Part shown: piece by piece, positions 1-64,000 of the stretch
How positions within the stretch are numbered: the stretch's first letter is position 1
How the letters are laid out: each line of letters begins with the position of its first letter
IMG/VR virus record: IMGVR_UViG_3300017917_003727
Origin: a virus
Taxonomy: Duplodnaviria > Heunggongvirae > Uroviricota > Caudoviricetes
DNA length: 64,000 nt
Strand: one strand, 5' to 3'
Made by a program: the position numbers and the translations under genes
Notes under the pieces: model-generated
Told to the model about the DNA's origin: nothing
What the model saw: the letters and a program-made list of their open reading frames with translations, nothing else
Database searches by the model: none

Positions 1-182
1 TAATTAGTCAAAATGGTACTTTACCATGTAATACCGCGGTTGTAGATGCTTACATATCACTCTCAGTAGGATTTAACGGACCATCAATAAGTAATGGTTG
101 TTCAACTTTACAAGTTCTAACCCCACCAAATAATCAATCTTACAGTCAACTATATCAACCATATTACAATCAACAACAATAA
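1..182 (+). CDS. 3' end of a Ser/Thr/Asn/Gln-rich protein (partial; continues left of window)
   Basis: Frame 3 is open from the window edge to TAA at 180-182; composition resembles the following 734-aa protein. Confidence 0.35.
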   Translation, partial: ISQNGTLPCNTAVVDAYISLSVGFNGPSISNGCSTLQVLTPPNNQSYSQLYQPYYNQQQ

Positions 183-206
183 TTCACAATTCAATATTTA
201 TAAAAA

Positions 207-2411
207 ATGGCATATATAATTAAAGATACCACAGCACTTGTAAACACACAACTTACCGACGTAGGTAGAAGAAGAATATCTCAAGGTAACTTCAACATTG
301 CCTATTTTCAGTTGGGTGACAGTGAAGTATGTTATGATTGTATTAGTGGCTCCAATAGTTCACAACAACAAATAATAGTACCTGAATATAACTATCAAAA
401 CGATACTGGGGTACCACAAAGCAATAAAATGGGAATTAAATACCCAATATTTCTTTCAAGTTCAACAGGAGATACAAGTACTTTTGGAATACCTTTTCAA
501 GATTCACAAGTTGTACCAATATTTAATACACCAGAACCCAGAGGATTTTTCACTGGTTCTACAGGGGCTTTTTCAGCGTTTACATCATCAGCCTTAACCA
601 TAACCGCAAATTATACATTTAGTTTGTCTTCATTAACAAGTGGTAATACATTTATTATAAAAACAGGAAGTACTTGTGACGCAACAATTACTGCCACGCC
701 ACAAAATAATCAATTTGTTACATTATTTTTAGATAATGATGGTGGTTGCGGTCAAATTGATTATCCTTTCCCTGTACTTACATACAAAGTTGTAAATGTT
801 ACGGGAACTACCGTAACTGTTGATAGAGTTTTACCTGATTTTACTTCATTTACAGGAACGGGTAGAGCAATTTTCTATCCATCAGGTATGACACCATACT
901 ACGATAGTTACACACCAACCCCATATTATGATGGTGGAGTTTTTTCATTCGAACAAAACTGTGAAATACAACAACAAGATGTTAAAGTTTGGAATATGAA
1001 TCAACCTTGGACTGAAAATCCTGCGGGACTTTCACCCGATGTTTACAAAGGTTTTGAGGAATTTGGTTCTACTGCTTACACATCGACAAAACAATTCTTG
1101 GGATATCAAAGTAACTCAGGACAGACATTTCAAGACGTTAATTATAATTCAATAACTTCAGACACATTTTACTATAATTCATTCGGTGAAAAAATTTATG
1201 TACAACCAAATGAACAAAAAGTTATTTCATTAATTCACTATACAAATCAAGGAATTGATAATTTCTATGGTGAAAAATTTGCAACAGAACCATTTGATTT
1301 GGCTCAGTCGGGCGCGACTGGTCAGGCAAGAAATTTTAAATTAGAGGTACCAACTCTAATGTGGCACAAATCCAAAACAGGTGTAATTGGTGAAACATTT
1401 TACATAGACCCTGCTGGTTTTGACGATTTAAACTTGTTAAGTCCAAATTATATGATATCATCTAAAAATGATAACATGAACTTACCTGGTTTGAGATATT
1501 ATCATCTTTGGGATACACACGCAAATTTAGATGGTTATCCAAGTAGAGTAGGTAAAGTATTTCCTGATTTGAAAATGGTTGTTATTGATGATGAAGAATT
1601 GTGTGCGGCGATGTCATATAAATCCAATAGAAATTATACGTTACCCGCTCCAAGATTGGGATTAGTTGTTCCTAATACATTTAATCAAAACGTTTCAGCA
1701 ACAAGTGGTATATTGAGTGCTAATACTGAGGTAATGTATGTAACATATAGATTCCAAAACACTGGGTCAACAAACGGAATACATTGTAATTATTATTCAT
1801 CAATAAGTGGCTCAACTGTATCAGGACAAACAGATGACGTAATTGTTAGATTTGGTAATGAGTTTCCATTTTTGATAGAAGACATGGGTAATCAACCATC
1901 AGGATTTACATGTACAAATGTTAAATTGATTTGTCAAAAAGTTACCGATGGTACAAGACCTGACCCGACTTTGTGGAGAGAAATAGATGTAACTTCAGCA
2001 ATCACTGCAAACACTGGTTCAATAAACATTGGACCTATGGAAATAAGTGGTACAACCTTCCAAATAACCAAAAATTTATACGACAATGCAGGATATTATA
2101 GACTAGACCAAGTTGTTAATTTACCACTACTAAATTTGAATACAGGTATGACTTTTGGTGAAGAATATTTTTTCTATGGTACCTTAAAAACAGACGTTCA
2201 GGCGACTATCTACGAAATGAGGTATCTAATTAACTTAGCAACCAGTCAATATATTCGTTCATCCAATCCAACATGGAATTTAGGTAAAGATATGTATTTT
2301 TCTGAGGTCGGACTGTTCAATTCAGACAAAGAAATGTTGTTTGTTACAAAACTACAAAGTCCTGAAAAAAGACAGGGAGTCCAACAAATCGTCGTAAAAT
2401 ACGATTTTTAA
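207..2411 (+). CDS. Large hypothetical protein, Ser/Thr/Asn/Gly-rich; possible virion structural/adhesin-like protein
   Basis: 734-aa ORF with no catalytic motif recognised; low-complexity T/S/N-rich segments typical of fibre/structural proteins. Confidence 0.4.
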   Translation: MAYIIKDTTALVNTQLTDVGRRRISQGNFNIAYFQLGDSEVCYDCISGSNSSQQQIIVPEYNYQNDTGVPQSNKMGIKYPIFLSSSTGDTSTFGIPFQDSQVVPIFNTPEPRGFFTGSTGAFSAFTSSALTITANYTFSLSSLTSGNTFIIKTGSTCDATITATPQNNQFVTLFLDNDGGCGQIDYPFPVLTYKVVNVTGTTVTVDRVLPDFTSFTGTGRAIFYPSGMTPYYDSYTPTPYYDGGVFSFEQNCEIQQQDVKVWNMNQPWTENPAGLSPDVYKGFEEFGSTAYTSTKQFLGYQSNSGQTFQDVNYNSITSDTFYYNSFGEKIYVQPNEQKVISLIHYTNQGIDNFYGEKFATEPFDLAQSGATGQARNFKLEVPTLMWHKSKTGVIGETFYIDPAGFDDLNLLSPNYMISSKNDNMNLPGLRYYHLWDTHANLDGYPSRVGKVFPDLKMVVIDDEELCAAMSYKSNRNYTLPAPRLGLVVPNTFNQNVSATSGILSANTEVMYVTYRFQNTGSTNGIHCNYYSSISGSTVSGQTDDVIVRFGNEFPFLIEDMGNQPSGFTCTNVKLICQKVTDGTRPDPTLWREIDVTSAITANTGSINIGPMEISGTTFQITKNLYDNAGYYRLDQVVNLPLLNLNTGMTFGEEYFFYGTLKTDVQATIYEMRYLINLATSQYIRSSNPTWNLGKDMYFSEVGLFNSDKEMLFVTKLQSPEKRQGVQQIVVKYDF

Positions 2412-2412
2412 T

Positions 2413-2443
2413 TTGGCACTTTCAAAAAATTGTTGTAACTTTG
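2413..2443 (+). promoter_or_regulatory. Promoter TTGGCA-N17-TAACTTTG
   Basis: Matches the Bacteroidetes-type -33 TTG / -7 TAnnTTTG consensus; ATG of a small ORF 7 nt downstream. Confidence 0.5.
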
Positions 2444-2450
2444 TATTGTT

Positions 2451-2582
2451 ATGGAAAACAAAGATTGGAAACAGGGTTTATCAAACGGACACATAGCTCA
2501 GATAGTTCGTAGAAAGAATGTTGTTAGAGTTGTAGCTTCCAAGAAAGTCTATGATAGAAAAAAAGTTGAAAAAGTTTGGTAA
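2451..2582 (+). CDS. Small basic hypothetical protein (43 aa), leaderless-type start
   Basis: ATG immediately after a conserved promoter module; translation MENKDWKQGLSNGHIAQIVRRKNVVRVVASKKVYDRKKVEKVW; below the ORF-track size cutoff. Confidence 0.3.
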   Translation: MENKDWKQGLSNGHIAQIVRRKNVVRVVASKKVYDRKKVEKVW

Positions 2583-2606
2583 TTTGTTGGTTTTACCGTA
2601 ACTTTG
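2576..2606 (+). promoter_or_regulatory. Promoter TTGGTA-N17-TAACTTTG driving a non-coding unit
   Basis: Same conserved module as eight other sites; no ATG follows within the transcribed segment. Confidence 0.5.
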
Positions 2607-2611
2607 AATAT

Positions 2612-2736
2612 CGGTAGGTCACACCACAGAAATGAAACGAGACCGTAGCCCTTCACGTTGTTAGGGATTGGTAAGACACTACCACGGACCAAGTGAGACG
2701 GAAAACAGGTTGACAGGGGAGTAATCCCCTTTTTTA
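2612..2736 (+). ncRNA. Candidate ~125-nt small RNA or cis-regulatory leader
   Basis: Promoter module upstream, no ORF, GC-enriched relative to surroundings, ends in GGGGA-GTAAT-CCCC hairpin plus T-run. Confidence 0.4.
2716..2736 (+). terminator. Rho-independent terminator
   Basis: GGGGAGTAATCCCC hairpin followed by TTTTTT. Confidence 0.6.
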
Positions 2737-2757
2737 TTTTATAGGTATTTATTATTA

Positions 2758-3279
2758 ATGAAATTACTTAAATCACTCATTAACCTGATATCTGAAAGTA
2801 GAGGTAGAGAATATAGATTATTTCCTAATATCAGAAAAGGTAAAAAAACAATTATTTTTTTTGAAAGTGCGCACCAAAAATTTGATAGGAGTGGTGATTT
2901 AGATATTTTTGCACCTGAAAACAGACATATCTATGCAAAGATGATGGAAGGTTTTTGGAGGAGTGGTTTACCTACTGATATTATAAGAAAAAATATTGAA
3001 GAAAATTTTGACAAAATATGGGATGAGAGTACTAAGTATTTAGAGACTTGTCAAGAAGATTGTAGAATCTTATTTAAATCAAGGGATAGCGATTTAGAAA
3101 AAATTGAGTACGTAATTGCAATGTATAAATTAGACGATAACGTGATTAAGTTTGTGGTTGTTACTTCATACTTAAGTTACGATAAAGACTATCTCAGAAC
3201 TTTAAAAAGGAATGACCCAACAGTGGTTATATCTGAAAGTATTATGGACTTTGAAAAAATCAAAGTTGTTTACTTATAA
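2758..3279 (+). CDS. Hypothetical protein
   Basis: 173-aa ORF; no recognisable motif. Confidence 0.4.
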   Translation: MKLLKSLINLISESRGREYRLFPNIRKGKKTIIFFESAHQKFDRSGDLDIFAPENRHIYAKMMEGFWRSGLPTDIIRKNIEENFDKIWDESTKYLETCQEDCRILFKSRDSDLEKIEYVIAMYKLDDNVIKFVVVTSYLSYDKDYLRTLKRNDPTVVISESIMDFEKIKVVYL

Positions 3280-3312
3280 GATTTTGTATCTAATTTCTTA
3301 AAAAAACCATAG

Positions 3313-3918
3313 ATGGCTAAAAAACAAGATTTAAAAAATTCGCCCAAAGTTTTAGGATTAGACATTTCAACCAAAACCATAGGATGGGCGTTGTTTGACA
3401 TTCAATCGCACAAACTTTTAGAACTTACACATTTTTCCCCAATCATTAAACCACAACCTGAAGACAAGGTTGAAGAAATGATTTTAAAGGTTAACGCTTT
3501 TATAAAAAAACTTGAAGATTATAAAAATTTGGGAATATCCAAAATTATAATTGAGGAACCACTTTTAGGTTCTAATAATATCCATACAGTTGGAACACTT
3601 ATGAGATATAATGCAATGATTACCAAAGCAATATACGATGTATTGGGAATTGTGCCAAACTATATCTCAACATACAACTCAAGAAAATTTGCTTGGCCAA
3701 AATTAATGGGTAAGAATGATAAAAATCGTGAAACGCTTTTTGGAGGTTACCCCAAAGACATAGACAAAAAACAAGTGATTTGGGAATTTGTTTCTAAACA
3801 AGAACCACAAATTGTTTGGTTATATACTAAAAACATGACACTTAAGAAAGAGTGTTTTGACCAAGCGGATGCATATACCTGTGTTAGAGGGTATATGAAA
3901 ATGAATTCCTTTTGGTAA
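3313..3918 (+). CDS. RuvC-like Holliday junction resolvase
   Basis: N-terminal LGLDISTKTIGWALFD motif (RuvC/YqgF RNase-H-like fold) with downstream acidic residues (IIEEP, DQAD). Confidence 0.6.
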   Translation: MAKKQDLKNSPKVLGLDISTKTIGWALFDIQSHKLLELTHFSPIIKPQPEDKVEEMILKVNAFIKKLEDYKNLGISKIIIEEPLLGSNNIHTVGTLMRYNAMITKAIYDVLGIVPNYISTYNSRKFAWPKLMGKNDKNRETLFGGYPKDIDKKQVIWEFVSKQEPQIVWLYTKNMTLKKECFDQADAYTCVRGYMKMNSFW

Positions 3919-3953
3919 TTTGATATTCCCTTTATTTTTATTATCTTTCTAAC

Positions 3954-4877
3954 ATGGAAGATAATGCAATGTTAGTTGAACTACTCGAAGGAGTATTTGG
4001 TAAATACAAACTGCATTATCCATCCAAAGGACAGATTTCATTTGACTGTCCAGTATGTTCCTACGATATTAAAGGTCTTGATAAGACAGATGGAAAAGGA
4101 AACCTTGAAATCAATTATGCGGAGCACGTGTTCAAATGTTGGGCTTGTGGTGAGACACATAATACAAGAGGACATTTAGGTTATCTTATTGATAGGTACG
4201 GTAAGAAAAAAGAGAAAGAACTTTATGACTTGATTCGTCCCGACGAGTTTAAAAGAGTCGAAAAACAATACGAAAAGTTAAGATTACCCAAAGATTTCAG
4301 ACTTGCAACCGATGGTAGTATTTATCACATCCCATTCAGGGAGATGAGAAACTATCTTAAAAAACGTGGTGTAACCGATGAAATGATTACCAAGCATAAT
4401 ATTGGTTATTCTTTGGAAGGTGACTATGCTTTTAGGATTATAATACCATCATATGATGAGAACGGAAATTTAAATTATTATACGGGTCGTTCTTGGAATC
4501 CTAACACAAAGTCAAAATACAAAAACCCTGAGGCTGAAAAACAGATTGTAATTTTTAATGAAAGTTTGATTAATTGGAATGAAGATATACACATATGTGA
4601 GGGACCTTTTGATGCGCTTTTTCTAAACAACTCAATTGCACTTTTAGGTAAAAAGATGTCAGATGTGTTGTTTGAAACTTTATATGAAAAAGCAAAAAAA
4701 GACATCATAATTGTTTTGGACTCAGACGCTTGGGAAGACTCAAAAAAACTATACTTTAAACTGAGTGGGGGTAGATTATACGGAAGAATAAAAGTGGTAA
4801 AACTACCTGATGGTAAAGATATAGCAGACCTGAAAGGTGAGATATTACCCGAATACTTTATACAATTAGAAAAATAA
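3954..4877 (+). CDS. DNA primase (zinc-ribbon plus TOPRIM domain)
   Basis: CPVC...CWAC zinc ribbon N-terminally; TOPRIM-like ICEGPFDALF ... IVLDSDAWED acidic motifs C-terminally. Confidence 0.6.
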   Translation: MEDNAMLVELLEGVFGKYKLHYPSKGQISFDCPVCSYDIKGLDKTDGKGNLEINYAEHVFKCWACGETHNTRGHLGYLIDRYGKKKEKELYDLIRPDEFKRVEKQYEKLRLPKDFRLATDGSIYHIPFREMRNYLKKRGVTDEMITKHNIGYSLEGDYAFRIIIPSYDENGNLNYYTGRSWNPNTKSKYKNPEAEKQIVIFNESLINWNEDIHICEGPFDALFLNNSIALLGKKMSDVLFETLYEKAKKDIIIVLDSDAWEDSKKLYFKLSGGRLYGRIKVVKLPDGKDIADLKGEILPEYFIQLEK

Positions 4878-5662
4878 TGGACACAATTTTAGAATTAGCA
4901 AAATTTAATGAGGTAAAATATTTTGATGAACCACATAAGTACTATGCTCGTGGTAAAGAATATGTTTCAGCGACTACATTTATTGGTAAATTTAAACCAA
5001 AGTTTGAAACTCAAAGACTAGCAGAACAATATGCGGAAAGAAGAGGATTAAATGTTGATGATGTAATTGCCGACTGGGATTTAAAACGAGACATCTCAAC
5101 GGTAAAAGGTACTTTGGTACATAACATGGCGGAAAATTGGTGGAATAATAAAGCATTCCCTTATGACCCAACAATACCTGTAAAAAGTTTTGGTCACGAT
5201 ATTATAAAAGAAAAATATGAAAAGTGTGAACTACTTTTTAAAAAATTTTGGGCTGACGCATCGGAAAATTTAATTCCTGTTAAAATGGAATTAGTTGTTT
5301 GTGACCATGACTATGAGTTGGCGGGTATGGTTGACTGTTTGTTCTACAACAAAAAATCAGGAATGTTGGAAATTTGGGATTACAAAACCAACAAAGAAAT
5401 TAAAAAGAAAAATGATTATGGTCAAATGTTTAAAGACCCAATATCACATTTAGACGTTTGTGAGATTAATACATACTCACTCCAACTGTCTTTATATAAA
5501 CATATTATAGAAAAGAATACAAATCTTAATATTGGAAATTGTTATTTAATTTGGATAAATGAAAGTAGTGATAATTATAAGATATTCACTTGTAAGGATT
5601 TACAAGCGGAAATTAAACTAATGATTGAACACTATGAAAATAGCAAGAATAAGAAAGGGTAA
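4877..5662 (+). CDS. PD-(D/E)XK family nuclease (Cas4/RecB/YqaJ-like exonuclease)
   Basis: MVDCLF ... LEIWDYKT gives a D...E.K catalytic triad; N-terminal HKYY...G motif common in phage recombination exonucleases. Confidence 0.5.
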   Translation: MDTILELAKFNEVKYFDEPHKYYARGKEYVSATTFIGKFKPKFETQRLAEQYAERRGLNVDDVIADWDLKRDISTVKGTLVHNMAENWWNNKAFPYDPTIPVKSFGHDIIKEKYEKCELLFKKFWADASENLIPVKMELVVCDHDYELAGMVDCLFYNKKSGMLEIWDYKTNKEIKKKNDYGQMFKDPISHLDVCEINTYSLQLSLYKHIIEKNTNLNIGNCYLIWINESSDNYKIFTCKDLQAEIKLMIEHYENSKNKKG

Positions 5663-5770
5663 GAAAAGAGAACAAATCATGTTTTTAAAAAACGTTTTTA
5701 AGAAATTTCAAAATCACCCTACAGTAAAATTACCAAAACACATATTCCATTTGATTAAGTAAGTTTTTTT

Positions 5771-6001
5771 TTGTATATTTTTAATATGCAAGAATCACAA
5801 ATGAAAATCGACTTAAGGGAACAACCTTCAGTTAAGTGTGAAAAATGTGAGAGTCTTTTTTTTGAAGAAGTCACAATGATTAAAAAAGTTTCACGACTTA
5901 TGACAGGTTCCCCTCAGGACACTATTGTCCCTTTTCCAACTTACAGATGCGCGGATTGTAAACATATTAACGAAGAATTTAAGATATTTGATGATAAATA
6001 A
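5771..6001 (+). CDS. Small zinc-ribbon protein
   Basis: CEKCE ... CADCKH pairs of CxxC. Confidence 0.4.
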   Translation: MYIFNMQESQMKIDLREQPSVKCEKCESLFFEEVTMIKKVSRLMTGSPQDTIVPFPTYRCADCKHINEEFKIFDDK

Positions 6002-6773
6002 AATAGTACATTTTTCGGATTTACACATTCGTCTTTTTAAGGACCACGACTTGTATCGCGACATTTTACGCAGTATGTTGTCTCGATTTGAAGAGCTCAA
6101 ACCAGATAGAATTGTGTTTACAGGTGATTTGGTACACTCAAAGAATCAGATGACACCTGAACTAATTGAGATGGTGTCTTGGGTCTTAACGGAGTGTTCT
6201 AAGATTGCTAAAACCGTATTAATTATTGGTAATCACGACTTCTTAGAAAACAATGTGTCAAGATTGGATGCTTTAACACCAATTATTGATTCGTTACAAA
6301 ATGAAAATATTTATTACTACAAAAAAAGAGGTGTATATGCAGACGAAAACATTGATTGGGTGGTATACTCACTTTACGACCACAATATTACTCCCGAAAT
6401 TGATTCAAGTTCTAATAACCTTAAGATTGGGTTATTTCACGGTCCTGTTGTTGGACTTTCTACAGACGTGGGTTATAAATTTGAAGAGGGTTTTGATACA
6501 CATAGGTTCATGGGTTGCGACCTTGTTCTTTGTGGTGATATCCATAAGCGCCAAATCTTTGATATTCCCAATAAAAAGAAAGCTTACATGGTTGGTTCGA
6601 CGATTCAACAAAACTTTGGGGAAACAGTAACTAAACACGGATTTGGTGTTTACGATGTATCTAATGATAAGTATGAGTTTGTTGACTTGGAAAATCCAAA
6701 ACCATTTTTAGTATTCAAGATAGACGATTATTCTGTGATTGAAACAGGTAAAGAAAAACTAAAAAACTATTAA
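5991..6773 (+). CDS. SbcD/Mre11-like nuclease (calcineurin-like phosphoesterase; T4 gp47 analogue)
   Basis: HFSDLHI, TGDLVH and GNHD phosphoesterase motifs; ATG at 5991 overlaps the upstream stop; ORF-track start 5925 is probably too far upstream. Confidence 0.6.
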   Translation: MINKIVHFSDLHIRLFKDHDLYRDILRSMLSRFEELKPDRIVFTGDLVHSKNQMTPELIEMVSWVLTECSKIAKTVLIIGNHDFLENNVSRLDALTPIIDSLQNENIYYYKKRGVYADENIDWVVYSLYDHNITPEIDSSSNNLKIGLFHGPVVGLSTDVGYKFEEGFDTHRFMGCDLVLCGDIHKRQIFDIPNKKKAYMVGSTIQQNFGETVTKHGFGVYDVSNDKYEFVDLENPKPFLVFKIDDYSVIETGKEKLKNY

Positions 6774-6774
6774 A

Positions 6775-7446
6775 ATGTATTCTATTGAAATAAAAGATAA
6801 TAAAGATGTTTATGAGTATTGCCGACTGAACGGAATTACCGATATAAACAAATTCATTCAAGAGTGTTTCAAACAAGGATACGACATAAAAAAATATGGA
6901 TTAATAGGAAATACGGGCGGGATTGAAGAAAAACGGGTGGAAATTGAGGTAATTCGTGAAAAACGGGTAGAAGTACCAGTTGAAATAATTAAGGAAGTTG
7001 AAAAAATTGTTGAAGTTCCTATTGAGATAATTAAGGAAATCCCCGTTGATAAAGTTGTGGTTAAAGAAGTGGTAAAAGAAATACCTGTTGAAAAAATTGT
7101 TACAAAAATAGAATATATTAGTGACAATTCACAAGTTGAAGATTTACTTAAAAAGATTGAAGATTTAGAGTCAGATAAGAAAATATTTTCCACTAAGATA
7201 GAAGAATTAGAGGAAGAGAATAAAAAATTTTCCACTATAATCAAAGAAAAAGAAAATATTTTCCAAAATAATGATAAAACACAACAGTTACAAACAACAA
7301 TTCAAACACTAATGAGTAAGATTAGAGAAAAAGATAAAGAAATAACTGACTTAAAAGAACAGGTAAAAAATACAAGAACAAATGATGATGTAAAACCAGC
7401 GGTGTATTTACGTTCATCAAATTTAGGTGATAATTTATACAAATAA
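6775..7446 (+). CDS. Repeat-containing coiled-coil hypothetical protein
   Basis: Tandem peptide repeats (EKRVEIEV / VEVPVEIIKE / KKIFSTKIEEL); repeats also visible at DNA level. Confidence 0.45.
   Translation: MYSIEIKDNKDVYEYCRLNGITDINKFIQECFKQGYDIKKYGLIGNTGGIEEKRVEIEVIREKRVEVPVEIIKEVEKIVEVPIEIIKEIPVDKVVVKEVVKEIPVEKIVTKIEYISDNSQVEDLLKKIEDLESDKKIFSTKIEELEEENKKFSTIIKEKENIFQNNDKTQQLQTTIQTLMSKIREKDKEITDLKEQVKNTRTNDDVKPAVYLRSSNLGDNLYK
6927..7110 (+). repeat. Imperfect in-frame tandem repeats inside a CDS
   Basis: gaaaaacgggtRgaa and gttgaaataattaaggaa units repeated. Confidence 0.4.
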
Positions 7447-7455
7447 TAATATAAT

Positions 7456-7791
7456 ATGTGGTTAACAATTTGGATTTTGATGGCTTATGGAATGAGTCAA
7501 ATTTTAGTTTACGGTTCGATATTCGAATCATTTAGGAATGGTATTCATAAATGGGGTAACGATGAATATGCACCATTTCAAGGAATAGGAAAATTTTTAT
7601 CAGGACTAATATCCTGTATGATGTGTACATCAACATGGGTTGGATTTTTTATGAGCTTAGTTCTTTTTTCTCCAACAGAGTATTGTTTTAATACTCACAT
7701 TGTAATTTCAACATTTTTTGACGGAATGTTGGGCTCAGGTTCGGTTTGGGCACTAAATGCAATAATCGAATGGTTTGAATCTAAAAAATAA
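7456..7791 (+). CDS. Small membrane protein
   Basis: Two to three hydrophobic helices; CMMCTSTWVGFF segment. Confidence 0.4.
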   Translation: MWLTIWILMAYGMSQILVYGSIFESFRNGIHKWGNDEYAPFQGIGKFLSGLISCMMCTSTWVGFFMSLVLFSPTEYCFNTHIVISTFFDGMLGSGSVWALNAIIEWFESKK

Positions 7792-7809
7792 TTTTATTAT
7801 AATTAAGTT

Positions 7810-8016
7810 ATGCCAGTTTCAAGAAATAGAAAAAATCACAAAAAGAAAGTTGCACAAAGGAACAAGCAACACAAACAACAAGTTAAAAAAGCTCAAGAGT
7901 TATACAATCAAAAAATAATTGAGCATTTAAAACAAATGCACGAAGAATACGTAAAGTCATCAGGTGATACCGAAAACAATGGACCTGTTCAATCCACCCC
8001 TAACACCGAACTATAA
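7810..8016 (+). CDS. Small highly basic protein
   Basis: 68 aa, rich in K/R/H/Q; possible nucleic-acid binding. Confidence 0.35.
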   Translation: MPVSRNRKNHKKKVAQRNKQHKQQVKKAQELYNQKIIEHLKQMHEEYVKSSGDTENNGPVQSTPNTEL

Positions 8017-8020
8017 GTAC

Positions 8021-10345
8021 ATGTCTCACGATTTAGATGTAAGTAAACTTGAAAATCCATACATACAAGTTGTTTGGGAAGACACGGCCGAAAATTTTAC
8101 ACAGGAGCGTGTTAAGAGTGTACGCAGTTACTTTTCAAAAAAATATAATTCAACAAATGTAAATGTTTTAACTAAAGTTAAGACTACAGAGGATGTTCAA
8201 CAAACAGTTGATGTTTCCGTGAACATTATGGACCGAAATTATCAGTTGGAATTACTTAAAGAGTTATTAAAACAAAAAGGTCAAGAAAAACTTCATGAAG
8301 ATGTAATTAAGTTGGACAATATTGTAGAATCCAAATTATCATCCGAAGACATCCAAGCATTCAAAAAATGGTACATAAAGAAGATTGAATTTAGTAATTT
8401 TTTGTCATATGGAGAAAATCAAGTTTTAGATTTTGAGAAGTGTAATGGAATTAGTGTGATTGAATCCAACCCACCAAACTTTGGCGGTAAGACAGTACTA
8501 ACGGTAGACCTACTTTTATTTCTATTCTTCAATACAACTACCAAAACATCTAAAGCTGAGGAAATATTTAATAGATTTTCAGACAAAGACAAAGTGTCTG
8601 TAAGAGGAGAAATTAGTATTGATGGTGACGACTACATTTTAGTTAGACAAATAACACGAAAATTAGCTAAGTCAGGTGAATGGAATGTAAAAACAGAACT
8701 TGATTTTTTTAAGAAACTACCAACAGGTGAGTTACAAAACTTCACTGGTGAGCAACGTAGAGAAACAGAGGCTTTTATTAAGAATTCCATAGGAAACATG
8801 GATGACTTTTTGATGACTATTTTAACTACGGCTTCTAATCTTGAAGATTTATTAGAAGCAAAACCAACTGCAAGAGGACAGGTTCTATCAAGATTTTTGG
8901 GATTAGAATTTCTTAAAAGAAAAGAAGAAATAGGTAAAGAACTATATTCCATGTTTAGTAAGTCTATGATTTCAAACGTTTATAATACAGAGACGTTAAA
9001 AGAAAATATTCAAGAACTTATTAATAAAATTGATACTCACAAACAAGAAAACCAAACACTTGAGGACAACATTAAAGAATCTTTGGAGAAATTAGAAAAA
9101 GGTAAAAAGTTCAAAGAGGATTTATTGGCACAAAAATACACGGATATTGACCATGAATTATTAGTTTTAAATCCTAATTCTGTTAATGGAGAGGTCGAAC
9201 TAATTCGTCGTAAAATAAATGAGTTGAATTCTAACATCCAACAGGTTAAGGTTGTTGAACCTAAAGAATATTATCATGAGGACCAACACGATAAAGTTAA
9301 GGATAATGTCAATGAGGTATATAAACAAATAGTACAAATTGATACTGAGATTTCATCAATCAATAAACTAAAGTCTGAAGTTTCTGGTGGAATCAAGTGT
9401 GAACATTGTGGTATTGAACTTATGAACGCGGCAATTACCAACGCCAAAATTGCCGAACTTGATGGATTTATTCAACAAAAAGACCAAAAAACTAAGTTAA
9501 TGCAGGATTTAACCAGCAAAGAACAAGGTTTTACACAACTTAAGAGAGACTTTGACGAGTATGAGAAAAATAAGTTAATTAGAGAAAAATATGAACTTAG
9601 TCTTGAATCCGAAAACTTAAAATTAGAAAAAAACTTAGATAAATTAAAAAGATATCAAGACGTTCAAGAAAAGATTCAAAAGAACAAACTAATTGAAGAA
9701 AAATTAATTAAAGCGAATCTTCGTATCGATGAAATTGAACGTGAAAAAAATCAATACACTAACAAAATTTCATCTAACAACACAATGATTGGTAATTTTG
9801 AAAAAGAAATTGAATCAAAGAATGAAAAGATTTTAAAGATTGCGGAAGAGTTTGAAAAGGAAAAGGTCTACAAAACCTACTTAGAAATATTTGGAAAGAA
9901 TGGAATCTCAAAAATGATTATGAAAACTATGATGCCATTGATTAATGACGAATTACAAAGACTACTTCAAGACAGTGCATTCTTTAAATTAGAAGTTAGA
10001 ATCAGTGATAAAAATGAGGTTGAATTTGTTATGATAGATAATTCTACAGGTATTGAAAAATTGATGTCGAGTGGTTCAGGGTTTGAAAGAACAATAGCCT
10101 CTTTAGCGTTAAGGGCGGTATTATCCAAGATTTGTTCTTTACCAAAGCCAAATATAATTGTATTCGATGAGGTTTTTGGTAAAGTGTCAAACGACAATTT
10201 GGATATGGTTGGTGAATTTTTCACAAAGATTAAGGAATACTTTGAAAAAATATTTGTAATTACACATAACCCACTAGTGTCCAATTGGGCTAACAATATA
10301 GTTAGAATTACAAAGGTAGATAATATATCAAGAGTAAGTCAATAA
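8021..10345 (+). CDS. SbcC/Rad50-like ATPase (T4 gp46 analogue)
   Basis: Degenerate Walker A (NFGGKT), long coiled coil with CEHCG zinc hook, Walker B IIVFDEV, H-loop ITHN; paired with the SbcD-like gene; start could be 7964 (in frame). Confidence 0.55.
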   Translation: MSHDLDVSKLENPYIQVVWEDTAENFTQERVKSVRSYFSKKYNSTNVNVLTKVKTTEDVQQTVDVSVNIMDRNYQLELLKELLKQKGQEKLHEDVIKLDNIVESKLSSEDIQAFKKWYIKKIEFSNFLSYGENQVLDFEKCNGISVIESNPPNFGGKTVLTVDLLLFLFFNTTTKTSKAEEIFNRFSDKDKVSVRGEISIDGDDYILVRQITRKLAKSGEWNVKTELDFFKKLPTGELQNFTGEQRRETEAFIKNSIGNMDDFLMTILTTASNLEDLLEAKPTARGQVLSRFLGLEFLKRKEEIGKELYSMFSKSMISNVYNTETLKENIQELINKIDTHKQENQTLEDNIKESLEKLEKGKKFKEDLLAQKYTDIDHELLVLNPNSVNGEVELIRRKINELNSNIQQVKVVEPKEYYHEDQHDKVKDNVNEVYKQIVQIDTEISSINKLKSEVSGGIKCEHCGIELMNAAITNAKIAELDGFIQQKDQKTKLMQDLTSKEQGFTQLKRDFDEYEKNKLIREKYELSLESENLKLEKNLDKLKRYQDVQEKIQKNKLIEEKLIKANLRIDEIEREKNQYTNKISSNNTMIGNFEKEIESKNEKILKIAEEFEKEKVYKTYLEIFGKNGISKMIMKTMMPLINDELQRLLQDSAFFKLEVRISDKNEVEFVMIDNSTGIEKLMSSGSGFERTIASLALRAVLSKICSLPKPNIIVFDEVFGKVSNDNLDMVGEFFTKIKEYFEKIFVITHNPLVSNWANNIVRITKVDNISRVSQ

Positions 10346-10372
10346 AAAAACCCCGAGAAATCGGGGTTTTTA
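10344..10372. terminator. Bidirectional intrinsic terminator between convergent genes
   Basis: AAAAAA-CCCCGA-GAAA-TCGGGG-TTTTT. Confidence 0.65.
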
Positions 10373-10373
10373 T

Positions 10374-10889
10374 TTATTTCATTTTTTCTTTTATTTTTTC
10401 TAATCTATCCTGAAGACTGTCACCATATATTAAATATAGTTTTTCTAAAACACCTTTTGGGTTCTTTCTCATGTATCTTAAAACATCGTTAGGTATGTCT
10501 TCACCATATTTACCAAACACAGTACCCAATTCATATTCACGTGGCATCTTCTTAACGTTCGGCTCAACAGTAAAATCTTCATCATCCATATCACCCTCTT
10601 GAACCATGTTAGGTTCATTTACCGTGTTCATCATAAAATCAAAAACTTGGTCCATATTATTTTTAGCCTCAGATATATGGTCAACAGCCCAATCATGTTG
10701 CTTTAAAATATTATCAACCATATTAGTATCTAATTCCATCAACATGGATGTTTGTCTGTTAATCTGTTCTAAATTACCAAAAAACATGTAGTTTTCTACA
10801 CCCATATCATTACCCTCATTCAATTTGGTTTTTTGAAGTTTTTTAACTAACTTTGCTAACTGAGATTCATTTACAATTATATTTCTCAT
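10374..10889 (-). CDS. Hypothetical protein
   Basis: 171-aa ORF on minus strand, convergent with the SbcC-like gene. Confidence 0.4.
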   Translation of the reverse strand: MRNIIVNESQLAKLVKKLQKTKLNEGNDMGVENYMFFGNLEQINRQTSMLMELDTNMVDNILKQHDWAVDHISEAKNNMDQVFDFMMNTVNEPNMVQEGDMDDEDFTVEPNVKKMPREYELGTVFGKYGEDIPNDVLRYMRKNPKGVLEKLYLIYGDSLQDRLEKIKEKMK

Positions 10890-10909
10890 AAAATAACTTT
10901 ACTATAAAT

Positions 10910-11449
10910 ATGAATAAACAAAGAAAAGAAACAGTAGGGACCAAGTATTTACTAATTGGTTTTGGGGATTTCAAAGGAAATCAGAAACTAATAACACAAT
11001 TATTCAATCAATTCACACCCATACTTTCATCTAGTTTCCTAAAATTTCATTTTGGTGATGATTATGTGATTGCTCATTTTGAAACAGAAGAAACTCAAAA
11101 AAACGTGAGAGAATTTTGTAATATGGTATTACAAAACACAATTTGTAATTTTATTTTACTTCCACACAATAAAAATGTCATGGTTTCGTTACCAAAAGAA
11201 CTTCAAGACTTTTTATTCAATTTAGACCAACAAGACCAAATAATTACTGACAATTTGTCTGATAATGTTGAGGAAGAAGACGAAAGAGATTTTATGGAAC
11301 AATTGTTGGAAAAATTAAATACACCAAAAACACAAGAAGAAACAAAATTGTCGCTCGACGAACTACTAGATAAAATTCAACAAAAAGGTATTGACCAACT
11401 AACACAGAAAGAAAAACAACAACTATATGACTATTCAAAAGGAATCTAA
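10910..11449 (+). CDS. Hypothetical protein with acidic C-terminus
   Basis: 179-aa ORF immediately upstream of and overlapping the sigma factor gene. Confidence 0.4.
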   Translation: MNKQRKETVGTKYLLIGFGDFKGNQKLITQLFNQFTPILSSSFLKFHFGDDYVIAHFETEETQKNVREFCNMVLQNTICNFILLPHNKNVMVSLPKELQDFLFNLDQQDQIITDNLSDNVEEEDERDFMEQLLEKLNTPKTQEETKLSLDELLDKIQQKGIDQLTQKEKQQLYDYSKGI

Positions 11450-12248
11450 AACAATCACCAAAAACACTGGCATTATTAATCAGGAAGAAATATCATCTTA
11501 TCTGAAAGACATTCGTAAACTAAAAGTTATGACTGTCGATAGAGAAAAAGAACTATCTGAAAAAATGTTATCAGGTACTTGTACTGAAAAAGAAAAACAA
11601 GAAATATATTCCGAGTTACTCGAAGGTAATTTACGTTTTGTAATCACAGTTGCAAAACAATACCAAAATCAGGGATTGGATTTACCTGATTTGATTGCTG
11701 AGGGTAATTTAGGATTGATGAAAGCAATTCATAATTTTGATTGGACCAAAAAACTTAGATTTATCTCCTACGCAGTTTGGTGGGTTAAACAATCAATTCT
11801 CCAATCTCTTAATGAGAACGCAAGAACTATTCGACTTCCCGTAAACGTAGTTCAAGAATTACACAGGGCAAAAAAAGAACTTGAAAAGGGTATTACAGAA
11901 CTTGATGATAAGTTTGCAATGTTACCAACAACGGTAAATTTAGAGTCTACAATAAATGAAGACGGTGACACTCTTTTAGACATGATTGAGAATCCAAACG
12001 CAATTATGCCTGATGAAGGATTGAATAGTCAAGACAAGTTGAAAGACAAACTATTATCCATCATGAACATATTGGATGATAGAGAGAAAGTCATTGTTGA
12101 AGATTATTTTGGTTTAACTGGTACACCAAGAACTTTGGAAGATATCGGTGAAGACTTCAATCTTACCAAAGAAAGAGTTAGACAAATTAAGGAAAAAGCA
12201 TTACGTAAACTACGTAACGAATCATCTACACTATTTGATTATTTATAA
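11427..12248 (+). CDS. RNA polymerase sigma-70 family factor
   Basis: Region 2 (DLIAEGNLGLMKAIHNFD ... FISYAVWWVKQSI) and region 4 (TLEDIGEDFNLTKERVRQIKEKALRKLR) signatures. Confidence 0.75.
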   Translation: MTIQKESKTITKNTGIINQEEISSYLKDIRKLKVMTVDREKELSEKMLSGTCTEKEKQEIYSELLEGNLRFVITVAKQYQNQGLDLPDLIAEGNLGLMKAIHNFDWTKKLRFISYAVWWVKQSILQSLNENARTIRLPVNVVQELHRAKKELEKGITELDDKFAMLPTTVNLESTINEDGDTLLDMIENPNAIMPDEGLNSQDKLKDKLLSIMNILDDREKVIVEDYFGLTGTPRTLEDIGEDFNLTKERVRQIKEKALRKLRNESSTLFDYL

Positions 12249-12277
12249 TATTTTTGTATTTATAAATTAAAAGCAGT

Positions 12278-12562
12278 ATGAAAATTTTAGATTTTTTAAA
12301 AAAATACCAACAACAAATTTTGGTAGTATTATTTATCTTCTTACTTTTCCGTTCATGCGGAACAGGTTCAGAAGTTACTAGATTAAGAAAAGAAGTTGAA
12401 TCGCAGAAAACATTATTGGAAAATCTACCAACCAAAAAAGATATTCAAATCGAAGGTTTAAAAGTAGAAAAAAGAATGATTCAAGCGACCGATAGAAAAC
12501 TACTCGACGTTCAAAGACAAAACGAAATTGAAAAAGAAATTGATAAACTACAAAACAAATAA
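12278..12562 (+). CDS. Small membrane-anchored coiled-coil protein
   Basis: N-terminal TM helix then charged coiled coil. Confidence 0.4.
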   Translation: MKILDFLKKYQQQILVVLFIFLLFRSCGTGSEVTRLRKEVESQKTLLENLPTKKDIQIEGLKVEKRMIQATDRKLLDVQRQNEIEKEIDKLQNK

Positions 12563-12564
12563 AC

Positions 12565-13347
12565 ATGAGACAGTGGTTATCAAAAAATTTGAACGCAGTA
12601 ATTATCGGTAGTTTTTTAATTCCGATATTATTGGTTGCATTTGTGTCAATTTCACATGTAACAACATTTTATAATTTAGCGAACCCATTCACATGGGCTG
12701 TATATCTTTCAGTTGCTGTCGAAGTTGCTGCGTTGGCAGCTTTGGCGGGTGTGTCGGCTAAATTCGGTAAATTTATTTATATACCATTTGGTATTGTAAC
12801 TTTCATTCAGTTAATTGGTAATTTCTTTTTTTCCTACACTTGGATTGATGTTAATTCAAAAGAGTTCAAAGATTGGGTTGATATGGTAGGTGCAATTTTG
12901 GAACCTATGGGGATTGATTCTTCAGACCCCACAAGTCAAAGAAGGGTATTAGGGTTTCTTACGGGAGGTCTATTACCTTTTATTTCTTTGACTTTTGCAC
13001 ATATGTTAATTGTTTATTCGAACAAAATTAAAGACACAGATAACGTTGTACCTGTTGAATCTCTAACAGATAAAGATATTGAAGAATTATCTAAAGAAGC
13101 GGGTAAAAAAGAAAAAGAACGTGACGAGAATATAAAACCATACGTACCATCAGAAGATGAACTAATAAAATTACAAGAACTTTTTGAAAAAAAATATGGT
13201 GAACAGAAACAAGAATTTGATGTAACTGTTACTCCTCAACCAACAGAAAGTCCAACACCAACTCCTGAACCGTTATATTTTGTTGATGACCAACCAGTTG
13301 TGGAAGAAAATAAATCCTCTCGTTTGGTTTATACAAAAAATGAGTGA
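12565..13347 (+). CDS. Multi-pass membrane protein (holin-like candidate)
   Basis: About four predicted TM helices followed by a charged C-terminal tail; sits upstream of the amidase-like gene. Confidence 0.35.
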   Translation: MRQWLSKNLNAVIIGSFLIPILLVAFVSISHVTTFYNLANPFTWAVYLSVAVEVAALAALAGVSAKFGKFIYIPFGIVTFIQLIGNFFFSYTWIDVNSKEFKDWVDMVGAILEPMGIDSSDPTSQRRVLGFLTGGLLPFISLTFAHMLIVYSNKIKDTDNVVPVESLTDKDIEELSKEAGKKEKERDENIKPYVPSEDELIKLQELFEKKYGEQKQEFDVTVTPQPTESPTPTPEPLYFVDDQPVVEENKSSRLVYTKNE

Positions 13348-13897
13348 ATATACCCAAAAAACTCAAATCGTTTTAATCCACACCTCAAGAGTGGCGGAGG
13401 ATTATTTAAAGTCACTAGAATTTAGATATGACGGTAAATATGATAAAAAACCACATTATGTTATATTAAAATCTGGTGAAGTTGTAAATGTCCTTAACGA
13501 TACGGATGAAACAAATCTTTTTAACAAAGAAAATCCGAACAAAAATTCAATTGTAATCTGTTTGGAAAATTTAGGTTGGGTAAATAAAAATACTCTGTCT
13601 ACAACATTTTCTAATTGGATAGGAAACAAGATAGAACTTGTAAAAGAAAAAAAATGGAGGTCTAAGTTTTTTTGGGATTTTTACACCCAAGAACAAACTT
13701 CTTCTTTAGTTGAGTTATGTGAAAAACTTTGTGAAAAACATAACATACCAAAAAAATTTATTGGAACAAACACAAGAATTTCAGGTTCCGAAAATTACGA
13801 AGGAATTATTACAAGAAGTAATTTCGACGAAGATTACACAGATTTGTCGCCAGCTTTCAACTTCGTATATTTATTAGAAAAGTTTAATGATGATTAA
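13340..13897 (+). CDS. N-acetylmuramoyl-L-alanine amidase-like (Amidase_2/PGRP fold) protein, possibly non-catalytic
   Basis: IVLIHTS, PHYVILKSGEV, NSIVICLENLG and YTQEQ..L align to T7-lysozyme/PGRP blocks; the second His and the Cys zinc ligands are not evident; ATGA overlap start at 13340. Confidence 0.4.
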   Translation: MSEYTQKTQIVLIHTSRVAEDYLKSLEFRYDGKYDKKPHYVILKSGEVVNVLNDTDETNLFNKENPNKNSIVICLENLGWVNKNTLSTTFSNWIGNKIELVKEKKWRSKFFWDFYTQEQTSSLVELCEKLCEKHNIPKKFIGTNTRISGSENYEGIITRSNFDEDYTDLSPAFNFVYLLEKFNDD

Positions 13898-14426
13898 CGA
13901 ATACGATGAAATAAAAAATCTACTTAAGAAAAGTAGATTATTGACAGAACAACCTACACCAGGTCCTATCAATTTAGCTAAAGACATTGAAAAGTCTGCT
14001 GAAGATAGTATGAACAAAGACGAAAACAACCCAAGAGAGAAAACAAAAAAATATAGAATCTCAGGAGGTATATTAACAATCAATGGGGACAGCTCAACAG
14101 AGGTGCAACTTACTACCGATGATAAAATCGCATTTCAAGAAACCATGGATGAGTTTGTTTCTGAGGTTTCAGATTTAGTTGATTTTGGTCCACTTAATCT
14201 ATATAAGAACTCAGTTGAGTGGAGTGGAAAGATTGTAGATTTTGATGTAGAATTTTTTATGACAATAGGGGAACAGAACGGTGTATACATAAATGGTAAT
14301 CAATTAAAGTTAGATGAAAAATTTATGGATACTATATCTAAATTAGTAACCTATTACGAAAAATTCAAATCAAAGTGGGCTAAAGTCATTGCATCAAGAA
14401 AGAAAACAAAAGTAAAAACAAGCTAA
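13887..14426 (+). CDS. Hypothetical protein
   Basis: 179-aa ORF. Confidence 0.4.
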   Translation: MMINEYDEIKNLLKKSRLLTEQPTPGPINLAKDIEKSAEDSMNKDENNPREKTKKYRISGGILTINGDSSTEVQLTTDDKIAFQETMDEFVSEVSDLVDFGPLNLYKNSVEWSGKIVDFDVEFFMTIGEQNGVYINGNQLKLDEKFMDTISKLVTYYEKFKSKWAKVIASRKKTKVKTS

Positions 14427-14773
14427 TGGATTTTGTAAAAAAGATATTGATGTTTCTTGGTATAATCTGTCCTATTATACTTTTTTACCTGTTAACAAAA
14501 CCAGTTGATAATTCAAACATAGAATTATTGGAGAATAAATGTGATTCATTACAAAATGAAATACAACTAACAACAATAAAAATTGATAGTTTTAATTTGG
14601 AGACAAAAAAATTGGTTGAAAAAAGTGTAGTTCTCAAGAATGAACTAACAACACTAAACAAAAAAACTAAAGAGCTTAAAAAACAACATGAAAAAGATAT
14701 TAATTACATTAATAGTCTCTCTAACAATGATGTTGCCGACGTATTCGCAAACGAATTCAAAGACATCGAGTGA
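14426..14773 (+). CDS. TM plus coiled-coil protein (i-spanin-like candidate)
   Basis: N-terminal TM helix followed by coiled coil. Confidence 0.35.
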   Translation: MDFVKKILMFLGIICPIILFYLLTKPVDNSNIELLENKCDSLQNEIQLTTIKIDSFNLETKKLVEKSVVLKNELTTLNKKTKELKKQHEKDINYINSLSNNDVADVFANEFKDIE

Positions 14774-15095
14774 TAGTTGTATTGTTCCCGTTTCAACACT
14801 AAGAAACGCATTAATAATAAAATCACAAAGAGATTTATTAAAAAAAGAAATTGAAATCACAAGAGACTCAATTTCTAAACTTACTGAACTTGTAGATGTA
14901 AAAGATTCAATAATTAAGAATCAAGAAGAGATAATTTTATTATACAAACAAAATTTAGAAAGATGTCAGGAAGTTGTTAAGACTAAAGATTCCATAATTG
15001 AAGAGTGGAAAAAAAAGTATAAAAAACAAAGAAATTTAAAATTGGCTGGTTTCGGAACTGGCATACTCGGAATATTTATTGCAATCATTAAATAA
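14688..15095 (+). CDS. Signal-peptide coiled-coil protein with C-terminal TM (overlapping, out-of-frame with previous)
   Basis: N-terminal signal-like MKKILITLIVSLTMMLP, coiled coil, C-terminal LAGFGTGILGIFIAII. Confidence 0.3.
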   Translation: MKKILITLIVSLTMMLPTYSQTNSKTSSDSCIVPVSTLRNALIIKSQRDLLKKEIEITRDSISKLTELVDVKDSIIKNQEEIILLYKQNLERCQEVVKTKDSIIEEWKKKYKKQRNLKLAGFGTGILGIFIAIIK

Positions 15096-15879
15096 TATGA
15101 ACGTAGTTACAAAACAATTTAAAGATGCACTAAGTAAAAAATTACCAGAAGTGACAGACATTAAAGGAAAACAAGACATAAGTAAACTCATGGCTAAAAT
15201 AGGTGGTGAAACTAAAGAAGCAACAACAACTGGAGGAGGAACGTTTGAACCACCAGCATTTTCTCTATTTTCAAACGAGGCACCCAAAAAAACCAAACCT
15301 AAAGGTGGGGAAGTTGGAGAATCTGAAAAAATAAAAGGAGGACTTGCAGATAACAAGACTCTTGAAAATATTGCAAAAAAACATGATAAAAAAGGATATT
15401 ATCATGTTAACAATATGATATCATCATTAAAAAAACAACTTACTAAAGGTATTGAAGTTGAGATGGAACATACCAAGGATAGAAAAAAGGCCGAGGAAAT
15501 TGCAATGGACCATTTATTTGAAGACCCAAACTATTATACAAAACTTAGTAAAATAGAAAAAGGAGAATTTAAAGAGGCAACTACTTCAGCATCATCAGGC
15601 TCGTTTGTTGGGGCGTCTTTTTTGGCTAAATCTCAAAATAAAAAAGATTGGAGAGGAGCAGCAAAACCACTATATAAAGGTGGTAAGTTTGTTAGAGTTA
15701 AGAAAAAATGTAAAACATTCCCATATTGTAATCAGGGAGATATAAAAGCTCTTGAATTGTGGGAGGATGATAAATTAACCGAGGCAATTAAAAAAGTTGC
15801 TAAAGATAAAAATATTCACGAAAATGTAATCCGAGCTATAGTTTTACATGAAATTGAGGAAAAACTTTTTGGTGAATAA
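15079..15879 (+). CDS. Hypothetical protein with conserved GIEVEMEHT...AMDHLFEDPNYY block (DUF5661-like)
   Basis: 266-aa ORF; start may be ATG 15097 just after the upstream stop. Confidence 0.4.
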   Translation: MQSLNNMNVVTKQFKDALSKKLPEVTDIKGKQDISKLMAKIGGETKEATTTGGGTFEPPAFSLFSNEAPKKTKPKGGEVGESEKIKGGLADNKTLENIAKKHDKKGYYHVNNMISSLKKQLTKGIEVEMEHTKDRKKAEEIAMDHLFEDPNYYTKLSKIEKGEFKEATTSASSGSFVGASFLAKSQNKKDWRGAAKPLYKGGKFVRVKKKCKTFPYCNQGDIKALELWEDDKLTEAIKKVAKDKNIHENVIRAIVLHEIEEKLFGE

Positions 15880-15896
15880 AACTATTTATATGTAAT

Positions 15897-17246
15897 ATGA
15901 AAAACATTGAAAGAAACATTTCGAAATTAGTTAATAGATTTATAAAAGAATCATTCGTCGATATCACAGATATGGACACAGATGCCGCAGTTGAGGAGGT
16001 AACAGAAAAAACTCACGGCAAAGATAAAAAGTTTGGTGACGGTAGAGACAAAATCGACGTTGCAAAACCAAAAGGTAAAATCACAGGTGCCGATTTCAGA
16101 AAACTACAGAGTATGAAGAAAAGGGAAATGGACGAGAATTACGGTATGGAAGATGAAATGGGTGGAGGATATTACAAATATGATAATCCTAATAGACATA
16201 AAGCGTCTAAATTAGCTGACCGTTTTCCTGGCGTTACTTTTAGTGATGACGATTTAAATAAGAGCGAAGACGAACTAACTGCAGATTATGAAAAAATCAT
16301 GGGTAAAAGAAAAAGATTTGATATAAACGACCCTAATTTTAGAAGTCCAGGTGGTTTTAAGGCTGGTGAATTAGTTTTCGAGGAAGGTGAAACTGAGGAG
16401 GGTAACGAATTCACAGGTGCTTTAGCTAAAGCTAAGGAAGAAGGTAAGGATACATTCACCGTTGATGGAAGAGAATATAATGTAACAAAAGAATCAGTTA
16501 ACAGAAAAATTGAAAGAATTCTTGAAAGAAGAAGAAGTAAAGTAAACGAAAGAAAAGAAAGAACAAATCAAAACAAAGTTGTTTTCACTGAGTCTGAATT
16601 GATTGACTTTATTGAAAGAATTGTTGAATCGGAAATTAAGACAGATAAAGATACAACTAACGCATTATCAAAAACCAAGAAAGTCAATTCTGATGCAACT
16701 AAAGAAGTTGTAGAAAAAATGAAAGACTATATGAAAAACATGGGAATGGAATATAAAGAAAATGCTGAAGAGTTCCCAAAAGGAAATAAAAAAATGTCTA
16801 GAGAAGATTATGGTAAATCAACAACAGACGAGAAGAAAAAAGCTTACAAAGCTTCAAATTCTGTAGAAGAATATATTGACCAAATTGCGAGAAGTGGTGG
16901 TATGGAAGTTTTAGAATACGACCAAATAAAACCAAACGAAGAGTGGATGGACATGAACATAGAAGGCTCTTCAAAAACAGGTAATTCTCAGGAATACGCA
17001 AATGCGGTACCAACTGATGTTAATAAAAATGTAAACAGAAGAAGAAAATTAAACATCTTAAACAAATTAAAGAAACAATCTTATCAAAAGGCTGAACAAC
17101 CTGTTTATGATGTTGCTGGTGAAGATACACACTTGGACAAAATGTTAGGTATAGAAGAATCTGTAGAAAATAGAAAAGATAAAAAAATCAACGAAGATAT
17201 GGAAAAAATGAAAAAGTTGATTAATTACGCTCAGAAGACACAATAA
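15897..17246 (+). CDS. Highly charged (K/E/D-rich) hypothetical protein
   Basis: 449-aa ORF, low complexity, no motif. Confidence 0.4.
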   Translation: MKNIERNISKLVNRFIKESFVDITDMDTDAAVEEVTEKTHGKDKKFGDGRDKIDVAKPKGKITGADFRKLQSMKKREMDENYGMEDEMGGGYYKYDNPNRHKASKLADRFPGVTFSDDDLNKSEDELTADYEKIMGKRKRFDINDPNFRSPGGFKAGELVFEEGETEEGNEFTGALAKAKEEGKDTFTVDGREYNVTKESVNRKIERILERRRSKVNERKERTNQNKVVFTESELIDFIERIVESEIKTDKDTTNALSKTKKVNSDATKEVVEKMKDYMKNMGMEYKENAEEFPKGNKKMSREDYGKSTTDEKKKAYKASNSVEEYIDQIARSGGMEVLEYDQIKPNEEWMDMNIEGSSKTGNSQEYANAVPTDVNKNVNRRRKLNILNKLKKQSYQKAEQPVYDVAGEDTHLDKMLGIEESVENRKDKKINEDMEKMKKLINYAQKTQ

Positions 17247-17293
17247 GAAAAAAAATATTTTCTTTATTTGGTCCATGTTTATATTTCATTATA

Positions 17294-17779
17294 ATGGAAA
17301 TGAAGTATAACATGGACCAATTTTTTAATTGGTTGGCAAAACCGATGTTACCTGAGGAAATTGACGCTTGGTATAAGTCAAATAATATCATTCCTGAGAT
17401 GAGTGATTTATTCAGGGATTTTTGTTTCTCATTATTAAAATTAGTCGATGAAACTTATTTAGGTAATGATGAAGATTCAAAGGAAACAAAAATAGGATTA
17501 ACTCAAGAAGACAAATTGGCTCATTTTGTTTGGTGTTGGAACAAAACAGTGAATAACTTTGAAAAAGAAAATATTGTATTCATCAAAAACGAAGAAACTT
17601 TTAACTACTTTAAAAACTTCTTCATGGAGGTATATTATAACCAAGAACAAGACTTTATACGAAAATCACTCAGTGATTTTTTTATTCAAATTTTCAATAG
17701 GAACAATAAACATAGTAAATCAGATATTGAGATGTTTACTGAACTTTATAAACTATTAGAAAAGAGTTTACAACATTAA
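17294..17779 (+). CDS. Hypothetical protein
   Basis: 161-aa ORF. Confidence 0.4.
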   Translation: MEMKYNMDQFFNWLAKPMLPEEIDAWYKSNNIIPEMSDLFRDFCFSLLKLVDETYLGNDEDSKETKIGLTQEDKLAHFVWCWNKTVNNFEKENIVFIKNEETFNYFKNFFMEVYYNQEQDFIRKSLSDFFIQIFNRNNKHSKSDIEMFTELYKLLEKSLQH

Positions 17780-17794
17780 TTAAACCTATTTCTA

Positions 17795-17824
17795 TTTACA
17801 ATAAACCACAAAAAATTAACTTTT
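17795..17824 (+). promoter_or_regulatory. Promoter TTTACA-N16-TAACTTTT (variant of the conserved module)
   Basis: Upstream of a small basic-protein gene. Confidence 0.35.
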
Positions 17825-17841
17825 AATAAAAATAAGAAAAA

Positions 17842-18018
17842 ATGGAAACACTAGAAAAAATCAAAGCGATTATTGAAAATCTATCTGTAGATGCTACTAA
17901 ATTCTACCAAGGAAATAAATCCGCAGGTACAAGAGCTAGAAAACACTGTCAAGATTTGAAAGCTTTAGCTCAACAATTAAGAGGCGAAATATTGGAAGCA
18001 AAAAAAGATGATAAGTAA
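17842..18018 (+). CDS. Small basic histone H1-like / nucleoid-associated protein (58 aa)
   Basis: METLEKIKAIIENLSVDATKFYQGNKSAGTRARKHCQDLKALAQQLRGEILEAKKDDK resembles the short GNKAAGTR-containing 'histone H1-like' proteins common in Bacteroidetes; below the ORF-track cutoff. Confidence 0.4.
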   Translation: METLEKIKAIIENLSVDATKFYQGNKSAGTRARKHCQDLKALAQQLRGEILEAKKDDK

Positions 18019-18156
18019 TTTATTATCACATATAAGTCTTTTTATATTTGTTTTTTCAGTATTATCATTACTGAGACTCACCTTTTTATTTATAAGTTCT
18101 CTCATTTCGTATAAAAATTTAAAATTAGAAATGAGGGAACTTATTTTTTATGGTAT

Positions 18157-18594
18157 TTGTCTTTCATATTTTATATCTTATATTGTATCTATATGAGTTT
18201 TTACAAGGAAGTTGAAAAAATAATAGAATATACAAACTCAATAAGAAAATTAGAAAATTATTTGAGTTTCGATTTATTGTTTCCCGCAAGTTGGTCAATA
18301 CTAAAAAGTCAAGTAGATGAAACTAAAACAGTTTTTCATAAAACTGATGATAAAGGAAAAACGGTTTCCTTTTTATCGGAAATAAATGAAACATCAATTA
18401 CCGAAACGGTGCAAACAATTGAAAAAATAATTCATTTCAATAAAGAAAAAGAAGAAAAACAAAGATTATTCAACGAAAAAGTAAATGAGTTGAAAAATTT
18501 ATTCGAGAAAGAAAGTTTAACAGAATTAAAGGCTTTAAAATTCGATATAGATGAAACACCAAAACTTGAAGGAACCGAAGAGTCAATATCTTGA
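18157..18594 (+). CDS. Hypothetical protein (start may be ATG 18193)
   Basis: 145-aa ORF; N-terminal 12 aa hydrophobic. Confidence 0.35.
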   Translation: MSFIFYILYCIYMSFYKEVEKIIEYTNSIRKLENYLSFDLLFPASWSILKSQVDETKTVFHKTDDKGKTVSFLSEINETSITETVQTIEKIIHFNKEKEEKQRLFNEKVNELKNLFEKESLTELKALKFDIDETPKLEGTEESIS

Positions 18595-18778
18595 TAGATT
18601 GTTGACGTGGTATGATAAAACCAAAAAGATTGACGAAGTTGAGGTCAAAAAACAAAAAGAAGAGTTTATCGAACAAATTAAAAAATTTAAAAAACAAGAT
18701 ATTAAAAACTCAACTAATGAACCACCTGAGGGTATATCAATATGGATGAGAATAAAGAAAACGTTAGGGATTGGTTAA
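18551..18778 (+). CDS. Small hypothetical protein
   Basis: 75-aa ORF. Confidence 0.3.
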   Translation: MKHQNLKEPKSQYLDRLLTWYDKTKKIDEVEVKKQKEEFIEQIKKFKKQDIKNSTNEPPEGISIWMRIKKTLGIG

Positions 18779-18966
18779 ATGATTTGGGATTGATTGTTGA
18801 ATCTATTGAAAAAACATTTATTTCAGAAAACTGTAAAATAGTTGTAGAGTTGGAAGAGGATAAATTTAGAAAGTTCCAAAGAAACTTTAGAGAAATTGAC
18901 AGAACTAGAAACGAAATTGTTGTTGTTATAGATAATATCGAGTTTACTTTTTTTCTGAAAAAGTAG
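18742..18966 (+). CDS. Small hypothetical protein
   Basis: 74-aa ORF. Confidence 0.3.
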   Translation: MDENKENVRDWLNDLGLIVESIEKTFISENCKIVVELEEDKFRKFQRNFREIDRTRNEIVVVIDNIEFTFFLKK

Positions 18967-19585
18967 TAGACTGTCTGTAAAGTTTTTTCTTATCAAAACC
19001 ATTATCTTCTAATAATTTATATAGGTATTTTCTATGTACCGTATTTGAATCACTAACAAAGATAGCGTCAGCTCTTTTTTTATCAATCATATAATTTTGT
19101 AATACTGAAATGAATCTTTTAGATTCATTTTTGTTTTTTAACGAGAAAAGATTAACCAAATCATCATTCTGAACTACAACTTTGTTATTGACTGTAAAAA
19201 TGTTTTTTAAACCAGAGGTATTAACATACTTTAAACAAAACTCTTCAAAATCTATTCTTTTGTTTTGTTTCCAATCAAATATTTTTTCAGGTAAATTATA
19301 TTTTTGTAGTCTTATAATTTTATAATCTGAGTCCGTCATTTCTATTTTTACGTTTCTACCCATATCATCTTGTTTAAAAAGTACCATTTGAGTGTCATCC
19401 AAAACAGATATTATTGATATTTCATATGTAACTTTATTGGCGTTTTCAACAACTACTTCAAACTGTACCTTGTTAGATTCGTCAATACATTTGTTAAAAA
19501 ACAATTCCGCCTTATTTTTTCTTACAAAAGATTTGATGATTTTTTTTCTTTTCTTATTTTTAAACAATACAACCAAATAGTTCAT
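18944..19585 (-). CDS. Hypothetical protein
   Basis: 213-aa minus-strand ORF abutting the dnaJ start. Confidence 0.4.
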
Positions 19586-20576
19586 GTCTAAAGATTACTA
19601 TAAAATATTAGGAGTTAAAGAGAATGCCTCTCAAGAAGAAATAAAAAAGGCATATAGAAACCTATCTAAAAAATATCACCCAGACGTAAATCCTGAGGGT
19701 AAAGAGATGTTTCAAAACATTTCAGAAGCTTACGAGAATGTTGGAGACCCAAAAAAAAGAGAACAATATGATTTCAATAGAAATAATCCTTTTGCCAATA
19801 GCGGACCTGATTTAGGTGATTTATTTGACCTATTTAACAGAGGACAGAATCCTTTTTCACAAAGAAGAAGACAGAACGCTCCTGATAAAGTTGTTATTCT
19901 AAACTTAACACCATTTGAGTCATACTTAGGAGTTACAAAAGATTTGACATATCAAAGAAAAGAATCGTGTAAGATTTGTAATGGTCAAGGGGGTGAAAGG
20001 ATGACTTGTAACACTTGTCACGGTAGAGGTGTATTACAACAACAATTTGAATTTGGGGGTGCAATACACATTCAAAACACCAACTGCCCATCTTGTAGAG
20101 CCAACGGTTATGTTTTGACTCAAGTTTGTTATAATTGTTCGGGTCATGGCTCGAAAACTAATCTTCATAAAATTACCGTTGATATTCCTAAGTCAGTTGA
20201 TGATGGGGATTTTCTTAGAATACCAAATTCTGGAGATTTTACAACTAATGTTGGAATTGGAGATTTAGTCGTACAAATAAAATTAATTAACGATGGTGTT
20301 TATCAAAAAATAGGTCAAAATTTGTACATGAATTATAAATTGGCACCAGAGTCTTTCTTTATTAAGGATGATATAAAACTTGAACACCCTGATGGAACCT
20401 TAATGGTAAAGTTCCCACAAAACTTCAACACGGTAACACCAATAAGATTACGAGGTAAGGGATTTCAAATCGGTCAAAACTACGGTGATTTTATAATCAA
20501 GTTTGAAATAGACGGCTCACTGAGTACACTAAATGAAGAAAAAATTAGTAAAATTATAGAAACATTAAAAGAATGA
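19584..20576 (+). CDS. dnaJ: DnaJ-like co-chaperone (J domain plus CxxCxGxG zinc-finger domain)
   Basis: DYYKILGV ... YHPDVNP (HPD motif) J domain; CKICNGQG / CNTCHGRG / CPSCRANG / CYNCSGHG repeats. Confidence 0.75.
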
Positions 20577-20924
20577 TAATATATATTTCACTATGGTAAC
20601 AACACCAACTGTTGAGGTTACAAGTACAAATATAGATATTGGCCAAGCAATTTTGTTGTAACTACTCAAACTCCTTTTTTTACATTTTTTACATTCAGTC
20701 ATAATATTTATAAATATGAATAACATAATTTTAGAGGTATTACGTCAATACGTAAATGAAAAAGAGACTAAAAAATTCAAAAAACCTAGAAAATATAGTA
20801 AATCATACTGCAACTCAACACCATGTAATAAAATGGGTTTCACACAAAAAGCTTCTTGCAGACCATATAAAAATTGTTATAAATAACATTTGCTTTTTAC
20901 AATTTTTTTTCTTATACTTTTACT

Positions 20925-21764
20925 ATGTTAAGTTATATTGGCGGTAAAAGTAAAATAGGTAAATGGATAGTGGACTATTATCCAACAGAAATGGAAACAT
21001 ATGTAGAGACGTTTGGTGGTATGTTTTGGTGTTATTTCAATATGGATTTAAAAAAATACCCAAACCTAAAAAGAGTTGTCTATAATGATTTCAACCCTTT
21101 AAACTATAATTTGTTTATGTGTCTACAGGACCCGTCAACACTTTTGATGGCAATTAATAGAATACCGTGTCAACAATTAGGTGTTGAGAACACTCCTTTG
21201 GTTTATAAAGAACAATTTGGTGAATTCCAACAAGAATTGTTTGGTAGTGGATTTACAATTAACTATCCTGACTATGATGTCGCCGCCAAGTATGCATACA
21301 TACTTACTTCTATTTTCAGTGGTTCAAAACCAGAATCATCAGGATTTATTGACTTAAAAGGTAAATATAAGTCAAAGTTTTTAACTTTTAGAGATAAATT
21401 ATCAAAACCTGATTGGATTACACATTTTAACAAAATAACTCATTTTAGGCGAGGGGATTTCCAAAATGTAATTGAAGAGTTTGATAGTCCGACAACATAT
21501 TTTTATGTTGACCCACCATATTGGAAGACGGAAAATTATTACTCAAACCATGATTTTGATAGAGATGACCATGAAAGACTAGCCAAATCACTTAACTTAA
21601 TTCAAGGTAAATTTTCATTATCATATTATGACTTTGATTTGTTACATGAATGGTTTCCTGAACCACAATTTACTTGGGAAAAAAAACAATTTGCTAAGGC
21701 CGCAGCTGCTAAAAAAGGTAAGACTCAGAACATGGGTGAAGAATTGTTGATTATGAACTATTAA
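20925..21764 (+). CDS. DNA N6-adenine methyltransferase, Dam/D12 class
   Basis: N-terminal IGGKSK, FGGMF and catalytic DPPY (FYVDPPYW) motifs. Confidence 0.65.
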   Translation: MLSYIGGKSKIGKWIVDYYPTEMETYVETFGGMFWCYFNMDLKKYPNLKRVVYNDFNPLNYNLFMCLQDPSTLLMAINRIPCQQLGVENTPLVYKEQFGEFQQELFGSGFTINYPDYDVAAKYAYILTSIFSGSKPESSGFIDLKGKYKSKFLTFRDKLSKPDWITHFNKITHFRRGDFQNVIEEFDSPTTYFYVDPPYWKTENYYSNHDFDRDDHERLAKSLNLIQGKFSLSYYDFDLLHEWFPEPQFTWEKKQFAKAAAAKKGKTQNMGEELLIMNY

Positions 21765-21806
21765 TTTTATAATATTCCTAATATTTATCATTAAACATAT
21801 TTAAAA

Positions 21807-23081
21807 ATGAAGTTTACAGAGGTATTAAAGAATATTATTTCAGAAGATGTTCGAGCAGAACTTTTTATTAAAAAGTTTACCGAACCTACTGTCGATAAAA
21901 AAACAGGTAAGAAAGCTAATCCTGTACTAACCAAGGAAGAATTATTGACTTTGATTAAGAATGACCCAACATCAAGAGTTAGCGATGATGCAACTTCTAT
22001 GGAAGAAGTTAAAAAGACTGGTGGTTATGTACAATGGATGATTAATCAAGTAAAAAGATTACGTCCTGATGGTGTCGGTAAAGGTGGTTCTCGTGAATCA
22101 TCAGAAAGAATAAATTTATTCTTTGAAGATTTATACAAAACAAAAGAAGATTTAATTAAATTCGAAAGATTCAAAAACCAAATACCTGTTGATAAGAGAG
22201 ATATCAACAAGTTAACCTCTGATGAACTTTACGACCTTGTAAAAGACTTTTCTTTGGAAAAGGCAACAACAACAAAGGCAGAGAGAAAAGATGCCAAATA
22301 CGCTCATCCTGGTGGAGAATATATTTTGGAAACTCCAACATATGTTGTAACCAAGATTACAAGAACAGATGCGTTAGGTAAAGAAGCGGCTTGTTTCTAT
22401 GGTGGTAACAACAAAGAAACAAGGTGGTGTACTTCAGCACCTGGTCTTTCTTACTTTGATAGGTACATTAAAGATGGTCCTTTATACCAAGTTTTTGATA
22501 AAACATCTGAAATTTCAAAAGAAACAGGACTACCATCTAAGAGATACCAATTCCACTTCCCATCAAGTCAATTCATGGATAAAGATGATAGACAGATTGA
22601 TTTGATTGAATTCTTGAATAATGCCGAACCTGAAGTAAAAGAATATTTCAAACCTGAATTTATGAAAGGGTTACTTTCAGGAGGTTCTGCAGGTAAGAGT
22701 ATAGAAGTTGAATTCCCAAGAAGTCCTGCGGCTAAATTTATTGCTCTTTATGGTTTCGACGAATTCTTTGAAACTATCCCAACGGATGTTACAAGAATGG
22801 ATATTTCAGGACCTGGCTCATCTTCTTTCAAATTACCAGATGCAATTGGTAACTTAACAAACTTGACAGGTATTCACATTGATGGTCTTGTTTCTGAATT
22901 ACCTGAATCTATGTGTAAATTGGACAAATTAAGATATTTGTCTTTACCAAACAACACACAATTGAAAAGATTACCAGCTTGTTTGGCTAATTTACCAAAT
23001 CTAAAGTTGATTAATACAAAAGGTTGTTCAAATCTTCAGGTCCCTGATGAGTTGAAGACAAAAGTAAAAGTTTGGGGGTAA
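21807..23081 (+). CDS. Hypothetical protein: central 'TKWC' paralog domain plus C-terminal leucine-rich repeats
   Basis: C.FYGGNNKETRWCTS...Y...LYQVFDK block shared with ORFs 28977 and 55260; C-terminal LxxLxxLxLxxN repeats. Confidence 0.45.
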   Translation: MKFTEVLKNIISEDVRAELFIKKFTEPTVDKKTGKKANPVLTKEELLTLIKNDPTSRVSDDATSMEEVKKTGGYVQWMINQVKRLRPDGVGKGGSRESSERINLFFEDLYKTKEDLIKFERFKNQIPVDKRDINKLTSDELYDLVKDFSLEKATTTKAERKDAKYAHPGGEYILETPTYVVTKITRTDALGKEAACFYGGNNKETRWCTSAPGLSYFDRYIKDGPLYQVFDKTSEISKETGLPSKRYQFHFPSSQFMDKDDRQIDLIEFLNNAEPEVKEYFKPEFMKGLLSGGSAGKSIEVEFPRSPAAKFIALYGFDEFFETIPTDVTRMDISGPGSSSFKLPDAIGNLTNLTGIHIDGLVSELPESMCKLDKLRYLSLPNNTQLKRLPACLANLPNLKLINTKGCSNLQVPDELKTKVKVWG

Positions 23082-23103
23082 TTTGTAATTACCCCTTTTT
23101 TTT
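23075..23103 (+). terminator. Rho-independent terminator
   Basis: GGGGTAATT-tgt-AATTACCCC hairpin then T8. Confidence 0.65.
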
Positions 23104-23113
23104 CGTAACTTTG
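23083..23113 (+). promoter_or_regulatory. Promoter TTGTAA-N17-TAACTTTG, ATG 4 nt downstream
   Basis: Conserved module; overlaps the terminator stem. Confidence 0.45.
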
Positions 23114-23117
23114 TGGT

Positions 23118-23393
23118 ATGGATGTTGACGTTCAAATCTACATATCAAATCTGAAACAATTTTTTAAAAACAATCCAAATGACCTTATGGTCTTAATTGG
23201 TGATGCCAACCATGATAAGTTTTTTGAGTTGGTTGAAAAACAAGTTTTAGAAAATCAAAAAAATGGTGATGGTCTTGAATTGACCAAAAAACAAATCATA
23301 GATATTGTACTTATTCTTACAAAAGAAGAAGACAAAGAAAAGGTGGAGAGTTATATTATGAAAGGTCCTTTTGGTAACATAAATCTAAATTAA
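23118..23393 (+). CDS. Hypothetical protein (leaderless-type start)
   Basis: 91-aa ORF. Confidence 0.4.
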   Translation: MDVDVQIYISNLKQFFKNNPNDLMVLIGDANHDKFFELVEKQVLENQKNGDGLELTKKQIIDIVLILTKEEDKEKVESYIMKGPFGNINLN

Positions 23394-23394
23394 A

Positions 23395-25056
23395 ATGGCT
23401 AAAGAAACACTATTCAAACTTGTTGTAAAAACCTATCAAACAACACATAATCGTGACCATAACGATATTGATTTGATTAAAGATATGCGTCCTAAAGACA
23501 AGGAGATTTATTTAAAATATCCTCTATTCACATTTGAAAGACATGGTGAAAAAACTGAACAGGAGTTTGTAGAAAATTATGGTAATCCTTTGGCAGAAGT
23601 GCTTCAGGTTAATAATCAGTTGATTGTGGAAGAAGAAGGTGATAAATTATCATTAAAGAAATTTACATCAACATATTACAGGAAAGTTGGTAGGAAATAT
23701 TTTGAGAAGAAGAAACACATGAGCTTCTTTACCATCAACAAAAAAACATTTGAATTCTATGTTGGTGGTATTGAAAACTATCAAAACAAAATCAAAGTCA
23801 AAAAAAGAGTTAGGAGAAACCCAGTAACTTCACCAAATTATTTAAAGAATGAATTGAGTGTATATTTTAATTATTTGTTGGCTAAAGCTCCTGAAATGAT
23901 TGGGGAATTTGTACAAGTAATTTCAGACAAATTGAAAATTAATTTTGTTGACTATGATACCATGGCAAAACAAGTAATTATTAATTTTTATAACAAAAGA
24001 GGTATTAAATTACCCGACAACATTGAGTCATTTTTAGGGGAACAACATGAGTTTATTCCAAAAACAAAGGAATTCAAGAAACATAAAAATAAGTTTATTG
24101 ACACCTTTATGTCTTTTTTCCAACTCAAAGGTAATGAGATTAAAAAAGCACTTCATTTAACTACCAATGTTAATGTCTACGGACTTAAATCATTGATAGA
24201 CATTTTTGGATACGATTTGTTATATAATGAAAAACTTATCCAACCAATCTTGGATATGCATCATTCTAAAAACTACTTCAACGTGATTCCACACAGAGCA
24301 ACAAAGAAGGAGATGAAAGACCTATTGAATTATTTTAAGTGGTTAATTATTGATGGTCAAATCAACGCTCCAACTCTTTCTGACCACATCAGATATTTTA
24401 ATCAACTCAGGTCTTTAGGTGAGGAAATAAGTTTTGATGCAAAAACCATTGATGATTTTGTTGTGGAACATGCTAACTGGTCAACAAGGGTTGCTAAGTA
24501 CCAAAATGGTGACCACGTAAGAAACTACCCACAATCGTTCAAAGAAACTATCGACCAACCTATCTTTAGTATGGATGGCGTGACATATCATCCAATACTA
24601 CTTACAACCTCAGAAGAGTATAACATGGAAAGTACAATTCAGAGTAACTGTGTTCGAAATTACATTCAAACAGCATCTGCAATTATTGTTTCAGTTCGAC
24701 TTGGTGATGAAAATTCAAAAGAAAGAGCAACGGTTGAGTATAGAGTAATGTATGATTCAACCAATCGTAAATTCATAGCAAAAAGAGTTCAATACTTGGG
24801 TAGATATAATAAAAATCTTCCCGAAACATGGAACACTGTTTTAGAGATTTTGGACCAAAGAGTAAACGAGGAAATTGAACAAAAAGACTTTAAAGTATCT
24901 ATTAAGACAACTTTCAGTAATCAAAAAGTACTCACAAGAGAATTAGTGTTTGGTGATTCTCACAGAAATGAGCAAGGAAACTACCAAGCACCAGTATTTT
25001 GGGACAAAGAAATTAATAAAGTTCACCCAAATAATTTTGATTATTTAAATTTTTAA
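23395..25056 (+). CDS. Large hypothetical protein
   Basis: 553-aa ORF; no motif recognised. Confidence 0.4.
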   Translation: MAKETLFKLVVKTYQTTHNRDHNDIDLIKDMRPKDKEIYLKYPLFTFERHGEKTEQEFVENYGNPLAEVLQVNNQLIVEEEGDKLSLKKFTSTYYRKVGRKYFEKKKHMSFFTINKKTFEFYVGGIENYQNKIKVKKRVRRNPVTSPNYLKNELSVYFNYLLAKAPEMIGEFVQVISDKLKINFVDYDTMAKQVIINFYNKRGIKLPDNIESFLGEQHEFIPKTKEFKKHKNKFIDTFMSFFQLKGNEIKKALHLTTNVNVYGLKSLIDIFGYDLLYNEKLIQPILDMHHSKNYFNVIPHRATKKEMKDLLNYFKWLIIDGQINAPTLSDHIRYFNQLRSLGEEISFDAKTIDDFVVEHANWSTRVAKYQNGDHVRNYPQSFKETIDQPIFSMDGVTYHPILLTTSEEYNMESTIQSNCVRNYIQTASAIIVSVRLGDENSKERATVEYRVMYDSTNRKFIAKRVQYLGRYNKNLPETWNTVLEILDQRVNEEIEQKDFKVSIKTTFSNQKVLTRELVFGDSHRNEQGNYQAPVFWDKEINKVHPNNFDYLNF

Positions 25057-25066
25057 CGTAACTTTG
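25037..25066 (+). promoter_or_regulatory. Promoter TTGATT-N16-TAACTTTG
   Basis: Conserved module upstream of a small basic ORF. Confidence 0.4.
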
Positions 25067-25100
25067 TATAAAATATCACATAATTAAAAAATAAATAGAA

Positions 25101-25253
25101 ATGGCAAAGAAACCCGCAAAATCAAGTTCAAGCTTCTCTTCCAAGTACAGAGAAAAGGCAAAGGTAAGTCGTCCTGGTATTCACGCAAAAACTAAGAGCT
25201 CGAACCATAAACGCTCAAAAAATTACGTGAAGAAATCTCGTGGACAAGGATAA
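25101..25253 (+). CDS. Small very basic Ser/Lys-rich protein (50 aa)
   Basis: MAKKPAKSSSSFSSKYREKAKVSRPGIHAKTKSSNHKRSKNYVKKSRGQG; promoter upstream; below the ORF-track cutoff. Confidence 0.3.
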   Translation: MAKKPAKSSSSFSSKYREKAKVSRPGIHAKTKSSNHKRSKNYVKKSRGQG

Positions 25254-25569
25254 AGATTTTATTATTCCAAAACACATCCTTGAACTTTATTCTCAAGTTC
25301 ATACAGGTAAACCATTCCCATCTATATGGGATTTTGGTTTTGTAGATAAATCAGTTTTAGAATCAACCAAAGTCAAACCGTATTTTGAACAACTTGATAC
25401 AACTGGTAAACAAAAGGAAATTTATCTACACACTCCTGAATATGATATTTACTTGCTTAATCTTATAGATACATTTGAGATGTATTTTCTCTATGATTCT
25501 GAAATAAAAGATTCAGTATTAATAGCAGCAAGTAAACTAAAAAAATATAAAGTAAAATTCGAAGACTAA
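25240..25569 (+). CDS. Hypothetical protein (ORF-track start is GTG; true start uncertain)
   Basis: 109-aa ORF in +1 frame relative to the preceding small ORF, overlapping it by 14 nt. Confidence 0.3.
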   Translation: MDKDKDFIIPKHILELYSQVHTGKPFPSIWDFGFVDKSVLESTKVKPYFEQLDTTGKQKEIYLHTPEYDIYLLNLIDTFEMYFLYDSEIKDSVLIAASKLKKYKVKFED

Positions 25570-25570
25570 A

Positions 25571-25885
25571 ATGGAACTATCATCAGAACAACTAAAAGAA
25601 AAGTTGGAATCAAACGAGAAATTTATATTGGACCTCTACGCTTCTTGGTGCGGTCCCTGTAAAGTTTTATCACCAATACTTGAAAGAGTAGAAACACAAC
25701 TTAATCAACAAAACTCAGACGTTAAAGTCTATAAATTCAACATCGAAAGTGACCCACAACTTGTGAGCTCTTTAGGTGTAAGAGCTGTACCAACAATTAA
25801 ATTTTATTCAGGTGGTCAGAATACAAAAACTAATGTTGGTATGATGACAGAATCGGCTCTACTTACTGAAGCTTCAGTTTTGTAA
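25571..25885 (+). CDS. Thioredoxin
   Basis: WCGPC active site and thioredoxin-fold spacing. Confidence 0.75.
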   Translation: MELSSEQLKEKLESNEKFILDLYASWCGPCKVLSPILERVETQLNQQNSDVKVYKFNIESDPQLVSSLGVRAVPTIKFYSGGQNTKTNVGMMTESALLTEASVL

Positions 25886-26172
25886 TGATAAAAGTTTATT
25901 TGTTTACTATGGATGGTTGTCCACATTGTCAAGAAATGAAAGACATGTTGGATGAAAGTGGGATTGAATATACAGTCAAAGATATTGATAAAGATGAAGA
26001 TGAATACGCAGAATATCAGACTTTAGTGGAGGGTAACGAATATGTACCAGCTTTTCTATGTGTTGAACTAGAAAAGAATAAAGTCAAAAGATACGGAGCA
26101 TTTGCACCCGACAGGGACTACATGGAACTATCAGAGGCTTTAGATAAAGTCAAAGGTTTTATCGCAGGGTAA
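25885..26172 (+). CDS. Glutaredoxin/NrdH-like redoxin
   Basis: CPHC active site near N-terminus of a ~95-aa thioredoxin-fold protein. Confidence 0.6.
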   Translation: MIKVYLFTMDGCPHCQEMKDMLDESGIEYTVKDIDKDEDEYAEYQTLVEGNEYVPAFLCVELEKNKVKRYGAFAPDRDYMELSEALDKVKGFIAG

Positions 26173-26195
26173 AATCTGTTTTTTTTCATTGTAAA

Positions 26196-26223
26196 GGGGG
26201 ATTTTTTAATTCCCCTTTTTTTA
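26196..26223 (+). terminator. Rho-independent terminator
   Basis: GGGGA-ttttttaat-TCCCC then T8. Confidence 0.5.
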
Positions 26224-26236
26224 TTATATTTGTATC

Positions 26237-26761
26237 ATGGACTTATCATATAAAGAAAAAGGTAAAAACGTAAGACACAATCCACTTAAACATTATGCAA
26301 TGGAAGACGGAACTTTGGTTGCAATATATCAGGGATTTAGAGGTGGGAATCCATTGTTAGATTTTATAGTGAAATATAAGAGTAAAGGTCAAAGACTCAG
26401 GACACCCAGTCATACTCATTGGATTGTAGACCTTCTTGTTAAATGTGAATACAGTAAAGAGGTTGTTGGTGAGTATGTTCAGACTATGTTGAACTTCTAT
26501 GATACAACACAACCATTTAGAAATGTTACAGAAAGAGATACATATGAATTATCATTGTATGGTACTTTCGATTATGATTGTTTAGACACACACGGATATT
26601 ATTCTATTGAAACACTAACAGCGTTTATTGAATTGTTTTCAAAGTGTGAAAAACAAACAGAAGGTGCATTTATGTTCAGAACCCTGTTACAGTTAGTTAA
26701 AGACTACTGTGACGGTAAGAAAGATTTCTATCAAGTAGTGGGATATTCTAAAAGAGTTTAA
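26237..26761 (+). CDS. Hypothetical protein
   Basis: 174-aa ORF preceded by TATATTTG-tatc-ATG. Confidence 0.4.
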   Translation: MDLSYKEKGKNVRHNPLKHYAMEDGTLVAIYQGFRGGNPLLDFIVKYKSKGQRLRTPSHTHWIVDLLVKCEYSKEVVGEYVQTMLNFYDTTQPFRNVTERDTYELSLYGTFDYDCLDTHGYYSIETLTAFIELFSKCEKQTEGAFMFRTLLQLVKDYCDGKKDFYQVVGYSKRV

Positions 26762-27624
26762 AGAAGTATAATTTCTTTTACTCGGTCTCTATTCTTCCAA
26801 GGGTAGTTTTCATTTACAACTAATATCTCATTTGCGAAGTCATAACTATCTAAGTTCAAATGGGATATTAGTTTTTCAGGTTCAAAGTCAAATATATCTA
26901 AAACCAAACTTTCAACCCATTTTTTTGTAGTAATTAAAGATTCACTATCGATTGTCAGATTTATATTTTCCCAAGATATATTATTTAATTCAGCGTCTGT
27001 TGATATGTGAATGTCTAAGGTCTTGCATAGGTTCTTTTCAAACAAGTTGTGAGTGATGTATCTTGAAAGTATGTAAAGGTATTTTTCACTTCTAATGTCT
27101 TTACCATATATTGGTTCGGATTTATATGTCCTTTTGGAGATAAGTAATTCCGTGTATTCTTTTGGTATTTCTAATTCATTTTCATTACTTATCACATTGA
27201 TGTACTGAGTGGTTCCAAAGTGTCTTAGATTTGCAAATAAACCCTTTTTATTCCACTCTAATAACTTTTTATAGTCTGTGAAGTTTTCGTGATAATTAGA
27301 TTTGTATTTTGTAAAAAAATGGTTATATAATATTGTTGTACTTTCTCTTTCTTTTCCATACTCAATCATATCAAAAACCTTCACCAAAATTTTCATTGAT
27401 TCAGGTACTGTTTCCATAAACGATTCAAAAATTTCAGTCAGGTTTAATCTTTCTTCAAGTGAAGTCTTACCAAAAACAATCAAGAATTGATTTACATTTG
27501 TTACTGAAATATCAACGTAATGTTTGGGGTCAATGAGTTTTATTTTTTCTACAATTGAATTTACTAAAAGATTACAGAGATTCGTCCCGAAGTAGGGATT
27601 ATAAATAATATTTTCGTTAGACAT
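26758..27624 (-). CDS. Hypothetical protein
   Basis: 288-aa minus-strand ORF. Confidence 0.4.
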   Translation of the reverse strand: MSNENIIYNPYFGTNLCNLLVNSIVEKIKLIDPKHYVDISVTNVNQFLIVFGKTSLEERLNLTEIFESFMETVPESMKILVKVFDMIEYGKERESTTILYNHFFTKYKSNYHENFTDYKKLLEWNKKGLFANLRHFGTTQYINVISNENELEIPKEYTELLISKRTYKSEPIYGKDIRSEKYLYILSRYITHNLFEKNLCKTLDIHISTDAELNNISWENINLTIDSESLITTKKWVESLVLDIFDFEPEKLISHLNLDSYDFANEILVVNENYPWKNRDRVKEIILL

Positions 27625-27654
27625 GTTATAAATCTAACAATTAAATTTTATTAG

Positions 27655-28689
27655 TTAAATGTTATCTGAGAAATGTGAGTTATAAATTTCTTTTAAATTG
27701 TTCCAATCAGGATAAACGTAGTCAAGGTAAAGACTTGGTAATCTTGTTTCATCTTTTAAATAGCTTTCCAAACCACCATGATAATCAATTAATCTATTAT
27801 CTTCGTCCCAATAACTTACGTCTGCTATTGAACTTTCTATGGCTTCCTCAAATATTTTATCTGCGTTTACTAAATACTGTTCTTTTGCAACTACAGAACC
27901 ATTATATCTTGTAATATTAATAGTTCTCCATTTTCCTAATTCATTTGGAGAAACTCCAAAATATGCTGCAATTTCACCAATAGTTTTTTCATAAATTTTA
28001 TCAACACTTGCTTGGTCGTGAGCCCAATTAAAAAACCTGTTCATATCATCTTTGAGTTCCTCGAAGTTATCAGATTCACTCAATAATTCGTATAATCCAT
28101 CTCTTTGTGTGATTATTTGATTTAGTCTCTCAGTTGTTAAAATAAATGTGGAAGAATTGCCATCCGCTTCAATAAAAGACTCAATTAAATCATCACTACC
28201 ATTAAATTCAATTTCTTTATTTAGGCCATCTTCTTTTATTTTTTCAATTAATCTTTGTTTGTTTTCAGGTGTTAGGTCATCGACTAAATCACTCCCAATA
28301 TTTTGCATATCTGTATAATAATCGGCATCACCACTTAAAACTGATTCTATATATTTTTGACCTGCAGAATTTCTACCCGAATCAAAGAATTCAGACAACT
28401 CTGAGATGTCATCTAAAATCATGTAATATTTTCCATCTTCTTCAATAACGTCAGATAATTTATCTGAAACGTATTTTTTTACGGCATCTTTACTTACGTT
28501 ATAGTAGTAGTAATTCAAGTATTGGATTGGAAATAATTCAGCTAATGTGGTATCAAACTTTTCTTTACTAGATAGACCCTCATCAATTACATAATTGAAA
28601 AATAACTCACTATCACCATTAAAATATTTTTTAATAATGTCTTTTAATTCCTCAGTGTCACCGTCATTTAAAAGTTCTTCTATGTCCAT
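27655..28689 (-). CDS. Acidic hypothetical protein
   Basis: 344-aa minus-strand ORF, D/E-rich. Confidence 0.4.
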   Translation of the reverse strand: MDIEELLNDGDTEELKDIIKKYFNGDSELFFNYVIDEGLSSKEKFDTTLAELFPIQYLNYYYYNVSKDAVKKYVSDKLSDVIEEDGKYYMILDDISELSEFFDSGRNSAGQKYIESVLSGDADYYTDMQNIGSDLVDDLTPENKQRLIEKIKEDGLNKEIEFNGSDDLIESFIEADGNSSTFILTTERLNQIITQRDGLYELLSESDNFEELKDDMNRFFNWAHDQASVDKIYEKTIGEIAAYFGVSPNELGKWRTINITRYNGSVVAKEQYLVNADKIFEEAIESSIADVSYWDEDNRLIDYHGGLESYLKDETRLPSLYLDYVYPDWNNLKEIYNSHFSDNI

Positions 28690-28753
28690 TACTGTATAAA
28701 TATAAAAAAAGGGAAGATTTTACTTCCCTTTTACAACGCAACCAAATTTTTAT

Positions 28754-28885
28754 TATTTTTTAACAGTCTTTTGATAGTATTTTTCAACTGTCTTTTTAAC
28801 TGCATTTACTACGGCTTCGTTGGTTGCCTGACTAGTTTGAACTGGTTGTGTTGGTTGTTGTGGTTTTTTACATCCGCATCCCATG
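28754..28885 (-). CDS. Small protein (43 aa) with MGCGCKK N-terminus
   Basis: Minus-strand ATG at 28885; followed on the minus strand by a GGGAAGTAAAATCTTCCC hairpin plus T-run; below the ORF-track cutoff. Confidence 0.25.
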
Positions 28886-28976
28886 GTATTGTTACTTAAT
28901 TAAGTTTATTACTATAAATATTGTCTTATGATATATTATATCAACAAACAAATATTTATCAATATAAAATTGTACA

Positions 28977-30776
28977 ATGTCTTTAATTCAAATTATATCA
29001 GAAAGTAGAAAAGATACTTTTACTTCAAAGTTTTCTAACAAGTTCACAACAGAACAATTGGAATCCATTGTTCAAAACTCAGAAAAAATACCAGGACAAA
29101 ACAAATATCTTATGTTTATGGGTAATACAATAAACCCTAAAAACTTCAAAGACGATTTGTCTATTGTTACTAAACTATTAGAAAGGTTTTCATCTGTTGG
29201 AAGTAACTTACCACTCAAAGATATTAATCAGTATAAAAATATTGCTGAACTTAGAAACGCTCTAAATGAATATGACAATAGAGTTAGAAGAGAGATAAAA
29301 ACAGTAGATGATGCAGATGTTGTTTATGAAGACGACACTCTTACTGTTGTAATGCCAAAGACTTATAAAGCTTCATGTCAATTCGGTGCGGGTACAAAAT
29401 GGTGTACAACTTCATCAGACACTTATTTTAGAAGATACAATGAAGAAGCGAAATTGTTTTATTTTATTGATAAAAAAAGACCTACTTCAGACCCATTATA
29501 TAAAGTCGCTTTACTACAAAAATTCAATGGAGACAAGACATACTTTAACGCTAAGGATGATGCGTTCACAACGGGTTGGATATTTGGTTCAGAAAAACTT
29601 GAAAAGATATTAAATCGTATTAACACCTACATAAGAACAACATTCCCTGAAGAACTTAAAATTTGGAATGACAAGGAAGCTGCAGAACAAGAAAGAAGAA
29701 GACTAAGAGCTCAGGAAGAGGCAAGAAGACAGGCCGAGAGATTAGAAGGAATACAACAAAGAAGAGAGGAGGGACACTTTGATTTGGCACAATATCCAAA
29801 TGATAGTGATACCATAAGAGCAAACGCCCTATTCCAACATTTAGTTACTATTGCTGAATTGGATGTAATGTCAGATGAAGACAAAGAAGAACTTCAAAGA
29901 ATGCAAACAAATTTAGAGGAACTAAATACAAGATATGAAAATGGTGAAGAAGACCTTGTAGATGAGATATCTGACTTAGAACAAGAAATACAAGATTTCC
30001 AAAGTAATTATCAAGACATATACGATTTAGTTCCCGAAGGATGGACACACTATGGTCTCCAAGTATTTTCTTTTGATGGCGCTGAATACGCGGTAGGTAG
30101 TGAACGCGAAATGGATGTTGCTGCTTGGGATTATGTGGACAATTTAATTGATGAGATTGGAATTGAAGGATTTAATGCTGGTTTTGTATCAAACTATGTA
30201 AATGACAGTGAGGTTGAAGATTATATTAGAGATTTTTTTGAGAGTGATGTTTATGAAAACCCTGAATCTTATTTAAGTGATGAAGATAGAACATTAAGTG
30301 GTCAACAAGAACAAGAAATCGAAGATTTAAGAAGAGAAGAAAAAGAATTAGAAGCTCAAAGAGACGCACTTGAAACTCAAAAAGACGCACTTGATACTGG
30401 TGATGAAAATTGGGAAGAACAATATGACGCATTTAATGATAAAATTTCTGAAATAGAAGACAGACTTTTAGAAATTCCTGATGAAATTGATGAAATAGAA
30501 AATAATCCTGATGGTGATTATGATACATCAAAATTAGATGATATTGTTGAAGATAGAGTTAGTTGGTATAGTGATAATCCTGAAAGATTTGTGTCTGAAT
30601 ATATTGGAGAAGAATATTCAACATGGGTTATTAATAATAATTTTGTAGATAGAAGTGAATTTATTCAGGGTGTTATTGACTCTGACGGATGGGGAACTTT
30701 GTTAAACCCATATGACGGTACATATGAAGAAGAAACTGTCAATGATAGAAGTTATTACATAGTTAGGGTAAATTAA
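28977..30776 (+). CDS. Hypothetical protein: 'TKWC' paralog domain plus long acidic/charged coiled-coil C-terminal region
   Basis: SCQFGAGTKWCTT...Y...LFYFIDKK block; ERRRLRAQEEARRQAERLE coiled coil; very acidic tail. Confidence 0.45.
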   Translation: MSLIQIISESRKDTFTSKFSNKFTTEQLESIVQNSEKIPGQNKYLMFMGNTINPKNFKDDLSIVTKLLERFSSVGSNLPLKDINQYKNIAELRNALNEYDNRVRREIKTVDDADVVYEDDTLTVVMPKTYKASCQFGAGTKWCTTSSDTYFRRYNEEAKLFYFIDKKRPTSDPLYKVALLQKFNGDKTYFNAKDDAFTTGWIFGSEKLEKILNRINTYIRTTFPEELKIWNDKEAAEQERRRLRAQEEARRQAERLEGIQQRREEGHFDLAQYPNDSDTIRANALFQHLVTIAELDVMSDEDKEELQRMQTNLEELNTRYENGEEDLVDEISDLEQEIQDFQSNYQDIYDLVPEGWTHYGLQVFSFDGAEYAVGSEREMDVAAWDYVDNLIDEIGIEGFNAGFVSNYVNDSEVEDYIRDFFESDVYENPESYLSDEDRTLSGQQEQEIEDLRREEKELEAQRDALETQKDALDTGDENWEEQYDAFNDKISEIEDRLLEIPDEIDEIENNPDGDYDTSKLDDIVEDRVSWYSDNPERFVSEYIGEEYSTWVINNNFVDRSEFIQGVIDSDGWGTLLNPYDGTYEEETVNDRSYYIVRVN

Positions 30777-30814
30777 TATTCATTTTAATATAAAAATGAA
30801 TTAGATTAGGATAT

Positions 30815-31540
30815 ATGAAGACAGATTGGATGATAGATGAGCCGATTGATTTTGAGTACCAAGAGTACAAGATGTTGGCTTATTTTCAAAAAGTATCTCA
30901 AGACTTAGACAATTTTAAACTATATCCACATTTTAGAGATATATCACTTCATTATGCCAATTTTTCAAACTTAAAATCCAAAGACAAATATATTGTTCTG
31001 AGAAGTGAAATGGAAGATGTGGATGATGAAATATTGTTGACTGATTTGGAGTTTGCAGAAATTCCTAAAATGTCACCACAAGAATATTCAGAATATAGAA
31101 CAATAGTTGATTTTGCTGAGGATAAATTTAAAGATTATTTTTTGGTTGCCAAATCTGTTTGGACAATTATATATGAGTCACTGTGGGTTAGTTTGTTAGA
31201 GAATGACGACCAATTAAAAAGAGGTAGAGGATATGTGTTTTTTGATTATGGAGATTTGAACTACCTTTACAGATTCGAGCAAAAACCTTTCAAAAGAAAT
31301 AAAAAAGAAAAAAAAATGACTCTTACACCAATTAAAATAACACAAGAGTCTTTAGATATTCCAAAATTAATTTCAGAGGATAAATACGAAATAAAAAAAC
31401 CAGGACATCCAATATTTGTTATTAAAATTAAGAAGAACACAGATACTTTTGTACCTTTGGAAGAAACAATATTACCACTAATTAAAAGAAGAATTAATTC
31501 TTTTGTTCAACAAGCGAAACCAATTAAAACTTTGAAATAA
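30815..31540 (+). CDS. Hypothetical protein
   Basis: 241-aa ORF. Confidence 0.4.
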   Translation: MKTDWMIDEPIDFEYQEYKMLAYFQKVSQDLDNFKLYPHFRDISLHYANFSNLKSKDKYIVLRSEMEDVDDEILLTDLEFAEIPKMSPQEYSEYRTIVDFAEDKFKDYFLVAKSVWTIIYESLWVSLLENDDQLKRGRGYVFFDYGDLNYLYRFEQKPFKRNKKEKKMTLTPIKITQESLDIPKLISEDKYEIKKPGHPIFVIKIKKNTDTFVPLEETILPLIKRRINSFVQQAKPIKTLK

Positions 31541-31558
31541 TTTTATTATATTTGTACT

Positions 31559-31951
31559 ATGAAACATAGTCAAGAAAACGGAGATAAATCCCGTAACGGT
31601 AATAAATTGGAAAAATATTTTACCGAACAAACTGGGTTGAGTAAGATTAAAAAGACTCAAAAACCAAGTTTTGTTAATTCTTTTGGTAGAAAACAAATAA
31701 TTGATTTTGATTTTCATAAAAATGTTGACGGTGTTGACATTTATATGGATTTAACGACAACATATAGGACTGACAGATTAAAACAAAAAGCTTATAATGC
31801 TGTAATGTACAAAAACAATTTCAAAACACCATGTAAATTTTATATGGTTGTAGGGTCTTTGACAGAACACGGTAAAACAAAAAAACCAATCTTAATTGAG
31901 GGTATTGATGGTGTTGTAGAAATAAGTGATGCAATTAAAATGTTGGTTTGA
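31559..31951 (+). CDS. Hypothetical protein
   Basis: 130-aa ORF preceded by TATATTTG-tact-ATG. Confidence 0.4.
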   Translation: MKHSQENGDKSRNGNKLEKYFTEQTGLSKIKKTQKPSFVNSFGRKQIIDFDFHKNVDGVDIYMDLTTTYRTDRLKQKAYNAVMYKNNFKTPCKFYMVVGSLTEHGKTKKPILIEGIDGVVEISDAIKMLV

Positions 31952-31981
31952 GTTATCAAATAATTTTACTATCTTTGCATT

Positions 31982-32584
31982 ATGAAAGTTATATTCCTTG
32001 ACCACGATGGCGTAATTTGCCTTTCTTCCGAGTGGGGAGGTCGTTTTAAAAAAGAAAAAAAATTTAGAGAAAAAACGGGTGTTGAAAGAAAATTAAGTTC
32101 ACCGCATTACGGACTGCCAGTTGAATGTAGGTTTGACAATTTTAATAAAAAAGCAATTAACGTTCTTAATGAAATTTTAAAAGAAACAGGTGCTGAGATA
32201 GTTGTATCGTCAGATTGGAAAAGATGGGCAAATGTAGAAGAAATGGGTGAATACTATGAGTCACAGGGTATTGTTAAAAAACCAATTGCATTTACAAAAA
32301 GTCTACAAGATTGTACTCATCATAATGAGAAAACGTTTATTTGGTCAAGAGATTGGGACCTTGAACAATCAAGAAGTGTTGAAATCAAACAATACTTAAT
32401 TGACCATCCTGAAATTACACATTGGGTTGCAATTGATGACCTTAATATGGGAAAAACAGGGTTACATTATGGTATGGAATTCGAACACGATTGGGGGTTA
32501 GACAACTTTGTTTACACACCACTTTCAAATGAAGGTATCAAACAAAACGGAGTTAAAGAAAAAATTTTAAAACATTTGTCATGA
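31982..32584 (+). CDS. HAD-superfamily phosphatase (polynucleotide 3'-phosphatase / nucleotidase-like)
   Basis: N-terminal FLDHDGVI (DxDG motif I) and downstream SSDW / IDD acid motifs. Confidence 0.5.
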   Translation: MKVIFLDHDGVICLSSEWGGRFKKEKKFREKTGVERKLSSPHYGLPVECRFDNFNKKAINVLNEILKETGAEIVVSSDWKRWANVEEMGEYYESQGIVKKPIAFTKSLQDCTHHNEKTFIWSRDWDLEQSRSVEIKQYLIDHPEITHWVAIDDLNMGKTGLHYGMEFEHDWGLDNFVYTPLSNEGIKQNGVKEKILKHLS

Positions 32585-32793
32585 AAATAGGAAAAAATAA
32601 ATTTGCATTACGTTTTGTGAAAAACATAAATAAAGAATTTGGTTTTGCTCAATATGAGATATTACCATCACTTACATTCATTAAGACAGAAAAGTATATA
32701 GAAACAGGTGTTACATTACCCATGTATTTACTTTCATTATCATTTTTATGTTATGAAGTTTATTTGGAATTTACACCAAACGATATTGATTAA
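32581..32793 (+). CDS. Small hypothetical protein
   Basis: 70-aa ORF. Confidence 0.3.
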   Translation: MKIGKNKFALRFVKNINKEFGFAQYEILPSLTFIKTEKYIETGVTLPMYLLSLSFLCYEVYLEFTPNDID

Positions 32794-32820
32794 GAAAAAA
32801 CAAACATTTATATTTTTGAT

Positions 32821-33066
32821 ATGAAAACAATAAGGAATACAAAGACAGGAGAAATCAAACGTCTTAACGACAAAGAAGCTCACAAAGCAGTGACATTACA
32901 AGGTTACTTAGGGTGGAGTTATGTTCCAAAAGAAGTGTGGAAGAATGAAGTCAGAGGTCCCGTAGGAAAAAAAGAACAAAACAAAACCAATAATTTAAAA
33001 AATGAAACTGACACCACAACAAGAAAAACTTCTAACGTCAAAACTAAGAAGACCAGTTCACGTTAA
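32821..33066 (+). CDS. Small basic hypothetical protein
   Basis: 81-aa ORF. Confidence 0.3.
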   Translation: MKTIRNTKTGEIKRLNDKEAHKAVTLQGYLGWSYVPKEVWKNEVRGPVGKKEQNKTNNLKNETDTTTRKTSNVKTKKTSSR

Positions 33067-33208
33067 TTACATTGCACATTTATTAAGATGTGAAATTAAT
33101 GAGGCTGAAAACCTGATGTTAGATTGGGTCGAAAAAGGTATTGTAGAAGAATACGACCCGAAAATTGCGAAACAATATTATGTTTTGAAAAATCAAATAA
33201 AACCTTAA
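33002..33208 (+). CDS. Small hypothetical protein (overlaps previous)
   Basis: 68-aa ORF. Confidence 0.25.
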   Translation: MKLTPQQEKLLTSKLRRPVHVNYIAHLLRCEINEAENLMLDWVEKGIVEEYDPKIAKQYYVLKNQIKP

Positions 33209-33215
33209 ATAATTT

Positions 33216-34409
33216 ATGTTAACAAAATTAGAATACGTTTGGTTAGACGGTTATACACCTGAACCAAACCTCAGAAGTAAAGTAAAAGTATGTAGACTTG
33301 ACAGTTGGAGTGTTGAAAGATTGCCCGAATGGTCCTTTGATGGTTCATCAACGAAACAAGCTGAAGGACACTTTTCAGATTGTATTTTGAAACCTGTGAG
33401 AGTTTACGAAAATCCATTAAACAAAGGTACAATTCGTTCTTTGTTGGTACTATGTGAGGTAATGAATCCCGATGGTACGCCACACAGTACAAACACAAGA
33501 GCTAAAATTGGTGAAGAGCAAGAAGATTTGTGGTTTGGTTTTGAACAAGAATATACCATTATGAAAGATGGTAGACCATTGGGTTTCCCTGATAATGGAT
33601 ACCCTGAACCACAAGGTAAATACTATTGTGGCGTTGGTAATGGACAGGTTCATGGTCGTGAGTTTGTAGATAAACACATGGAGTATTGTATCAAAGCGAA
33701 CATTGATATTACAGGTACAAACGCTGAAGTTCTTTTAGGTCAGTGGGAATACCAAGTATTTTCAAAGGGTAAACTTAAAGCTGGAGACGACCTATGGGTG
33801 TCAAGATACATTCTTCAACAAATGTCAGAAGATTACGGATTTAAAATTGAGTTCCATCCAAAACCTGTTCAAGGTGATTGGAATGGTTCAGGACTACATT
33901 GTAACTTCTCAAACAATAGAATGAGAAATGAGGGTGGTGAAGAATACTTCAAAAACATATTTAGAGCTTTTGATGTTAGACATGAATTACACATTGAAAA
34001 TTATGGTTCAGATAATCATCTTCGTTTAACTGGTAAACATGAAACCCAATCAATCGATAAATTCAGTTGGGGGGTTTCAGACAGAGGTTCGTCAATAAGA
34101 GTTCCATTGTCAACAGCTAAAGAGTGGAAAGGATATGTCGAAGACCGCAGACCAGCATCAAATGGTGACCCATATAAAATCGTTAATGTAATTTCAAGTT
34201 CTATTGAGTTTGCAGAAGTATTAGACAAAACAAATTCAAACATTACTAACAACATAGATTTGTTAAATATCTCTAAAAAATACGGTACTTTAACTGATGA
34301 AGAACTTTTGGCGGAATTTGTAAAAGATACTGAATTTGATATGAGTGAAACCATGGCCCACACCAATGAAACAATAACTGAAATTAAGTTTAATCCTGAA
34401 AATAATTAA
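33216..34409 (+). CDS. Glutamine synthetase type II (eukaryote-like GlnII) homologue with C-terminal extension
   Basis: EYVWLDG...LRSKVKV N-terminus, GKYYCGVGNGQVHGREFVDKH, TGTNAEVLLGQWEYQV, FHPKPVQGDWNGSGLHCNFS blocks align to GS-II catalytic motifs. Confidence 0.7.
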   Translation: MLTKLEYVWLDGYTPEPNLRSKVKVCRLDSWSVERLPEWSFDGSSTKQAEGHFSDCILKPVRVYENPLNKGTIRSLLVLCEVMNPDGTPHSTNTRAKIGEEQEDLWFGFEQEYTIMKDGRPLGFPDNGYPEPQGKYYCGVGNGQVHGREFVDKHMEYCIKANIDITGTNAEVLLGQWEYQVFSKGKLKAGDDLWVSRYILQQMSEDYGFKIEFHPKPVQGDWNGSGLHCNFSNNRMRNEGGEEYFKNIFRAFDVRHELHIENYGSDNHLRLTGKHETQSIDKFSWGVSDRGSSIRVPLSTAKEWKGYVEDRRPASNGDPYKIVNVISSSIEFAEVLDKTNSNITNNIDLLNISKKYGTLTDEELLAEFVKDTEFDMSETMAHTNETITEIKFNPENN

Positions 34410-34410
34410 T

Positions 34411-34596
34411 ATGTCAGAAGAAGTTAAAGAAACCGAAAAATGTATCATGTGTGGAATTGATACAGGAATCGTTAAACAAAAACCAATTCAAGATAGACTG
34501 GCATATATCGAAGGTGCTGGCCAAATGTGTAGTAAATGTTTTTTAGATTTTTATAAAAAGGTTCACATAAACGATGACACTAAATCGAAGCCATAA
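34411..34596 (+). CDS. Small zinc-ribbon protein
   Basis: CIMCG ... CSKCF. Confidence 0.35.
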   Translation: MSEEVKETEKCIMCGIDTGIVKQKPIQDRLAYIEGAGQMCSKCFLDFYKKVHINDDTKSKP

Positions 34597-35068
34597 AAGA
34601 ACAATTCTTGTCGGCAAAGCTGGTTCAGGAAAAGACTTTCTTAGAAAAAAATTTGAAGGTCGTGGGTTTAAATATGCAATAAGTTATACCACAAGACCAC
34701 CAAGAGAAGGTGAAGTTCATGGTAAAGACTATTATTTTATATCCGAAGACGAGGCTAAAGTTTTAATTGAGTCAGGATTTTTTTATGAATATGTAATCTT
34801 TAACGGATGGATTTATGGAACATCATTAACACAATTCTACAGTGATGATTTATTCATAATGACACCCAAAGGTATTTCAAGAATAAAAGAAGAAGATAGA
34901 GAAAATTCTTTTATTATTTATCTTGATATTCCAACAAATGTTAGAATTAAAAGATTGGGTAAAAGAGAAATGCCTGGTGATTCATTAAGAAGAAGAATTG
35001 AAGCTGATGAAATAGACTTTGATGATTTTATTGATTATGATTTAAGAATAACAAACCCTGATTTCTAA
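34574..35068 (+). CDS. Guanylate kinase-like nucleoside monophosphate kinase
   Basis: P-loop GKAGSGKD and YTTRPPREGEVHGKDYYF signature. Confidence 0.6.
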   Translation: MTLNRSHKRTILVGKAGSGKDFLRKKFEGRGFKYAISYTTRPPREGEVHGKDYYFISEDEAKVLIESGFFYEYVIFNGWIYGTSLTQFYSDDLFIMTPKGISRIKEEDRENSFIIYLDIPTNVRIKRLGKREMPGDSLRRRIEADEIDFDDFIDYDLRITNPDF

Positions 35069-35934
35069 TGGAAGAACTGAAAGAATATTTAAATAGAATC
35101 ACAGTAGGTAACTGTATAGACGTTATGTCTGACCTACCTCAAAACTCAATTGACTTATTGGTTACATCTCCACCATATAATGTTGGTATTGAATATGACC
35201 AACATGACGATAGGATGAGTATGAACGAATATTGGCAGTTTACTGAAGATTGGTTAAAAGAATCGTTCAGAGTATTAAAAGATGATGGTAGGATTGCTAT
35301 TAATATTCCTTATGAAGTTAACGTACAAGATAGAGGTGGTAGAGTTTTGTTTATGGCTGAGTTTTGGGCAATAATGAAGAAAGTTGGATTTAAATTCTAC
35401 GGTTTAGTAGATTTGAACGAAGATTCTCCTCATAGAAGTAAAACTACGGCTTGGGGTTCTTGGATGTCACCCTCTTCACCATACATTTATAATCCAAAAG
35501 AATGTGTAATCTTGGCCTATAAGAACCTATCTAAAAAGGTCGTTAAAGGAGTTCCACAATGGCAACCTGAGTATGTGGAGAAAGAAGATGGTAAACTAAA
35601 GGCAACATATACTGAAAATGAAAAGAAAGAATTCATGAGTTTGGTTTATGGTCAGTGGGATTATTTTGCCGACACAAAACAAATGACTAAAGCAACATTT
35701 TCTATGGATATACCAACCAAAGCTATTAAAATTTTAACATATAAGGGTGATATTGTTTTAGACCCATTCATGGGTTCAGGAACATCAGCTTTAGCCGCTG
35801 AATTTTTGGGAAGACATTGGATTGGTATTGAGTTAAGTGAATCTTATGTTGAAGTTGCAAATAGGAGAGTTGGTGAATATCGAGCCAAACTATTACAAAC
35901 AAAATTACAATTAGAAGAGGTTAGCAAGTTCTAA
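35068..35934 (+). CDS. DNA methyltransferase (N6-adenine or N4-cytosine, beta class)
   Basis: Catalytic SPPY (LLVTSPPYNVG) precedes AdoMet motif LDPFMGSGTS. Confidence 0.65.
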   Translation: MEELKEYLNRITVGNCIDVMSDLPQNSIDLLVTSPPYNVGIEYDQHDDRMSMNEYWQFTEDWLKESFRVLKDDGRIAINIPYEVNVQDRGGRVLFMAEFWAIMKKVGFKFYGLVDLNEDSPHRSKTTAWGSWMSPSSPYIYNPKECVILAYKNLSKKVVKGVPQWQPEYVEKEDGKLKATYTENEKKEFMSLVYGQWDYFADTKQMTKATFSMDIPTKAIKILTYKGDIVLDPFMGSGTSALAAEFLGRHWIGIELSESYVEVANRRVGEYRAKLLQTKLQLEEVSKF

Positions 35935-35948
35935 CCTCTTTTTTTTTT
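35917..35948 (+). terminator. Rho-independent terminator
   Basis: GAGGTTAG-caagtt-CTAACCTC then T10. Confidence 0.65.
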
Positions 35949-35967
35949 CTACTGAGTATTTATTAGT

Positions 35968-36756
35968 ATGGAAAATGTATCAGAAGTAGTTGCTGGATTA
36001 CAGGAACTTTTTAATCAAGTGAAATACTTTCACTGGCAAACTAAATCATTTGCTCAACACGAAGCATTCGGAAAAGTATTTGACTCTTTATCAGATTTAA
36101 TTGATGAATTTGTTGAAGTCTCAATGGGTAAATACGGTAGACCATCAACCAAAGGTCAAGAATTAGAGATGTTTGACCTAGAAGATGTAGATATAATGGA
36201 TTGGACTTCAGGTGTTGTTGATTACTTAATATCATTTGATGATATTTTAGATGATGTTGAAGATACTGACCTATTGAACATACGTGATGAAATGATGGCA
36301 CAATTTAATAAATTAAAATACCTATTAACGCTTAAGGAAAGTAAAAGAAAAAAAGTAATAAAACTTACTGAGGCTGATTTATATAGAATTGTTAAAAGAG
36401 TTATAACGGAAGAAAATGAAACTGCGAAAAAACAAATTGTTGGTAGTTTAATGTCAACAGATGGTCAATATGTTAATAGAGTAATAAAAAGTCTTGGACA
36501 AAATTTAAAAACAGAATTATTTAGAATTGTTTATGTTAGTGGTAAAGTAATTAGACAAAAGAACAAACAAATTGCATCTAGAGACATGTACATCGATAAA
36601 AACGAAAATTTTATATTTGTTCCTAAATCAAGTATTACCGTCGCTCTCTTCAAAAAGAAAACTGACCCAAAAAATCCTACAGATTATCCTACAGTACAAC
36701 TTAATTTTGGGGCTGACGAATCAGGTAAACTATACGTAGAAGGTGTTGGGGCATAA
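35968..36756 (+). CDS. Hypothetical protein
   Basis: 262-aa ORF. Confidence 0.4.
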   Translation: MENVSEVVAGLQELFNQVKYFHWQTKSFAQHEAFGKVFDSLSDLIDEFVEVSMGKYGRPSTKGQELEMFDLEDVDIMDWTSGVVDYLISFDDILDDVEDTDLLNIRDEMMAQFNKLKYLLTLKESKRKKVIKLTEADLYRIVKRVITEENETAKKQIVGSLMSTDGQYVNRVIKSLGQNLKTELFRIVYVSGKVIRQKNKQIASRDMYIDKNENFIFVPKSSITVALFKKKTDPKNPTDYPTVQLNFGADESGKLYVEGVGA

Positions 36757-38168
36757 TGGGAAAAACACTAATTAGGGAATCGGGAATTAGAGAAATTAAG
36801 GAACTAGCAAAAAGATATCCTAAAGCTAGAATATATTTTCACCAAGATTTGGATGGTGTTACCACCGCAATTGCAATGAAAAAATATCTTGAATCTAATG
36901 GTATCCAAGTTTCTGGTGTTGAAGTTATACAATATGGTGAAAGAGAATTTGCAATTAGTAAAGTAGATGCTGAAGGTGATACAATGCCAGTTTTAGTTGA
37001 TTTTGCACACGGTAAACCAATGTTCAAAATACATACCGACCACCATGATACTCAAGTAGGTGCTGGCGATACAAAGGCAACATCATTTAAAGAATCACCA
37101 TCAAACGTTAGAACAATTTCACAAGTATTATCACCACGTGATATATTCACAGATACCGATATTAATCTAATATCAACCGTAGACTCGGCTAAATTTAAGG
37201 GATTAAAACCTAAAGATATTATGAATTTTGTTTTCAGACTAGACAAAGAAGCTGGTTTGGAAAAAAACAAATTTGCTATGGGTTTAGTTGCTAACAAACT
37301 TCTTTTAGCGTATAAAAACAAAAAAGGTTTTTTGGAATACTTGGTTATGAATTCTGCACCATCCCTATATTCAATATTAAATAATATTAAAAAATACGCA
37401 CAGGAAAATAATCTATTATCTGTTGATGATATGATTAAAAACCAAGAAAAATATATTGAACAACAAAGAACCAGTGAAGACATAAAGTATGATGATGGTA
37501 TTATAGTACAATATGGTACGGGTTACTTAAGAACTGGTTCATATGATAGATACACACCATTTGAATTACACCCTGATGCTGACTTCTTGGTTATATCATA
37601 CCTCAATGGTATGGTTCAATCATCGTGTAACCCATTTAAAGAAAACAGGGCTTTACCTGGTATTAATTTAAAAAAAATCGCTGATGATGTATTGGAATCG
37701 GGAAGGTCTTGGTTTGAATCTAAGATTGTTCCTATCACAACAATTAAATGGGTTAGTGAAAGTGCTGCAGAAGCCGCGACTTCTGTTGGTTTTACTAGCA
37801 AAGATTTGGAAGCTTTTTATCCTCAAATTGTTACAAAAATTAAAAAAGCAGGTGAAAATGTTTGGGAAATATTTAGTAAGATTATGGACAAACCATATTC
37901 TTTATTAACTGAAAATGAATTAACAGTTTTAGATAGATTTGGGATACCACTTTGGGACATTATTAAAACTAACTCAGGTGGACACAGATGTATTACTAAT
38001 ATATCTGGTTTGAATTACTATGGTAGAGCAAGAAGAAGACCTGTGAAAACTTCATACAAGAGAGTAAAAGATGAAAATGATGAAGGTACTCCATATATTA
38101 GATTGATTAAAAATATACAACAACAATTTGCTGATAAGCTAAGAGAAGAAGTTAAATCGTCAACTTAA
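36756..38168 (+). CDS. DHH/DHHA1-family phosphoesterase (NrnA/RecJ-like)
   Basis: HQDLDG, HTDHHD and C-terminal SGGH motifs. Confidence 0.55.
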   Translation: MGKTLIRESGIREIKELAKRYPKARIYFHQDLDGVTTAIAMKKYLESNGIQVSGVEVIQYGEREFAISKVDAEGDTMPVLVDFAHGKPMFKIHTDHHDTQVGAGDTKATSFKESPSNVRTISQVLSPRDIFTDTDINLISTVDSAKFKGLKPKDIMNFVFRLDKEAGLEKNKFAMGLVANKLLLAYKNKKGFLEYLVMNSAPSLYSILNNIKKYAQENNLLSVDDMIKNQEKYIEQQRTSEDIKYDDGIIVQYGTGYLRTGSYDRYTPFELHPDADFLVISYLNGMVQSSCNPFKENRALPGINLKKIADDVLESGRSWFESKIVPITTIKWVSESAAEAATSVGFTSKDLEAFYPQIVTKIKKAGENVWEIFSKIMDKPYSLLTENELTVLDRFGIPLWDIIKTNSGGHRCITNISGLNYYGRARRRPVKTSYKRVKDENDEGTPYIRLIKNIQQQFADKLREEVKSST

Positions 38169-38505
38169 TATTCTGACCCTCTTCGATTCCACACTCATCA
38201 CAAGTACCTGCGGGTAATTCTAAAACATATTGACCTGAACCATTATAATGTTCACAAGGTTCAGTATTACAAGGTTGACAGTTTTTGTGAATCGAAGTTA
38301 TTTTTCTACTTGGGTCAACAAAAATAATATCCAAAGGTGTTATACAGTTTTTCATCCAAAAACTTTGTTCACCATTTTCAGGCATCATAAATAACATACC
38401 ATTAAAATCTTGGTTAAAATTTTGACCCATCATACCTTTTTGAATAGTCTCAGGTGTCATACAAACTCTAACTTTAAAGATATTATCATTTACTAGTACT
38501 CTCAT
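38152..38505 (-). CDS. DUF192-family protein with Cys-rich C-terminus
   Basis: GMLFMM...FWMKN...PLDIIFVD resembles the DUF192 (COG1430) core. Confidence 0.4.
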   Translation of the reverse strand: MRVLVNDNIFKVRVCMTPETIQKGMMGQNFNQDFNGMLFMMPENGEQSFWMKNCITPLDIIFVDPSRKITSIHKNCQPCNTEPCEHYNGSGQYVLELPAGTCDECGIEEGQNIKLTI

Positions 38506-38525
38506 ATTTATTATAAATATAATGT

Positions 38526-38915
38526 ATGAGTAAATACGCTGGTGTAATTGTTAGGTTTGAGAATAAATGTCTTTTGTGTAAAAGGTCACCACATAACGAC
38601 TTTTTACCAAATGTTTGGTCTATACCTTCAGGACACGTTGAAGAAGATGAAAGTGATATATCCGCAGCGGCAAGAGAGTTCTACGAGGAGACAGGATACA
38701 AAGCTAAAAACTTGAGATACATTTCAAAGATGGAAAGTGCTAATGGTAAAGGTGATGTTGCTCTTTTTTTAATGGACGTGAAAAAACCAATTTACCCTGA
38801 TTTAATGGAAGCTAAAGATGGTCATGAACACAGTGAATGTGATTATTTTTCACTTAAAACAATACCACGTACAACAAAGGAACTTAAAAAAGTTTTAGAA
38901 ATTTTGTTGACGTGA
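38526..38915 (+). CDS. NUDIX hydrolase
   Basis: Nudix box GHVEEDESDISAAAREFYEETG. Confidence 0.65.
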   Translation: MSKYAGVIVRFENKCLLCKRSPHNDFLPNVWSIPSGHVEEDESDISAAAREFYEETGYKAKNLRYISKMESANGKGDVALFLMDVKKPIYPDLMEAKDGHEHSECDYFSLKTIPRTTKELKKVLEILLT

Positions 38916-38992
38916 TTTGACTTTTCAAAAATAAAGCTATATTTATTTATCACAATCCCAAAAAGATTTCTTAAAAAAGTTTTCAGGGGGAC

Positions 38993-39023
38993 TTGACAAA
39001 ATCAAAATCCCGTCGTAACTTTG
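38993..39023 (+). promoter_or_regulatory. Promoter TTGACA-N17-TAACTTTG (best match of the conserved module)
   Basis: Perfect -35-like hexamer, 17-nt spacer, -7 box; no ORF downstream for ~1 kb. Confidence 0.55.
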
Positions 39024-39029
39024 TAATCC

Positions 39030-39977
39030 AATTAAGGGAAAATGTTCTTTAACTTATGAATATGTCCAACACAGGACAAAATATAATGGACCCCTCCATC
39101 TATTTCGTTCAGTGTTGATAACAGACATAATTCGGCGGTTTAGCGTCGATACAAGATAACCCCAGCAATGGGACTATAGGGGCGAGAGTTTCAACAGAAC
39201 GGGTAGCTCGGTGTCACGAAAGTGGCTCACAACTAAACAGATTACCTACGGGTAGGTCCTCATGGGCAACAGCTGAGAGGAAATATTCATTCTGACTACG
39301 TGAGGTGTCAGGATTGAGGTGGAGACACCAACAGGAAAAGGTAAAGGGAATGGTTCGACTCAGACGCCAATCTGATGTAGGGCTAGGTCGCCAGTTCATC
39401 ACAGGTATCCAAAGGGTAACCTACCGATATCAAGTTGAACCGTAGTCTTGGCGGATTACAGAAAGGTGAGTGGTATTTCCTTCTTCAAAAGAGAAGCTAG
39501 CCACCTCAGAGCTCATCTTTCATTACACTCACTATGTTGATTTAATTATGAAAAATTAAAACTACAGAAAAGGAAAAGTCTCTGAGCGGTTAAGCTGAAA
39601 GTCACCTAATTCCTCGAGTGGCGACACTAACGGGGAAATTGACAGGACCCCAAGTCCTTCAGTTTTGACTAAGAAAGTCCTAGTACCTGGGCACGGGTTT
39701 AGGGAGTCCGCAAGATTCCATAGAGACGAGTAAAAGTTGAGTAGGATTAACCGATACGAGTGATTGACGTAAACAATCGGTGATGACTCAATACAGATGG
39801 CAACATTTGTGGACAATGTGAAGAACCTCTAGTAAAGGATAATGTCACGAAAGATGGGTCAAGAATACGTGTAGTCTCAGCGTTTCAGCCTTACCACCCC
39901 TTGGATAGTATCTTTGGGCCGACTTCGAAGTTTCAAATGTACACCCCACGATAAACCAATTTCGTGGGGTTTTTTTA
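39030..39977 (+). ncRNA. Candidate large (~950 nt) structured non-coding RNA of unknown class
   Basis: ORF-free on the sense strand, GC ~50% in a 33% GC genome, consensus promoter and intrinsic terminator on the same strand; not recognised as rRNA, tmRNA, RNase P or group II intron by motif inspection. Confidence 0.5.
39944..39977 (+). terminator. Rho-independent terminator
   Basis: CCCCACGA-taaaccaatt-TCGTGGGG then T8. Confidence 0.65.
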
Positions 39978-39987
39978 TTTTATTATC

Positions 39988-40016
39988 TTGACAATGCGAT
40001 AAATAAGAAATATAAT
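39988..40016 (+). promoter_or_regulatory. Sigma-70-consensus-like promoter TTGACA-N17-TATAAT (followed by TAACTTAG)
   Basis: Exact hexamers at exact spacing, 50 nt upstream of the DGQHR gene. Confidence 0.4.
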
Positions 40017-40066
40017 TAACTTAGAAATTTAAAGACCGATTTTGATTGGTAAAAAAATAAATTAAA

Positions 40067-40924
40067 ATGCTTATGACACAATTAATAAATACTGAGGGGG
40101 CTATTGAGTCCCAGTTTAAAGTGGTTGGTCAAGTTTACGAAACTGACAATTATTCACTTTTTGGTTACATCAAAGGTAACCGCGAAATTAGTTCTTCGAA
40201 CCTAAAAAAAGTTACAGAATCACTAAAGAAAAGAAGAATCAAAGAAACTTCAATTCTTGTTGGTTATGTTCCTGATGACAAGGATGGAAAAATCTTCCAT
40301 ATTTTGGACGGACAACATAGATTTGAGTCCTGTAAAAAATTAGGATTACCTATCAGTTTTGTCGTATATGAGGATTATAATCCAAGTGATATGGATAAAT
40401 CTTTGGGTGTTATTGAACTATTAAACACAGCATCCAAAACTTGGGATGTTAGTAACTTTATGATTTCCAAGGCAATTATTGGAAACGTAAATTATCAAAG
40501 ATATGCGGAACTTTACAATAAGTACCCAATCGAACATGAAGTAATTTTCTACATCTTTGCTGAAATTACAAAAAAGAAAACCAACTTTAACGAGTTCAAA
40601 GAAGGAAAATTTGAACTAACTGAAGAACAAGCGAAAAAGATTGATGAAAAACTTAAGTTTTTGACTAATTTTTCCGCTAAAATAGCAAATAAATCAGGTA
40701 AAAGATATTACTACAAAGCTTTAATAGATGCTTCTATGTCCCCTAATTTATTGGTAGACCGACTTATCGAAAGATTCAACGATGAAAAATTTGACCCATC
40801 ACCTGTCACCAAAATATGTGAAGCTATCAAAATAATTCGTAAAAGATACAATGGTAGAGACAGTCATAAAATGGAACTGATAACTGGTAAACACGATAGA
40901 TTAAAACCAATATTTGTTGGTTAA
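40067..40924 (+). CDS. DGQHR-motif ParB-like domain protein (DndB-related fold)
   Basis: HILDGQHRFES motif in a ParB/Srx-like N-terminal domain. Confidence 0.5.
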   Translation: MLMTQLINTEGAIESQFKVVGQVYETDNYSLFGYIKGNREISSSNLKKVTESLKKRRIKETSILVGYVPDDKDGKIFHILDGQHRFESCKKLGLPISFVVYEDYNPSDMDKSLGVIELLNTASKTWDVSNFMISKAIIGNVNYQRYAELYNKYPIEHEVIFYIFAEITKKKTNFNEFKEGKFELTEEQAKKIDEKLKFLTNFSAKIANKSGKRYYYKALIDASMSPNLLVDRLIERFNDEKFDPSPVTKICEAIKIIRKRYNGRDSHKMELITGKHDRLKPIFVG

Positions 40925-40931
40925 AATAAAA

Positions 40932-40956
40932 CCCCTCACAAACGAGGGGTTTTTTA
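40932..40956 (+). terminator. Rho-independent terminator
   Basis: CCCCTC-acaaac-GAGGGG then T6. Confidence 0.6.
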
Positions 40957-40957
40957 T

Positions 40958-40988
40958 TTGGTAATATCAAAACTTTTTTATAACTTTG
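40958..40988 (+). promoter_or_regulatory. Promoter TTGGTA-N17-TAACTTTG, ATG 4 nt downstream
   Basis: Conserved module. Confidence 0.5.
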
Positions 40989-40992
40989 TATT

Positions 40993-41259
40993 ATGACTCA
41001 CTACCAACTCAATTTTGTACATCCTGTGTTAGGTGAATTGACATCTCCAACATTCACCGACCAAACACAATTCCGTATATTCTGTAAGATGGTTCAGGCT
41101 TCCTTGGCTTTGAAACAAGACCTTACAACCTATGACGCACAGGATTTGTTTATCCATATTCCTTACAAGGTATTGGTTGAATCTGTTGTTGTATCTAAAG
41201 TAAATGGGTTGAACTTGGCTGACTACGTAAAAGAAAAAGCAAAGATAGCTACTCAATAA
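40993..41259 (+). CDS. Hypothetical protein (leaderless-type start)
   Basis: 88-aa ORF. Confidence 0.4.
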   Translation: MTHYQLNFVHPVLGELTSPTFTDQTQFRIFCKMVQASLALKQDLTTYDAQDLFIHIPYKVLVESVVVSKVNGLNLADYVKEKAKIATQ

Positions 41260-41986
41260 TGAACGGTATTTCATTACGATAGGGTCTTGTTAATTCTGGG
41301 TCCGTCATTCCTACATGGTGACTATCACCATAGTCAGTATCTCGATGGTCTGGATTATAATTCCAAAAGTCATCTTTAATTTTTTCAACAAACTCGTCAA
41401 GAAGTTCTTGATTGTCCGCTTCGGCTGAAAAATCAACGCTCCAAAATGCGTATTCTGTTTGTTCTCTTTCTTCAATCCAATTAAACGAATATCTTATAAA
41501 TCTTGAAATAGGTGTTGAAGTTGATATTTCTTTACCATAATTGTCATTAGCACATAACACATATTGCATGTAAGCATCATCATCGGCTCCCCTATTACCA
41601 ATATTCAAATATCTTTTCAAACTTTTAAGTACTGATATTGAATGTCCTTTTAAATAATCACCATTATAGTAACTTTCACTAAGTTGTGATAGTTCTTCCT
41701 GACTGTAATTGTCCAAAAAAAACTCAACTATAAAAACTTCTTTTTCGGTAAGTGTGGGTCTACTTGAAGACTCAGATTCAAGTAAAGAAACCATAGACAT
41801 TGGTTTTGTCTTTCTTTGTTTGTTTACCAATTTAAATGTATCACTTTCAGTTATTTCAATATTTTGACCTGAGAACATATCTCTACCAATCCATACATTA
41901 TTATTACTTTCAACAAGTTTTACAACCCTTGAACCTTTGGATTCACAAAACAATACATCATTTTTTCTTAAACTTCCGAAACTCAT
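41249..41986 (-). CDS. Hypothetical protein
   Basis: 245-aa minus-strand ORF. Confidence 0.4.
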   Translation of the reverse strand: MSFGSLRKNDVLFCESKGSRVVKLVESNNNVWIGRDMFSGQNIEITESDTFKLVNKQRKTKPMSMVSLLESESSSRPTLTEKEVFIVEFFLDNYSQEELSQLSESYYNGDYLKGHSISVLKSLKRYLNIGNRGADDDAYMQYVLCANDNYGKEISTSTPISRFIRYSFNWIEEREQTEYAFWSVDFSAEADNQELLDEFVEKIKDDFWNYNPDHRDTDYGDSHHVGMTDPELTRPYRNEIPFIIE

Positions 41987-41999
41987 TTCATATAAATAT

Positions 42000-42030
42000 T
42001 TGACTATTCAATAAATGTTTAATAACTTTG
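42000..42030 (+). promoter_or_regulatory. Promoter TTGACT-N17-TAACTTTG, ATG 4 nt downstream
   Basis: Conserved module. Confidence 0.5.
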
Positions 42031-42034
42031 TATT

Positions 42035-42307
42035 ATGAGAGACCTAACCATACAAGACGTAATGGACAAAAGAATGGTTCACCCTTTGGGTGGATACCAA
42101 TCTCGATTTGAGGTTGGCGAATATGAAGTGTCAGTTGTTGGTGGAAGACACGGATTATACGGTGATTTTGAAACCACTTTCGAACTTGCAATTTTTGACA
42201 AAAATGGTGAATTTGTCACGGAAGAATTTGTAAAGAGAGGAAATGGTGACGTTGAGGGTTGGCTCGACAAGGAACAGTTGATGGATATAATTAACTCAAT
42301 TCCTTAA
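42035..42307 (+). CDS. Hypothetical protein (leaderless-type start)
   Basis: 90-aa ORF. Confidence 0.4.
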   Translation: MRDLTIQDVMDKRMVHPLGGYQSRFEVGEYEVSVVGGRHGLYGDFETTFELAIFDKNGEFVTEEFVKRGNGDVEGWLDKEQLMDIINSIP

Positions 42308-42362
42308 GTTTCTTGTTTCTTAAAAACAAGTGGTGGAATCTGAACTATCCGTTCAGCCCTAA

Positions 42363-42388
42363 GGGTGGAATTATTCCACCCTTTTTTT
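42363..42388 (+). terminator. Rho-independent terminator (third of three tandem hairpins, 42312-42388)
   Basis: GGGTGGAAT-t-ATTCCACCC then T7; preceded by CTTGTTT/AAACAAG and CTGAAC/GTTCAG hairpins. Confidence 0.55.
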
Positions 42389-42401
42389 ATATTTATATGT
42401 A

Positions 42402-42812
42402 ATGGAAAATGAAAATGTAGTTGTATATCCAAGTCAGTTTGACCCGAGTATTCAGGTTATGGTTATATTTCCTGGTCATGAAAACTATGACGGGTTAAAA
42501 CCTTTGTTTGATGAATTAGGTTTTGGGTTTGTTGCACCTGAGGAAAACCTTGTTATTATTAATGGTGATATATTAGGTTCAGAAGATAATTTGGATATAG
42601 ATATTTTGAGATTTATTGAAGCTCACGAACTAGCTCACACAATGTTAAAACACAATACAAGAAATCCTGATGATGAAAAAGATGCTGACCTTTATGCTTT
42701 TATATTATTGGGTGGAAAGAACTACGACACAGCTCAGGAGTATTTGGTTGACAGTTTTGAAGAAAGACATGGTGAACCATTTGATATATCCATGATTGAA
42801 AAATTCAGGTAA
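42402..42812 (+). CDS. Putative zincin-like metallopeptidase (HExxH; ImmA/IrrE or SprT-like)
   Basis: HELAHTMLKH motif in a 136-aa protein. Confidence 0.3.
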   Translation: MENENVVVYPSQFDPSIQVMVIFPGHENYDGLKPLFDELGFGFVAPEENLVIINGDILGSEDNLDIDILRFIEAHELAHTMLKHNTRNPDDEKDADLYAFILLGGKNYDTAQEYLVDSFEERHGEPFDISMIEKFR

Positions 42813-42829
42813 TTTATTATATTTCTTGT

Positions 42830-43255
42830 ATGGAAGAAAGTGAAATCTGTTTAGATTTTATAAAGAATTTTTATTGGATTACAGTTACATCTGATGGTGA
42901 CAAGATGATAATTTTTCACGACTGTTTAGAAGTGTCCAAGACAAATAAATTAAAGTGGATTGGTGCGGTAATGGGTGTTGATATATTTTTGATTTGGGAT
43001 AAAGCAGAAAAGATTACAACAATTAATATTGATAGAAAAGATAATGTAAAAACAATATCGGCAATCACTAAAAGTTTTAAGAACCCTCAAACATTCTCAT
43101 TTATAAAATATTTGATTGATAGTTTTGATAAATACAACAGAAAAGTTTCAATGCCGTTAGAAGAAATTAAAGAAGAATTTCCTTTATTGTTTTTAGGTGA
43201 AGAAATAAAAGAAAATCCAATATTCTTTAGTGATATTATCAGAGATTATGCTTAA
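42830..43255 (+). CDS. Hypothetical protein
   Basis: 141-aa ORF preceded by TATATTTC-ttgt-ATG. Confidence 0.4.
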   Translation: MEESEICLDFIKNFYWITVTSDGDKMIIFHDCLEVSKTNKLKWIGAVMGVDIFLIWDKAEKITTINIDRKDNVKTISAITKSFKNPQTFSFIKYLIDSFDKYNRKVSMPLEEIKEEFPLLFLGEEIKENPIFFSDIIRDYA

Positions 43256-43876
43256 TTATTTATCTTCAGTGATATTGTAATAAAAACTATCCGTATCTTC
43301 TGTAACCCATCTGTCGGCAACATTTTCGATTGACGGTAATTTTGTATCCACTTTAAATTGTTTTAAATTTGTTGGTAATTGTTTGGTGACCCAATTAGAA
43401 TCTTTCCAAAAAATTCTGTTGTTTGGCATACACAAAAGATAACCATCATCACTTTTTAAAATGTGACCACATTTATAATCTGATGGTTCATCACTATATG
43501 GATTATCAAACCAATCAACTGTGAACATGTATTCACACCATACTTTATTACCATCCCTTAAAACTACTTGTGCTCTGTGATATTTTAAAAAATCATATGT
43601 AACTACATTTACATTTTCAGAAAAACAATCCCATAACTGTTTGTAAAAAAATGGGACATCATTTTTTGGTTCCTCAATATATATTTCCGATAAAGGAACT
43701 CTACTCCTTACCATTCCGTGGTCAGTCATTACATGAAATGTTAATATTTTACCTGTTATTGATTGTACTCCGAAACAATAAACATCATAAAATTCTGTGT
43801 CTTCCTCATTCTTTGTAAAGTAAGATTTTTTTACTTTGGCCTTGAATTGAGGTATATTTGAATTTAGTTTACTCAT
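43256..43876 (-). CDS. Hypothetical protein
   Basis: 206-aa minus-strand ORF. Confidence 0.4.
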   Translation of the reverse strand: MSKLNSNIPQFKAKVKKSYFTKNEEDTEFYDVYCFGVQSITGKILTFHVMTDHGMVRSRVPLSEIYIEEPKNDVPFFYKQLWDCFSENVNVVTYDFLKYHRAQVVLRDGNKVWCEYMFTVDWFDNPYSDEPSDYKCGHILKSDDGYLLCMPNNRIFWKDSNWVTKQLPTNLKQFKVDTKLPSIENVADRWVTEDTDSFYYNITEDK

Positions 43877-44138
43877 AAAATTGTATTTTAATTTTTAAGT
43901 CATCTGACCCACGTTTTATTCTGTGATAAATACCTTTTGGTATTTTGATTTCATCTCCAACTTTAAGAGTTATTGGTAAGTCATCATCCATTTGAAATTG
44001 CCAATTAGTTCCTTCAAGTATTGTCACTTTTCTGTTTTCATTGTCAAAGTGCCATTTTAACTCATCAGTTTCAACATCTTTAGAAAAGATGCGTATCCAA
44101 TAGTTCTCAAACTTTTCTTGTGAGAATGGTAGTTCCAT
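43869..44138 (-). CDS. Small hypothetical protein (possible cupin-like fold)
   Basis: 89-aa ORF; W.HFD...ILEG...GDEIKIPKGIYHRI pattern. Confidence 0.3.
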   Translation of the reverse strand: MELPFSQEKFENYWIRIFSKDVETDELKWHFDNENRKVTILEGTNWQFQMDDDLPITLKVGDEIKIPKGIYHRIKRGSDDLKIKIQFYE

Positions 44139-44156
44139 AAATAAATTATAATTCGA

Positions 44157-44789
44157 TTACCAAGAAGCTGAAGACTTCAATCCAAGTTGTTTGGCATATC
44201 TACCAACGTTACACGCCCAATAACCTGCAGTTGTCCTGTCTTTCTTTTGGTCACATTTGTGACGAGCTCTAAATGATTTAGCGGCTTTCTTATTTGCGTT
44301 TCTAACTCTAAGACCAGGGTAACCAAAAGTAACCTTTTTTACGTTACCTCCTTTACTCTTTACGTATACCGCAAATTTCTTTGGACCACCTGGTGTTCTA
44401 AACGGCCTATTTAATGTAACTTTTTTACCTCTGTGTAATGCTTCACTCAACCATTCAACATCTTCTTCAGTAACAACCTCTTCAATAAAAGGAGCATCCA
44501 AATAAATTACCGAACCATCTTTCAATACTACCGACTCACCTAAATCAGTTTCAATTAAACCTAAGTCATCTTCGTTTAATTTAATTAGACCCTCATTATG
44601 AAGTTCTCTTACTTCATTAACAAGTTCAAAGTATTTTTTTGAATATACTCTAAATACGTTTTCAGTTAATGATAGATTTTCTTGGATGTGGTATCTTAAA
44701 TTATCAGATACATCAATATCTTCTGTTAATACTAAAGATTTGTTTTGTTCTTTTAGTAATGATTCGTGTAATATTTGTTTTAGGTTCAT
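44157..44789 (-). CDS. Hypothetical protein with basic C-terminal region
   Basis: 210-aa minus-strand ORF. Confidence 0.4.
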   Translation of the reverse strand: MNLKQILHESLLKEQNKSLVLTEDIDVSDNLRYHIQENLSLTENVFRVYSKKYFELVNEVRELHNEGLIKLNEDDLGLIETDLGESVVLKDGSVIYLDAPFIEEVVTEEDVEWLSEALHRGKKVTLNRPFRTPGGPKKFAVYVKSKGGNVKKVTFGYPGLRVRNANKKAAKSFRARHKCDQKKDRTTAGYWACNVGRYAKQLGLKSSASW

Positions 44790-44790
44790 A

Positions 44791-45366
44791 TTATAATAGC
44801 TCTTTAATTTTTTTATCTACAAGTTCTTTCATCATAAATAGTTTCTTAAGTTTATCTTCTCTACTTTCAGAAACATTTTCTATTGATTCTTTCAAATCTT
44901 TAATCTCTTCAAATTTAAATATATTCCAATCATTTATTTCATAATGTGCATCTTCCTCGTTAATAAACTCTCCGTCATTTGGATAGAAATCGCCAGTATC
45001 ATAGTGCCACCACAATGAATTTATTGAGAATAACTCTTTTTGGTAACGATAGTATTCATAACCTGATTTATGAAAAGTACATTCTGTTTCTATTTTAAAT
45101 GCTTTTAATTCAGGAATTTTTATGTTATTTTCTGTTAAGTTACCATTTTTAATTAAATCGTAGTTATCAAGATAAACATGATATATAAAATCGACATCGG
45201 CCTCATACAAATCAAAAACTCTTCTTGTAGTTCTGATTTGGTTATTAAATTCATCAATAGACATTCTTTCGTACTTACTAATTTTGTTAAACATATCAGG
45301 AGTTATTCCGTCCTCCTCGATTAAGAATTCTATGATTGAAATTATGTTATCCTTAGATAAATCCAT
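44791..45366 (-). CDS. Hypothetical protein
   Basis: 191-aa minus-strand ORF. Confidence 0.4.
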   Translation of the reverse strand: MDLSKDNIISIIEFLIEEDGITPDMFNKISKYERMSIDEFNNQIRTTRRVFDLYEADVDFIYHVYLDNYDLIKNGNLTENNIKIPELKAFKIETECTFHKSGYEYYRYQKELFSINSLWWHYDTGDFYPNDGEFINEEDAHYEINDWNIFKFEEIKDLKESIENVSESREDKLKKLFMMKELVDKKIKELL

Positions 45367-45387
45367 AATGATAAATATTTAATAAGT

Positions 45388-46164
45388 ATGGAATTTCCAC
45401 TTGACGAATTAATAGAGATATTTTCATCTGAACTACACCCAAATAATGACCTAAGAACGGTTAAAGATTTAATCTTTAGGCACCCTCTGATGAAGAGTGA
45501 ATATCAAAGTATGTCACTTGAGCAATTGGCACTATTGATATACAGTGTATATTTTGTTTCCAACGGTAGAAAAGTTGAAGTATTAAACAGATTAAGAGAA
45601 AATATAGTTTTTTACATCGTTTGTGACTTTGATTATAGTTACCCAAAAACTGTAAGTTGTGATACTTGCGACGGTGATGGTTATACAGATTGTAGTGGAT
45701 GTGACGGAAGTGGTGAAGTTTCATGTAGTGAATGTGATGGTGAAGGAAGTAGGGAGGTTGAAGATGATGAATGGGAAGATTGTGAGGTATGTAACGGTAA
45801 TGGTGAAGTTTCATGTAGAGAATGTAACGGAAGTGGTAAAGAAACTTGTTATGACTGTGATGGAAATGGTGAGATAGAAAGAGGTGAAGAAATTGATTAT
45901 AGAAATTTATTATATGTGTCAATATTACCTTTATCTGTTATAGAAAAAATGAAACAACAGGATGGAGACCTAACAACTGAATTCAACGAAGAGTTTGAAC
46001 AAGTGTCCAGACTAACTCTAATTTTAGATAGAGACGCATACTCCCGTGCTATTGATGATGATAGTTATTATTGGAGGGATGTGGAAGAAGGTACCGAAAT
46101 GTTTTATGGAGTTGTAGATGGAGAACTAAAAGTAACTGAAGTAGATTATCCAGAATTTAATTAA
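45388..46164 (+). CDS. Protein with six tandem CxxCxGxG (DnaJ-type zinc-finger) motifs
   Basis: CDTCDGDG, CSGCDGSG, CSECDGEG, CEVCNGNG, CRECNGSG, CYDCDGNG; internal near-exact DNA duplication. Confidence 0.5.
   Translation: MEFPLDELIEIFSSELHPNNDLRTVKDLIFRHPLMKSEYQSMSLEQLALLIYSVYFVSNGRKVEVLNRLRENIVFYIVCDFDYSYPKTVSCDTCDGDGYTDCSGCDGSGEVSCSECDGEGSREVEDDEWEDCEVCNGNGEVSCRECNGSGKETCYDCDGNGEIERGEEIDYRNLLYVSILPLSVIEKMKQQDGDLTTEFNEEFEQVSRLTLILDRDAYSRAIDDDSYYWRDVEEGTEMFYGVVDGELKVTEVDYPEFN
45711..45825 (+). repeat. Intragenic direct duplication (ggtgaagtttcatgtagNgaatgt)
   Basis: Two ~25-nt near-identical copies 90 nt apart, in frame. Confidence 0.45.
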
Positions 46165-46577
46165 TAGATATCCATCTTAATCCAAGGAATAATGTGCGGC
46201 ATCCTAAAAAACTCAAAAAATAATTTAATTTCTGCGTACAGTTGATTTTGCCAATTATATTTGACAATAGAGTCGGATATAATATCTGCAAATTTTTCTT
46301 TATCTATTTTATCAACTTTCATGAGATTCGAAAAACTAATTTTAAGAAAAACAGTTGAATCTTTACTCCAAACACTAATGGGCACATACTGAAAAGTTTT
46401 GTACTTTTCAAGTTCTTCGTCAATTTGTTCAAAATAATTACCCATAGTAATTTCGCCAACCTCAAAAAGGTCTCCATAATTATCAGAAAAATATTCTTTT
46501 ATAAAGTCTTTATAAGCTTGAACAAACTCTTCTTTATCTAAGTTAGCGTATTCTTCTCTATTTAAGTTTTTTGCCAT
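46161..46577 (-). CDS. Hypothetical protein
   Basis: 138-aa minus-strand ORF. Confidence 0.4.
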   Translation of the reverse strand: MAKNLNREEYANLDKEEFVQAYKDFIKEYFSDNYGDLFEVGEITMGNYFEQIDEELEKYKTFQYVPISVWSKDSTVFLKISFSNLMKVDKIDKEKFADIISDSIVKYNWQNQLYAEIKLFFEFFRMPHIIPWIKMDIY

Positions 46578-46710
46578 ATCTTTATAAATATAGAAAAAAA
46601 TAGTATATTTGTATTATGGCTGATATAGTTTTAGTAAGTGCGTTAACATTATTTCATCTATACATGTTGTCGGCAGTAAAAGACAAAGAAAAACGTTAAT
46701 ATTTATTGTT

Positions 46711-46992
46711 ATGAATCCAGAGATAGAACAAAAATACACAGGTGATACTGAAGACAGAGTAATGAATTATTTACGCAGAAATCATCCTGTCCATGAAATA
46801 AGATTGAAAGGATTCGAAAAACCATTCAAATCAATATCGATTGATGATAAACTCAGACCTTTAAACAGTAAAAAATATATAGTAAACTTACTGTTTCAAG
46901 AAATAGAATATTCTGAAAAATTCAAAGATGTTGAAGAAAGAGTAATCAGGAGAACAATCAAAAAATATATAGATTATTTGATGCTTGATTAA
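46711..46992 (+). CDS. Hypothetical protein
   Basis: 93-aa ORF. Confidence 0.35.
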   Translation: MNPEIEQKYTGDTEDRVMNYLRRNHPVHEIRLKGFEKPFKSISIDDKLRPLNSKKYIVNLLFQEIEYSEKFKDVEERVIRRTIKKYIDYLMLD

Positions 46993-47019
46993 GTAAATTC
47001 TTTTTTTTAGAATTGGAAC

Positions 47020-47247
47020 ATGGCTAAACCAATTCTTATTGTACGATTCCCACATATTGAAGGACAAAATTTTGATTTACATTTAAAACATTTATATGAA
47101 CACCAAATTGCAAGTGAATATCATGTATTGGTGACAAAGGAAAATGGTGTTAGTAGAGTTGAATTTGAAACCCATAATGTTTTAAACGCAACCGATATTG
47201 ATTTGGAACAACTTAGAAACGAATTACAAGAACAATTTAATAAATAA
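47020..47247 (+). CDS. Hypothetical protein
   Basis: 75-aa ORF. Confidence 0.35.
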   Translation: MAKPILIVRFPHIEGQNFDLHLKHLYEHQIASEYHVLVTKENGVSRVEFETHNVLNATDIDLEQLRNELQEQFNK

Positions 47248-47251
47248 TACT

Positions 47252-47518
47252 ATGCCTGAATTTGAAACTTACGTAGACGTTGACATTGATGACTTTTTGA
47301 ACGCTTGCTCTAACAGAGAAAGAGACGACCTGATTGATGCTTTGGAAGAAGATGGTTGGGTTAAAAGAGTTGCAAGAAGAGGTGCCAAAACTAATGAACA
47401 AGGACCATCCATTTTAGAAATGGAATGGCAAGAAATGTGTAACAAGTTGTCCGATATTAGATTACGTATTTCACGTGATGACGAAGAAACAATTAAAACA
47501 ATTTTAGAAAGATATTAA
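47252..47518 (+). CDS. Acidic hypothetical protein
   Basis: ATG 47252 just after the upstream stop; ORF-track start 47198 is probably too far upstream. Confidence 0.35.
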   Translation: MPEFETYVDVDIDDFLNACSNRERDDLIDALEEDGWVKRVARRGAKTNEQGPSILEMEWQEMCNKLSDIRLRISRDDEETIKTILERY

Positions 47519-47519
47519 T

Positions 47520-47822
47520 ATGGAACTTAAAACAAAAGAAAGATTATTTTTTACAGGTTTATTCCTGTGGGTAGTTATGATGATATTTGTAGCGCTTACA
47601 TTTACAAGTTGTCAGAACAAAACAAGAGTTAAATCGGTTGATACCGAAACATTAATCATAGATTCAATTTGGGTTAAAAAACCTGGTGAAATTAATACTA
47701 TGCAAACAGACTATAGATATTTTGCAAGACTCACAAATGGAAAAGAAATTATGGTAAATAGTTTTACAAAGGTTGGAGATACAGTACACTTTGTTTTTTA
47801 TAATTTGGAAAAATACAAATAA
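47520..47822 (+). CDS. Small membrane-anchored protein
   Basis: N-terminal TM helix. Confidence 0.35.
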   Translation: MELKTKERLFFTGLFLWVVMMIFVALTFTSCQNKTRVKSVDTETLIIDSIWVKKPGEINTMQTDYRYFARLTNGKEIMVNSFTKVGDTVHFVFYNLEKYK

Positions 47823-47835
47823 TTCGGTAACTTTG
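47805..47835 (+). promoter_or_regulatory. Promoter TTGGAA-N17-TAACTTTG, ATG 4 nt downstream
   Basis: Conserved module. Confidence 0.45.
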
Positions 47836-47839
47836 CATT

Positions 47840-47998
47840 ATGAAAACAATAATTGTATTAGTTATTCTTTGTTGCAACTCACAAAGTGAAAGTGGCTACA
47901 AGTATGAAGCGAAGAATTTGACCACAAATCAAACAGGTGATTTTTACACCAAAGTTAAATATAACGAAGGTGATACGGTAAAAATAGAAATAAAATAA
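47840..47998 (+). CDS. Small putative lipoprotein (52 aa)
   Basis: MKTIIVLVILCCNSQSE signal/lipobox-like N-terminus; below the ORF-track cutoff. Confidence 0.3.
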   Translation: MKTIIVLVILCCNSQSESGYKYEAKNLTTNQTGDFYTKVKYNEGDTVKIEIK

Positions 47999-47999
47999 G

Positions 48000-49013
48000 A
48001 TGGAAAGAAAATTAGCAACAATCAGGATTATTACGGACATCAGACCTATTGAAGGTGCTGATAAGATTGAACTTGCCAGTGTTGGCGGTTGGAATGTTGT
48101 TGTTGCCAAAGATGTTGGACATAAGGTTAACGATATGGTAATTTATTGTGAGATTGATTCTTTTCTTCCAATTAGAGAAGAGTTTGAATTCTTACGTAAA
48201 TCGTCTTACAAGAAAATGGGTGACCAAGAAGGTTTCCGTCTGAAAACTATTAAACTTCGTGGTCAGGTTTCTCAGGGACTTATTCTTCCTATTCACGTTT
48301 TACCTTTGGGTGAAATGGTTCACGAAGGTCAGGATGTAACCGAAATGTTGGGTATTGTTAAATATGAACCACCAATTCCTGCAGAACTTGCTGGTAAAGT
48401 TAAAGGTCAGTTCCCATCATTCTTACAAAAGACCGATGAAGAAAGGGTTCAAAACTTGGTTGGTGAATATGAGAAATATAAATTAACTTCTTCTCATCAG
48501 TTTTATGTTACTGAAAAACTTGATGGTTCATCCTCAACATTCTACATCAAAGATGGTGAGTTCGGTGTATGTTCTCGTAATTTAGAATTACTTGAAACGG
48601 AAGGTAACACGTTTTGGAAAGTAGCTCGTGAAATGAACTTGGAAGAAAAACTTAAATCAACAGGTAAAAACATTTGTTTACAAGGTGAACTGATTGGTGA
48701 AGGCATTCAAGGAAATCCATACAAGATTAAAGGTCATAGAGTTATGTTCTTCAACGCCTTTGATATTGATAAACACCAAAGAATGACCATGCCTCAGTTC
48801 TTAGAACTTATGGAAAGTTTAGAACTCCAACACGTACCATGTTTAGAATTACCTTTCTTGTTACCAAGTACAGTTGAAGGTATGTTAAAATATGCTGAGG
48901 GAACATCTGTACTTAACAGACAGACTGAAAGGGAAGGTGTTGTAGTAAGGTCTTACGATAATAAGATTAGTTTCAAAGCAATTTCTAACAAATTTTTGTT
49001 GGAGGAAAAATAA
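48000..49013 (+). CDS. ATP-dependent RNA ligase, Rnl5-like (N-terminal OB-like domain plus nucleotidyltransferase)
   Basis: KxDG motif I (VTEKLDGSSSTFY) and N-terminal IRII...ADKIELASVGGWNVVV domain as in DraRnl/NgrRnl-type ligases. Confidence 0.55.
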   Translation: MERKLATIRIITDIRPIEGADKIELASVGGWNVVVAKDVGHKVNDMVIYCEIDSFLPIREEFEFLRKSSYKKMGDQEGFRLKTIKLRGQVSQGLILPIHVLPLGEMVHEGQDVTEMLGIVKYEPPIPAELAGKVKGQFPSFLQKTDEERVQNLVGEYEKYKLTSSHQFYVTEKLDGSSSTFYIKDGEFGVCSRNLELLETEGNTFWKVAREMNLEEKLKSTGKNICLQGELIGEGIQGNPYKIKGHRVMFFNAFDIDKHQRMTMPQFLELMESLELQHVPCLELPFLLPSTVEGMLKYAEGTSVLNRQTEREGVVVRSYDNKISFKAISNKFLLEEK

Positions 49014-49014
49014 A

Positions 49015-49206
49015 ATGATTACATTTGAATTAAACGAAAAACAAGAAAAAGAACTTAAAGAATGGCAAGAGGCAATTAAAAAAGTATTCGGCGAATACGG
49101 TTCATTTGATTATATCTTTACACCTACTGGTATAGGTAATTGTGTTAAAGTTTATAGTCACTTAGCCAAAACAGAATTGGAATTGACAGATGTTGACTCT
49201 TGGTAA
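49015..49206 (+). CDS. Small hypothetical protein
   Basis: 63-aa ORF. Confidence 0.3.
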   Translation: MITFELNEKQEKELKEWQEAIKKVFGEYGSFDYIFTPTGIGNCVKVYSHLAKTELELTDVDSW

Positions 49207-49228
49207 AAAATTTAATATAATTAACATT

Positions 49229-49666
49229 ATGAACATAAAACAAGCATTGAAAGAAAAAAACAAATTGGCGAAGAAGATTACCGATTTGATGGACAGAGTG
49301 AACAGATATAACTCAATTGATGAGGGTGGTGTTCGTTCATACGAGCCTGAGACAACATTGAGAGTTGCAACCGATTACGTTGAAGAATTGGTTGAACTTA
49401 AAACAAAAATTCACAAAGCAAATGCTGAGGTATATGAGAAGATTTTCCGTATGTCTGAGTACAAGTCATTTGTGAAATATTTGAGGTCTTTGAACTGTAC
49501 CGAAGGAACTTTAGTTCAAAGAGGGTATGGTGACACAACCACTCGTCAAATGACCACAGTAATCACTGAGGTTCAAAGAGACCAAATGGTTGAAAGATAT
49601 GAGTCAATGATTGACCAAATTCAATCTGAGTTGGATGCTCACAATGCAACCACTCAGATAGATTAA
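49229..49666 (+). CDS. Hypothetical protein
   Basis: ATG 49229; ORF-track start 49190 is probably too far upstream. Confidence 0.4.
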   Translation: MNIKQALKEKNKLAKKITDLMDRVNRYNSIDEGGVRSYEPETTLRVATDYVEELVELKTKIHKANAEVYEKIFRMSEYKSFVKYLRSLNCTEGTLVQRGYGDTTTRQMTTVITEVQRDQMVERYESMIDQIQSELDAHNATTQID

Positions 49667-49851
49667 GACCTTGTGGTTGTTGTCAGTGTGTAAGTTTTTA
49701 TAGGTATCCACCTATTTACATCATTCTACTAGACATGTGATATTTGAAACTGATACGTATTCAACATTCAGAAGTTCAACAGGTCAACAGATTCATTCCT
49801 CAATAACCTCAAAACTCTTTTGGAATAATTTATAACACGGACAGCCACAGA

Positions 49852-49878
49852 CCCTCACCCAAAAGGTGGGGGTTTTTT
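49852..49878 (+). terminator. Rho-independent terminator, 'CCCTCAC...GTGGGGG' family copy 1
   Basis: CCCTCACC-caaaa-GGTGGGGG then T6. Confidence 0.65.
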
Positions 49879-49889
49879 AAATAAACTAA

Positions 49890-49918
49890 TTGACAATAAA
49901 ATAAAAAAATACTATAAT
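49890..49918 (+). promoter_or_regulatory. Sigma-70-consensus-like promoter TTGACA-N17-TATAAT
   Basis: Exact hexamers and spacing, 10 nt upstream of the YceI gene. Confidence 0.45.
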
Positions 49919-49928
49919 TTAAACACTT

Positions 49929-50453
49929 ATGAAAAGAATGACAATTGACAACACCCACTCAGAGATTGGGTTTAAAGTAAGACATCTTATGATTTCAACA
50001 GTTAAAGGTAATTTTAATACTTTTTCTGGTGGAATACAAGAAGACGGAAACGTATTTGTATCCATAAACGTTGGTTCAATCAATACAGGTAACGTAGACC
50101 GAGATAATCATCTTAAGTCTGCCGATTTCTTCAACTCTGAAGAATACCCTACAATTAATTTTGGAGGTAAGATGAGTGAAGACATGTCTACTGTTACAGG
50201 TGAGATTACAATCAAAGGGATAACCAAAGAAGTTACACTTAACACCGAATATAACGGTATGGGTGTTGACCCTTGGGGAAACACAAAGCACGGATGGGAA
50301 ATTACAGGTTCAATCAACCGTAATGATTTTGGTCTTACATGGAACGCTCCACTTGAAACAGGTGGTGTATTGTTAAGTGAAGAAGTTAAACTTAGCATTG
50401 ACGTTCAGATGGTAGAAGTTGTGGAAGAAATGGCTGTAGAATCAGCTGAATAA
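49929..50453 (+). CDS. YceI-family protein (moron-like insert)
   Basis: YceI-like blocks (FKVRHLMISTVKGNF, SINTGNVDRDNHLKSADFF, RNDFGLTWN); own promoter and terminators on both sides. Confidence 0.6.
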   Translation: MKRMTIDNTHSEIGFKVRHLMISTVKGNFNTFSGGIQEDGNVFVSINVGSINTGNVDRDNHLKSADFFNSEEYPTINFGGKMSEDMSTVTGEITIKGITKEVTLNTEYNGMGVDPWGNTKHGWEITGSINRNDFGLTWNAPLETGGVLLSEEVKLSIDVQMVEVVEEMAVESAE

Positions 50454-50477
50454 TCTTCACTCAATTAAAACATTAAA

Positions 50478-50504
50478 ACCCTCACTCAAAAGGTGGGGGT
50501 TTTT
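50478..50504 (+). terminator. Rho-independent terminator, family copy 2
   Basis: CCCTCAC-tcaaaa-GGTGGGGG then T5. Confidence 0.65.
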
Positions 50505-50516
50505 GTATTTATAGAC

Positions 50517-50708
50517 ATGAAGGAATTCATCAAATTTTTAATTATTTGGATTGCTAGTAACCTTTCAATACCCTTTTGGGTTATTGGACATGTTCATTTA
50601 ACCATGAATATTTATCAAGATATCTACGAGATTATTGCTTCTTTTGGTATGAATATTATTGTTGCTTTAGGTTTTTGGTTAGATTGGAAATCACAGAAAA
50701 AAACATAA
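50517..50708 (+). CDS. Small membrane protein
   Basis: Two hydrophobic helices; ATG 50517 in frame within ORF-track 50493. Confidence 0.35.
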   Translation: MKEFIKFLIIWIASNLSIPFWVIGHVHLTMNIYQDIYEIIASFGMNIIVALGFWLDWKSQKKT

Positions 50709-50775
50709 CATATTGTTAATATTTAATTAACACTATTACAAGATTTTTTTACTACTTATTGGTGGTAAAAAATTT

Positions 50776-53007
50776 ATGTCATTACTATACATAGCACTAT
50801 TCAACCTAATACCAGGTCCGATAGACACAGCAAAAGCTGAAACCATTGGTCAAGTTACCGTCAAGGCTTCGTCAAAAAAAGAAACAGTATCTTCTGTAAT
50901 TAATATTCAAAGAAAGAGTTTAACAATAATGGATGCAGTGTCATCCGAATCAATTAAAAAAACACCTGACAGAACAATTGGGGATGTTTTAAAAAGAGTT
51001 GGTGGTACATCAATACAAAATGATAAGTTTGTAGTTGTTAGGGGTCTTGCTGATAGATACAATTCGGTTTTAGTAAATGGTTCAATCATAGGTTCAACAG
51101 AACCTGATAGGAAATCATTTTCATTTGATTTAATACCATCAAATACAATTGATAATTTAGTTGTTTACAAAACCGCATCACCTGATTTACCTGGTGATTT
51201 TTCAGGTGGAGTAATAAAACTAACAACTAAAGTGGTAGACTCAAAATCAAAATCATTTGATTTTGGATTAGGATATGGAACGTTAAGTTCTTTTAGAAAT
51301 TCTTGGCAAATATCATCATATGTTTTACCTAATAATTTTTTAACTACCAAAGAATTTAGAGCATTATCAAGTGAGGCAAGACACGTAGAGTCACAAAAAA
51401 TAACACAATCTTTTAACCCAACACAAGGATTTAATATCCCTAATTTGACTCTTGTTTATAATCAGGGTAACATGACCAAAAAGTTTTCTTATTTGACAAA
51501 TTTTACATTAAGAAATTCACATAATATTACCACAACACAAAGAAAAGATTATATGTCGGGTAATGATTTAATGTATGATTATACCGACAAGATTTATACT
51601 AACACAACAAGTTTTGGTGGAATTGTAAATTTGAAGTATAAAAAATATGATTTTAAAAATAATATTAATTATTTGAATGAAAATTCTATTACAAATAGAA
51701 ACGGAATTAACTTTGATAATGAACAGTTAATTACAAGTAGTAGTTCTAATCACAATAGAAAGTTTATTTTGATGTCACAATTTGTGACCCCAAAGTACTC
51801 ATTTAATTATACATTGTTACACAGAAGTCAGCCAGATTATAGAGTTAATCCATTTGCCAAGAACATCACATCAAATGGTGATAGTTCGTTTGTATGGAGA
51901 GATTCTTACAGGTTTTGGAGTACCATGAACGAACACACTTTTGGTGGTTATTACAACGATACGATTGGTAAATTCAAATATGGTTTCTACGAACAATTAA
52001 AATACAGAAATTTTGGAGCGAGAGTTTTCAGATACGAACCAAATTACATTTTAAGTGAAATTACGAACAACACCGACAAGTATAATGCATATTCTAACTT
52101 ACTTTCAGGATATGGAATGTATTCTAAAACTTATAATAAGTTTACTACATCAGGTGGAATAAGAATTGAAAATCAAATATTCAAAGTTAATACATATGAT
52201 TTTAGTGGGAGACCACAACAAGTTAATAGAAATTATCTTGATGTATTACCATCATTAAACTTAATCTATGGTGTTAGGAATAATAAAAATATTAGAGCTT
52301 CAGTTAGTAGGACAGTTGCTAGACCTGAGTTTAGAGAAGTAAGTAATTTCTCTTTCTATGACTTTGTTAGAAACGCACAAGTAATTGGAAACCCAAAGTT
52401 ATTAAGAACACAAATAACTAATATTGATTTAAGATACGAGATATATCCATCATCAAAAGAAATTATCACATTCTCAACATTCTATAAAAAATTTACAAAT
52501 CCAATTGAACAAATTGTTGATAATGGTTCGGTACCAAGCAACTTAATTTTAACATTATCTAACCCTAAACAAGCAACAATATACGGTGGAGAATTGGAAA
52601 TAAGGAAATCAATTAATAACAATTTCACAATATATTCCAACTTGTCTTATTTTAAATCTGAAGTTAATATTCAAGGGAGAACAAGACAATTGCAAGGACA
52701 ATCACCATACATTATCAACACAGGATTGTATTATACAAAAGGAAAGTACTCTGTTAATATGTTCTATAATAGAATTGGAGAAAGAATATCGGCAGTAGGA
52801 TTTCAAGGGTATCCCGACATTTATGAAAATGCAAGGGATGTAATTGACTTGACAATTCAATACCAAACAAAGAAGATATCAATTAAATTTGGTGTGTCAG
52901 ACTTGTTAGGGCAATACTCAAAGTTTTATCAAAATAATCAAAATAGAACATTAATTAAAACAAATAACGAACAAACAATAAATCTAAATATAAATTACAA
53001 ATTATGA
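50776..53007 (+). CDS. TonB-dependent receptor-like outer-membrane protein (plug plus beta-barrel)
   Basis: Plug-domain blocks (VRGLADRYNSVLVNGS, RKSFSFDLIPS, VYKTASPDLPGDFSGGVIKLTTK); long Y/N/T-rich barrel-like remainder; atypical N- and C-termini. Confidence 0.55.
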   Translation: MSLLYIALFNLIPGPIDTAKAETIGQVTVKASSKKETVSSVINIQRKSLTIMDAVSSESIKKTPDRTIGDVLKRVGGTSIQNDKFVVVRGLADRYNSVLVNGSIIGSTEPDRKSFSFDLIPSNTIDNLVVYKTASPDLPGDFSGGVIKLTTKVVDSKSKSFDFGLGYGTLSSFRNSWQISSYVLPNNFLTTKEFRALSSEARHVESQKITQSFNPTQGFNIPNLTLVYNQGNMTKKFSYLTNFTLRNSHNITTTQRKDYMSGNDLMYDYTDKIYTNTTSFGGIVNLKYKKYDFKNNINYLNENSITNRNGINFDNEQLITSSSSNHNRKFILMSQFVTPKYSFNYTLLHRSQPDYRVNPFAKNITSNGDSSFVWRDSYRFWSTMNEHTFGGYYNDTIGKFKYGFYEQLKYRNFGARVFRYEPNYILSEITNNTDKYNAYSNLLSGYGMYSKTYNKFTTSGGIRIENQIFKVNTYDFSGRPQQVNRNYLDVLPSLNLIYGVRNNKNIRASVSRTVARPEFREVSNFSFYDFVRNAQVIGNPKLLRTQITNIDLRYEIYPSSKEIITFSTFYKKFTNPIEQIVDNGSVPSNLILTLSNPKQATIYGGELEIRKSINNNFTIYSNLSYFKSEVNIQGRTRQLQGQSPYIINTGLYYTKGKYSVNMFYNRIGERISAVGFQGYPDIYENARDVIDLTIQYQTKKISIKFGVSDLLGQYSKFYQNNQNRTLIKTNNEQTINLNINYKL

Positions 53008-54224
53008 AAAAATTGATTCCATTTATCATGGTATTATTATTGGGTTTGGGTTCATGTAAACCCGAAGAACCAATAGTTCCAACTGCAAACACTGAACTTG
53101 TTGGAACATTAACTGAAAACAAAACTTTAACTGCGGACAAAGTTTGGAGTCTTAAAGGTTATGTTTATGTACCTGAAGGTATTACATTAACTATTGAAGC
53201 GGGAACCAAAATTGTTAGTGACGTTACTGAAAAAGGTGCATTGTGTATTGAAAGAGGTGCTAAAATTTATGCTAATGGAACTGCGGACCAACCAATTATT
53301 TTTACATCAGGACAGTCTTCACCAAAACCTGGTGATTGGGGTGGATTGATAATTTTAGGAAACGCTCCAACTAATAAACCAAATCCAACAATTGAAGGTG
53401 GTGTAGGTAGACCCTATGGTGGTGTTGATGAAAGTGACAACAGTGGTGTGTTAAAGTATGTAAGAGTTGAATACGCTGGTATCGCGGCATTTCCTGGTTC
53501 TGAAATTAACGCATTCACATTTGGTGGTGTAGGAAAAGGAACTGTAGTTGATTACTGTGAATCTTACTACGCTAATGATGACGCATTTGAATTCTTTGGT
53601 GGTAATGTAAACTGTTCACATTTAGTGGCTGTTGGAACTGCTGATGATGATTATGATTTTGACTTTGGATATACAGGTACAATAAAATTTGCAATATCAA
53701 AAAGAGACCCATTATTTGTTGATATGGCAGATGCGGGTAATGGTATTGAGTGTGATAATGATGGTACTGGTTCCGTTGCAATTCCAATAACAAAACCTAA
53801 TTTACAAAATTTCACTCTTATTGGTCCTATAGAGTCAACATCTTTATCAAATCACAACTTAGCAATGAGATGGAGAAGAGGAACTGCATTTAATGTTCAA
53901 TATTCTATTTTCTATGGATACATGAAAGGTGGTTTTAGTATTGAATCTGACATCACCGCAGGGTATTTTAATACAGGTATGAGTACAATGTTCAATAATT
54001 ACATATCATCTGTGGATACCGTAAATACAATAAAAACAAGTTCAACATTATTAACAAAAGAAAACATGTTAGCTCTTTGTAGTAAACAAGGAACAATAAT
54101 AACAAGCTCACAAGTTAAACCTTTTGATAATAATTTCCAAACAATTTCAAGTGTGGTAAATGGACAGTGGGGAGCAATCCCTTCGGGTTCCTCAATTTGG
54201 ACTTTGGGTTGGACAAAATTTTAA
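53004..54224 (+). CDS. Lipoprotein, beta-helix-like
   Basis: Signal plus lipobox (LLLGLGSC); G/T/N-rich repetitive beta-strand composition. Confidence 0.45.
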   Translation: MKKLIPFIMVLLLGLGSCKPEEPIVPTANTELVGTLTENKTLTADKVWSLKGYVYVPEGITLTIEAGTKIVSDVTEKGALCIERGAKIYANGTADQPIIFTSGQSSPKPGDWGGLIILGNAPTNKPNPTIEGGVGRPYGGVDESDNSGVLKYVRVEYAGIAAFPGSEINAFTFGGVGKGTVVDYCESYYANDDAFEFFGGNVNCSHLVAVGTADDDYDFDFGYTGTIKFAISKRDPLFVDMADAGNGIECDNDGTGSVAIPITKPNLQNFTLIGPIESTSLSNHNLAMRWRRGTAFNVQYSIFYGYMKGGFSIESDITAGYFNTGMSTMFNNYISSVDTVNTIKTSSTLLTKENMLALCSKQGTIITSSQVKPFDNNFQTISSVVNGQWGAIPSGSSIWTLGWTKF

Positions 54225-54342
54225 AAAAAAATATTTTTGTATTGATACTTTATAATTGTCAAATATATTTATTTCTGATGAAAAAATTGAGACGACATAA
54301 TTATCGAACACAAATAAACAATATTAATATATTATCATTTAA

Positions 54343-54372
54343 ATCCCTTCTCTAATGAAGGGATTTTTTTTG
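54343..54372 (+). terminator. Rho-independent terminator
   Basis: ATCCCTTC-tctaat-GAAGGGAT then T8. Confidence 0.6.
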
Positions 54373-54383
54373 CCCATACGAAT

Positions 54384-55214
54384 ATGAAAAACACAGAAAT
54401 ATATAACGAACTAGTACAGAAGATGAGAGAATTCTTCTTAAAGAGAAATTTCAAAGAAGTTCCTACACAAAGTAGACTATCAATCTTGGCGGCTTGTGAA
54501 AACCCACATTCAGTAAAAACATTTGAATATGGTGGATTACAATGGCCATTACCACAAACAGGCCAAATGTGGTTGGAACATGAACTATTAAAAAACCCTG
54601 AATGGGACGGAGTATTTTGTATTTCAACTTCTTACAGGGAAGAAAAAAATCCAATTGAAGGAAGACACGAAATGATATTCCCAATGTTTGAATTCGAATC
54701 AAAAGGAACTATGAGAGAACTTCACCAACTTGAAGTTAGATTACTTGAACATTTAGGTTTTGAAACACCAGCAATTTGTAAATACGATGATGTTTGTCAA
54801 GAGTATGGTGGTGTTGAAATACTTGAAAACGAACATGAACAAAGAATGTGGGAAGAAAAAGGACCTGTAGTTTCATTACAAAACTTTCCATTAAGAACAA
54901 ACCCATTTTGGAATATGAAACATGGTGGAAATAACATTTATAATAAAATTGATGTTATTCTTTACGGTCAAGAAACAATTGGTTCTGCAGAGAGAAGTTG
55001 TGATGTTGAAGAAATGAAAAACAATTTTTACACAATTGAAAATGGTGCTTACTGTGCAAAGTTGTTTGAATTGTTTGGAAAAGAAAGAGTAGAGAAAGAA
55101 CTTGAAGAATTCTTATCGCTTAATTTCTTCCCGAGATTTGGTGGAGGTATTGGAATGACAAGAATGGCTCGGGCTTACGAATTGATGAAACAAGAACAAC
55201 TACAGATGGTGTAA
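54384..55214 (+). CDS. Class II aminoacyl-tRNA-synthetase-like ligase (AsnA/aspartate-ammonia-ligase-like or EpmA-like)
   Basis: Motif 2 YREEKNPIEGRHEMIFPMFEFE and motif 3 GGGIGMTRM of the class II core; no anticodon-binding domain. Confidence 0.5.
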   Translation: MKNTEIYNELVQKMREFFLKRNFKEVPTQSRLSILAACENPHSVKTFEYGGLQWPLPQTGQMWLEHELLKNPEWDGVFCISTSYREEKNPIEGRHEMIFPMFEFESKGTMRELHQLEVRLLEHLGFETPAICKYDDVCQEYGGVEILENEHEQRMWEEKGPVVSLQNFPLRTNPFWNMKHGGNNIYNKIDVILYGQETIGSAERSCDVEEMKNNFYTIENGAYCAKLFELFGKERVEKELEEFLSLNFFPRFGGGIGMTRMARAYELMKQEQLQMV

Positions 55215-55222
55215 AAATAACA

Positions 55223-55249
55223 AACCCTCACTTAACGGTGGGGGTTTTT
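55223..55249 (+). terminator. Rho-independent terminator, family copy 3
   Basis: CCCTCAC-ttaac-GGTGGGGG then T6. Confidence 0.65.
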
Positions 55250-55259
55250 TATTTAAAAA

Positions 55260-56132
55260 ATGTTTCTTACACTTACCAAAACTATTATGAGTAGGTTAGA
55301 AAAAATAAAGGAACAACACCCTGAGTTGAATGTTACAATCATTGACTTGTTGGCAAGTATGGACCCAACTGATTCATACAAATACTTGGAGTTTTTGGTA
55401 AAAAGACTCAAAGATTATTATCAAGAAGAAAAGGAACAATTAGGTTTACACATTGCCATTGATTTGATAGGTACTGAAAACACCAAGACACTTAATGAGT
55501 ATGAAAAACATTGTAAAGCCAACAGGATTGAGAAAAATGATATAACTCAAATTAAGACTTGGCAAGAAATGAAAAGTGAGGTTAAAAAAGCCGAAGCAAT
55601 TGAAGAACAGAAAAAGAATGAGAAACAAATAAAGAAAATTTTTGAAAATGAAAATTACAAAATTTTAATTCCTCTTTCTTATGAAGCTTGTAAGATTTAT
55701 GGTTCAAATACAAAATGGTGTATAACACAAAAAAGTCATTGGGACACATATTCCAAAAGCTATAACATCTTATTTGTAATTGATAAATTATCAAATAAAA
55801 AATACGCCATTTCAAGAAAGAAAGGTGAACAGACAATTGATGCTTGGGATGAAAAGGATGTTCAAATGAGTCCTTTATTGTTGAAACTTCCACATGAAAT
55901 TATGGATAAGATTGTTGAGACAATATCAAAGGAAAAAACTATTGTTGAAATGGCTAAAAACTTAGTTAAGAAAGAAGAACCAAAACAAAAAAAGATGGAC
56001 GATTATCTACCTTATTTCAACCCAAATAATAGTATCTATTATGATGAAAATCTTATTGGTGAGTTATTTTCAAAATGGATAGACTCAAGTAAAATTCCTA
56101 CAAGTTATTTTTACACTAAAGGAGACGAATAA
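55260..56132 (+). CDS. Hypothetical protein: 'TKWC' paralog domain plus K/E-rich N-terminal region
   Basis: EACKIYGSNTKWCIT...Y...LFVIDK block shared with ORFs 21807 and 28977. Confidence 0.45.
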   Translation: MFLTLTKTIMSRLEKIKEQHPELNVTIIDLLASMDPTDSYKYLEFLVKRLKDYYQEEKEQLGLHIAIDLIGTENTKTLNEYEKHCKANRIEKNDITQIKTWQEMKSEVKKAEAIEEQKKNEKQIKKIFENENYKILIPLSYEACKIYGSNTKWCITQKSHWDTYSKSYNILFVIDKLSNKKYAISRKKGEQTIDAWDEKDVQMSPLLLKLPHEIMDKIVETISKEKTIVEMAKNLVKKEEPKQKKMDDYLPYFNPNNSIYYDENLIGELFSKWIDSSKIPTSYFYTKGDE

Positions 56133-56133
56133 T

Positions 56134-56508
56134 ATGAAATTTGCACTTATAGCACACGACGGAAAAAAGGCGGACATGGTTGCCTTTGTAATGAAAAGAT
56201 TAGAATTCTTCAACAGGGAAGATGTTGAAATATATGCTACAGGAACAACAGGTAAAAGAATTGTTCATGCTGGTGTTGAAAAGGTTGTAACCCTAAACTC
56301 AGGACCAATGGGTGGTGATGCGGAAATTGGAGCCATGGTTGCCAAAGGTGAATTGGAAGGAGTAATATTCTTCAGGGACCCACTTGATAAACACCCACAT
56401 GAACCCGATGTTCAAATGCTAATGAGACTATGTGATGTCCACGATGTACCACTAGCAACAAACTATAAAAGTGGACATATTATGGTTAAGTATTACTCAG
56501 AAAAATAA
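56134..56508 (+). CDS. mgsA: Methylglyoxal synthase
   Basis: FALIAHDGKK, YATGTTG, SGPMGGD, VIFFRDPL...PHEPDV blocks align closely to bacterial MgsA. Confidence 0.7.
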   Translation: MKFALIAHDGKKADMVAFVMKRLEFFNREDVEIYATGTTGKRIVHAGVEKVVTLNSGPMGGDAEIGAMVAKGELEGVIFFRDPLDKHPHEPDVQMLMRLCDVHDVPLATNYKSGHIMVKYYSEK

Positions 56509-56514
56509 AATCAT

Positions 56515-56907
56515 ATGAAAACAAAAATATATTTCAAAGGAGAATTTGAGGGATATGGTGTTGTCATATCTTGGGATAAAAGTAGGAATGATAAAAAGTA
56601 TCAAAATTTTTCATTTAGTAGAGTTCCATCAGCCCGTGAGAATGGATACAAGACAAGAGAATTGAGTTACAATCAAATTGCTGGTGGACAATACACAACC
56701 AAAGAAATCACAAGATACCTTGTAACAGGTTCGTTTGGTTCTTGGATTACTCACAAAACTGAATTGATGGATGAATTTGAAAAAGTAATTAATATTTGTG
56801 TTGACGAATTTATAAAAGATGTCAACAATGAATATTCACTTGACGGAATGATTGGAAGAATATTTATACAACCTTTTGAGAAATTTTTTGACTGGTTAAA
56901 AAAATAA
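56515..56907 (+). CDS. Hypothetical protein
   Basis: 130-aa ORF. Confidence 0.4.
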   Translation: MKTKIYFKGEFEGYGVVISWDKSRNDKKYQNFSFSRVPSARENGYKTRELSYNQIAGGQYTTKEITRYLVTGSFGSWITHKTELMDEFEKVINICVDEFIKDVNNEYSLDGMIGRIFIQPFEKFFDWLKK

Positions 56908-56918
56908 TTGTATATTTG
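56888..56918 (+). promoter_or_regulatory. Promoter TTGACT-N17-TATATTTG, ATG 4 nt downstream
   Basis: Conserved module; overlaps the end of the upstream gene. Confidence 0.45.
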
Positions 56919-56922
56919 CAAC

Positions 56923-57198
56923 ATGATTAAACTATTTAAAGAAAAATTTTTACAGTTGGATTTTGGTATTCAGATGATAATAGTTACACTAACTATTTTA
57001 ATATCAAATCAACTATTGTCCTTCACAACTAAGTTGATGAATTATTCCGACACGTTCGCATTTAATACTGGTCTCATTCTAACCTTTACTTTATTTGTAT
57101 TCCAAGCTTTATTCATATTTTTGGGTATAAAGTCAGTGATAAATTACATAAGAAAAACAAAACAAAATAATATAAATAACAATGAGCAATCTAACTAA
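56923..57198 (+). CDS. Small membrane protein
   Basis: ATG 56923 (ORF-track 56908 is a TTG); three hydrophobic helices. Confidence 0.4.
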   Translation: MIKLFKEKFLQLDFGIQMIIVTLTILISNQLLSFTTKLMNYSDTFAFNTGLILTFTLFVFQALFIFLGIKSVINYIRKTKQNNINNNEQSN

Positions 57199-58048
57199 AT
57201 TCTTGCTTGGACTATCAGTTGTAGTCCTTATGATTTTCAGTTTCACGGGATGTGAGCGTATCGACGCTGGTCACGTTGGAGTAAAAGTAAACCTTTATGG
57301 TAACGGAAAAGGCGTTGATGATGTGACAGAAGTTACTGGTTGGGTATTTTATAACCCAATTTCAACAAAAATTGTTGAGTTTCCAACCTATGTTCAACAC
57401 AAAGAATACAAAGCGATTATGGAAGACGGAAAAGTTGTATCTGACGAATCTTTTGTAATCAACTCAAAAGACGGTTCCGAGTTTCATGTTTCACCACTTC
57501 TTAACTATTCAGTTAAACGTGAAAAAGTTCCTTACATTTTCAACAAATACCGTGTAACACTCGGACAAATTGAAGAAGGATTTCTTAAAACTGCAGTATA
57601 CGATGCGTTTCGTGTTGTTGCTAACTCATATACTGCCGATGAATTGATATCTAATCGTGAATTATTTGAAATAAAAGTAAGAAAAAACCTTGAGGAACAC
57701 CTTGCACCCGAGGGATTTGTCTTGGCACAATTTACTTCTAATCTTGTTTATCCCACTACGTTTAAAAATGCGATTGAAGCTAAGAATAACGCAGTTCAAA
57801 AAGCTTTGACCGCTGAGAATGAAGTTAAAACTGCTGAGGCTCAGGCAAGGATTAAAGTGGCAACCGCAGAAGGTGAAGCGAAGGCGATGTTAACATCCGC
57901 AAAGGCTGAAGCTGAATCTAACAGGTTGAGACAACAAACATTGACACCACTTCTTCTACAACAAATGTGGATTGAAAAATGGAATGGTGGTCTTCCATCC
58001 ACGATGCTGGGTCAAGGACAAAATTTAATGTTCGGACTTAATAAGTAA
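57182..58048 (+). CDS. SPFH/band-7 (prohibitin/HflK-C-like) lipoprotein
   Basis: Lipobox FSFTGC; SPFH core with C-terminal Ala/Glu-rich coiled coil. Confidence 0.6.
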   Translation: MSNLTKFLLGLSVVVLMIFSFTGCERIDAGHVGVKVNLYGNGKGVDDVTEVTGWVFYNPISTKIVEFPTYVQHKEYKAIMEDGKVVSDESFVINSKDGSEFHVSPLLNYSVKREKVPYIFNKYRVTLGQIEEGFLKTAVYDAFRVVANSYTADELISNRELFEIKVRKNLEEHLAPEGFVLAQFTSNLVYPTTFKNAIEAKNNAVQKALTAENEVKTAEAQARIKVATAEGEAKAMLTSAKAEAESNRLRQQTLTPLLLQQMWIEKWNGGLPSTMLGQGQNLMFGLNK

Positions 58049-58058
58049 GACTAACAAA

Positions 58059-58086
58059 ACCCTCACAGAAATGTGGGGGTTTTTTA
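58059..58086 (+). terminator. Rho-independent terminator, family copy 4
   Basis: CCCTCAC-agaaat-GTGGGGG then T6. Confidence 0.65.
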
Positions 58087-58129
58087 TTTGAAATATATAC
58101 TAAAATAAAAATAAAATTATATTGTTAAT

Positions 58130-58375
58130 ATGTTTAAAAAATTTAAATATTTAGATAACACACAAAAATCATTTCTGATTATTGTTACATTATTTTTATC
58201 AAGTAAATTGACTGATTATACGACTCCCATGTTAACTAAAACAGAACCAATAGTACTATATACTGGTTTAGGTTTAACTGTACTTTTGCTACTTATACAG
58301 GGAGTAGCATTATATTTCGGAATAAAAATATTGTTTAAATTGTTTGAAGATTTTAAATCCAACTTCAAGATTTAA
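58130..58375 (+). CDS. Small membrane protein
   Basis: 81 aa, two TM helices. Confidence 0.35.
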   Translation: MFKKFKYLDNTQKSFLIIVTLFLSSKLTDYTTPMLTKTEPIVLYTGLGLTVLLLLIQGVALYFGIKILFKLFEDFKSNFKI

Positions 58376-59120
58376 TTTTCGGTTCACACTTATGACAAGT
58401 GTAAGGGTCATCACCACCCTCAGATAGTTTCCAAGACCAACCACAATCTTCACAAGTTACCATACCATCATCTACAGAAACAGATTCATAAATTTTATTG
58501 GTATCGTTTTTAATCACATAATCATTAATTGCGGTAATATAAAAATCATCAAATACCCCATGATGTCCTTTATAAAATAAATTATTTAATGTGTTTACAA
58601 AATGAGTATGATTAAAAGCCAATCCATCTTCAACGTTCTTATCAATAAAAATTATCAATTCGGCTCTTCGTAAATTTGAAATAATTTTAAATTTCAAATT
58701 TGGATAATGATAGTCTCGAGAATAAACTTTCATTGCTTTTTCTAACATTGGTTTTGCAATTTCGGCGACTTTATCAGAATTTTTGTGAAAATAAACAGTA
58801 ACTTGATACTGTAATTCATCACCAAAATATTTGTCAGTTAATGTGTAAATCTTATCATCTAATCCATTTACGAAATCCCAATAACTTTCATCATAATTTG
58901 GTGAAACCATATGATACATAGATGAATCTATTGTTGCCTCAACACTAAAACCAACAGAGTTTTCTTCTTCGTAATTAAATTCAAGAACACTTTTATATTG
59001 AATGTTTCCGTCAAATGATAACATTGTATTTAACAAGTCATCAACCAAATCTAACTTATCCTGTGCAGATTCGCACATTAATTTTCTTGACCTAAACAGT
59101 TGTTCTTGAAGTATCATCAA
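58365..59120 (-). CDS. Hypothetical protein with C-terminal zinc ribbon
   Basis: CEDCGWSWKLSEGGDDPYTCHKC. Confidence 0.4.
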   Translation of the reverse strand: MMILQEQLFRSRKLMCESAQDKLDLVDDLLNTMLSFDGNIQYKSVLEFNYEEENSVGFSVEATIDSSMYHMVSPNYDESYWDFVNGLDDKIYTLTDKYFGDELQYQVTVYFHKNSDKVAEIAKPMLEKAMKVYSRDYHYPNLKFKIISNLRRAELIIFIDKNVEDGLAFNHTHFVNTLNNLFYKGHHGVFDDFYITAINDYVIKNDTNKIYESVSVDDGMVTCEDCGWSWKLSEGGDDPYTCHKCEPKIKS

Positions 59121-59185
59121 ATATAAATATCGTATTTTTTCCTTATAAGAATATATTTATCAATATTAAAATAATAACTTTAATT

Positions 59186-59497
59186 ATGCCAGCATCACAA
59201 ACACCAATAGCTACCCCAGCTTTACCAAACAAACACAGAGAGGAGATAGATTGGAACGAAAATTATGGACAGACATTTAAAGCTGTTATTGTTCCTGAAG
59301 AGTTAGAATCAATAGAAGATACTACCATGATTGTAACACCCAAAAACACGGTAGAATGGACAACATGGAATGAAGTTTCAGAAAAACATTTATGTACCAT
59401 GAAAAAAAATTGGAACATAATTCAAAAAAACCTCACAGAATACAAATACCAAGAGATATTAAGTTATATCAAAAACTTGGAAAAAACCTTTATTTGA
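59186..59497 (+). CDS. Hypothetical protein
   Basis: 103-aa ORF preceded by TAACTTTA-att-ATG. Confidence 0.35.
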   Translation: MPASQTPIATPALPNKHREEIDWNENYGQTFKAVIVPEELESIEDTTMIVTPKNTVEWTTWNEVSEKHLCTMKKNWNIIQKNLTEYKYQEILSYIKNLEKTFI

Positions 59498-59511
59498 TTA
59501 TATTTTACTCT

Positions 59512-59637
59512 ATGTGGGAGTTAATAATCATAAACAAAGACGACAAAGGTTATTTAGTTCAGGCACCAAATGGTGATACACATTGGATGTCAAAACAGGA
59601 CTATCAAAAGTATTTAGAAAAAATCAATAAAAATTAA
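59512..59637 (+). CDS. Small hypothetical protein (41 aa)
   Basis: ATG 59512 within ORF-track 59392; the upstream part overlaps the previous CDS. Confidence 0.25.
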
Positions 59638-60608
59638 TGTACGGCAATTCTAATCTTGATAAAGATTTTGTGGTTGATGATGACCTAATTAAACTTGCCG
59701 AGTTCGAAGCAAGAATCGCTGCGGGTGATAAGATTGAGCCAAAAGATTGGATGCCGAAAGAATATAGAAAACAACTTATCAGGATGATTGAACAACACGC
59801 TCATTCTGAAATTATTGGTTCTTTACCTGAAGGGACTTGGATTACAAGAGCACCAGGTTTTAGAAGAAAATTAGCATTGATGGCTAAAGTTCAGGACGAA
59901 GTCGGACATGCACAATTATTATATTCCGCAGCTGAAACATTGGGTAAAAGAAGAGAAGATATGGTTAATGATTTAATCAATGGCAAATCAAAATATTCAA
60001 ATGTCTTCAACTATCCAGCAAAGACTTGGGCTGATACCGCAATTATAGGTTGGTTAATTGATGCTGCGGCAATAGTTAATCAATTAGCAAACTCAAAAGG
60101 TTCATATGGTCCTTATTGTAGGGCTTTGGAAAGGATATGTTATGAGGAAAGTTTTCACCTAAAACAAGGTCATAGTAATTCTGTATACTTGGCAACAGGA
60201 ACAGAAAAACAAAGAGAGATGGTTCAAGATGCACTTAATCGTTGGTGGAAACCTGTGATACATTTCTTTGGACCACCTGATTCACAGTCAGTTCATTCAG
60301 AAAAGTTAATAAAATGGAAAGTTAAGATGATGACTAACGACCAAATGAGATTTCAATTCTTTGATATGTATGTCCCAAAGATTAGAGAATTAGGATTAGT
60401 AATCCCTGATGAAAAATTAAAAAGAAATGAAGATGGTACTTGGGATTACTCAGACCCTGATTGGAACGAATTCAAAGAAGTAATCAAAGGAAACGGACCA
60501 TGTAATAAAGAAAGATTGGCGGTTAGAAGGATGGCAGAAGAAAGAGGTAGATGGGTTAGAAAAGCTTTACTAAATAAAGATACTAATTATGTTACACCAC
60601 TAGCATGA
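59637..60608 (+). CDS. PaaA-like ferritin-fold di-iron protein (phenylacetyl-CoA epoxidase subunit A family)
   Basis: [25 protein letters not shown]...[13 protein letters not shown] di-iron carboxylate motifs. Confidence 0.55.
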
Positions 60609-60943
60609 ACGAAATTTTTACAATTACAGAAGCGGCTGAAAAACAATTAAAAAAATTAATGAGTGAAGATAAAAAAGTAACTCAGGAACACTTCCTTAGA
60701 GTTGGTGTAAAAGGTGGTGGGTGTTCAGGATTATCTTATGAATTAGCATTTGATAACTTAGAACAAGATGGTGATAATATTTTTGAAACTAACAATATTA
60801 AAGTTCATATAGATAAAAAATCATTCTTATACCTTTTTGGTACTGAACTTGATTTTACTGACGGATTAAACGGTAAAGGTTTTCAATTTATTAATCCAAA
60901 TGCAACAAGAACTTGCGGATGCGGTGAAAGTTTTGCTATTTAA
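60605..60943 (+). CDS. A-type iron-sulfur carrier (IscA/SufA/ErpA, HesB family)
   Basis: C-terminal CGCGESF motif and the upstream Cys. Confidence 0.6.
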
Positions 60944-60967
60944 TACTCTCTTTATATTTATTTAATA

Positions 60968-61561
60968 ATGAGAGAGCTTATTCGTCAAATCATACATGAA
61001 GAAATAGAAAAGAAAGTTGAACCTTCAGACAGGGTAATTAGAAGTATTTGTGATTCAAAAGAATTTTGTAAAGCTCAGGGTCCTATAACTTTTGGTCAAC
61101 TTAAATCTATAGTTGAAAGTGCTATGGGTAGAAGAATCGCTCTCCATGTTGGTGAAGGTGGATACAAAGCAACACTCAGACTATTACCTTGGTTTCTTCC
61201 ACAATTGGCAATTGCAGGATTCTTAGGTGCGACAATGAGAGCGATGAATAAGATATTCAAACCAATTATTACTGAAACAACAAATTACAAAACATGGTGG
61301 GGAAAAACAATATTAAAAATATTTGATTTAGTTGAGGGAGAGTTAAACCCAAGAGACCCATTTAGTAGAATCTTTTTCATATCTGATGGATTGATGAACA
61401 TGTTAGATGAGGAAAACAAAGTTAAGTTTGCAAGACACATAGCCGAAATAGCATCGGAAATGCCTGATGAGGAACCAGTACCTGATTTTTTTGTTGAAAA
61501 CGAATTAAGAAAATGGGTTAACCAAAGATTTTTATTGGACCCACCATTATCTTTGAAGTAA
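60968..61561 (+). CDS. Hypothetical protein
   Basis: 197-aa ORF. Confidence 0.4.
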   Translation: MRELIRQIIHEEIEKKVEPSDRVIRSICDSKEFCKAQGPITFGQLKSIVESAMGRRIALHVGEGGYKATLRLLPWFLPQLAIAGFLGATMRAMNKIFKPIITETTNYKTWWGKTILKIFDLVEGELNPRDPFSRIFFISDGLMNMLDEENKVKFARHIAEIASEMPDEEPVPDFFVENELRKWVNQRFLLDPPLSLK

Positions 61562-62017
61562 GTTCTTACTTTTATATCTATCCAAATGGTATTTCATCAT
61601 TTTTGATGCGTGAAATCTTAACCACGGCTCACAATATGTTAGATGATTCATAAAATCTAATTCATATTTGTAGGCACTATATTCTTCATAGTCAGGGTCT
61701 ATACCATATTTGTAACTCATTAAATGATATGATTCATGAATTATTACACAACTTATATTGTTCAAAGGAAAGTTCATGTCCTTTTGTGAAATCATAATTG
61801 AATTCGAATCTTCTGTGGTTGAAAAATCACCGTTCCAAAAAGTTATGTGATTACAATATTTAATAAGTGAGTCATATTTTGAACTATCATACAACTTTAT
61901 TGTTTGTAGTGATTGTTCTATTTTGTTCTTCCAATTATCTCCAACATCCTCTATGTGTATCTGAGACACTAATGTGTTAAAAAAAAGTAAAAAGGGTAGC
62001 AATACTAAGGTTTTCAT
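61547..62017 (-). CDS. Secreted putative zinc metalloprotease-like protein (HExxH)
   Basis: N-terminal signal peptide; IIHESYHL motif. Confidence 0.35.
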   Translation of the reverse strand: MKTLVLLPFLLFFNTLVSQIHIEDVGDNWKNKIEQSLQTIKLYDSSKYDSLIKYCNHITFWNGDFSTTEDSNSIMISQKDMNFPLNNISCVIIHESYHLMSYKYGIDPDYEEYSAYKYELDFMNHLTYCEPWLRFHASKMMKYHLDRYKSKNLLQR

Positions 62018-62050
62018 ATATTTATAAGTATTAAAAATAAACCCTTTACA

Positions 62051-63943
62051 ATGAAAAAAAACTTATTATTATTTTTGACTTTTGCAATGTCCATGCTTGG
62101 ATATTCGCAGACGTGTCCCACACCAACCACGTCGGGAGTTCACATCACGTTAGATTCTACCTATAAAATCGGGACTTATAGGTCGGGTAAAACGAGTGTC
62201 GGATTGTGTTTTTACAATAGCACATCTGAAAAAATCACAGCAGCACAATACAGAGTATTTTACGACAAATCTGCATTTGCTGGCGTAGACACTATAAAAA
62301 CAAAAAACTCATCATTCTCACAGTATCTTCAGTATGTAGATAATCCATCAGGTGGATTTGTAACTATTACAATTACTTACACTGGTACAAATTCGAGTTT
62401 CAATATTCCAAACGGAGCTTTGTTTGAAATTGTATTCAAACATACTTCAGCACTTGCAACAACTTATTTCTCACCAACTGATATGACATTTAATGGTGGT
62501 TCATCTTTTAGTCAAACAGCAACCAACCAAGCGGGTAACGACTACACTTTGACACTAACAAATTTCGGTGGTAAATTCGAGAAACAAAAAATGTCTTACA
62601 AGGGTAAATTTGTTAACGTTCAAGGCTCAGCAGCTAAAAACCTAACAGTATCTTTGGAAAAGAAATTGAAATCAGGTGGAAGTTGGAGTTATGTTCAAAC
62701 ATCGGTTACAAACACATCAGGTAGATTTAATTTTACAGATGTTGAAATCGATACAACTGCTTGGAATGTAAGAATTGCGGTTAAAGGTGATACTATGGGT
62801 GTAGGTTCTATTGTGTCTGTATCAGATGCTCAAAGAATCAACCAATACGTATTAGGAACTCAAACACCAACAGGATTTGATTTCTACACTTCAGATGCTA
62901 ACGGAGATGATAAGATTACAATATCAGACGTTTATAGTGTTTACGGTAGAGTTGGTGGAAGATTCACAGCATTCCCTAATTCAGTTCAAGACGTATTGTT
63001 CTTCACTGAATCTGAATACAACACAATTAATAATTCATCTACAAACTATACTTCAACAATTCAAGGTGTAACTAATTTTACATTTGATATTATTGCAGGT
63101 CAACCTGACTCAGTAACATATTATGTTGTATGTCCTGGTGATGCTAATGGAACAGGTTATCACATGGCTCGTATGATTCCTATTGAAATTGTAAATCCAA
63201 ATAATGCTCACAAACACATTATTGATGTTACAACTCACTACGACGACGAGACACTTAAGACTATTGAAGTTAACTATCCTAAATTAGGTGTTGATGCTGA
63301 AGACGTAGTTTCTATTCCTGTTAAAGTTAAAACAAACGGTATTGAATTAGGTTCATTACAATTGAGTATGAAATACGATTCTACCCTGTTAACATTTAAA
63401 GGTGTGAAAAATGAAAGTAAAACTTCTTATTGGATTTCTTTTGTTAACCCATCTGAAGGTGTTGTTGAGTGGGGTGGTTACGACCCTACAAATAACAAAC
63501 ACTTAATGAAAGATGGTGAGATGTTTTTTACTTTAGAATTCACCGCAAAGAAACCACAAAATGATTGGGGTAAAAGTCCTTTATATGTGACAAGAAAATT
63601 TGCTGGTAATGCATCCGCAACTGATTTAGTTATTACACCAACTGATGGAATTATTCAAGTTTTCAGAATGTCAGGACCAACCAACTTCAAAGATTTGGGA
63701 TTAAGTCCAAACCCTTCAGATAAAACAATGTACTTTACATTTAAAGTATATCAAGATGGTAAAACATCAATTAGTTTATACGACTTGATTGGTAAAGAAC
63801 AAGTAAAAGTAGTTGAAGGTTATTACCCTGTTGGAATCTACACAGAACCTAAAGACATCTCAATGTTATCACCAGGTATGTACTTGGCAATTTTGAGAAC
63901 TGAAGAGAAAGTGGTAGTAAAAAAAGCAATTAAAAACAATTAA
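62051..63943 (+). CDS. Secreted protein with type IX secretion system C-terminal sorting domain
   Basis: N-terminal signal peptide; C-terminal ~80 aa matches the Por/T9SS CTD pattern (KTSISLYDLIGKEQ...GMYLAILRTEEKVVVKKAIK). Confidence 0.6.
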   Translation: MKKNLLLFLTFAMSMLGYSQTCPTPTTSGVHITLDSTYKIGTYRSGKTSVGLCFYNSTSEKITAAQYRVFYDKSAFAGVDTIKTKNSSFSQYLQYVDNPSGGFVTITITYTGTNSSFNIPNGALFEIVFKHTSALATTYFSPTDMTFNGGSSFSQTATNQAGNDYTLTLTNFGGKFEKQKMSYKGKFVNVQGSAAKNLTVSLEKKLKSGGSWSYVQTSVTNTSGRFNFTDVEIDTTAWNVRIAVKGDTMGVGSIVSVSDAQRINQYVLGTQTPTGFDFYTSDANGDDKITISDVYSVYGRVGGRFTAFPNSVQDVLFFTESEYNTINNSSTNYTSTIQGVTNFTFDIIAGQPDSVTYYVVCPGDANGTGYHMARMIPIEIVNPNNAHKHIIDVTTHYDDETLKTIEVNYPKLGVDAEDVVSIPVKVKTNGIELGSLQLSMKYDSTLLTFKGVKNESKTSYWISFVNPSEGVVEWGGYDPTNNKHLMKDGEMFFTLEFTAKKPQNDWGKSPLYVTRKFAGNASATDLVITPTDGIIQVFRMSGPTNFKDLGLSPNPSDKTMYFTFKVYQDGKTSISLYDLIGKEQVKVVEGYYPVGIYTEPKDISMLSPGMYLAILRTEEKVVVKKAIKNN

Positions 63944-64000
63944 TAACTTGGGAGGTCACTGACCTCCCATAAGCCAAAAAAAAATAAACTAAAAATTAAA

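Follow-up and report, generated by a model that had tools for sequence, protein, structure and literature searches.

What a TonB-dependent-receptor-like gene and an adjoining lipoprotein gene are doing in phage DNA is the question raised by a 64,000-nt stretch (the window) of the IMG/VR record IMGVR_UViG_3300017917_003727, assigned to the Caudoviricetes. The question has three parts: what the two proteins are, whether the DNA that carries them is viral, and what a phage could gain from them. The best explanation as a whole, held here with a probability of about 0.5, is a captured TonB-dependent transporter (TBDT)–lid cassette that serves phosphorus uptake.

The gene pair and its products

Both open reading frames lie where the preliminary description had placed them, on the plus strand, and encode proteins of 743 and 406 amino acids. 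They overlap by 4 bp and are, with high probability, a translationally coupled cassette of an outer-membrane transporter (TBDR) and a beta-helix lipoprotein 'lid'. The features of the locus are as follows.

50475..50503, plus strand: terminator-like hairpin (12-bp stem, then T run), 3' of the YceI gene; upstream limit of the cassette transcription unit
50493..50708, plus strand: 71-aa hydrophobic ORF in the leader region, a doubtful gene
50776..53007, plus strand: TBDR, 743 aa, a short form lacking the N-terminal CarboxypepD_reg domain (Pfam, NCBIfam, model with Foldseek, comparison with bacterial orthologues)
50776..50838, plus strand: signal-peptide-like N-terminus, residues 1–21, MSLLYIALFNLIPGPIDTAKA, with uncharged n-region and AKA motif
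50839..50868, plus strand: TonB-box-like segment ETIGQVTVKA, residues 22–31, with conserved Val27
50911..51210, plus strand: Plug domain, residues 46–145 (Pfam PF07715; phmmer match to the Cir plug)
51247..53004, plus strand: beta-barrel, residues ~158–743, of ~22 long antiparallel strands, ending ...NINYKL (Pfam, AlphaFold model, Foldseek)
53004..54224, plus strand: predicted surface lipoprotein 'lid', 406 aa, Beta_helix_4 family (PF28492); start codon overlaps the TBDR stop (ATGA)
53004..53057, plus strand: lipobox-bearing lipoprotein signal peptide, MKKLIPFIMVLLLGLGS-C18, with KPEE (K plus acidic residues, resembling a surface-export motif) directly after it
53085..54038, plus strand: right-handed parallel beta-helix core of the lid, residues ~28–345, with the invariant acidic motifs GDWGG, NDDAFEFFGG, ADDDYDFDFGY and DAGNGIECDNDG
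54341..54366, plus strand: terminator-like hairpin (10-bp stem, then T run), 3' of the lid gene; downstream limit of the unit

Four terminator-like sites were found against 1.7 expected, and two of them (50475 and 54341) occupy the intergenic gaps that flank the cassette. Considered as part of the cassette, the 71-aa ORF was dropped, and whether it is a gene at all is doubtful, since tblastn against all fetched loci returned no homologue in any related locus.

The first product is a TonB-dependent transporter. Its plug domain, already recognised in the preliminary description, scores above the Pfam cutoff (E = 5e-11; 43.5 bits against 23.9), and two barrel families likewise exceed theirs (TonB_dep_Rec_b-barrel PF00593, 9e-21; OMP_b-brl_3 PF14905, 2e-23). 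The remaining ~590 residues had been proposed to form a barrel of the 22-strand type, and the AlphaFold model bears this out with its long strands past residue 158 (barrel pLDDT 75–85; plug part of low confidence); when the model was compared with the PDB by Foldseek, 234 chains were retrieved at E ≤ 0.001, the best 50 of which are all TonB-dependent transporters (TM 0.48–0.65). The NCBIfam scan gave TIGR01782 and NF053590 only, the best match being TIGR01782 (TonB-Xanth-Caul; 3e-62, 211 bits, below its cutoff of 310), a family that the bacterial orthologue in locus L103 also reaches with 221 bits.

The termini of the TBDR had been remarked on as odd, the N-terminus for want of a canonical signal peptide and the C-terminus for ending in ...NYKL. 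The N-terminal segment, which is followed by E, indeed has no charged n-region, but it possesses a hydrophobic core and the AKA motif and aligns with the canonical signal peptides that relatives have there, for example MKKLLLLLSLMISITGFSQ; the closest in-frame stop upstream of the start is at 50728. The Y-K-L end fits an aromatic-x-hydrophobic ending, and because the C-terminal residue is Leu in all 12 homologues read back (47–89% identical), the ending is a trait of the clade. Kept across the clade, the two features do not indicate repurposing, and a defective TBDR was rejected on the same ground. Immediately after the signal-peptide-like segment, ETIGQVTVKA resembles an E/D-T-x-x-V-x-A TonB box, in which Val27 hardly varies across 34 phage-clade TBDRs and, like the plug core, is invariant in comparison with bacterial orthologues. 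Relative to those orthologues, the N-terminal domain is gone from the phage TBDR, as are many insertions that are probably surface loops.

The second product is a lipoprotein of the beta-helix type, as first described: it carries a lipobox, and its model is all-beta, a right-handed parallel helix of the pectin-lyase/beta-helix fold, while searches of solved structures by sequence (single sequence and profile) gave no match. A lipobox is found in 62 of 67 viral lids and is followed by a C-x-K-[D/E] consensus, represented in the window by C-K-P-E-E. This arrangement resembles the surface-export signal of K plus acidic residues after the lipidated Cys, reportedly defined by Lauber et al. in 2016, and would suit display at the cell surface. 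The acidic motifs of the lid are conserved with bacterial proteins.

Phage context, conservation and selection

The cassette lies among phage-type genes, and the claim that it is phage-borne is upheld with high probability. Window genes include those for SbcCD, primase, RuvC, exonuclease, a sigma factor and RNA ligase, with phage-type genes and PHROG-only families on both flanks of the cassette, and IMG/VR locus L006 is syntenic with the window. Across viral loci (scan of 81 cluster representatives), cassette neighbours comprise DNA polymerase, DnaB, RNR, ThyA, endolysins and a tape-measure protein, the matches in related cassette-bearing IMG/VR loci reaching 9.5e-68 and 1e-18 for endolysins and 2e-11 for the tape-measure protein; large ORFs beside the cassette in L004 and L087 gave weak tail-lysin/endolysin matches only in a PHROG scan.

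The preliminary description had allowed that the region might be host chromosome, for instance a prophage–host junction, and a broader form of this alternative would make it host chromosome, plasmid, another mobile element or misclassed bacterial DNA, and the cassette an ordinary bacterial pair. Several observations lean that way: within the 64-kb window, no gene for capsid, portal, terminase or tail was recognised; two large window ORFans had no tblastn homologue among 50,697 deposited phage records, and 24 kb of the window had no megablast match to phages; ParB-like and PcfJ-like genes are present; and some of the small 'Bacteriophage sp.' gut records carrying the pair are probably bacterial fragments. 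Against these stand the phage-type flanks, a uniform composition across the window with no tRNA or junction signal, close syntenic relatives in IMG/VR, where at least 144 stretches encode a lid relative, and the endolysin, tape-measure, DNA polymerase and RNR genes near the cassette in related contigs. A non-phage origin of the region is accordingly very improbable, and both a host–prophage junction and host chromosome were rejected.

The viral copies also differ from every chromosomal copy, in gene lengths and in the 4-bp overlap, which gene calls place in phage copies. In a tree they form one clade, apart from all chromosomal copies and with Chitinophagales loci as sisters, although the loci were picked by best match, which biases the viral clade towards looking like one group. 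Where a locus extends at least 1 kb upstream of the lid gene, a same-strand TBDR gene directly precedes the lid; this is so for all such IMG/VR loci and for 63 of the 64 such bacterial genome loci. Phage-to-phage dN/dS values of 0.04–0.16 in both genes indicate purifying selection. A repurposed structural protein, one of the roles first suggested, is very unlikely because the TonB-box-like motif, plug, lipobox and surface-export-like motif have been retained under this selection.

Proposed phosphorus uptake and its alternatives

The bacterial cassette is linked to genes of the Pho type. Genes for PHO4/PiT (2e-90) and PhoU_div/DUF47 (8e-25) lie divergently upstream of it, with a PiT neighbour in 13 and a DUF47 neighbour in 11 of 52 bacterial loci. 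PhoB-like and PhoR/PnpS-like genes adjoin it in several orders (PhoB-like regulators in 14 loci from five orders), these being best matches, yet below NCBIfam equivalog cutoffs. A PiT, DUF47 or two-component neighbour is nevertheless seen in only 27 of 80 bacterial loci over the short flanks examined, and a search for PiT, DUF47 and PhoBR found none in the window or, for any phage locus, in the ~10 kb flanking the cassette on each side. The phosphate link is drawn, for bacteria too, from regulation and gene neighbourhood; since the bacterial relatives adjoin phosphate-starvation genes, phosphorus scavenging is the use proposed for the phage copies. That the cassette acquires phosphorus for the infected host has close to even odds.

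Substrate, timing of expression and benefit to the phage are what we infer in the following scheme. The big Bacteroidota phages of a large group would share an ancestor that took the cassette from a Chitinophagales-like host and kept it, streamlined, without the PhoBR/PiT regulatory neighbours. During infection, the Sec, Lol, BAM and surface-export machinery of the host would place the TBDR and lid in the outer membrane, where host TonB-ExbBD would power transport. The likeliest benefit would be extra uptake of phosphorus nutrients, independent of the Pho regulon, feeding the replication of a very large phage genome; nutrient acquisition had been listed among the roles at the outset and is retained here as the proposed one. 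More tentative is a longer history in which a jumbo-phage clade of Bacteroidota has long kept, under strong selection, a streamlined, regulator-free phosphate-starvation importer, and at least one megaphage lineage (LR745206) acquired a cassette of this kind separately.

Uptake of a substrate other than phosphorus, be it a carbohydrate, metal chelate or cofactor, is unlikely but carries appreciable weight. The pectin-lyase/beta-helix fold of the lid is typical of glycan-active proteins, a megaphage TBDR has been read as a carbohydrate importer, 'SusC' (PMC9723777), and 53 of the 80 bacterial loci show no Pho-type neighbour in the flanks examined. However, the NCBIfam scan of the TBDR found no SusC/RagA (TIGR04056-type) signature and the Pfam scan of the lid no SusD match; the 14 neighbour clusters that recur most, 10 of them profiled, showed no glycoside hydrolase or lyase gene; PiT, PhoU-like and PhoBR-like genes are the informative neighbours that recur; and the two relatives studied by experiment react specifically to phosphate depletion, one of them, Fjoh_0545/46, not responding to Fe or N limitation.

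Phages often use TBDTs as receptors, and some encode lipoproteins that block them; the T5 lipoprotein Llp, which blocks FhuA, offers a parallel. A TBDT with trimmed loops and its lid might on this pattern replace or mask a host orthologue used as receptor by the same or competing phages, resulting in superinfection exclusion or receptor remodelling; the loss of the N-terminal domain and of many probable surface loops from the phage TBDR means that its exposed surface would change. A decoy or mask would, however, need no TonB box, plug core or lid acidic motifs, all of which are conserved with bacterial proteins under strong purifying selection; the coupled transporter and lid are retained as a pair in every phage locus, and no integrase or lysogeny module was recognised beside the cassette. 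This role is therefore improbable, and phosphorus uptake remains the preferred reading.

If that reading is true, the cassette would be the first case in which a TonB-dependent nutrient transporter of the outer membrane, with its lid, is shown to act as a viral auxiliary gene set, and these phages would be changing how abundant freshwater and marine heterotrophs capture phosphorus at their cell surface. Viral phosphate-acquisition genes, a textbook case of metabolic reprogramming, would thereby gain an outer-membrane example from heterotrophic Bacteroidota. The transporter–lid family spans hundreds of bacterial genera, and the compact, strongly conserved phage versions, with no N-terminal domain and shorter insertions, delimit its minimal functional core; the minimal phage pair would also offer a practical way to the substrate of the ElpS/FII family. 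Were the function confirmed, the abundance of cassette-bearing phages could mark phosphorus stress in lakes and coastal waters.

Relation to known transporter–lid systems

The pair had been likened to SusC/SusD, and the working logic of that comparison stands: in SusC/SusD and PusC/PusD, too, a 22-strand TonB barrel is capped by a surface lipoprotein encoded directly downstream, and a CarboxypepD_reg N-terminal domain is common to SusC and the long phage-type forms. Membership of the SusC/SusD family was rejected, with neither family matched and the lid fold wrong, SusD having an all-alpha TPR-like fold whereas the lid here is a beta-helix.

By architecture, fold and context, the cassette probably belongs instead to the kind represented by BT4055/56, Fjoh_0545/46 and ElpS, in which a TBDT is accompanied by a lid of pectin-lyase fold. 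The window cassette shows the family traits, a lipoprotein of that fold on the same strand beside a non-SusC TBDT; the lid is placed with Fjoh_0546, BT4056 and ElpS by its fold, the domain architecture and the gene order. In Flavobacterium johnsoniae, Fjoh_0545 (PF07715, PF13715, PF14905) and the pectin-lyase-fold lipoprotein Fjoh_0546 (hypothetical lipoprotein 'FII') lie in the phoBR operon ('PUSIV') and are strongly induced by phosphate depletion only, not by Fe or N limitation (Lidbury et al. 2021, PMC8115612). The same exact domain set is found in the long phage forms and bacterial orthologues, the window copy lacking PF13715; the lipoprotein partner follows directly downstream, as in the phage pair; and the order phoR-phoB-TBDT-lipoprotein recurs in Chryseobacterium loci L111 and L112. 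The window copy differs in that it is carried by a phage and has neither phoBR nor PiT nor OprP beside it; CarboxypepD_reg is missing from its TBDR, whose insertions are trimmed (743 against ~930 aa), the lid is ~60 aa shorter and the two genes overlap by 4 bp.

In Bacteroides thetaiotaomicron, BT4055 is a non-SusC TBDT and BT4056 a putative alternate 'lid', which shares 40% identity with Fjoh_0546, is related to ElpS, is paired with a TBDT across 621 genera and is placed by AlphaFold-Multimer on the outer face of the BT4055 barrel (Price, Deutschbauer and Arkin 2023, bioRxiv 10.1101/2023.03.17.533168). Like the phage pair, it joins a TBDT to an adjoining same-strand lipoprotein of the pectin-lyase superfamily, a proximity very widely conserved in Bacteroidota; that study covers bacterial genomes only and reports no phage copies. 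ElpS of Caulobacter crescentus is a surface-anchored lipoprotein made on phosphate starvation (Le Blastier et al. 2010, PMC2996285); it is encoded beside the TBDR CCNA_00170 and is homologous to BT4056 according to Price et al., but it is alphaproteobacterial, is released by a T2SS-dependent protease and is tied to alkaline phosphatase activity, so that its relation to the window lid is indirect and distant.

[quoted passage not shown] 2021, PMC9723777). The LR745206 megaphage carries an adjoining TBDR (26% identity) and Beta_helix_4 lid (37%), like the window pair, but there the gene order is lid first, then TBDR, and the lid does not group with the window's viral clade, so that a separate capture is indicated, probably a second and independent one; the published guess of a SusC carbohydrate importer would be corrected accordingly.

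The closest viral analogy in purpose comes from cyanophages, which carry the phosphate-acquisition auxiliary genes pstS, phoA and phoH; to our knowledge, viral genes of this type are known almost only from that group. The proposed logic is the same, part of the host phosphate-starvation response being carried for phosphorus supply; the cyanophage genes, however, encode a periplasmic binding protein and enzymes and act in Cyanobacteria, whereas the cassette described here would bring an outer-membrane TBDT and its lid to Bacteroidota.

The cassette in the window

Reading of the open reading frames confirmed both gene positions in the preliminary description, and the cassette, comprising a TonB-dependent receptor (TBDR) and a beta-helix surface lipoprotein of the Beta_helix_4 family (the lid), is bounded by two terminator-like hairpins:

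50475–50503: terminator-like hairpin, upstream boundary of the cassette unit
50493–50708 (+): hydrophobic ORF, 71 aa, spanning the gap from the upstream hairpin to the TBDR start
50776–53007 (+): TBDR, 743 aa, Pfam Plug and barrel domains
53004–54224 (+): lid, 406 aa, its start codon overlapping the TBDR stop codon (ATGA)
54341–54366: terminator-like hairpin, downstream boundary of the cassette unit

The 71-aa ORF is probably not a gene, since homologues are absent from all 169 fetched loci.

The TBDR Plug domain (residues 46–145, E 5e-11) passes the Pfam cutoff, as do TonB_dep_Rec_b-barrel (9e-21) and OMP_b-brl_3 (2e-23), whereas the top NCBIfam match, the TonB-Xanth-Caul subfamily, falls below its cutoff (211 bits against 310); the same NCBIfam scan returned no SusC/RagA match. 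An AlphaFold model built with 34 homologues (mean pLDDT 68; barrel 75–85, plug <50) contains ~22 long antiparallel strands beyond residue 158. Solved chains matching it at E ≤ 0.001 number 234, and the best 50 of them are all TonB-dependent transporters, including the lid-bearing XusA–XusB and BtuB3G3 complexes; the region proposed earlier as a barrel therefore does model as one.

ATG 50776 reads as the first conventional TBDR start, because the closest upstream in-frame stop lies at 50728. The supposed lack of a canonical signal peptide holds for the n-region, which is uncharged in the window's subclade, but the N-terminus is hydrophobic and closes with AKA|E, and more distant TBDRs of the clade open with canonical signal peptides (MKKLLLLLSLMISITGFSQ, MRAFLLFLLLPLSTFSQ); targeting to the outer membrane is predicted from sequence. 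The C-terminus is non-aromatic, as described, but hardly aberrant: Leu ends 12 of 12 homologues at 47–89% identity (…NYKL, NLNL, NYNL, NLTL), and the terminal Y-K-L would fit an aromatic-x-hydrophobic C-terminal signal. A TonB-box-like segment, ETIGQVTVKA, lies N-terminal to the plug, with Val27 kept in phage and bacterial members. A lipobox was identified in 62 of 67 viral lids, followed by C-x-K-[D/E], which resembles the Bacteroidota lipoprotein surface-export signal reportedly described by Lauber et al. in 2016. Between phage pairs, dN/dS is 0.04–0.16 for TBDR and lid genes alike.

The 168 fetched loci were scanned for pairing of the two genes. Where 1 kb or more of sequence precedes the lid gene, a homologue of the window's TBDR lies directly 5′ of it and in the same orientation in all IMG/VR loci and in 63 of the 64 bacterial genome loci. 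Bacterial cassette loci include those of cultured Sediminibacterium, Chitinophaga, Chryseobacterium, Pedobacter, Adhaeribacter, Flavihumibacter, Niabella, Hymenobacter and Rufibacter. Clustered at 50% identity, the lid family is very large, with 8,158 representatives, and its domain serves in large multi-repeat surface proteins too, as giant relatives of 1,000–4,900 aa carrying 2–14 domain copies are common among the matches P0241–P0354.

Bacterial relatives and phosphate starvation

Neighbouring ORFs were clustered from 79 bacterial genome loci (L090–L168), with a Spirosomataceae MAG contig (L089) bringing the counts to 80 loci. Recurrent neighbours of the bacterial cassette are a phosphate transporter, PHO4/PiT (Pfam 2e-90), and PhoU_div/DUF47 (8e-25), placed divergently and directly upstream of the TBDR in many Chitinophagaceae loci, and a two-component pair whose top NCBIfam matches, which score below the equivalog cutoffs, are PhoB (2e-67) and PnpS/PhoR. 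Of the 52 bacterial loci whose upstream sequence reaches 2.5 kb or more, 13 have PiT; at least one of PiT, DUF47 and the two-component genes is present in 27 of 80. Fourteen loci, belonging to Chitinophagales, Flavobacteriales, Bacteroidales, Cytophagales and Sphingobacteriales, have the PhoB-like regulator adjoining the cassette; relative to the regulator of one of these, L103, identity over the 13 others is 34–72%, and 51–72% in nine.

Gene order in Chryseobacterium, phoR-phoB-TBDT-lid (TBDT, TonB-dependent transporter), is that of Fjoh_0543–0546 in Flavobacterium johnsoniae (Lidbury et al., PMC8115612), where Fjoh_0545 (PF07715, PF13715, PF14905) and Fjoh_0546 ("FII", a pectin-lyase-fold lipoprotein) belong to the genes with the strongest induction on phosphate depletion, both proteins being abundant in the exoproteome. 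BT4056 of Bacteroides thetaiotaomicron, of the pectin-lyase superfamily, shares 40% identity with Fjoh_0546; its neighbourhood with a TBDT is retained across 621 genera, and Caulobacter ElpS (CCNA_00169) is a distant relative (Price, Deutschbauer, Arkin; bioRxiv 10.1101/2023.03.17.533168). ElpS is itself a surface lipoprotein made on phosphate starvation, encoded beside a TBDR (PMC2996285).

Recurrent ORFs just 3′ of the bacterial lid (loci L094, L100, L101, L103, L105 and L107 among others) were also observed. In 13 bacterial loci the lid is directly followed by a small lipoprotein of ~163 aa without a Pfam match, and a ~288-aa protein recurs in 14 bacterial loci; both may be extra components of the bacterial system.

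Proposed role in the phage and alternative readings

Judged by how the bacterial relatives are regulated and which genes surround them, a phosphorus source is the most likely ligand, with a probability of roughly 0.45–0.5. The coupled pair would be expressed from the phage's own transcription unit and installed in the outer membrane by host machinery; the lid, whose invariant acidic motifs hint at binding through metal, would capture ligand at the cell surface, host TonB-ExbBD would power import via the barrel, and the phosphorus supplied could support replication of a large phage genome, as with cyanophage pstS and phoA. Substrate, expression timing and benefit to the phage are here what we infer. 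Within roughly 10 kb on each side, PiT, DUF47 and PhoBR are absent beside the cassette in every phage locus examined.

Import of a nutrient other than phosphorus is unlikely; the one published mention of a TBDR in the megaphages Mar_Mega_1 and LR745206 names it "SusC" and suggests carbohydrate uptake (PMC9723777). Superinfection exclusion or receptor remodelling, for which the trimmed TBDR loops would be favourable, appears decidedly improbable, since conservation of the TonB box, of the plug and of motifs in the lid counts against it. That the window is not phage at all is more doubtful again. The weakest point of its phage assignment is the lack of any recognised virion gene within the 64 kb, together with two large ORFans whose homologues are absent from 50,697 deposited phage records. 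This is countered by at least 144 IMG/VR stretches encoding lid relatives; by the IMG/VR relative L006, in which RNA ligase, DUF6847, TBDR, lid, AsnA-like gene and methylglyoxal synthase follow in the window's order; by further cassette contigs of 75–330 kb, in which ORFans and phage-type genes predominate; and by PHROG matches among 81 clusters of genes neighbouring the cassette in viral loci, scanned as one batch, which include DNA polymerase, DnaB helicase, primase, RNR and thymidylate synthase, and also endolysins (best E 9.5e-68), a tape-measure protein and GroEL.

The window itself is of even composition (G+C ~31%), is coded mainly from one strand and has no tRNA in its 64 kb. It encodes phage-type replication and recombination genes (SbcC, SbcD, primase, RuvC-like resolvase, exonuclease), a sigma factor, DNA methyltransferases, ParB, an RNA ligase (phrog_968, 2e-87) and members of the phage-only families phrog_29758 and phrog_14336. 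Dense host-like genes look like an auxiliary-gene island:

33216–34409: glutamine-synthetase-like protein
43256–43876: ferredoxin-type protein (phrog_3704)
49929–50453: YceI (3.8e-43)
57182–58048: SPFH/Band 7 protein
59637–60608: PaaA/PaaC-like protein (6e-81)

Several other genes were identified in the window. A DnaJ-like protein (19584–20576, +; phrog_14336, 1.6e-62) has homologues, 30% identical, in Prevotella Lak megaphages and megaphage LR756502. The protein at 54384–55214 (+) has a class II aminoacyl-tRNA-synthetase fold and is AsnA/EpmA-like (Pfam tRNA-synt_2 1.6e-11; phrog_29758, 1.8e-95), with 78–86% identity in several cassette-bearing phage contigs. Methylglyoxal synthase (56134–56508, +; NF003559, 2.8e-44, above the NCBIfam equivalog cutoff) lies 1.9 kb 3′ of the cassette and is kept with it in L006 at 89% identity; as an enzyme that liberates phosphate from DHAP, it may have a part in the same phosphorus economy. 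The last 75 residues of a 630-aa ORFan (62051–63943, +) weakly match Por_Secre_tail, the T9SS C-terminal sorting domain (E 1.4e-5, just under the Pfam cutoff), a match that points to a Bacteroidota host; a phage protein exported through the type IX secretion system of its host would, to our knowledge, be unusual.

Comparison with known systems

In a neighbour-joining tree, 67 of 67 distinct viral lids, the window's included, form one clade, a picture favoured by the picking of both viral and bacterial sets as best hits; its closest sisters are Chitinophagales loci. The sole 'bacterial' lid inside it, on the 17-kb contig L089 (JBILRJ010000032.1), comes with overlapping reading frames and a TBDR score that groups with viral copies, and the contig is probably phage mis-binned into the MAG.

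A TBDR also adjoins a Beta_helix_4 lid in the published 634-kb megaphage LR745206, in the fetched locus LR745206.1 72000–87000 (L169):

8000–9295 (−): lid
5455–8103 (−): TBDR

There the lid precedes the TBDR, in contrast to the window, and the TBDR ends …SYNF, with a C-terminal Phe, and retains CarboxypepD_reg. This lid falls outside the viral clade and is equidistant from viral-clade and bacterial lids (medians 190 and 191 bits), so that the cassette is probably a second, independent capture of the same kind.

The bacterial system and its phosphate-starvation induction are already published. New within the searchable literature appear to be the coupling of a phage TBDR as a cassette with an ElpS/FII-type lid, the wide distribution and strong selection of that cassette in a clade of large Bacteroidota phages, its streamlined phage version, and the Pho-type neighbourhoods of its nearest bacterial relatives. 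The window cassette is probably of the Fjoh_0545/46–BT4055/56–ElpS kind, judged by fold and domain architecture, by the partner and by the order of the genes. Compared with bacterial copies, phage lids are shorter (~400 against ~459 aa), as are phage TBDRs (~756 or 827 against ~910–937 aa), that of the window being without the N-terminal CarboxypepD_reg domain and many insertions of its bacterial orthologues, and the genes of phage cassettes overlap by 4 bp, whereas a short spacer separates the reading frames in most bacterial loci.

Follow-up and report, generated by a model that had tools for sequence, protein, structure and literature searches.

A methylglyoxal synthase gene retained in large aquatic phages and its possible role in phosphate release

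The product of methylglyoxal synthase (MgsA, EC 4.2.3.3) is a toxic electrophile, so that stable retention of the enzyme in phages could not have been predicted. The mgsA gene found in the 64-kb stretch of DNA analysed here (hereafter the window) raises the question of whether it encodes a genuine enzyme, whether it belongs to a phage and what it could do during infection. The gene is an ATG..TAA open reading frame on the plus strand at 56134..56508, stop codon included, and encodes a 124-aa short-form MgsA. Judging from its sequence and from a structural model, it is very probably a phage-borne active MgsA, converting dihydroxyacetone phosphate (DHAP) into methylglyoxal and inorganic phosphate (Pi). 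For the complete explanation that we prefer, in which the phage-borne enzyme enlarges the methylglyoxal bypass of the host with release of Pi, we estimate a probability of about one half.

An AGGAG Shine-Dalgarno-like motif lies on the same strand at 56120..56124, 9 nt 5' of the mgsA ATG, and the stop codon of the upstream ORF (56130-56132) is separated from this ATG by 1 nt, which makes translational coupling likely. The mgsA start and the upstream stop overlap by 4 nt in 31 related loci.

Identity of the enzyme

The initial annotation had recognised MgsA from a series of sequence blocks, and all of them are present in the protein: AHDGKK (residues 7-12), YATGTTG (34-40), SGPMGGD (56-62) and FFRDPL...HPHEPDV (79-93). 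The identification is borne out by family models and by sequence and structure matches in the PDB to true MgsA. The NCBIfam equivalog NF003559 'methylglyoxal synthase' matches with E 2.8e-44 and 150.3 bits, against a cutoff of 84, and Pfam MGS (PF02142) with 56.8 bits, against a cutoff of 24.1. TIGR00160 scored 143.0 bits, just below its trusted cutoff of 146.9, with a match spanning model positions 3-120; the likely cause of this shortfall is that the model, of 143 positions, runs about 20 positions beyond the end of the short protein. In the PDB sequence search 11 out of 11 matches were methylglyoxal synthases (E 1e-34 to 5.5e-22), and identity to the solved MgsA structures of Thermus, Bacillus and Borrelia was 48-53%. 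BLASTP against E. coli MgsA gave 40% identity (E 3e-32); the residue numbering of the E. coli sequence used agrees with the published active-site numbers. The similarity to MgsA is far beyond chance.

The two catalytic residues for which a check had been proposed, Asp71 and His98 of E. coli, are both kept, together with every other active-site residue. In the alignment D62 (codon 56317-19) corresponds to Asp71, the catalytic base, and H89 (56398-400) to His98, while H8 (56155-57), D9 (56158-60), D82 (56377-79) and D92 (56407-09) correspond to His19, Asp20, Asp91 and Asp101. The phosphoryl-binding residues K12 (56167-69), T36 (56239-41), T38 (56245-47), T39 (56248-50), S56 and G57 (together 56299-304), all of them encoded on the plus strand like the former, are equivalent to Lys23, Thr45, Thr47, Thr48, Ser65 and Gly66. 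Among 83 sequences of the phage clade to which the protein belongs these active-site residues are invariant, except for T38 (80/83), and the catalytic residues are also invariant in an alignment of 13 phage and bacterial sequences.

The initial annotation had named the MGS-like domain of the CarB type as the family whose better matches would speak against MgsA; neither sequence nor structure gave such a result. The AF2 monomer model of the protein has a pLDDT of 84.9, and in a Foldseek search of the PDB the top 26 chains were all MgsA (TM 0.79-0.85, E 6e-13 to 5e-7). The domain of carbamoyl-phosphate synthetase (CarB/CPS) ranked below these 26 chains, at 16-18% identity and E of about 1e-4 (2.6e-4 or weaker), and was rejected. 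The phage protein shares with this C-terminal allosteric domain of CarB the Pfam superfamily PF02142 and the general fold, but the CPS domain is non-catalytic, whereas the phage protein possesses the full catalytic set of MgsA and so falls outside that group.

Concerning the known forms of the enzyme, the protein belongs to the same length class as the short-form MgsA of Thermus sp. GH5 and T. thermophilus (PDB 2X8W, 2XW6, 1WO8), and genomic Bacteroidota MgsA are about 122-127 aa long. The phage protein shares all its catalytic and phosphoryl-binding residues with the Thermus/Bacteroidota enzymes and, like them, lacks the C-terminal Arg-bearing tail. Differently from the bacterial short forms, the window protein is encoded by a phage and lies in a clade whose identity to the non-clade sequences examined does not exceed 66%. 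Two residues, R22 and Y111, are fixed across the phage clade and occur in 0 of the 79 genome-encoded relatives compared; moreover the clade has GGDAE where the aligned bacterial sequences have GGDAQ or GGDQQ.

The comparison with E. coli MgsA (PDB 1B93, 1EGH; 152 aa) shows the same fold and all the listed active-site residues in common, but the phage protein carries two additional residues after helix 1 and lacks the last ~25 residues, including a 10-residue C-terminal Arg-bearing segment. Its C-terminus lies about 6 residues beyond the point that aligns with E. coli residue 128; the alignment contains no long-form C-terminal extension of the E. coli type. MgsA enzymes are homohexamers (PDB 1B93, 6F2C) with active sites at the subunit interfaces, and the arginine of the E. 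coli tail that pairs with Asp20 of the neighbouring subunit is presumably Arg150. This C-terminal arginine forms an inter-subunit salt bridge that transmits phosphate allostery, and a Thermus short-form MGS without the Arg tail retains phosphate cooperativity at a lower level (nH 1.5, versus 1.99 with the tail added) (PMC4133812). By sequence comparison the protein is confirmed as a canonical short-form (Thermus/Bacteroidota-type) MgsA, apparently competent for catalysis.

Phage carriers, origin and selection

That the gene is carried by a phage, as the initial annotation had assumed, agrees with several lines of evidence. PHROG matches in the window include a primase, an exonuclease, SbcD, SbcC, a sigma factor, methyltransferases and an RNA ligase, and the nearest relatives of the primase are in Flavobacterium phage immuto, the cultured phage closest to the window, and Microcystis phage Mel-JY01. 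A 63.7-kb metagenome contig is syntenic with the window. In another related locus (L074) a clade MgsA lies less than 1 kb from a major head protein gene (E 4.7e-67), and the nearest cultured relatives of this capsid are again immuto and Mel-JY01. The ORFs of the window are mostly small, co-oriented and without a Pfam match; its GC content is 31%, and it encodes a protein with a T9SS sorting domain, which speaks for a Bacteroidota host. A scan for tRNAs in the window found none, and an exact-protein match for its glutamine-synthetase-like protein was likewise not found. Megablast of window positions 45-64 kb against 50,697 phage records gave no match, indicating that there is no close cultured relative. 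It is strongly supported that the carrier is a large, myovirus-like phage that is related to T4 and infects a Bacteroidota host.

One could still argue that the window and its relatives are cellular or mis-binned DNA, or that mgsA is a recent neutral passenger. No virion structural gene was recognised in the 64-kb window by Pfam or by PHROG scans of 40 ORFs, including the largest, and many genes of the window are host-like (a TonB receptor, DnaJ, a glutamine synthetase-like protein, YceI). Furthermore, the only MgsA matches in the cultured-phage collection, obtained with tblastn, are 22 unannotated fragment records at no more than 49% identity, none of them in the clade; they are Listeria and Enterococcus 'phage' contigs and human-gut 'Bacteriophage sp.' records, and are suspected to be host DNA. 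Against this stand the small co-oriented ORFs, the replication genes that match phage families, the capsid gene adjoining a clade member and the presence of the clade in about 205 IMG/VR contigs (184-205, with lengths up to 310 kb), while the clade is missing from 185,579 GTDB species genomes, where the best matches are at most 63% identical, apart from a single 780-bp MAG fragment (L087). A neutral passenger is ruled out by the selection data given below, and we regard a non-phage origin of the locus as highly improbable.

Among cellular proteins the closest homologues are the MgsA of Bacteroidota, with 55-63% identity, and the phage clade was probably derived from a Bacteroidota mgsA. In a neighbour-joining (NJ) tree the phage sequences form one split against their genome-encoded relatives with a bootstrap of 210/300 (70%), which falls to 35% when metagenome representatives that are fragmentary and of unknown origin are added; support for monophyly of the phage clade is moderate. 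The similarity among MgsA sequences follows the gene-content groups of the phages, at least 26 of which carry the gene.

The median dN/dS of the clade is 0.13, and five metagenome copies (L001, L002, L003, L005, L006) encode an identical protein at dS 0.11-0.33; a dN/dS of this size, together with dS up to 0.33 and zero amino-acid change, excludes neutral carriage. What emerges is a gene that large aquatic phages of at least 26 gene-content groups have kept at dN/dS about 0.13, and there is strong support for its maintenance by strong purifying selection in 200 or more genomes of uncultured aquatic phages. On these sequence data mgsA appears to be a host-derived metabolic gene held by selection, that is, an auxiliary metabolic gene (AMG) of phages. 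The initial annotation had called it an unusual one. This is correct for cultured phages, since the clade is absent from INPHARED and no MgsA match is found in PHROGs and BFVD, but does not apply to uncultured large aquatic phages, where the gene is recurrent and has entered three AMG tables.

The genomic neighbourhood of mgsA

We read mgsA as part of a five-gene unit enclosed between two copies of a repeated hairpin, all on the plus strand. The upstream border is a terminator-like hairpin, AAACCCTCAC-loop-GTGGGGGTTTTT, at 55222..55248, located only 11 nt before the first ATG of the unit, a gap in which no promoter was assigned, and the downstream border is a second copy of the same hairpin at 58056..58083, with a 12-bp stem and a T-run. 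The first gene (55260..56132) encodes a 290-aa NTKWC-motif protein with a weak PcfJ-like match (E 0.0012, under the Pfam cutoff). After mgsA come a 130-aa protein (56515..56907) that is limited to the nearest strains and matched nothing in Pfam, PHROG or PADLOC, a small hydrophobic protein (56908..57198; about 91-96 aa) that is probably membrane-bound and, as the last gene, an SPFH/Band_7 protein (57182..58048) with an N-terminal lipoprotein-like signal (..SFTGC) that matches phrog_200 'lipoprotein'.

The initial annotation had placed mgsA in a cassette beside the TKWC and SPFH proteins. The gene order stands, between terminator-like hairpins, but the two proteins are not conserved partners. 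Related contigs were inspected within +/-10 kb of mgsA, and the PcfJ-like/TKWC gene was found in 17 of the 80 related loci and the SPFH gene in 15; the former family was not found in the MgsA neighbourhood of the closest relatives (L007, L008, L010). A functional tie of mgsA to either gene was rejected, since the lack of conservation across the 80 loci means that their position implies no such link. The content of the five-gene unit differs between close relatives while mgsA itself is constant. More generally, no family besides MgsA occurs in more than 20 of the 80 loci, the pairs of immediate neighbours are of 46 distinct kinds, and the upstream ORFs belong to many unrelated families. PADLOC models gave no match for MgsA or for seven neighbouring proteins, and a known anti-phage defence or exclusion system was rejected on these zero matches.

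Possible roles during infection

The explanation that we prefer starts from the host methylglyoxal bypass, to which the phage enzyme would add capacity during infection. When free phosphate is low and triose phosphate builds up, GAPDH would stall because it requires Pi. MgsA would then remove Pi from DHAP, and the freed Pi would refill the pool for ATP and nucleotide synthesis and ease sugar-phosphate stress, while methylglyoxal would be left to host detoxification or tolerated in a cell close to lysis. MGS is strongly inhibited by phosphate and is active under phosphate limitation or carbon excess, its main role being to restore Pi (PMC5790435, PMC8600716). With its intact phosphoryl-binding site the phage enzyme should still be inhibited by Pi, which would confine its activity to low-Pi conditions. 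Recycling or overflow of Pi from triose phosphate in support of replication is thus our proposal for the phage MgsA, a tentative one that could well be right. It should be noted, however, that methylglyoxal damages DNA at guanine and proteins at Arg, Lys and Cys (PMC5790435), and that nothing obviously outweighs this cost for the phage. The 44 Pfam families found in the 64-kb window include neither PhoH or PstS nor glyoxalase or other detoxification genes, so that the window holds no independent genomic pointer to phosphate economy or to methylglyoxal handling.

Genes for phosphate economy are already known among the AMGs of aquatic phages, namely pstS, phoH and phoA in cyanophages and pelagiphages. 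The proposed logic is common, a host-derived gene keeping phosphate available for nucleotide synthesis, but pstS, phoH and phoA work through uptake or the Pho regulon, whereas MgsA would tap the internal sugar-phosphate pool, with a toxic by-product. We know of no phage in which a Pi-mobilising role of MgsA has been demonstrated. If the Pi-release reading is true, large aquatic phages would have an internal Pi-mobilising route beside the strategies based on these three genes, and viral infection would be connected with the flow of methylglyoxal and D-lactate through lakes and oceans.

The same enzyme could instead serve as a weapon, flooding the cell with methylglyoxal to arrest host growth, translation or DNA replication, or to harm co-infecting or superinfecting competitors. 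To our knowledge such takeover by a metabolite toxin has been described for no phage, and it would represent a new kind of host takeover. The strongly conserved, intact catalytic machinery is compatible with it, as is the lack of detoxification genes in the window; methylglyoxal is a known growth-arresting electrophile (PMC5790435), and the missing E. coli-type allosteric tail (PMC4133812) and the clade-fixed R22 and Y111 could reflect altered regulation. On the other hand methylglyoxal would strike the phage DNA and the translation machinery that the phage needs, none of the phosphate-binding residues through which Pi inhibits the enzyme is lost, and the loss of the tail is not phage-specific, given that the Bacteroidota host enzymes are equally short. 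The zero matches to defence or exclusion systems and a literature without a link between methylglyoxal production and phage takeover also speak against a weapon, which we consider unlikely. Its more specific form, in which fixation of R22 and Y111 and loss of the tail make the clade enzyme a deregulated MgsA raising methylglyoxal so as to stop macromolecular synthesis in the host or keep out competing phages, appears unlikely as well; under it the AT-rich phage genome may be relatively spared guanine adducts.

Carbon excess, a condition under which MGS works (PMC5790435), suggests another role, that of an overflow valve guarding the infected cell from sugar-phosphate overload when the phage boosts uptake, similar to the 'famine to feast' function of E. 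coli MgsA. A cassette with a TonB-dependent receptor (Plug and barrel) and a beta-helix lipoprotein at 50776-54224 precedes the mgsA unit and is delimited by the same hairpin, and one close relative (L008) repeats the order receptor, lipoprotein, AsnA-like gene, mgsA. But a receptor or lipoprotein lies within 10 kb of mgsA in only 1-2 of the 80 loci and so cannot explain the retention of mgsA across 26 gene-content groups; this role, too, we judge improbable. Non-enzymatic action is even harder to sustain, although MgsA is homohexameric and the identity to Bacteroidota MgsA would be compatible with a phage subunit that joins the host hexamers, or binds a host regulator, and switches the bypass on or off, with R22 and Y111 as clade-specific fixed surface candidates. 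The catalytic residues, which a decoy would be expected to lose, are fully conserved clade-wide and favour catalysis, leaving such a regulatory subunit very improbable. The choice between Pi release and these other roles is open to direct testing, because the gene is small and easily expressed and cultured relatives and hosts exist (Flavobacterium phages).

Until now viral mgsA was known only from lists of AMGs. It has been annotated on viral contigs from a Lake Baikal virome (PMC8066274), a deep-sea brine pool (PMC11252502) and plastisphere viromes (PMC12397222), where it is filed under propanoate or methane metabolism. These tables only list the gene and do not go into its residues, phylogeny, selection or mechanism; our literature search found no dedicated study of jumbo-phage MGS, of K01734 or of methylglyoxal in phage infection. 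The Baikal scaffold carrying mgsA, from an oligotrophic lake, is 120 kb long, T4-like and predominant in one virome sample (PMC8066274), in agreement with the large T4-related carriers found here.

A canonical methylglyoxal synthase of the short form

The mgsA ORF, which runs from ATG to TAA on the plus strand and encodes 124 aa, lies at 56134..56508, exactly where the initial annotation had placed a phage methylglyoxal synthase from the sequence alone; one base separates its ATG from the stop of the preceding ORF, and an AGGAG motif (56120-56124) is found 9 nt 5' of it. All the motifs cited for that proposal are present in the protein (AHDGKK, YATGTTG, SGPMGGD and FFRDPL..HPHEPDV). The Pfam MGS model scored 56.8 bits against a cutoff of 24.1, and the NCBIfam equivalog NF003559 'methylglyoxal synthase' 150.3 bits against 84; TIGR00160, matched at positions 3-120 of 143, gave 143.0, slightly below its cutoff of 146.9, which we attribute to the short C-terminus of the protein. 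Sequence matches in the PDB were MgsA in 11 cases out of 11, the best being Borrelia 8U2V and Thermus 2X8W/2XW6 (E ~1e-34), followed by B. subtilis 6F2C (7e-33) and E. coli 1B93 (3e-24).

BLASTP against an E. coli MgsA sequence whose numbering agrees with the published active-site positions gave 40% identity (E 3e-32). In this alignment H8/D9/K12 correspond to E. coli H19/D20/K23, T36/T38/T39 to T45/T47/T48, S56/G57 to S65/G66, D62 to the catalytic base D71, D82 to D91, H89 to H98 and D92 to D101. The catalytic residues, whose possible loss had been raised in the initial annotation, are kept, and the top sequence and structure matches are MgsA and not another MGS-like domain, the second doubt expressed there. 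The AlphaFold2 model (pLDDT 84.9) found methylglyoxal synthases as its best 26 PDB chains (TM 0.79-0.85, 39-53% identity); the MGS-like domains of carbamoyl-phosphate synthetase (CPS) appeared only from rank 27 onward (E ~1e-4) at 16-18% identity, and a CPS identity was therefore rejected. Sequence and structure criteria for membership of the family all agree, and by every test applied to the sequence and to the predicted fold the protein is a member of the MgsA family.

The window protein is missing the final ~25 residues of E. coli MgsA and has no counterpart of that enzyme's 10-residue C-terminal segment; without this tail the long form of E. coli was rejected for it. In the E. coli enzyme the arginine of the segment bridges to Asp20 of the adjacent subunit and sharpens phosphate cooperativity; the Thermus MGS is likewise without the tail and retains a reduced cooperativity, with nH = 1.5 as compared to 1.99 when a tail is added (PMC4133812). 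Bacteroidota genomic MgsAs fall in the same short length class (122-127 aa).

Phage carriage, constraint and origin of the gene

The window has a uniform GC of ~31% and no tRNA genes in its 64 kb; its 92 ORFs lie close together, mostly in one orientation, and matched no more than 44 Pfam families. PHROG matches comprise a DNA primase (3954-4877), an exonuclease (4877-5662), SbcD (5925-6773), SbcC (7964-10345), a sigma factor (11427-12248) and an RNA ligase (48000-49013), besides two DNA methyltransferases and a ParB-like protein. Among cultured phages, the primase is closest to those of Flavobacterium phage vB_FspM_immuto (160 kb, 35% identity) and of Microcystis phage Mel-JY01. No virion genes were recognised within the 64-kb window; in the related locus L074, a MgsA of the same phage-specific group (hereafter the clade; 76% identity) is encoded less than 1 kb from the gene of a major head protein (phrog_138, E 4.7e-67). 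Among cultured phages this capsid protein, too, is closest to those of Mel-JY01 and the immuto phages (41% identity), and it has distant matches in over 2,500 phage records, chiefly from phages of Escherichia, Synechococcus and Klebsiella. The JGI contig L170 (63.7 kb) is syntenic with the window and its MgsA is 99% identical. In IMG/VR, close MgsA relatives were found on 184-205 viral contigs, many of them 100-310 kb long, with 66-92% identity among the 80 loci listed. In other carrier loci, covered to +/-10 kb of mgsA, the gene stands variously beside those of thymidylate synthase, ribonucleotide reductase, a helicase, an endolysin, CobS/CobT-like proteins and a RecA/UvsX-like protein.

Clade MgsA was absent from 185,579 bacterial and archaeal species (one genome each) save for one 780-bp contig, after which the best matches reached at most 63% identity. 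That contig (L087, JALRIY010000437.1), from an Algoriphagus sp. MAG, encodes a MgsA 75% identical to ours and is probably of phage origin and co-binned with the MAG; it might hint at an Algoriphagus-like host. From these data we take the carriers to be one lineage of large, myovirus-like phages related to T4, and we assign a probability of about 0.9 to the enzymatic identity together with phage carriage. The opposite view, that the gene is not from a phage or is a neutral passenger, is hardly credible. The second part of it is excluded at the sequence level by the low dN/dS (median 0.13, maximum 0.29; Nei-Gojobori, 724 pairs with unsaturated dS), by the catalytic and binding residues, invariant in 83 clade sequences except T38 (80/83), and by the conservation of MgsA across gene contents that are not shared. 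Indeed, MgsA is ~75% identical between loci that have few other genes in common; the 80 loci form 26 gene-content groups with 46 different immediate neighbour pairs around mgsA, and every other family occurs in at most 20 of these loci. Five short metagenome contigs (L001, L002, L003, L005, L006) encode an identical MgsA although dS is 0.11-0.33. These results show an intact, phage-encoded and strongly constrained MgsA.

The best genome-encoded relatives are all Bacteroidota (55-63% identity), including Gabonibacter, Algoriphagus, Cecembia, Saprospiraceae and Flavobacteriales; the nearest named relatives outside this phylum are Bacillaceae (52-54%). A Bacteroidota host also fits the TonB-dependent receptor (50776-53007, +) and a 630-aa protein with a T9SS sorting domain at its C-terminus (Por_Secre_tail; 62051-63943, +). 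Neighbour-joining separates 54 distinct phage-contig sequences by a single split from 79 genome-encoded relatives and E. coli, with bootstrap 210/300 for this comparison set and 70/200 once fragmentary metagenome representatives of unknown origin are added. Identity between clade and non-clade MgsA never exceeds 66%, R22 and Y111, invariant within the clade, occur in 0/79 genome-encoded relatives, and MgsA similarity follows the gene-content groups of the carrier contigs. The simplest reading is that the gene was acquired long ago from a Bacteroidota host and has since been inherited mostly vertically.

As an enzyme the protein is ordinary, and viral mgsA is already catalogued as an auxiliary metabolic gene (AMG), having appeared three times in AMG tables without analysis, from Lake Baikal (PMC8066274), a deep-sea brine pool (PMC11252502) and plastisphere viromes (PMC12397222). 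We found no dedicated study of viral mgsA in the literature, no PHROG family matching the window MgsA, no match among BFVD viral structures at E <=1e-3 and no clade member among cultured-phage records (INPHARED); it is thus an enzyme of canonical type from a phage-specific clade that has been little described. INPHARED does hold non-clade MgsA at 32-49% identity (OR848172.1, OR846812.1, OR846639.1, MT835478.1 and others, H1-H22), in unannotated, mostly fragmentary records of 'Listeria phage', 'Enterococcus phage' and human-gut 'Bacteriophage sp.', which may stem from host DNA present in preparations of phage or from separate acquisitions of the gene. A 303-aa ENA protein (P0121, on a 1,438-bp contig) has two MGS-matching stretches, 77% identical to the window MgsA, and may reflect tandem duplication, gene fusion or an error of gene calling.

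Possible role during infection

MgsA converts dihydroxyacetone phosphate (DHAP) to methylglyoxal and inorganic phosphate (Pi). That many large aquatic phages keep a toxin-producing enzyme is mildly surprising, and directly testable. In bacteria MgsA, which phosphate strongly inhibits, is active under phosphate limitation or carbon excess, restoring Pi being considered its main role; its product is harmful to guanine and to Arg, Lys and Cys residues (PMC5790435, PMC8600716). A phage building 100-300 kb genomes in phosphate-poor water would profit from extra Pi released from the sugar-phosphate pool, added MgsA capacity could prevent glycolysis from stalling at GAPDH, and the toxic by-product would be of little consequence in a cell destined to lyse. 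Since the phosphoryl-binding site is intact, inhibition by Pi is predicted to persist and the phage enzyme would be active only at low Pi. Such a role, freeing Pi and sustaining glycolysis, fits the aquatic distribution, with one clade sequence in the Tara collection and an mgsA-bearing 120-kb T4-like scaffold predominant in one virome sample of oligotrophic Lake Baikal (PMC8066274); the Pfam families of PhoH, PstS and glyoxalase were not found in the window, which counts against it, and we propose it tentatively, at slightly less than even odds.

Deliberate production of methylglyoxal, by which the phage would poison its host or exclude others, would draw on the same toxicity; we consider it improbable, and no PADLOC defence model matched the proteins of the mgsA unit. 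An overflow valve tied to the phage-borne TonB receptor cassette is equally doubtful and cannot be general, since few carriers have the receptor. A non-catalytic, regulatory subunit is very unlikely for a protein that keeps the catalytic residues.

Hairpin-delimited cassettes and other host-like genes

Four copies of a G+C-rich hairpin with a trailing T-run, ACCCTCAC-loop-GTGGGGGTTTTT, are present on the plus strand (49851-49876, 50476-50503, 55222-55248 and 58056-58083), always within the accessory-gene region at 49.8-58.1 kb, where zero copies are expected by chance. The last two, as AAACCCTCAC-loop-GTGGGGGTTTTT, bracket a five-gene unit that encodes a PcfJ-like protein of 290 aa with NTKWC (55260..56132, +), MgsA, proteins of 130 and ~96 aa and an SPFH lipoprotein (57182..58048, +). 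The gene order of the initial annotation, which had placed mgsA beside the 'TKWC' and SPFH genes, is correct, but these are not conserved partners (17/80 and 15/80 loci) and imply nothing on MgsA function. In the closest relatives the hairpin lies 30-60 nt 5' of mgsA (L007 9944-9968, L008 9939-9963, L010 9948-9970), the PcfJ-like gene is missing near mgsA and the downstream genes are different; L009 and L170 also carry it, in several copies. The hairpins delimit gene cassettes whose content varies among close relatives, and resemble the promoter/stem-loop (PeSL) elements by which T4-type phages shuffle genes in their hyperplastic regions. The start of mgsA and the stop of the preceding gene share 4 nt in 31 related loci, an arrangement that fits translation as part of an operon. 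One group of carriers has a conserved ~100-aa ORF, absent from the window, that overlaps the mgsA start by 4 nt (9705-10004 in L167/L168/L169/L256, 9699-10004 in L254, 9684-10004 in L255), whose product (..GSVIVVF.SN..DIAV..) looks hydrophobic and membrane-bound.

The TonB-dependent receptor (Plug and beta-barrel, 743 aa) overlaps the gene of a 406-aa lipoprotein with a Beta_helix_4 domain (53004-54224, +); the pair, conserved in L008 and L170 and matching no PHROG family, is an unusual outer-membrane uptake system for a phage. Directly 5' of the mgsA unit is the gene of a 276-aa class II aminoacyl-tRNA-synthetase core protein (54384-55214, +; phrog_29758, E 2e-95) with weak matches to AsnA, EpmA and Asp/Asn-tRNA ligases; L008 and L010 have it as well. 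Another host-like metabolic gene encodes a glutamine-synthetase-like protein of 397 aa (33216-34409, +; Gln-synt_N and Gln-synt_C), and a diiron-oxygenase-like PaaA/PaaC-family gene (59637-60608, +; E 6e-81) overlaps that of an IscA-like Fe-S cluster biosynthesis protein (60605-60943, +), a pair conserved in L170 and L171. Many more host-like genes (19584-20576, 49929-50453 and elsewhere) encode a full-length DnaJ, YceI, guanylate kinase, NUDIX, thioredoxin, glutaredoxin, a DUF192 protein and a HAD_SAK_2 domain protein, the last of which, together with the RNA ligase, suggests RNA repair.
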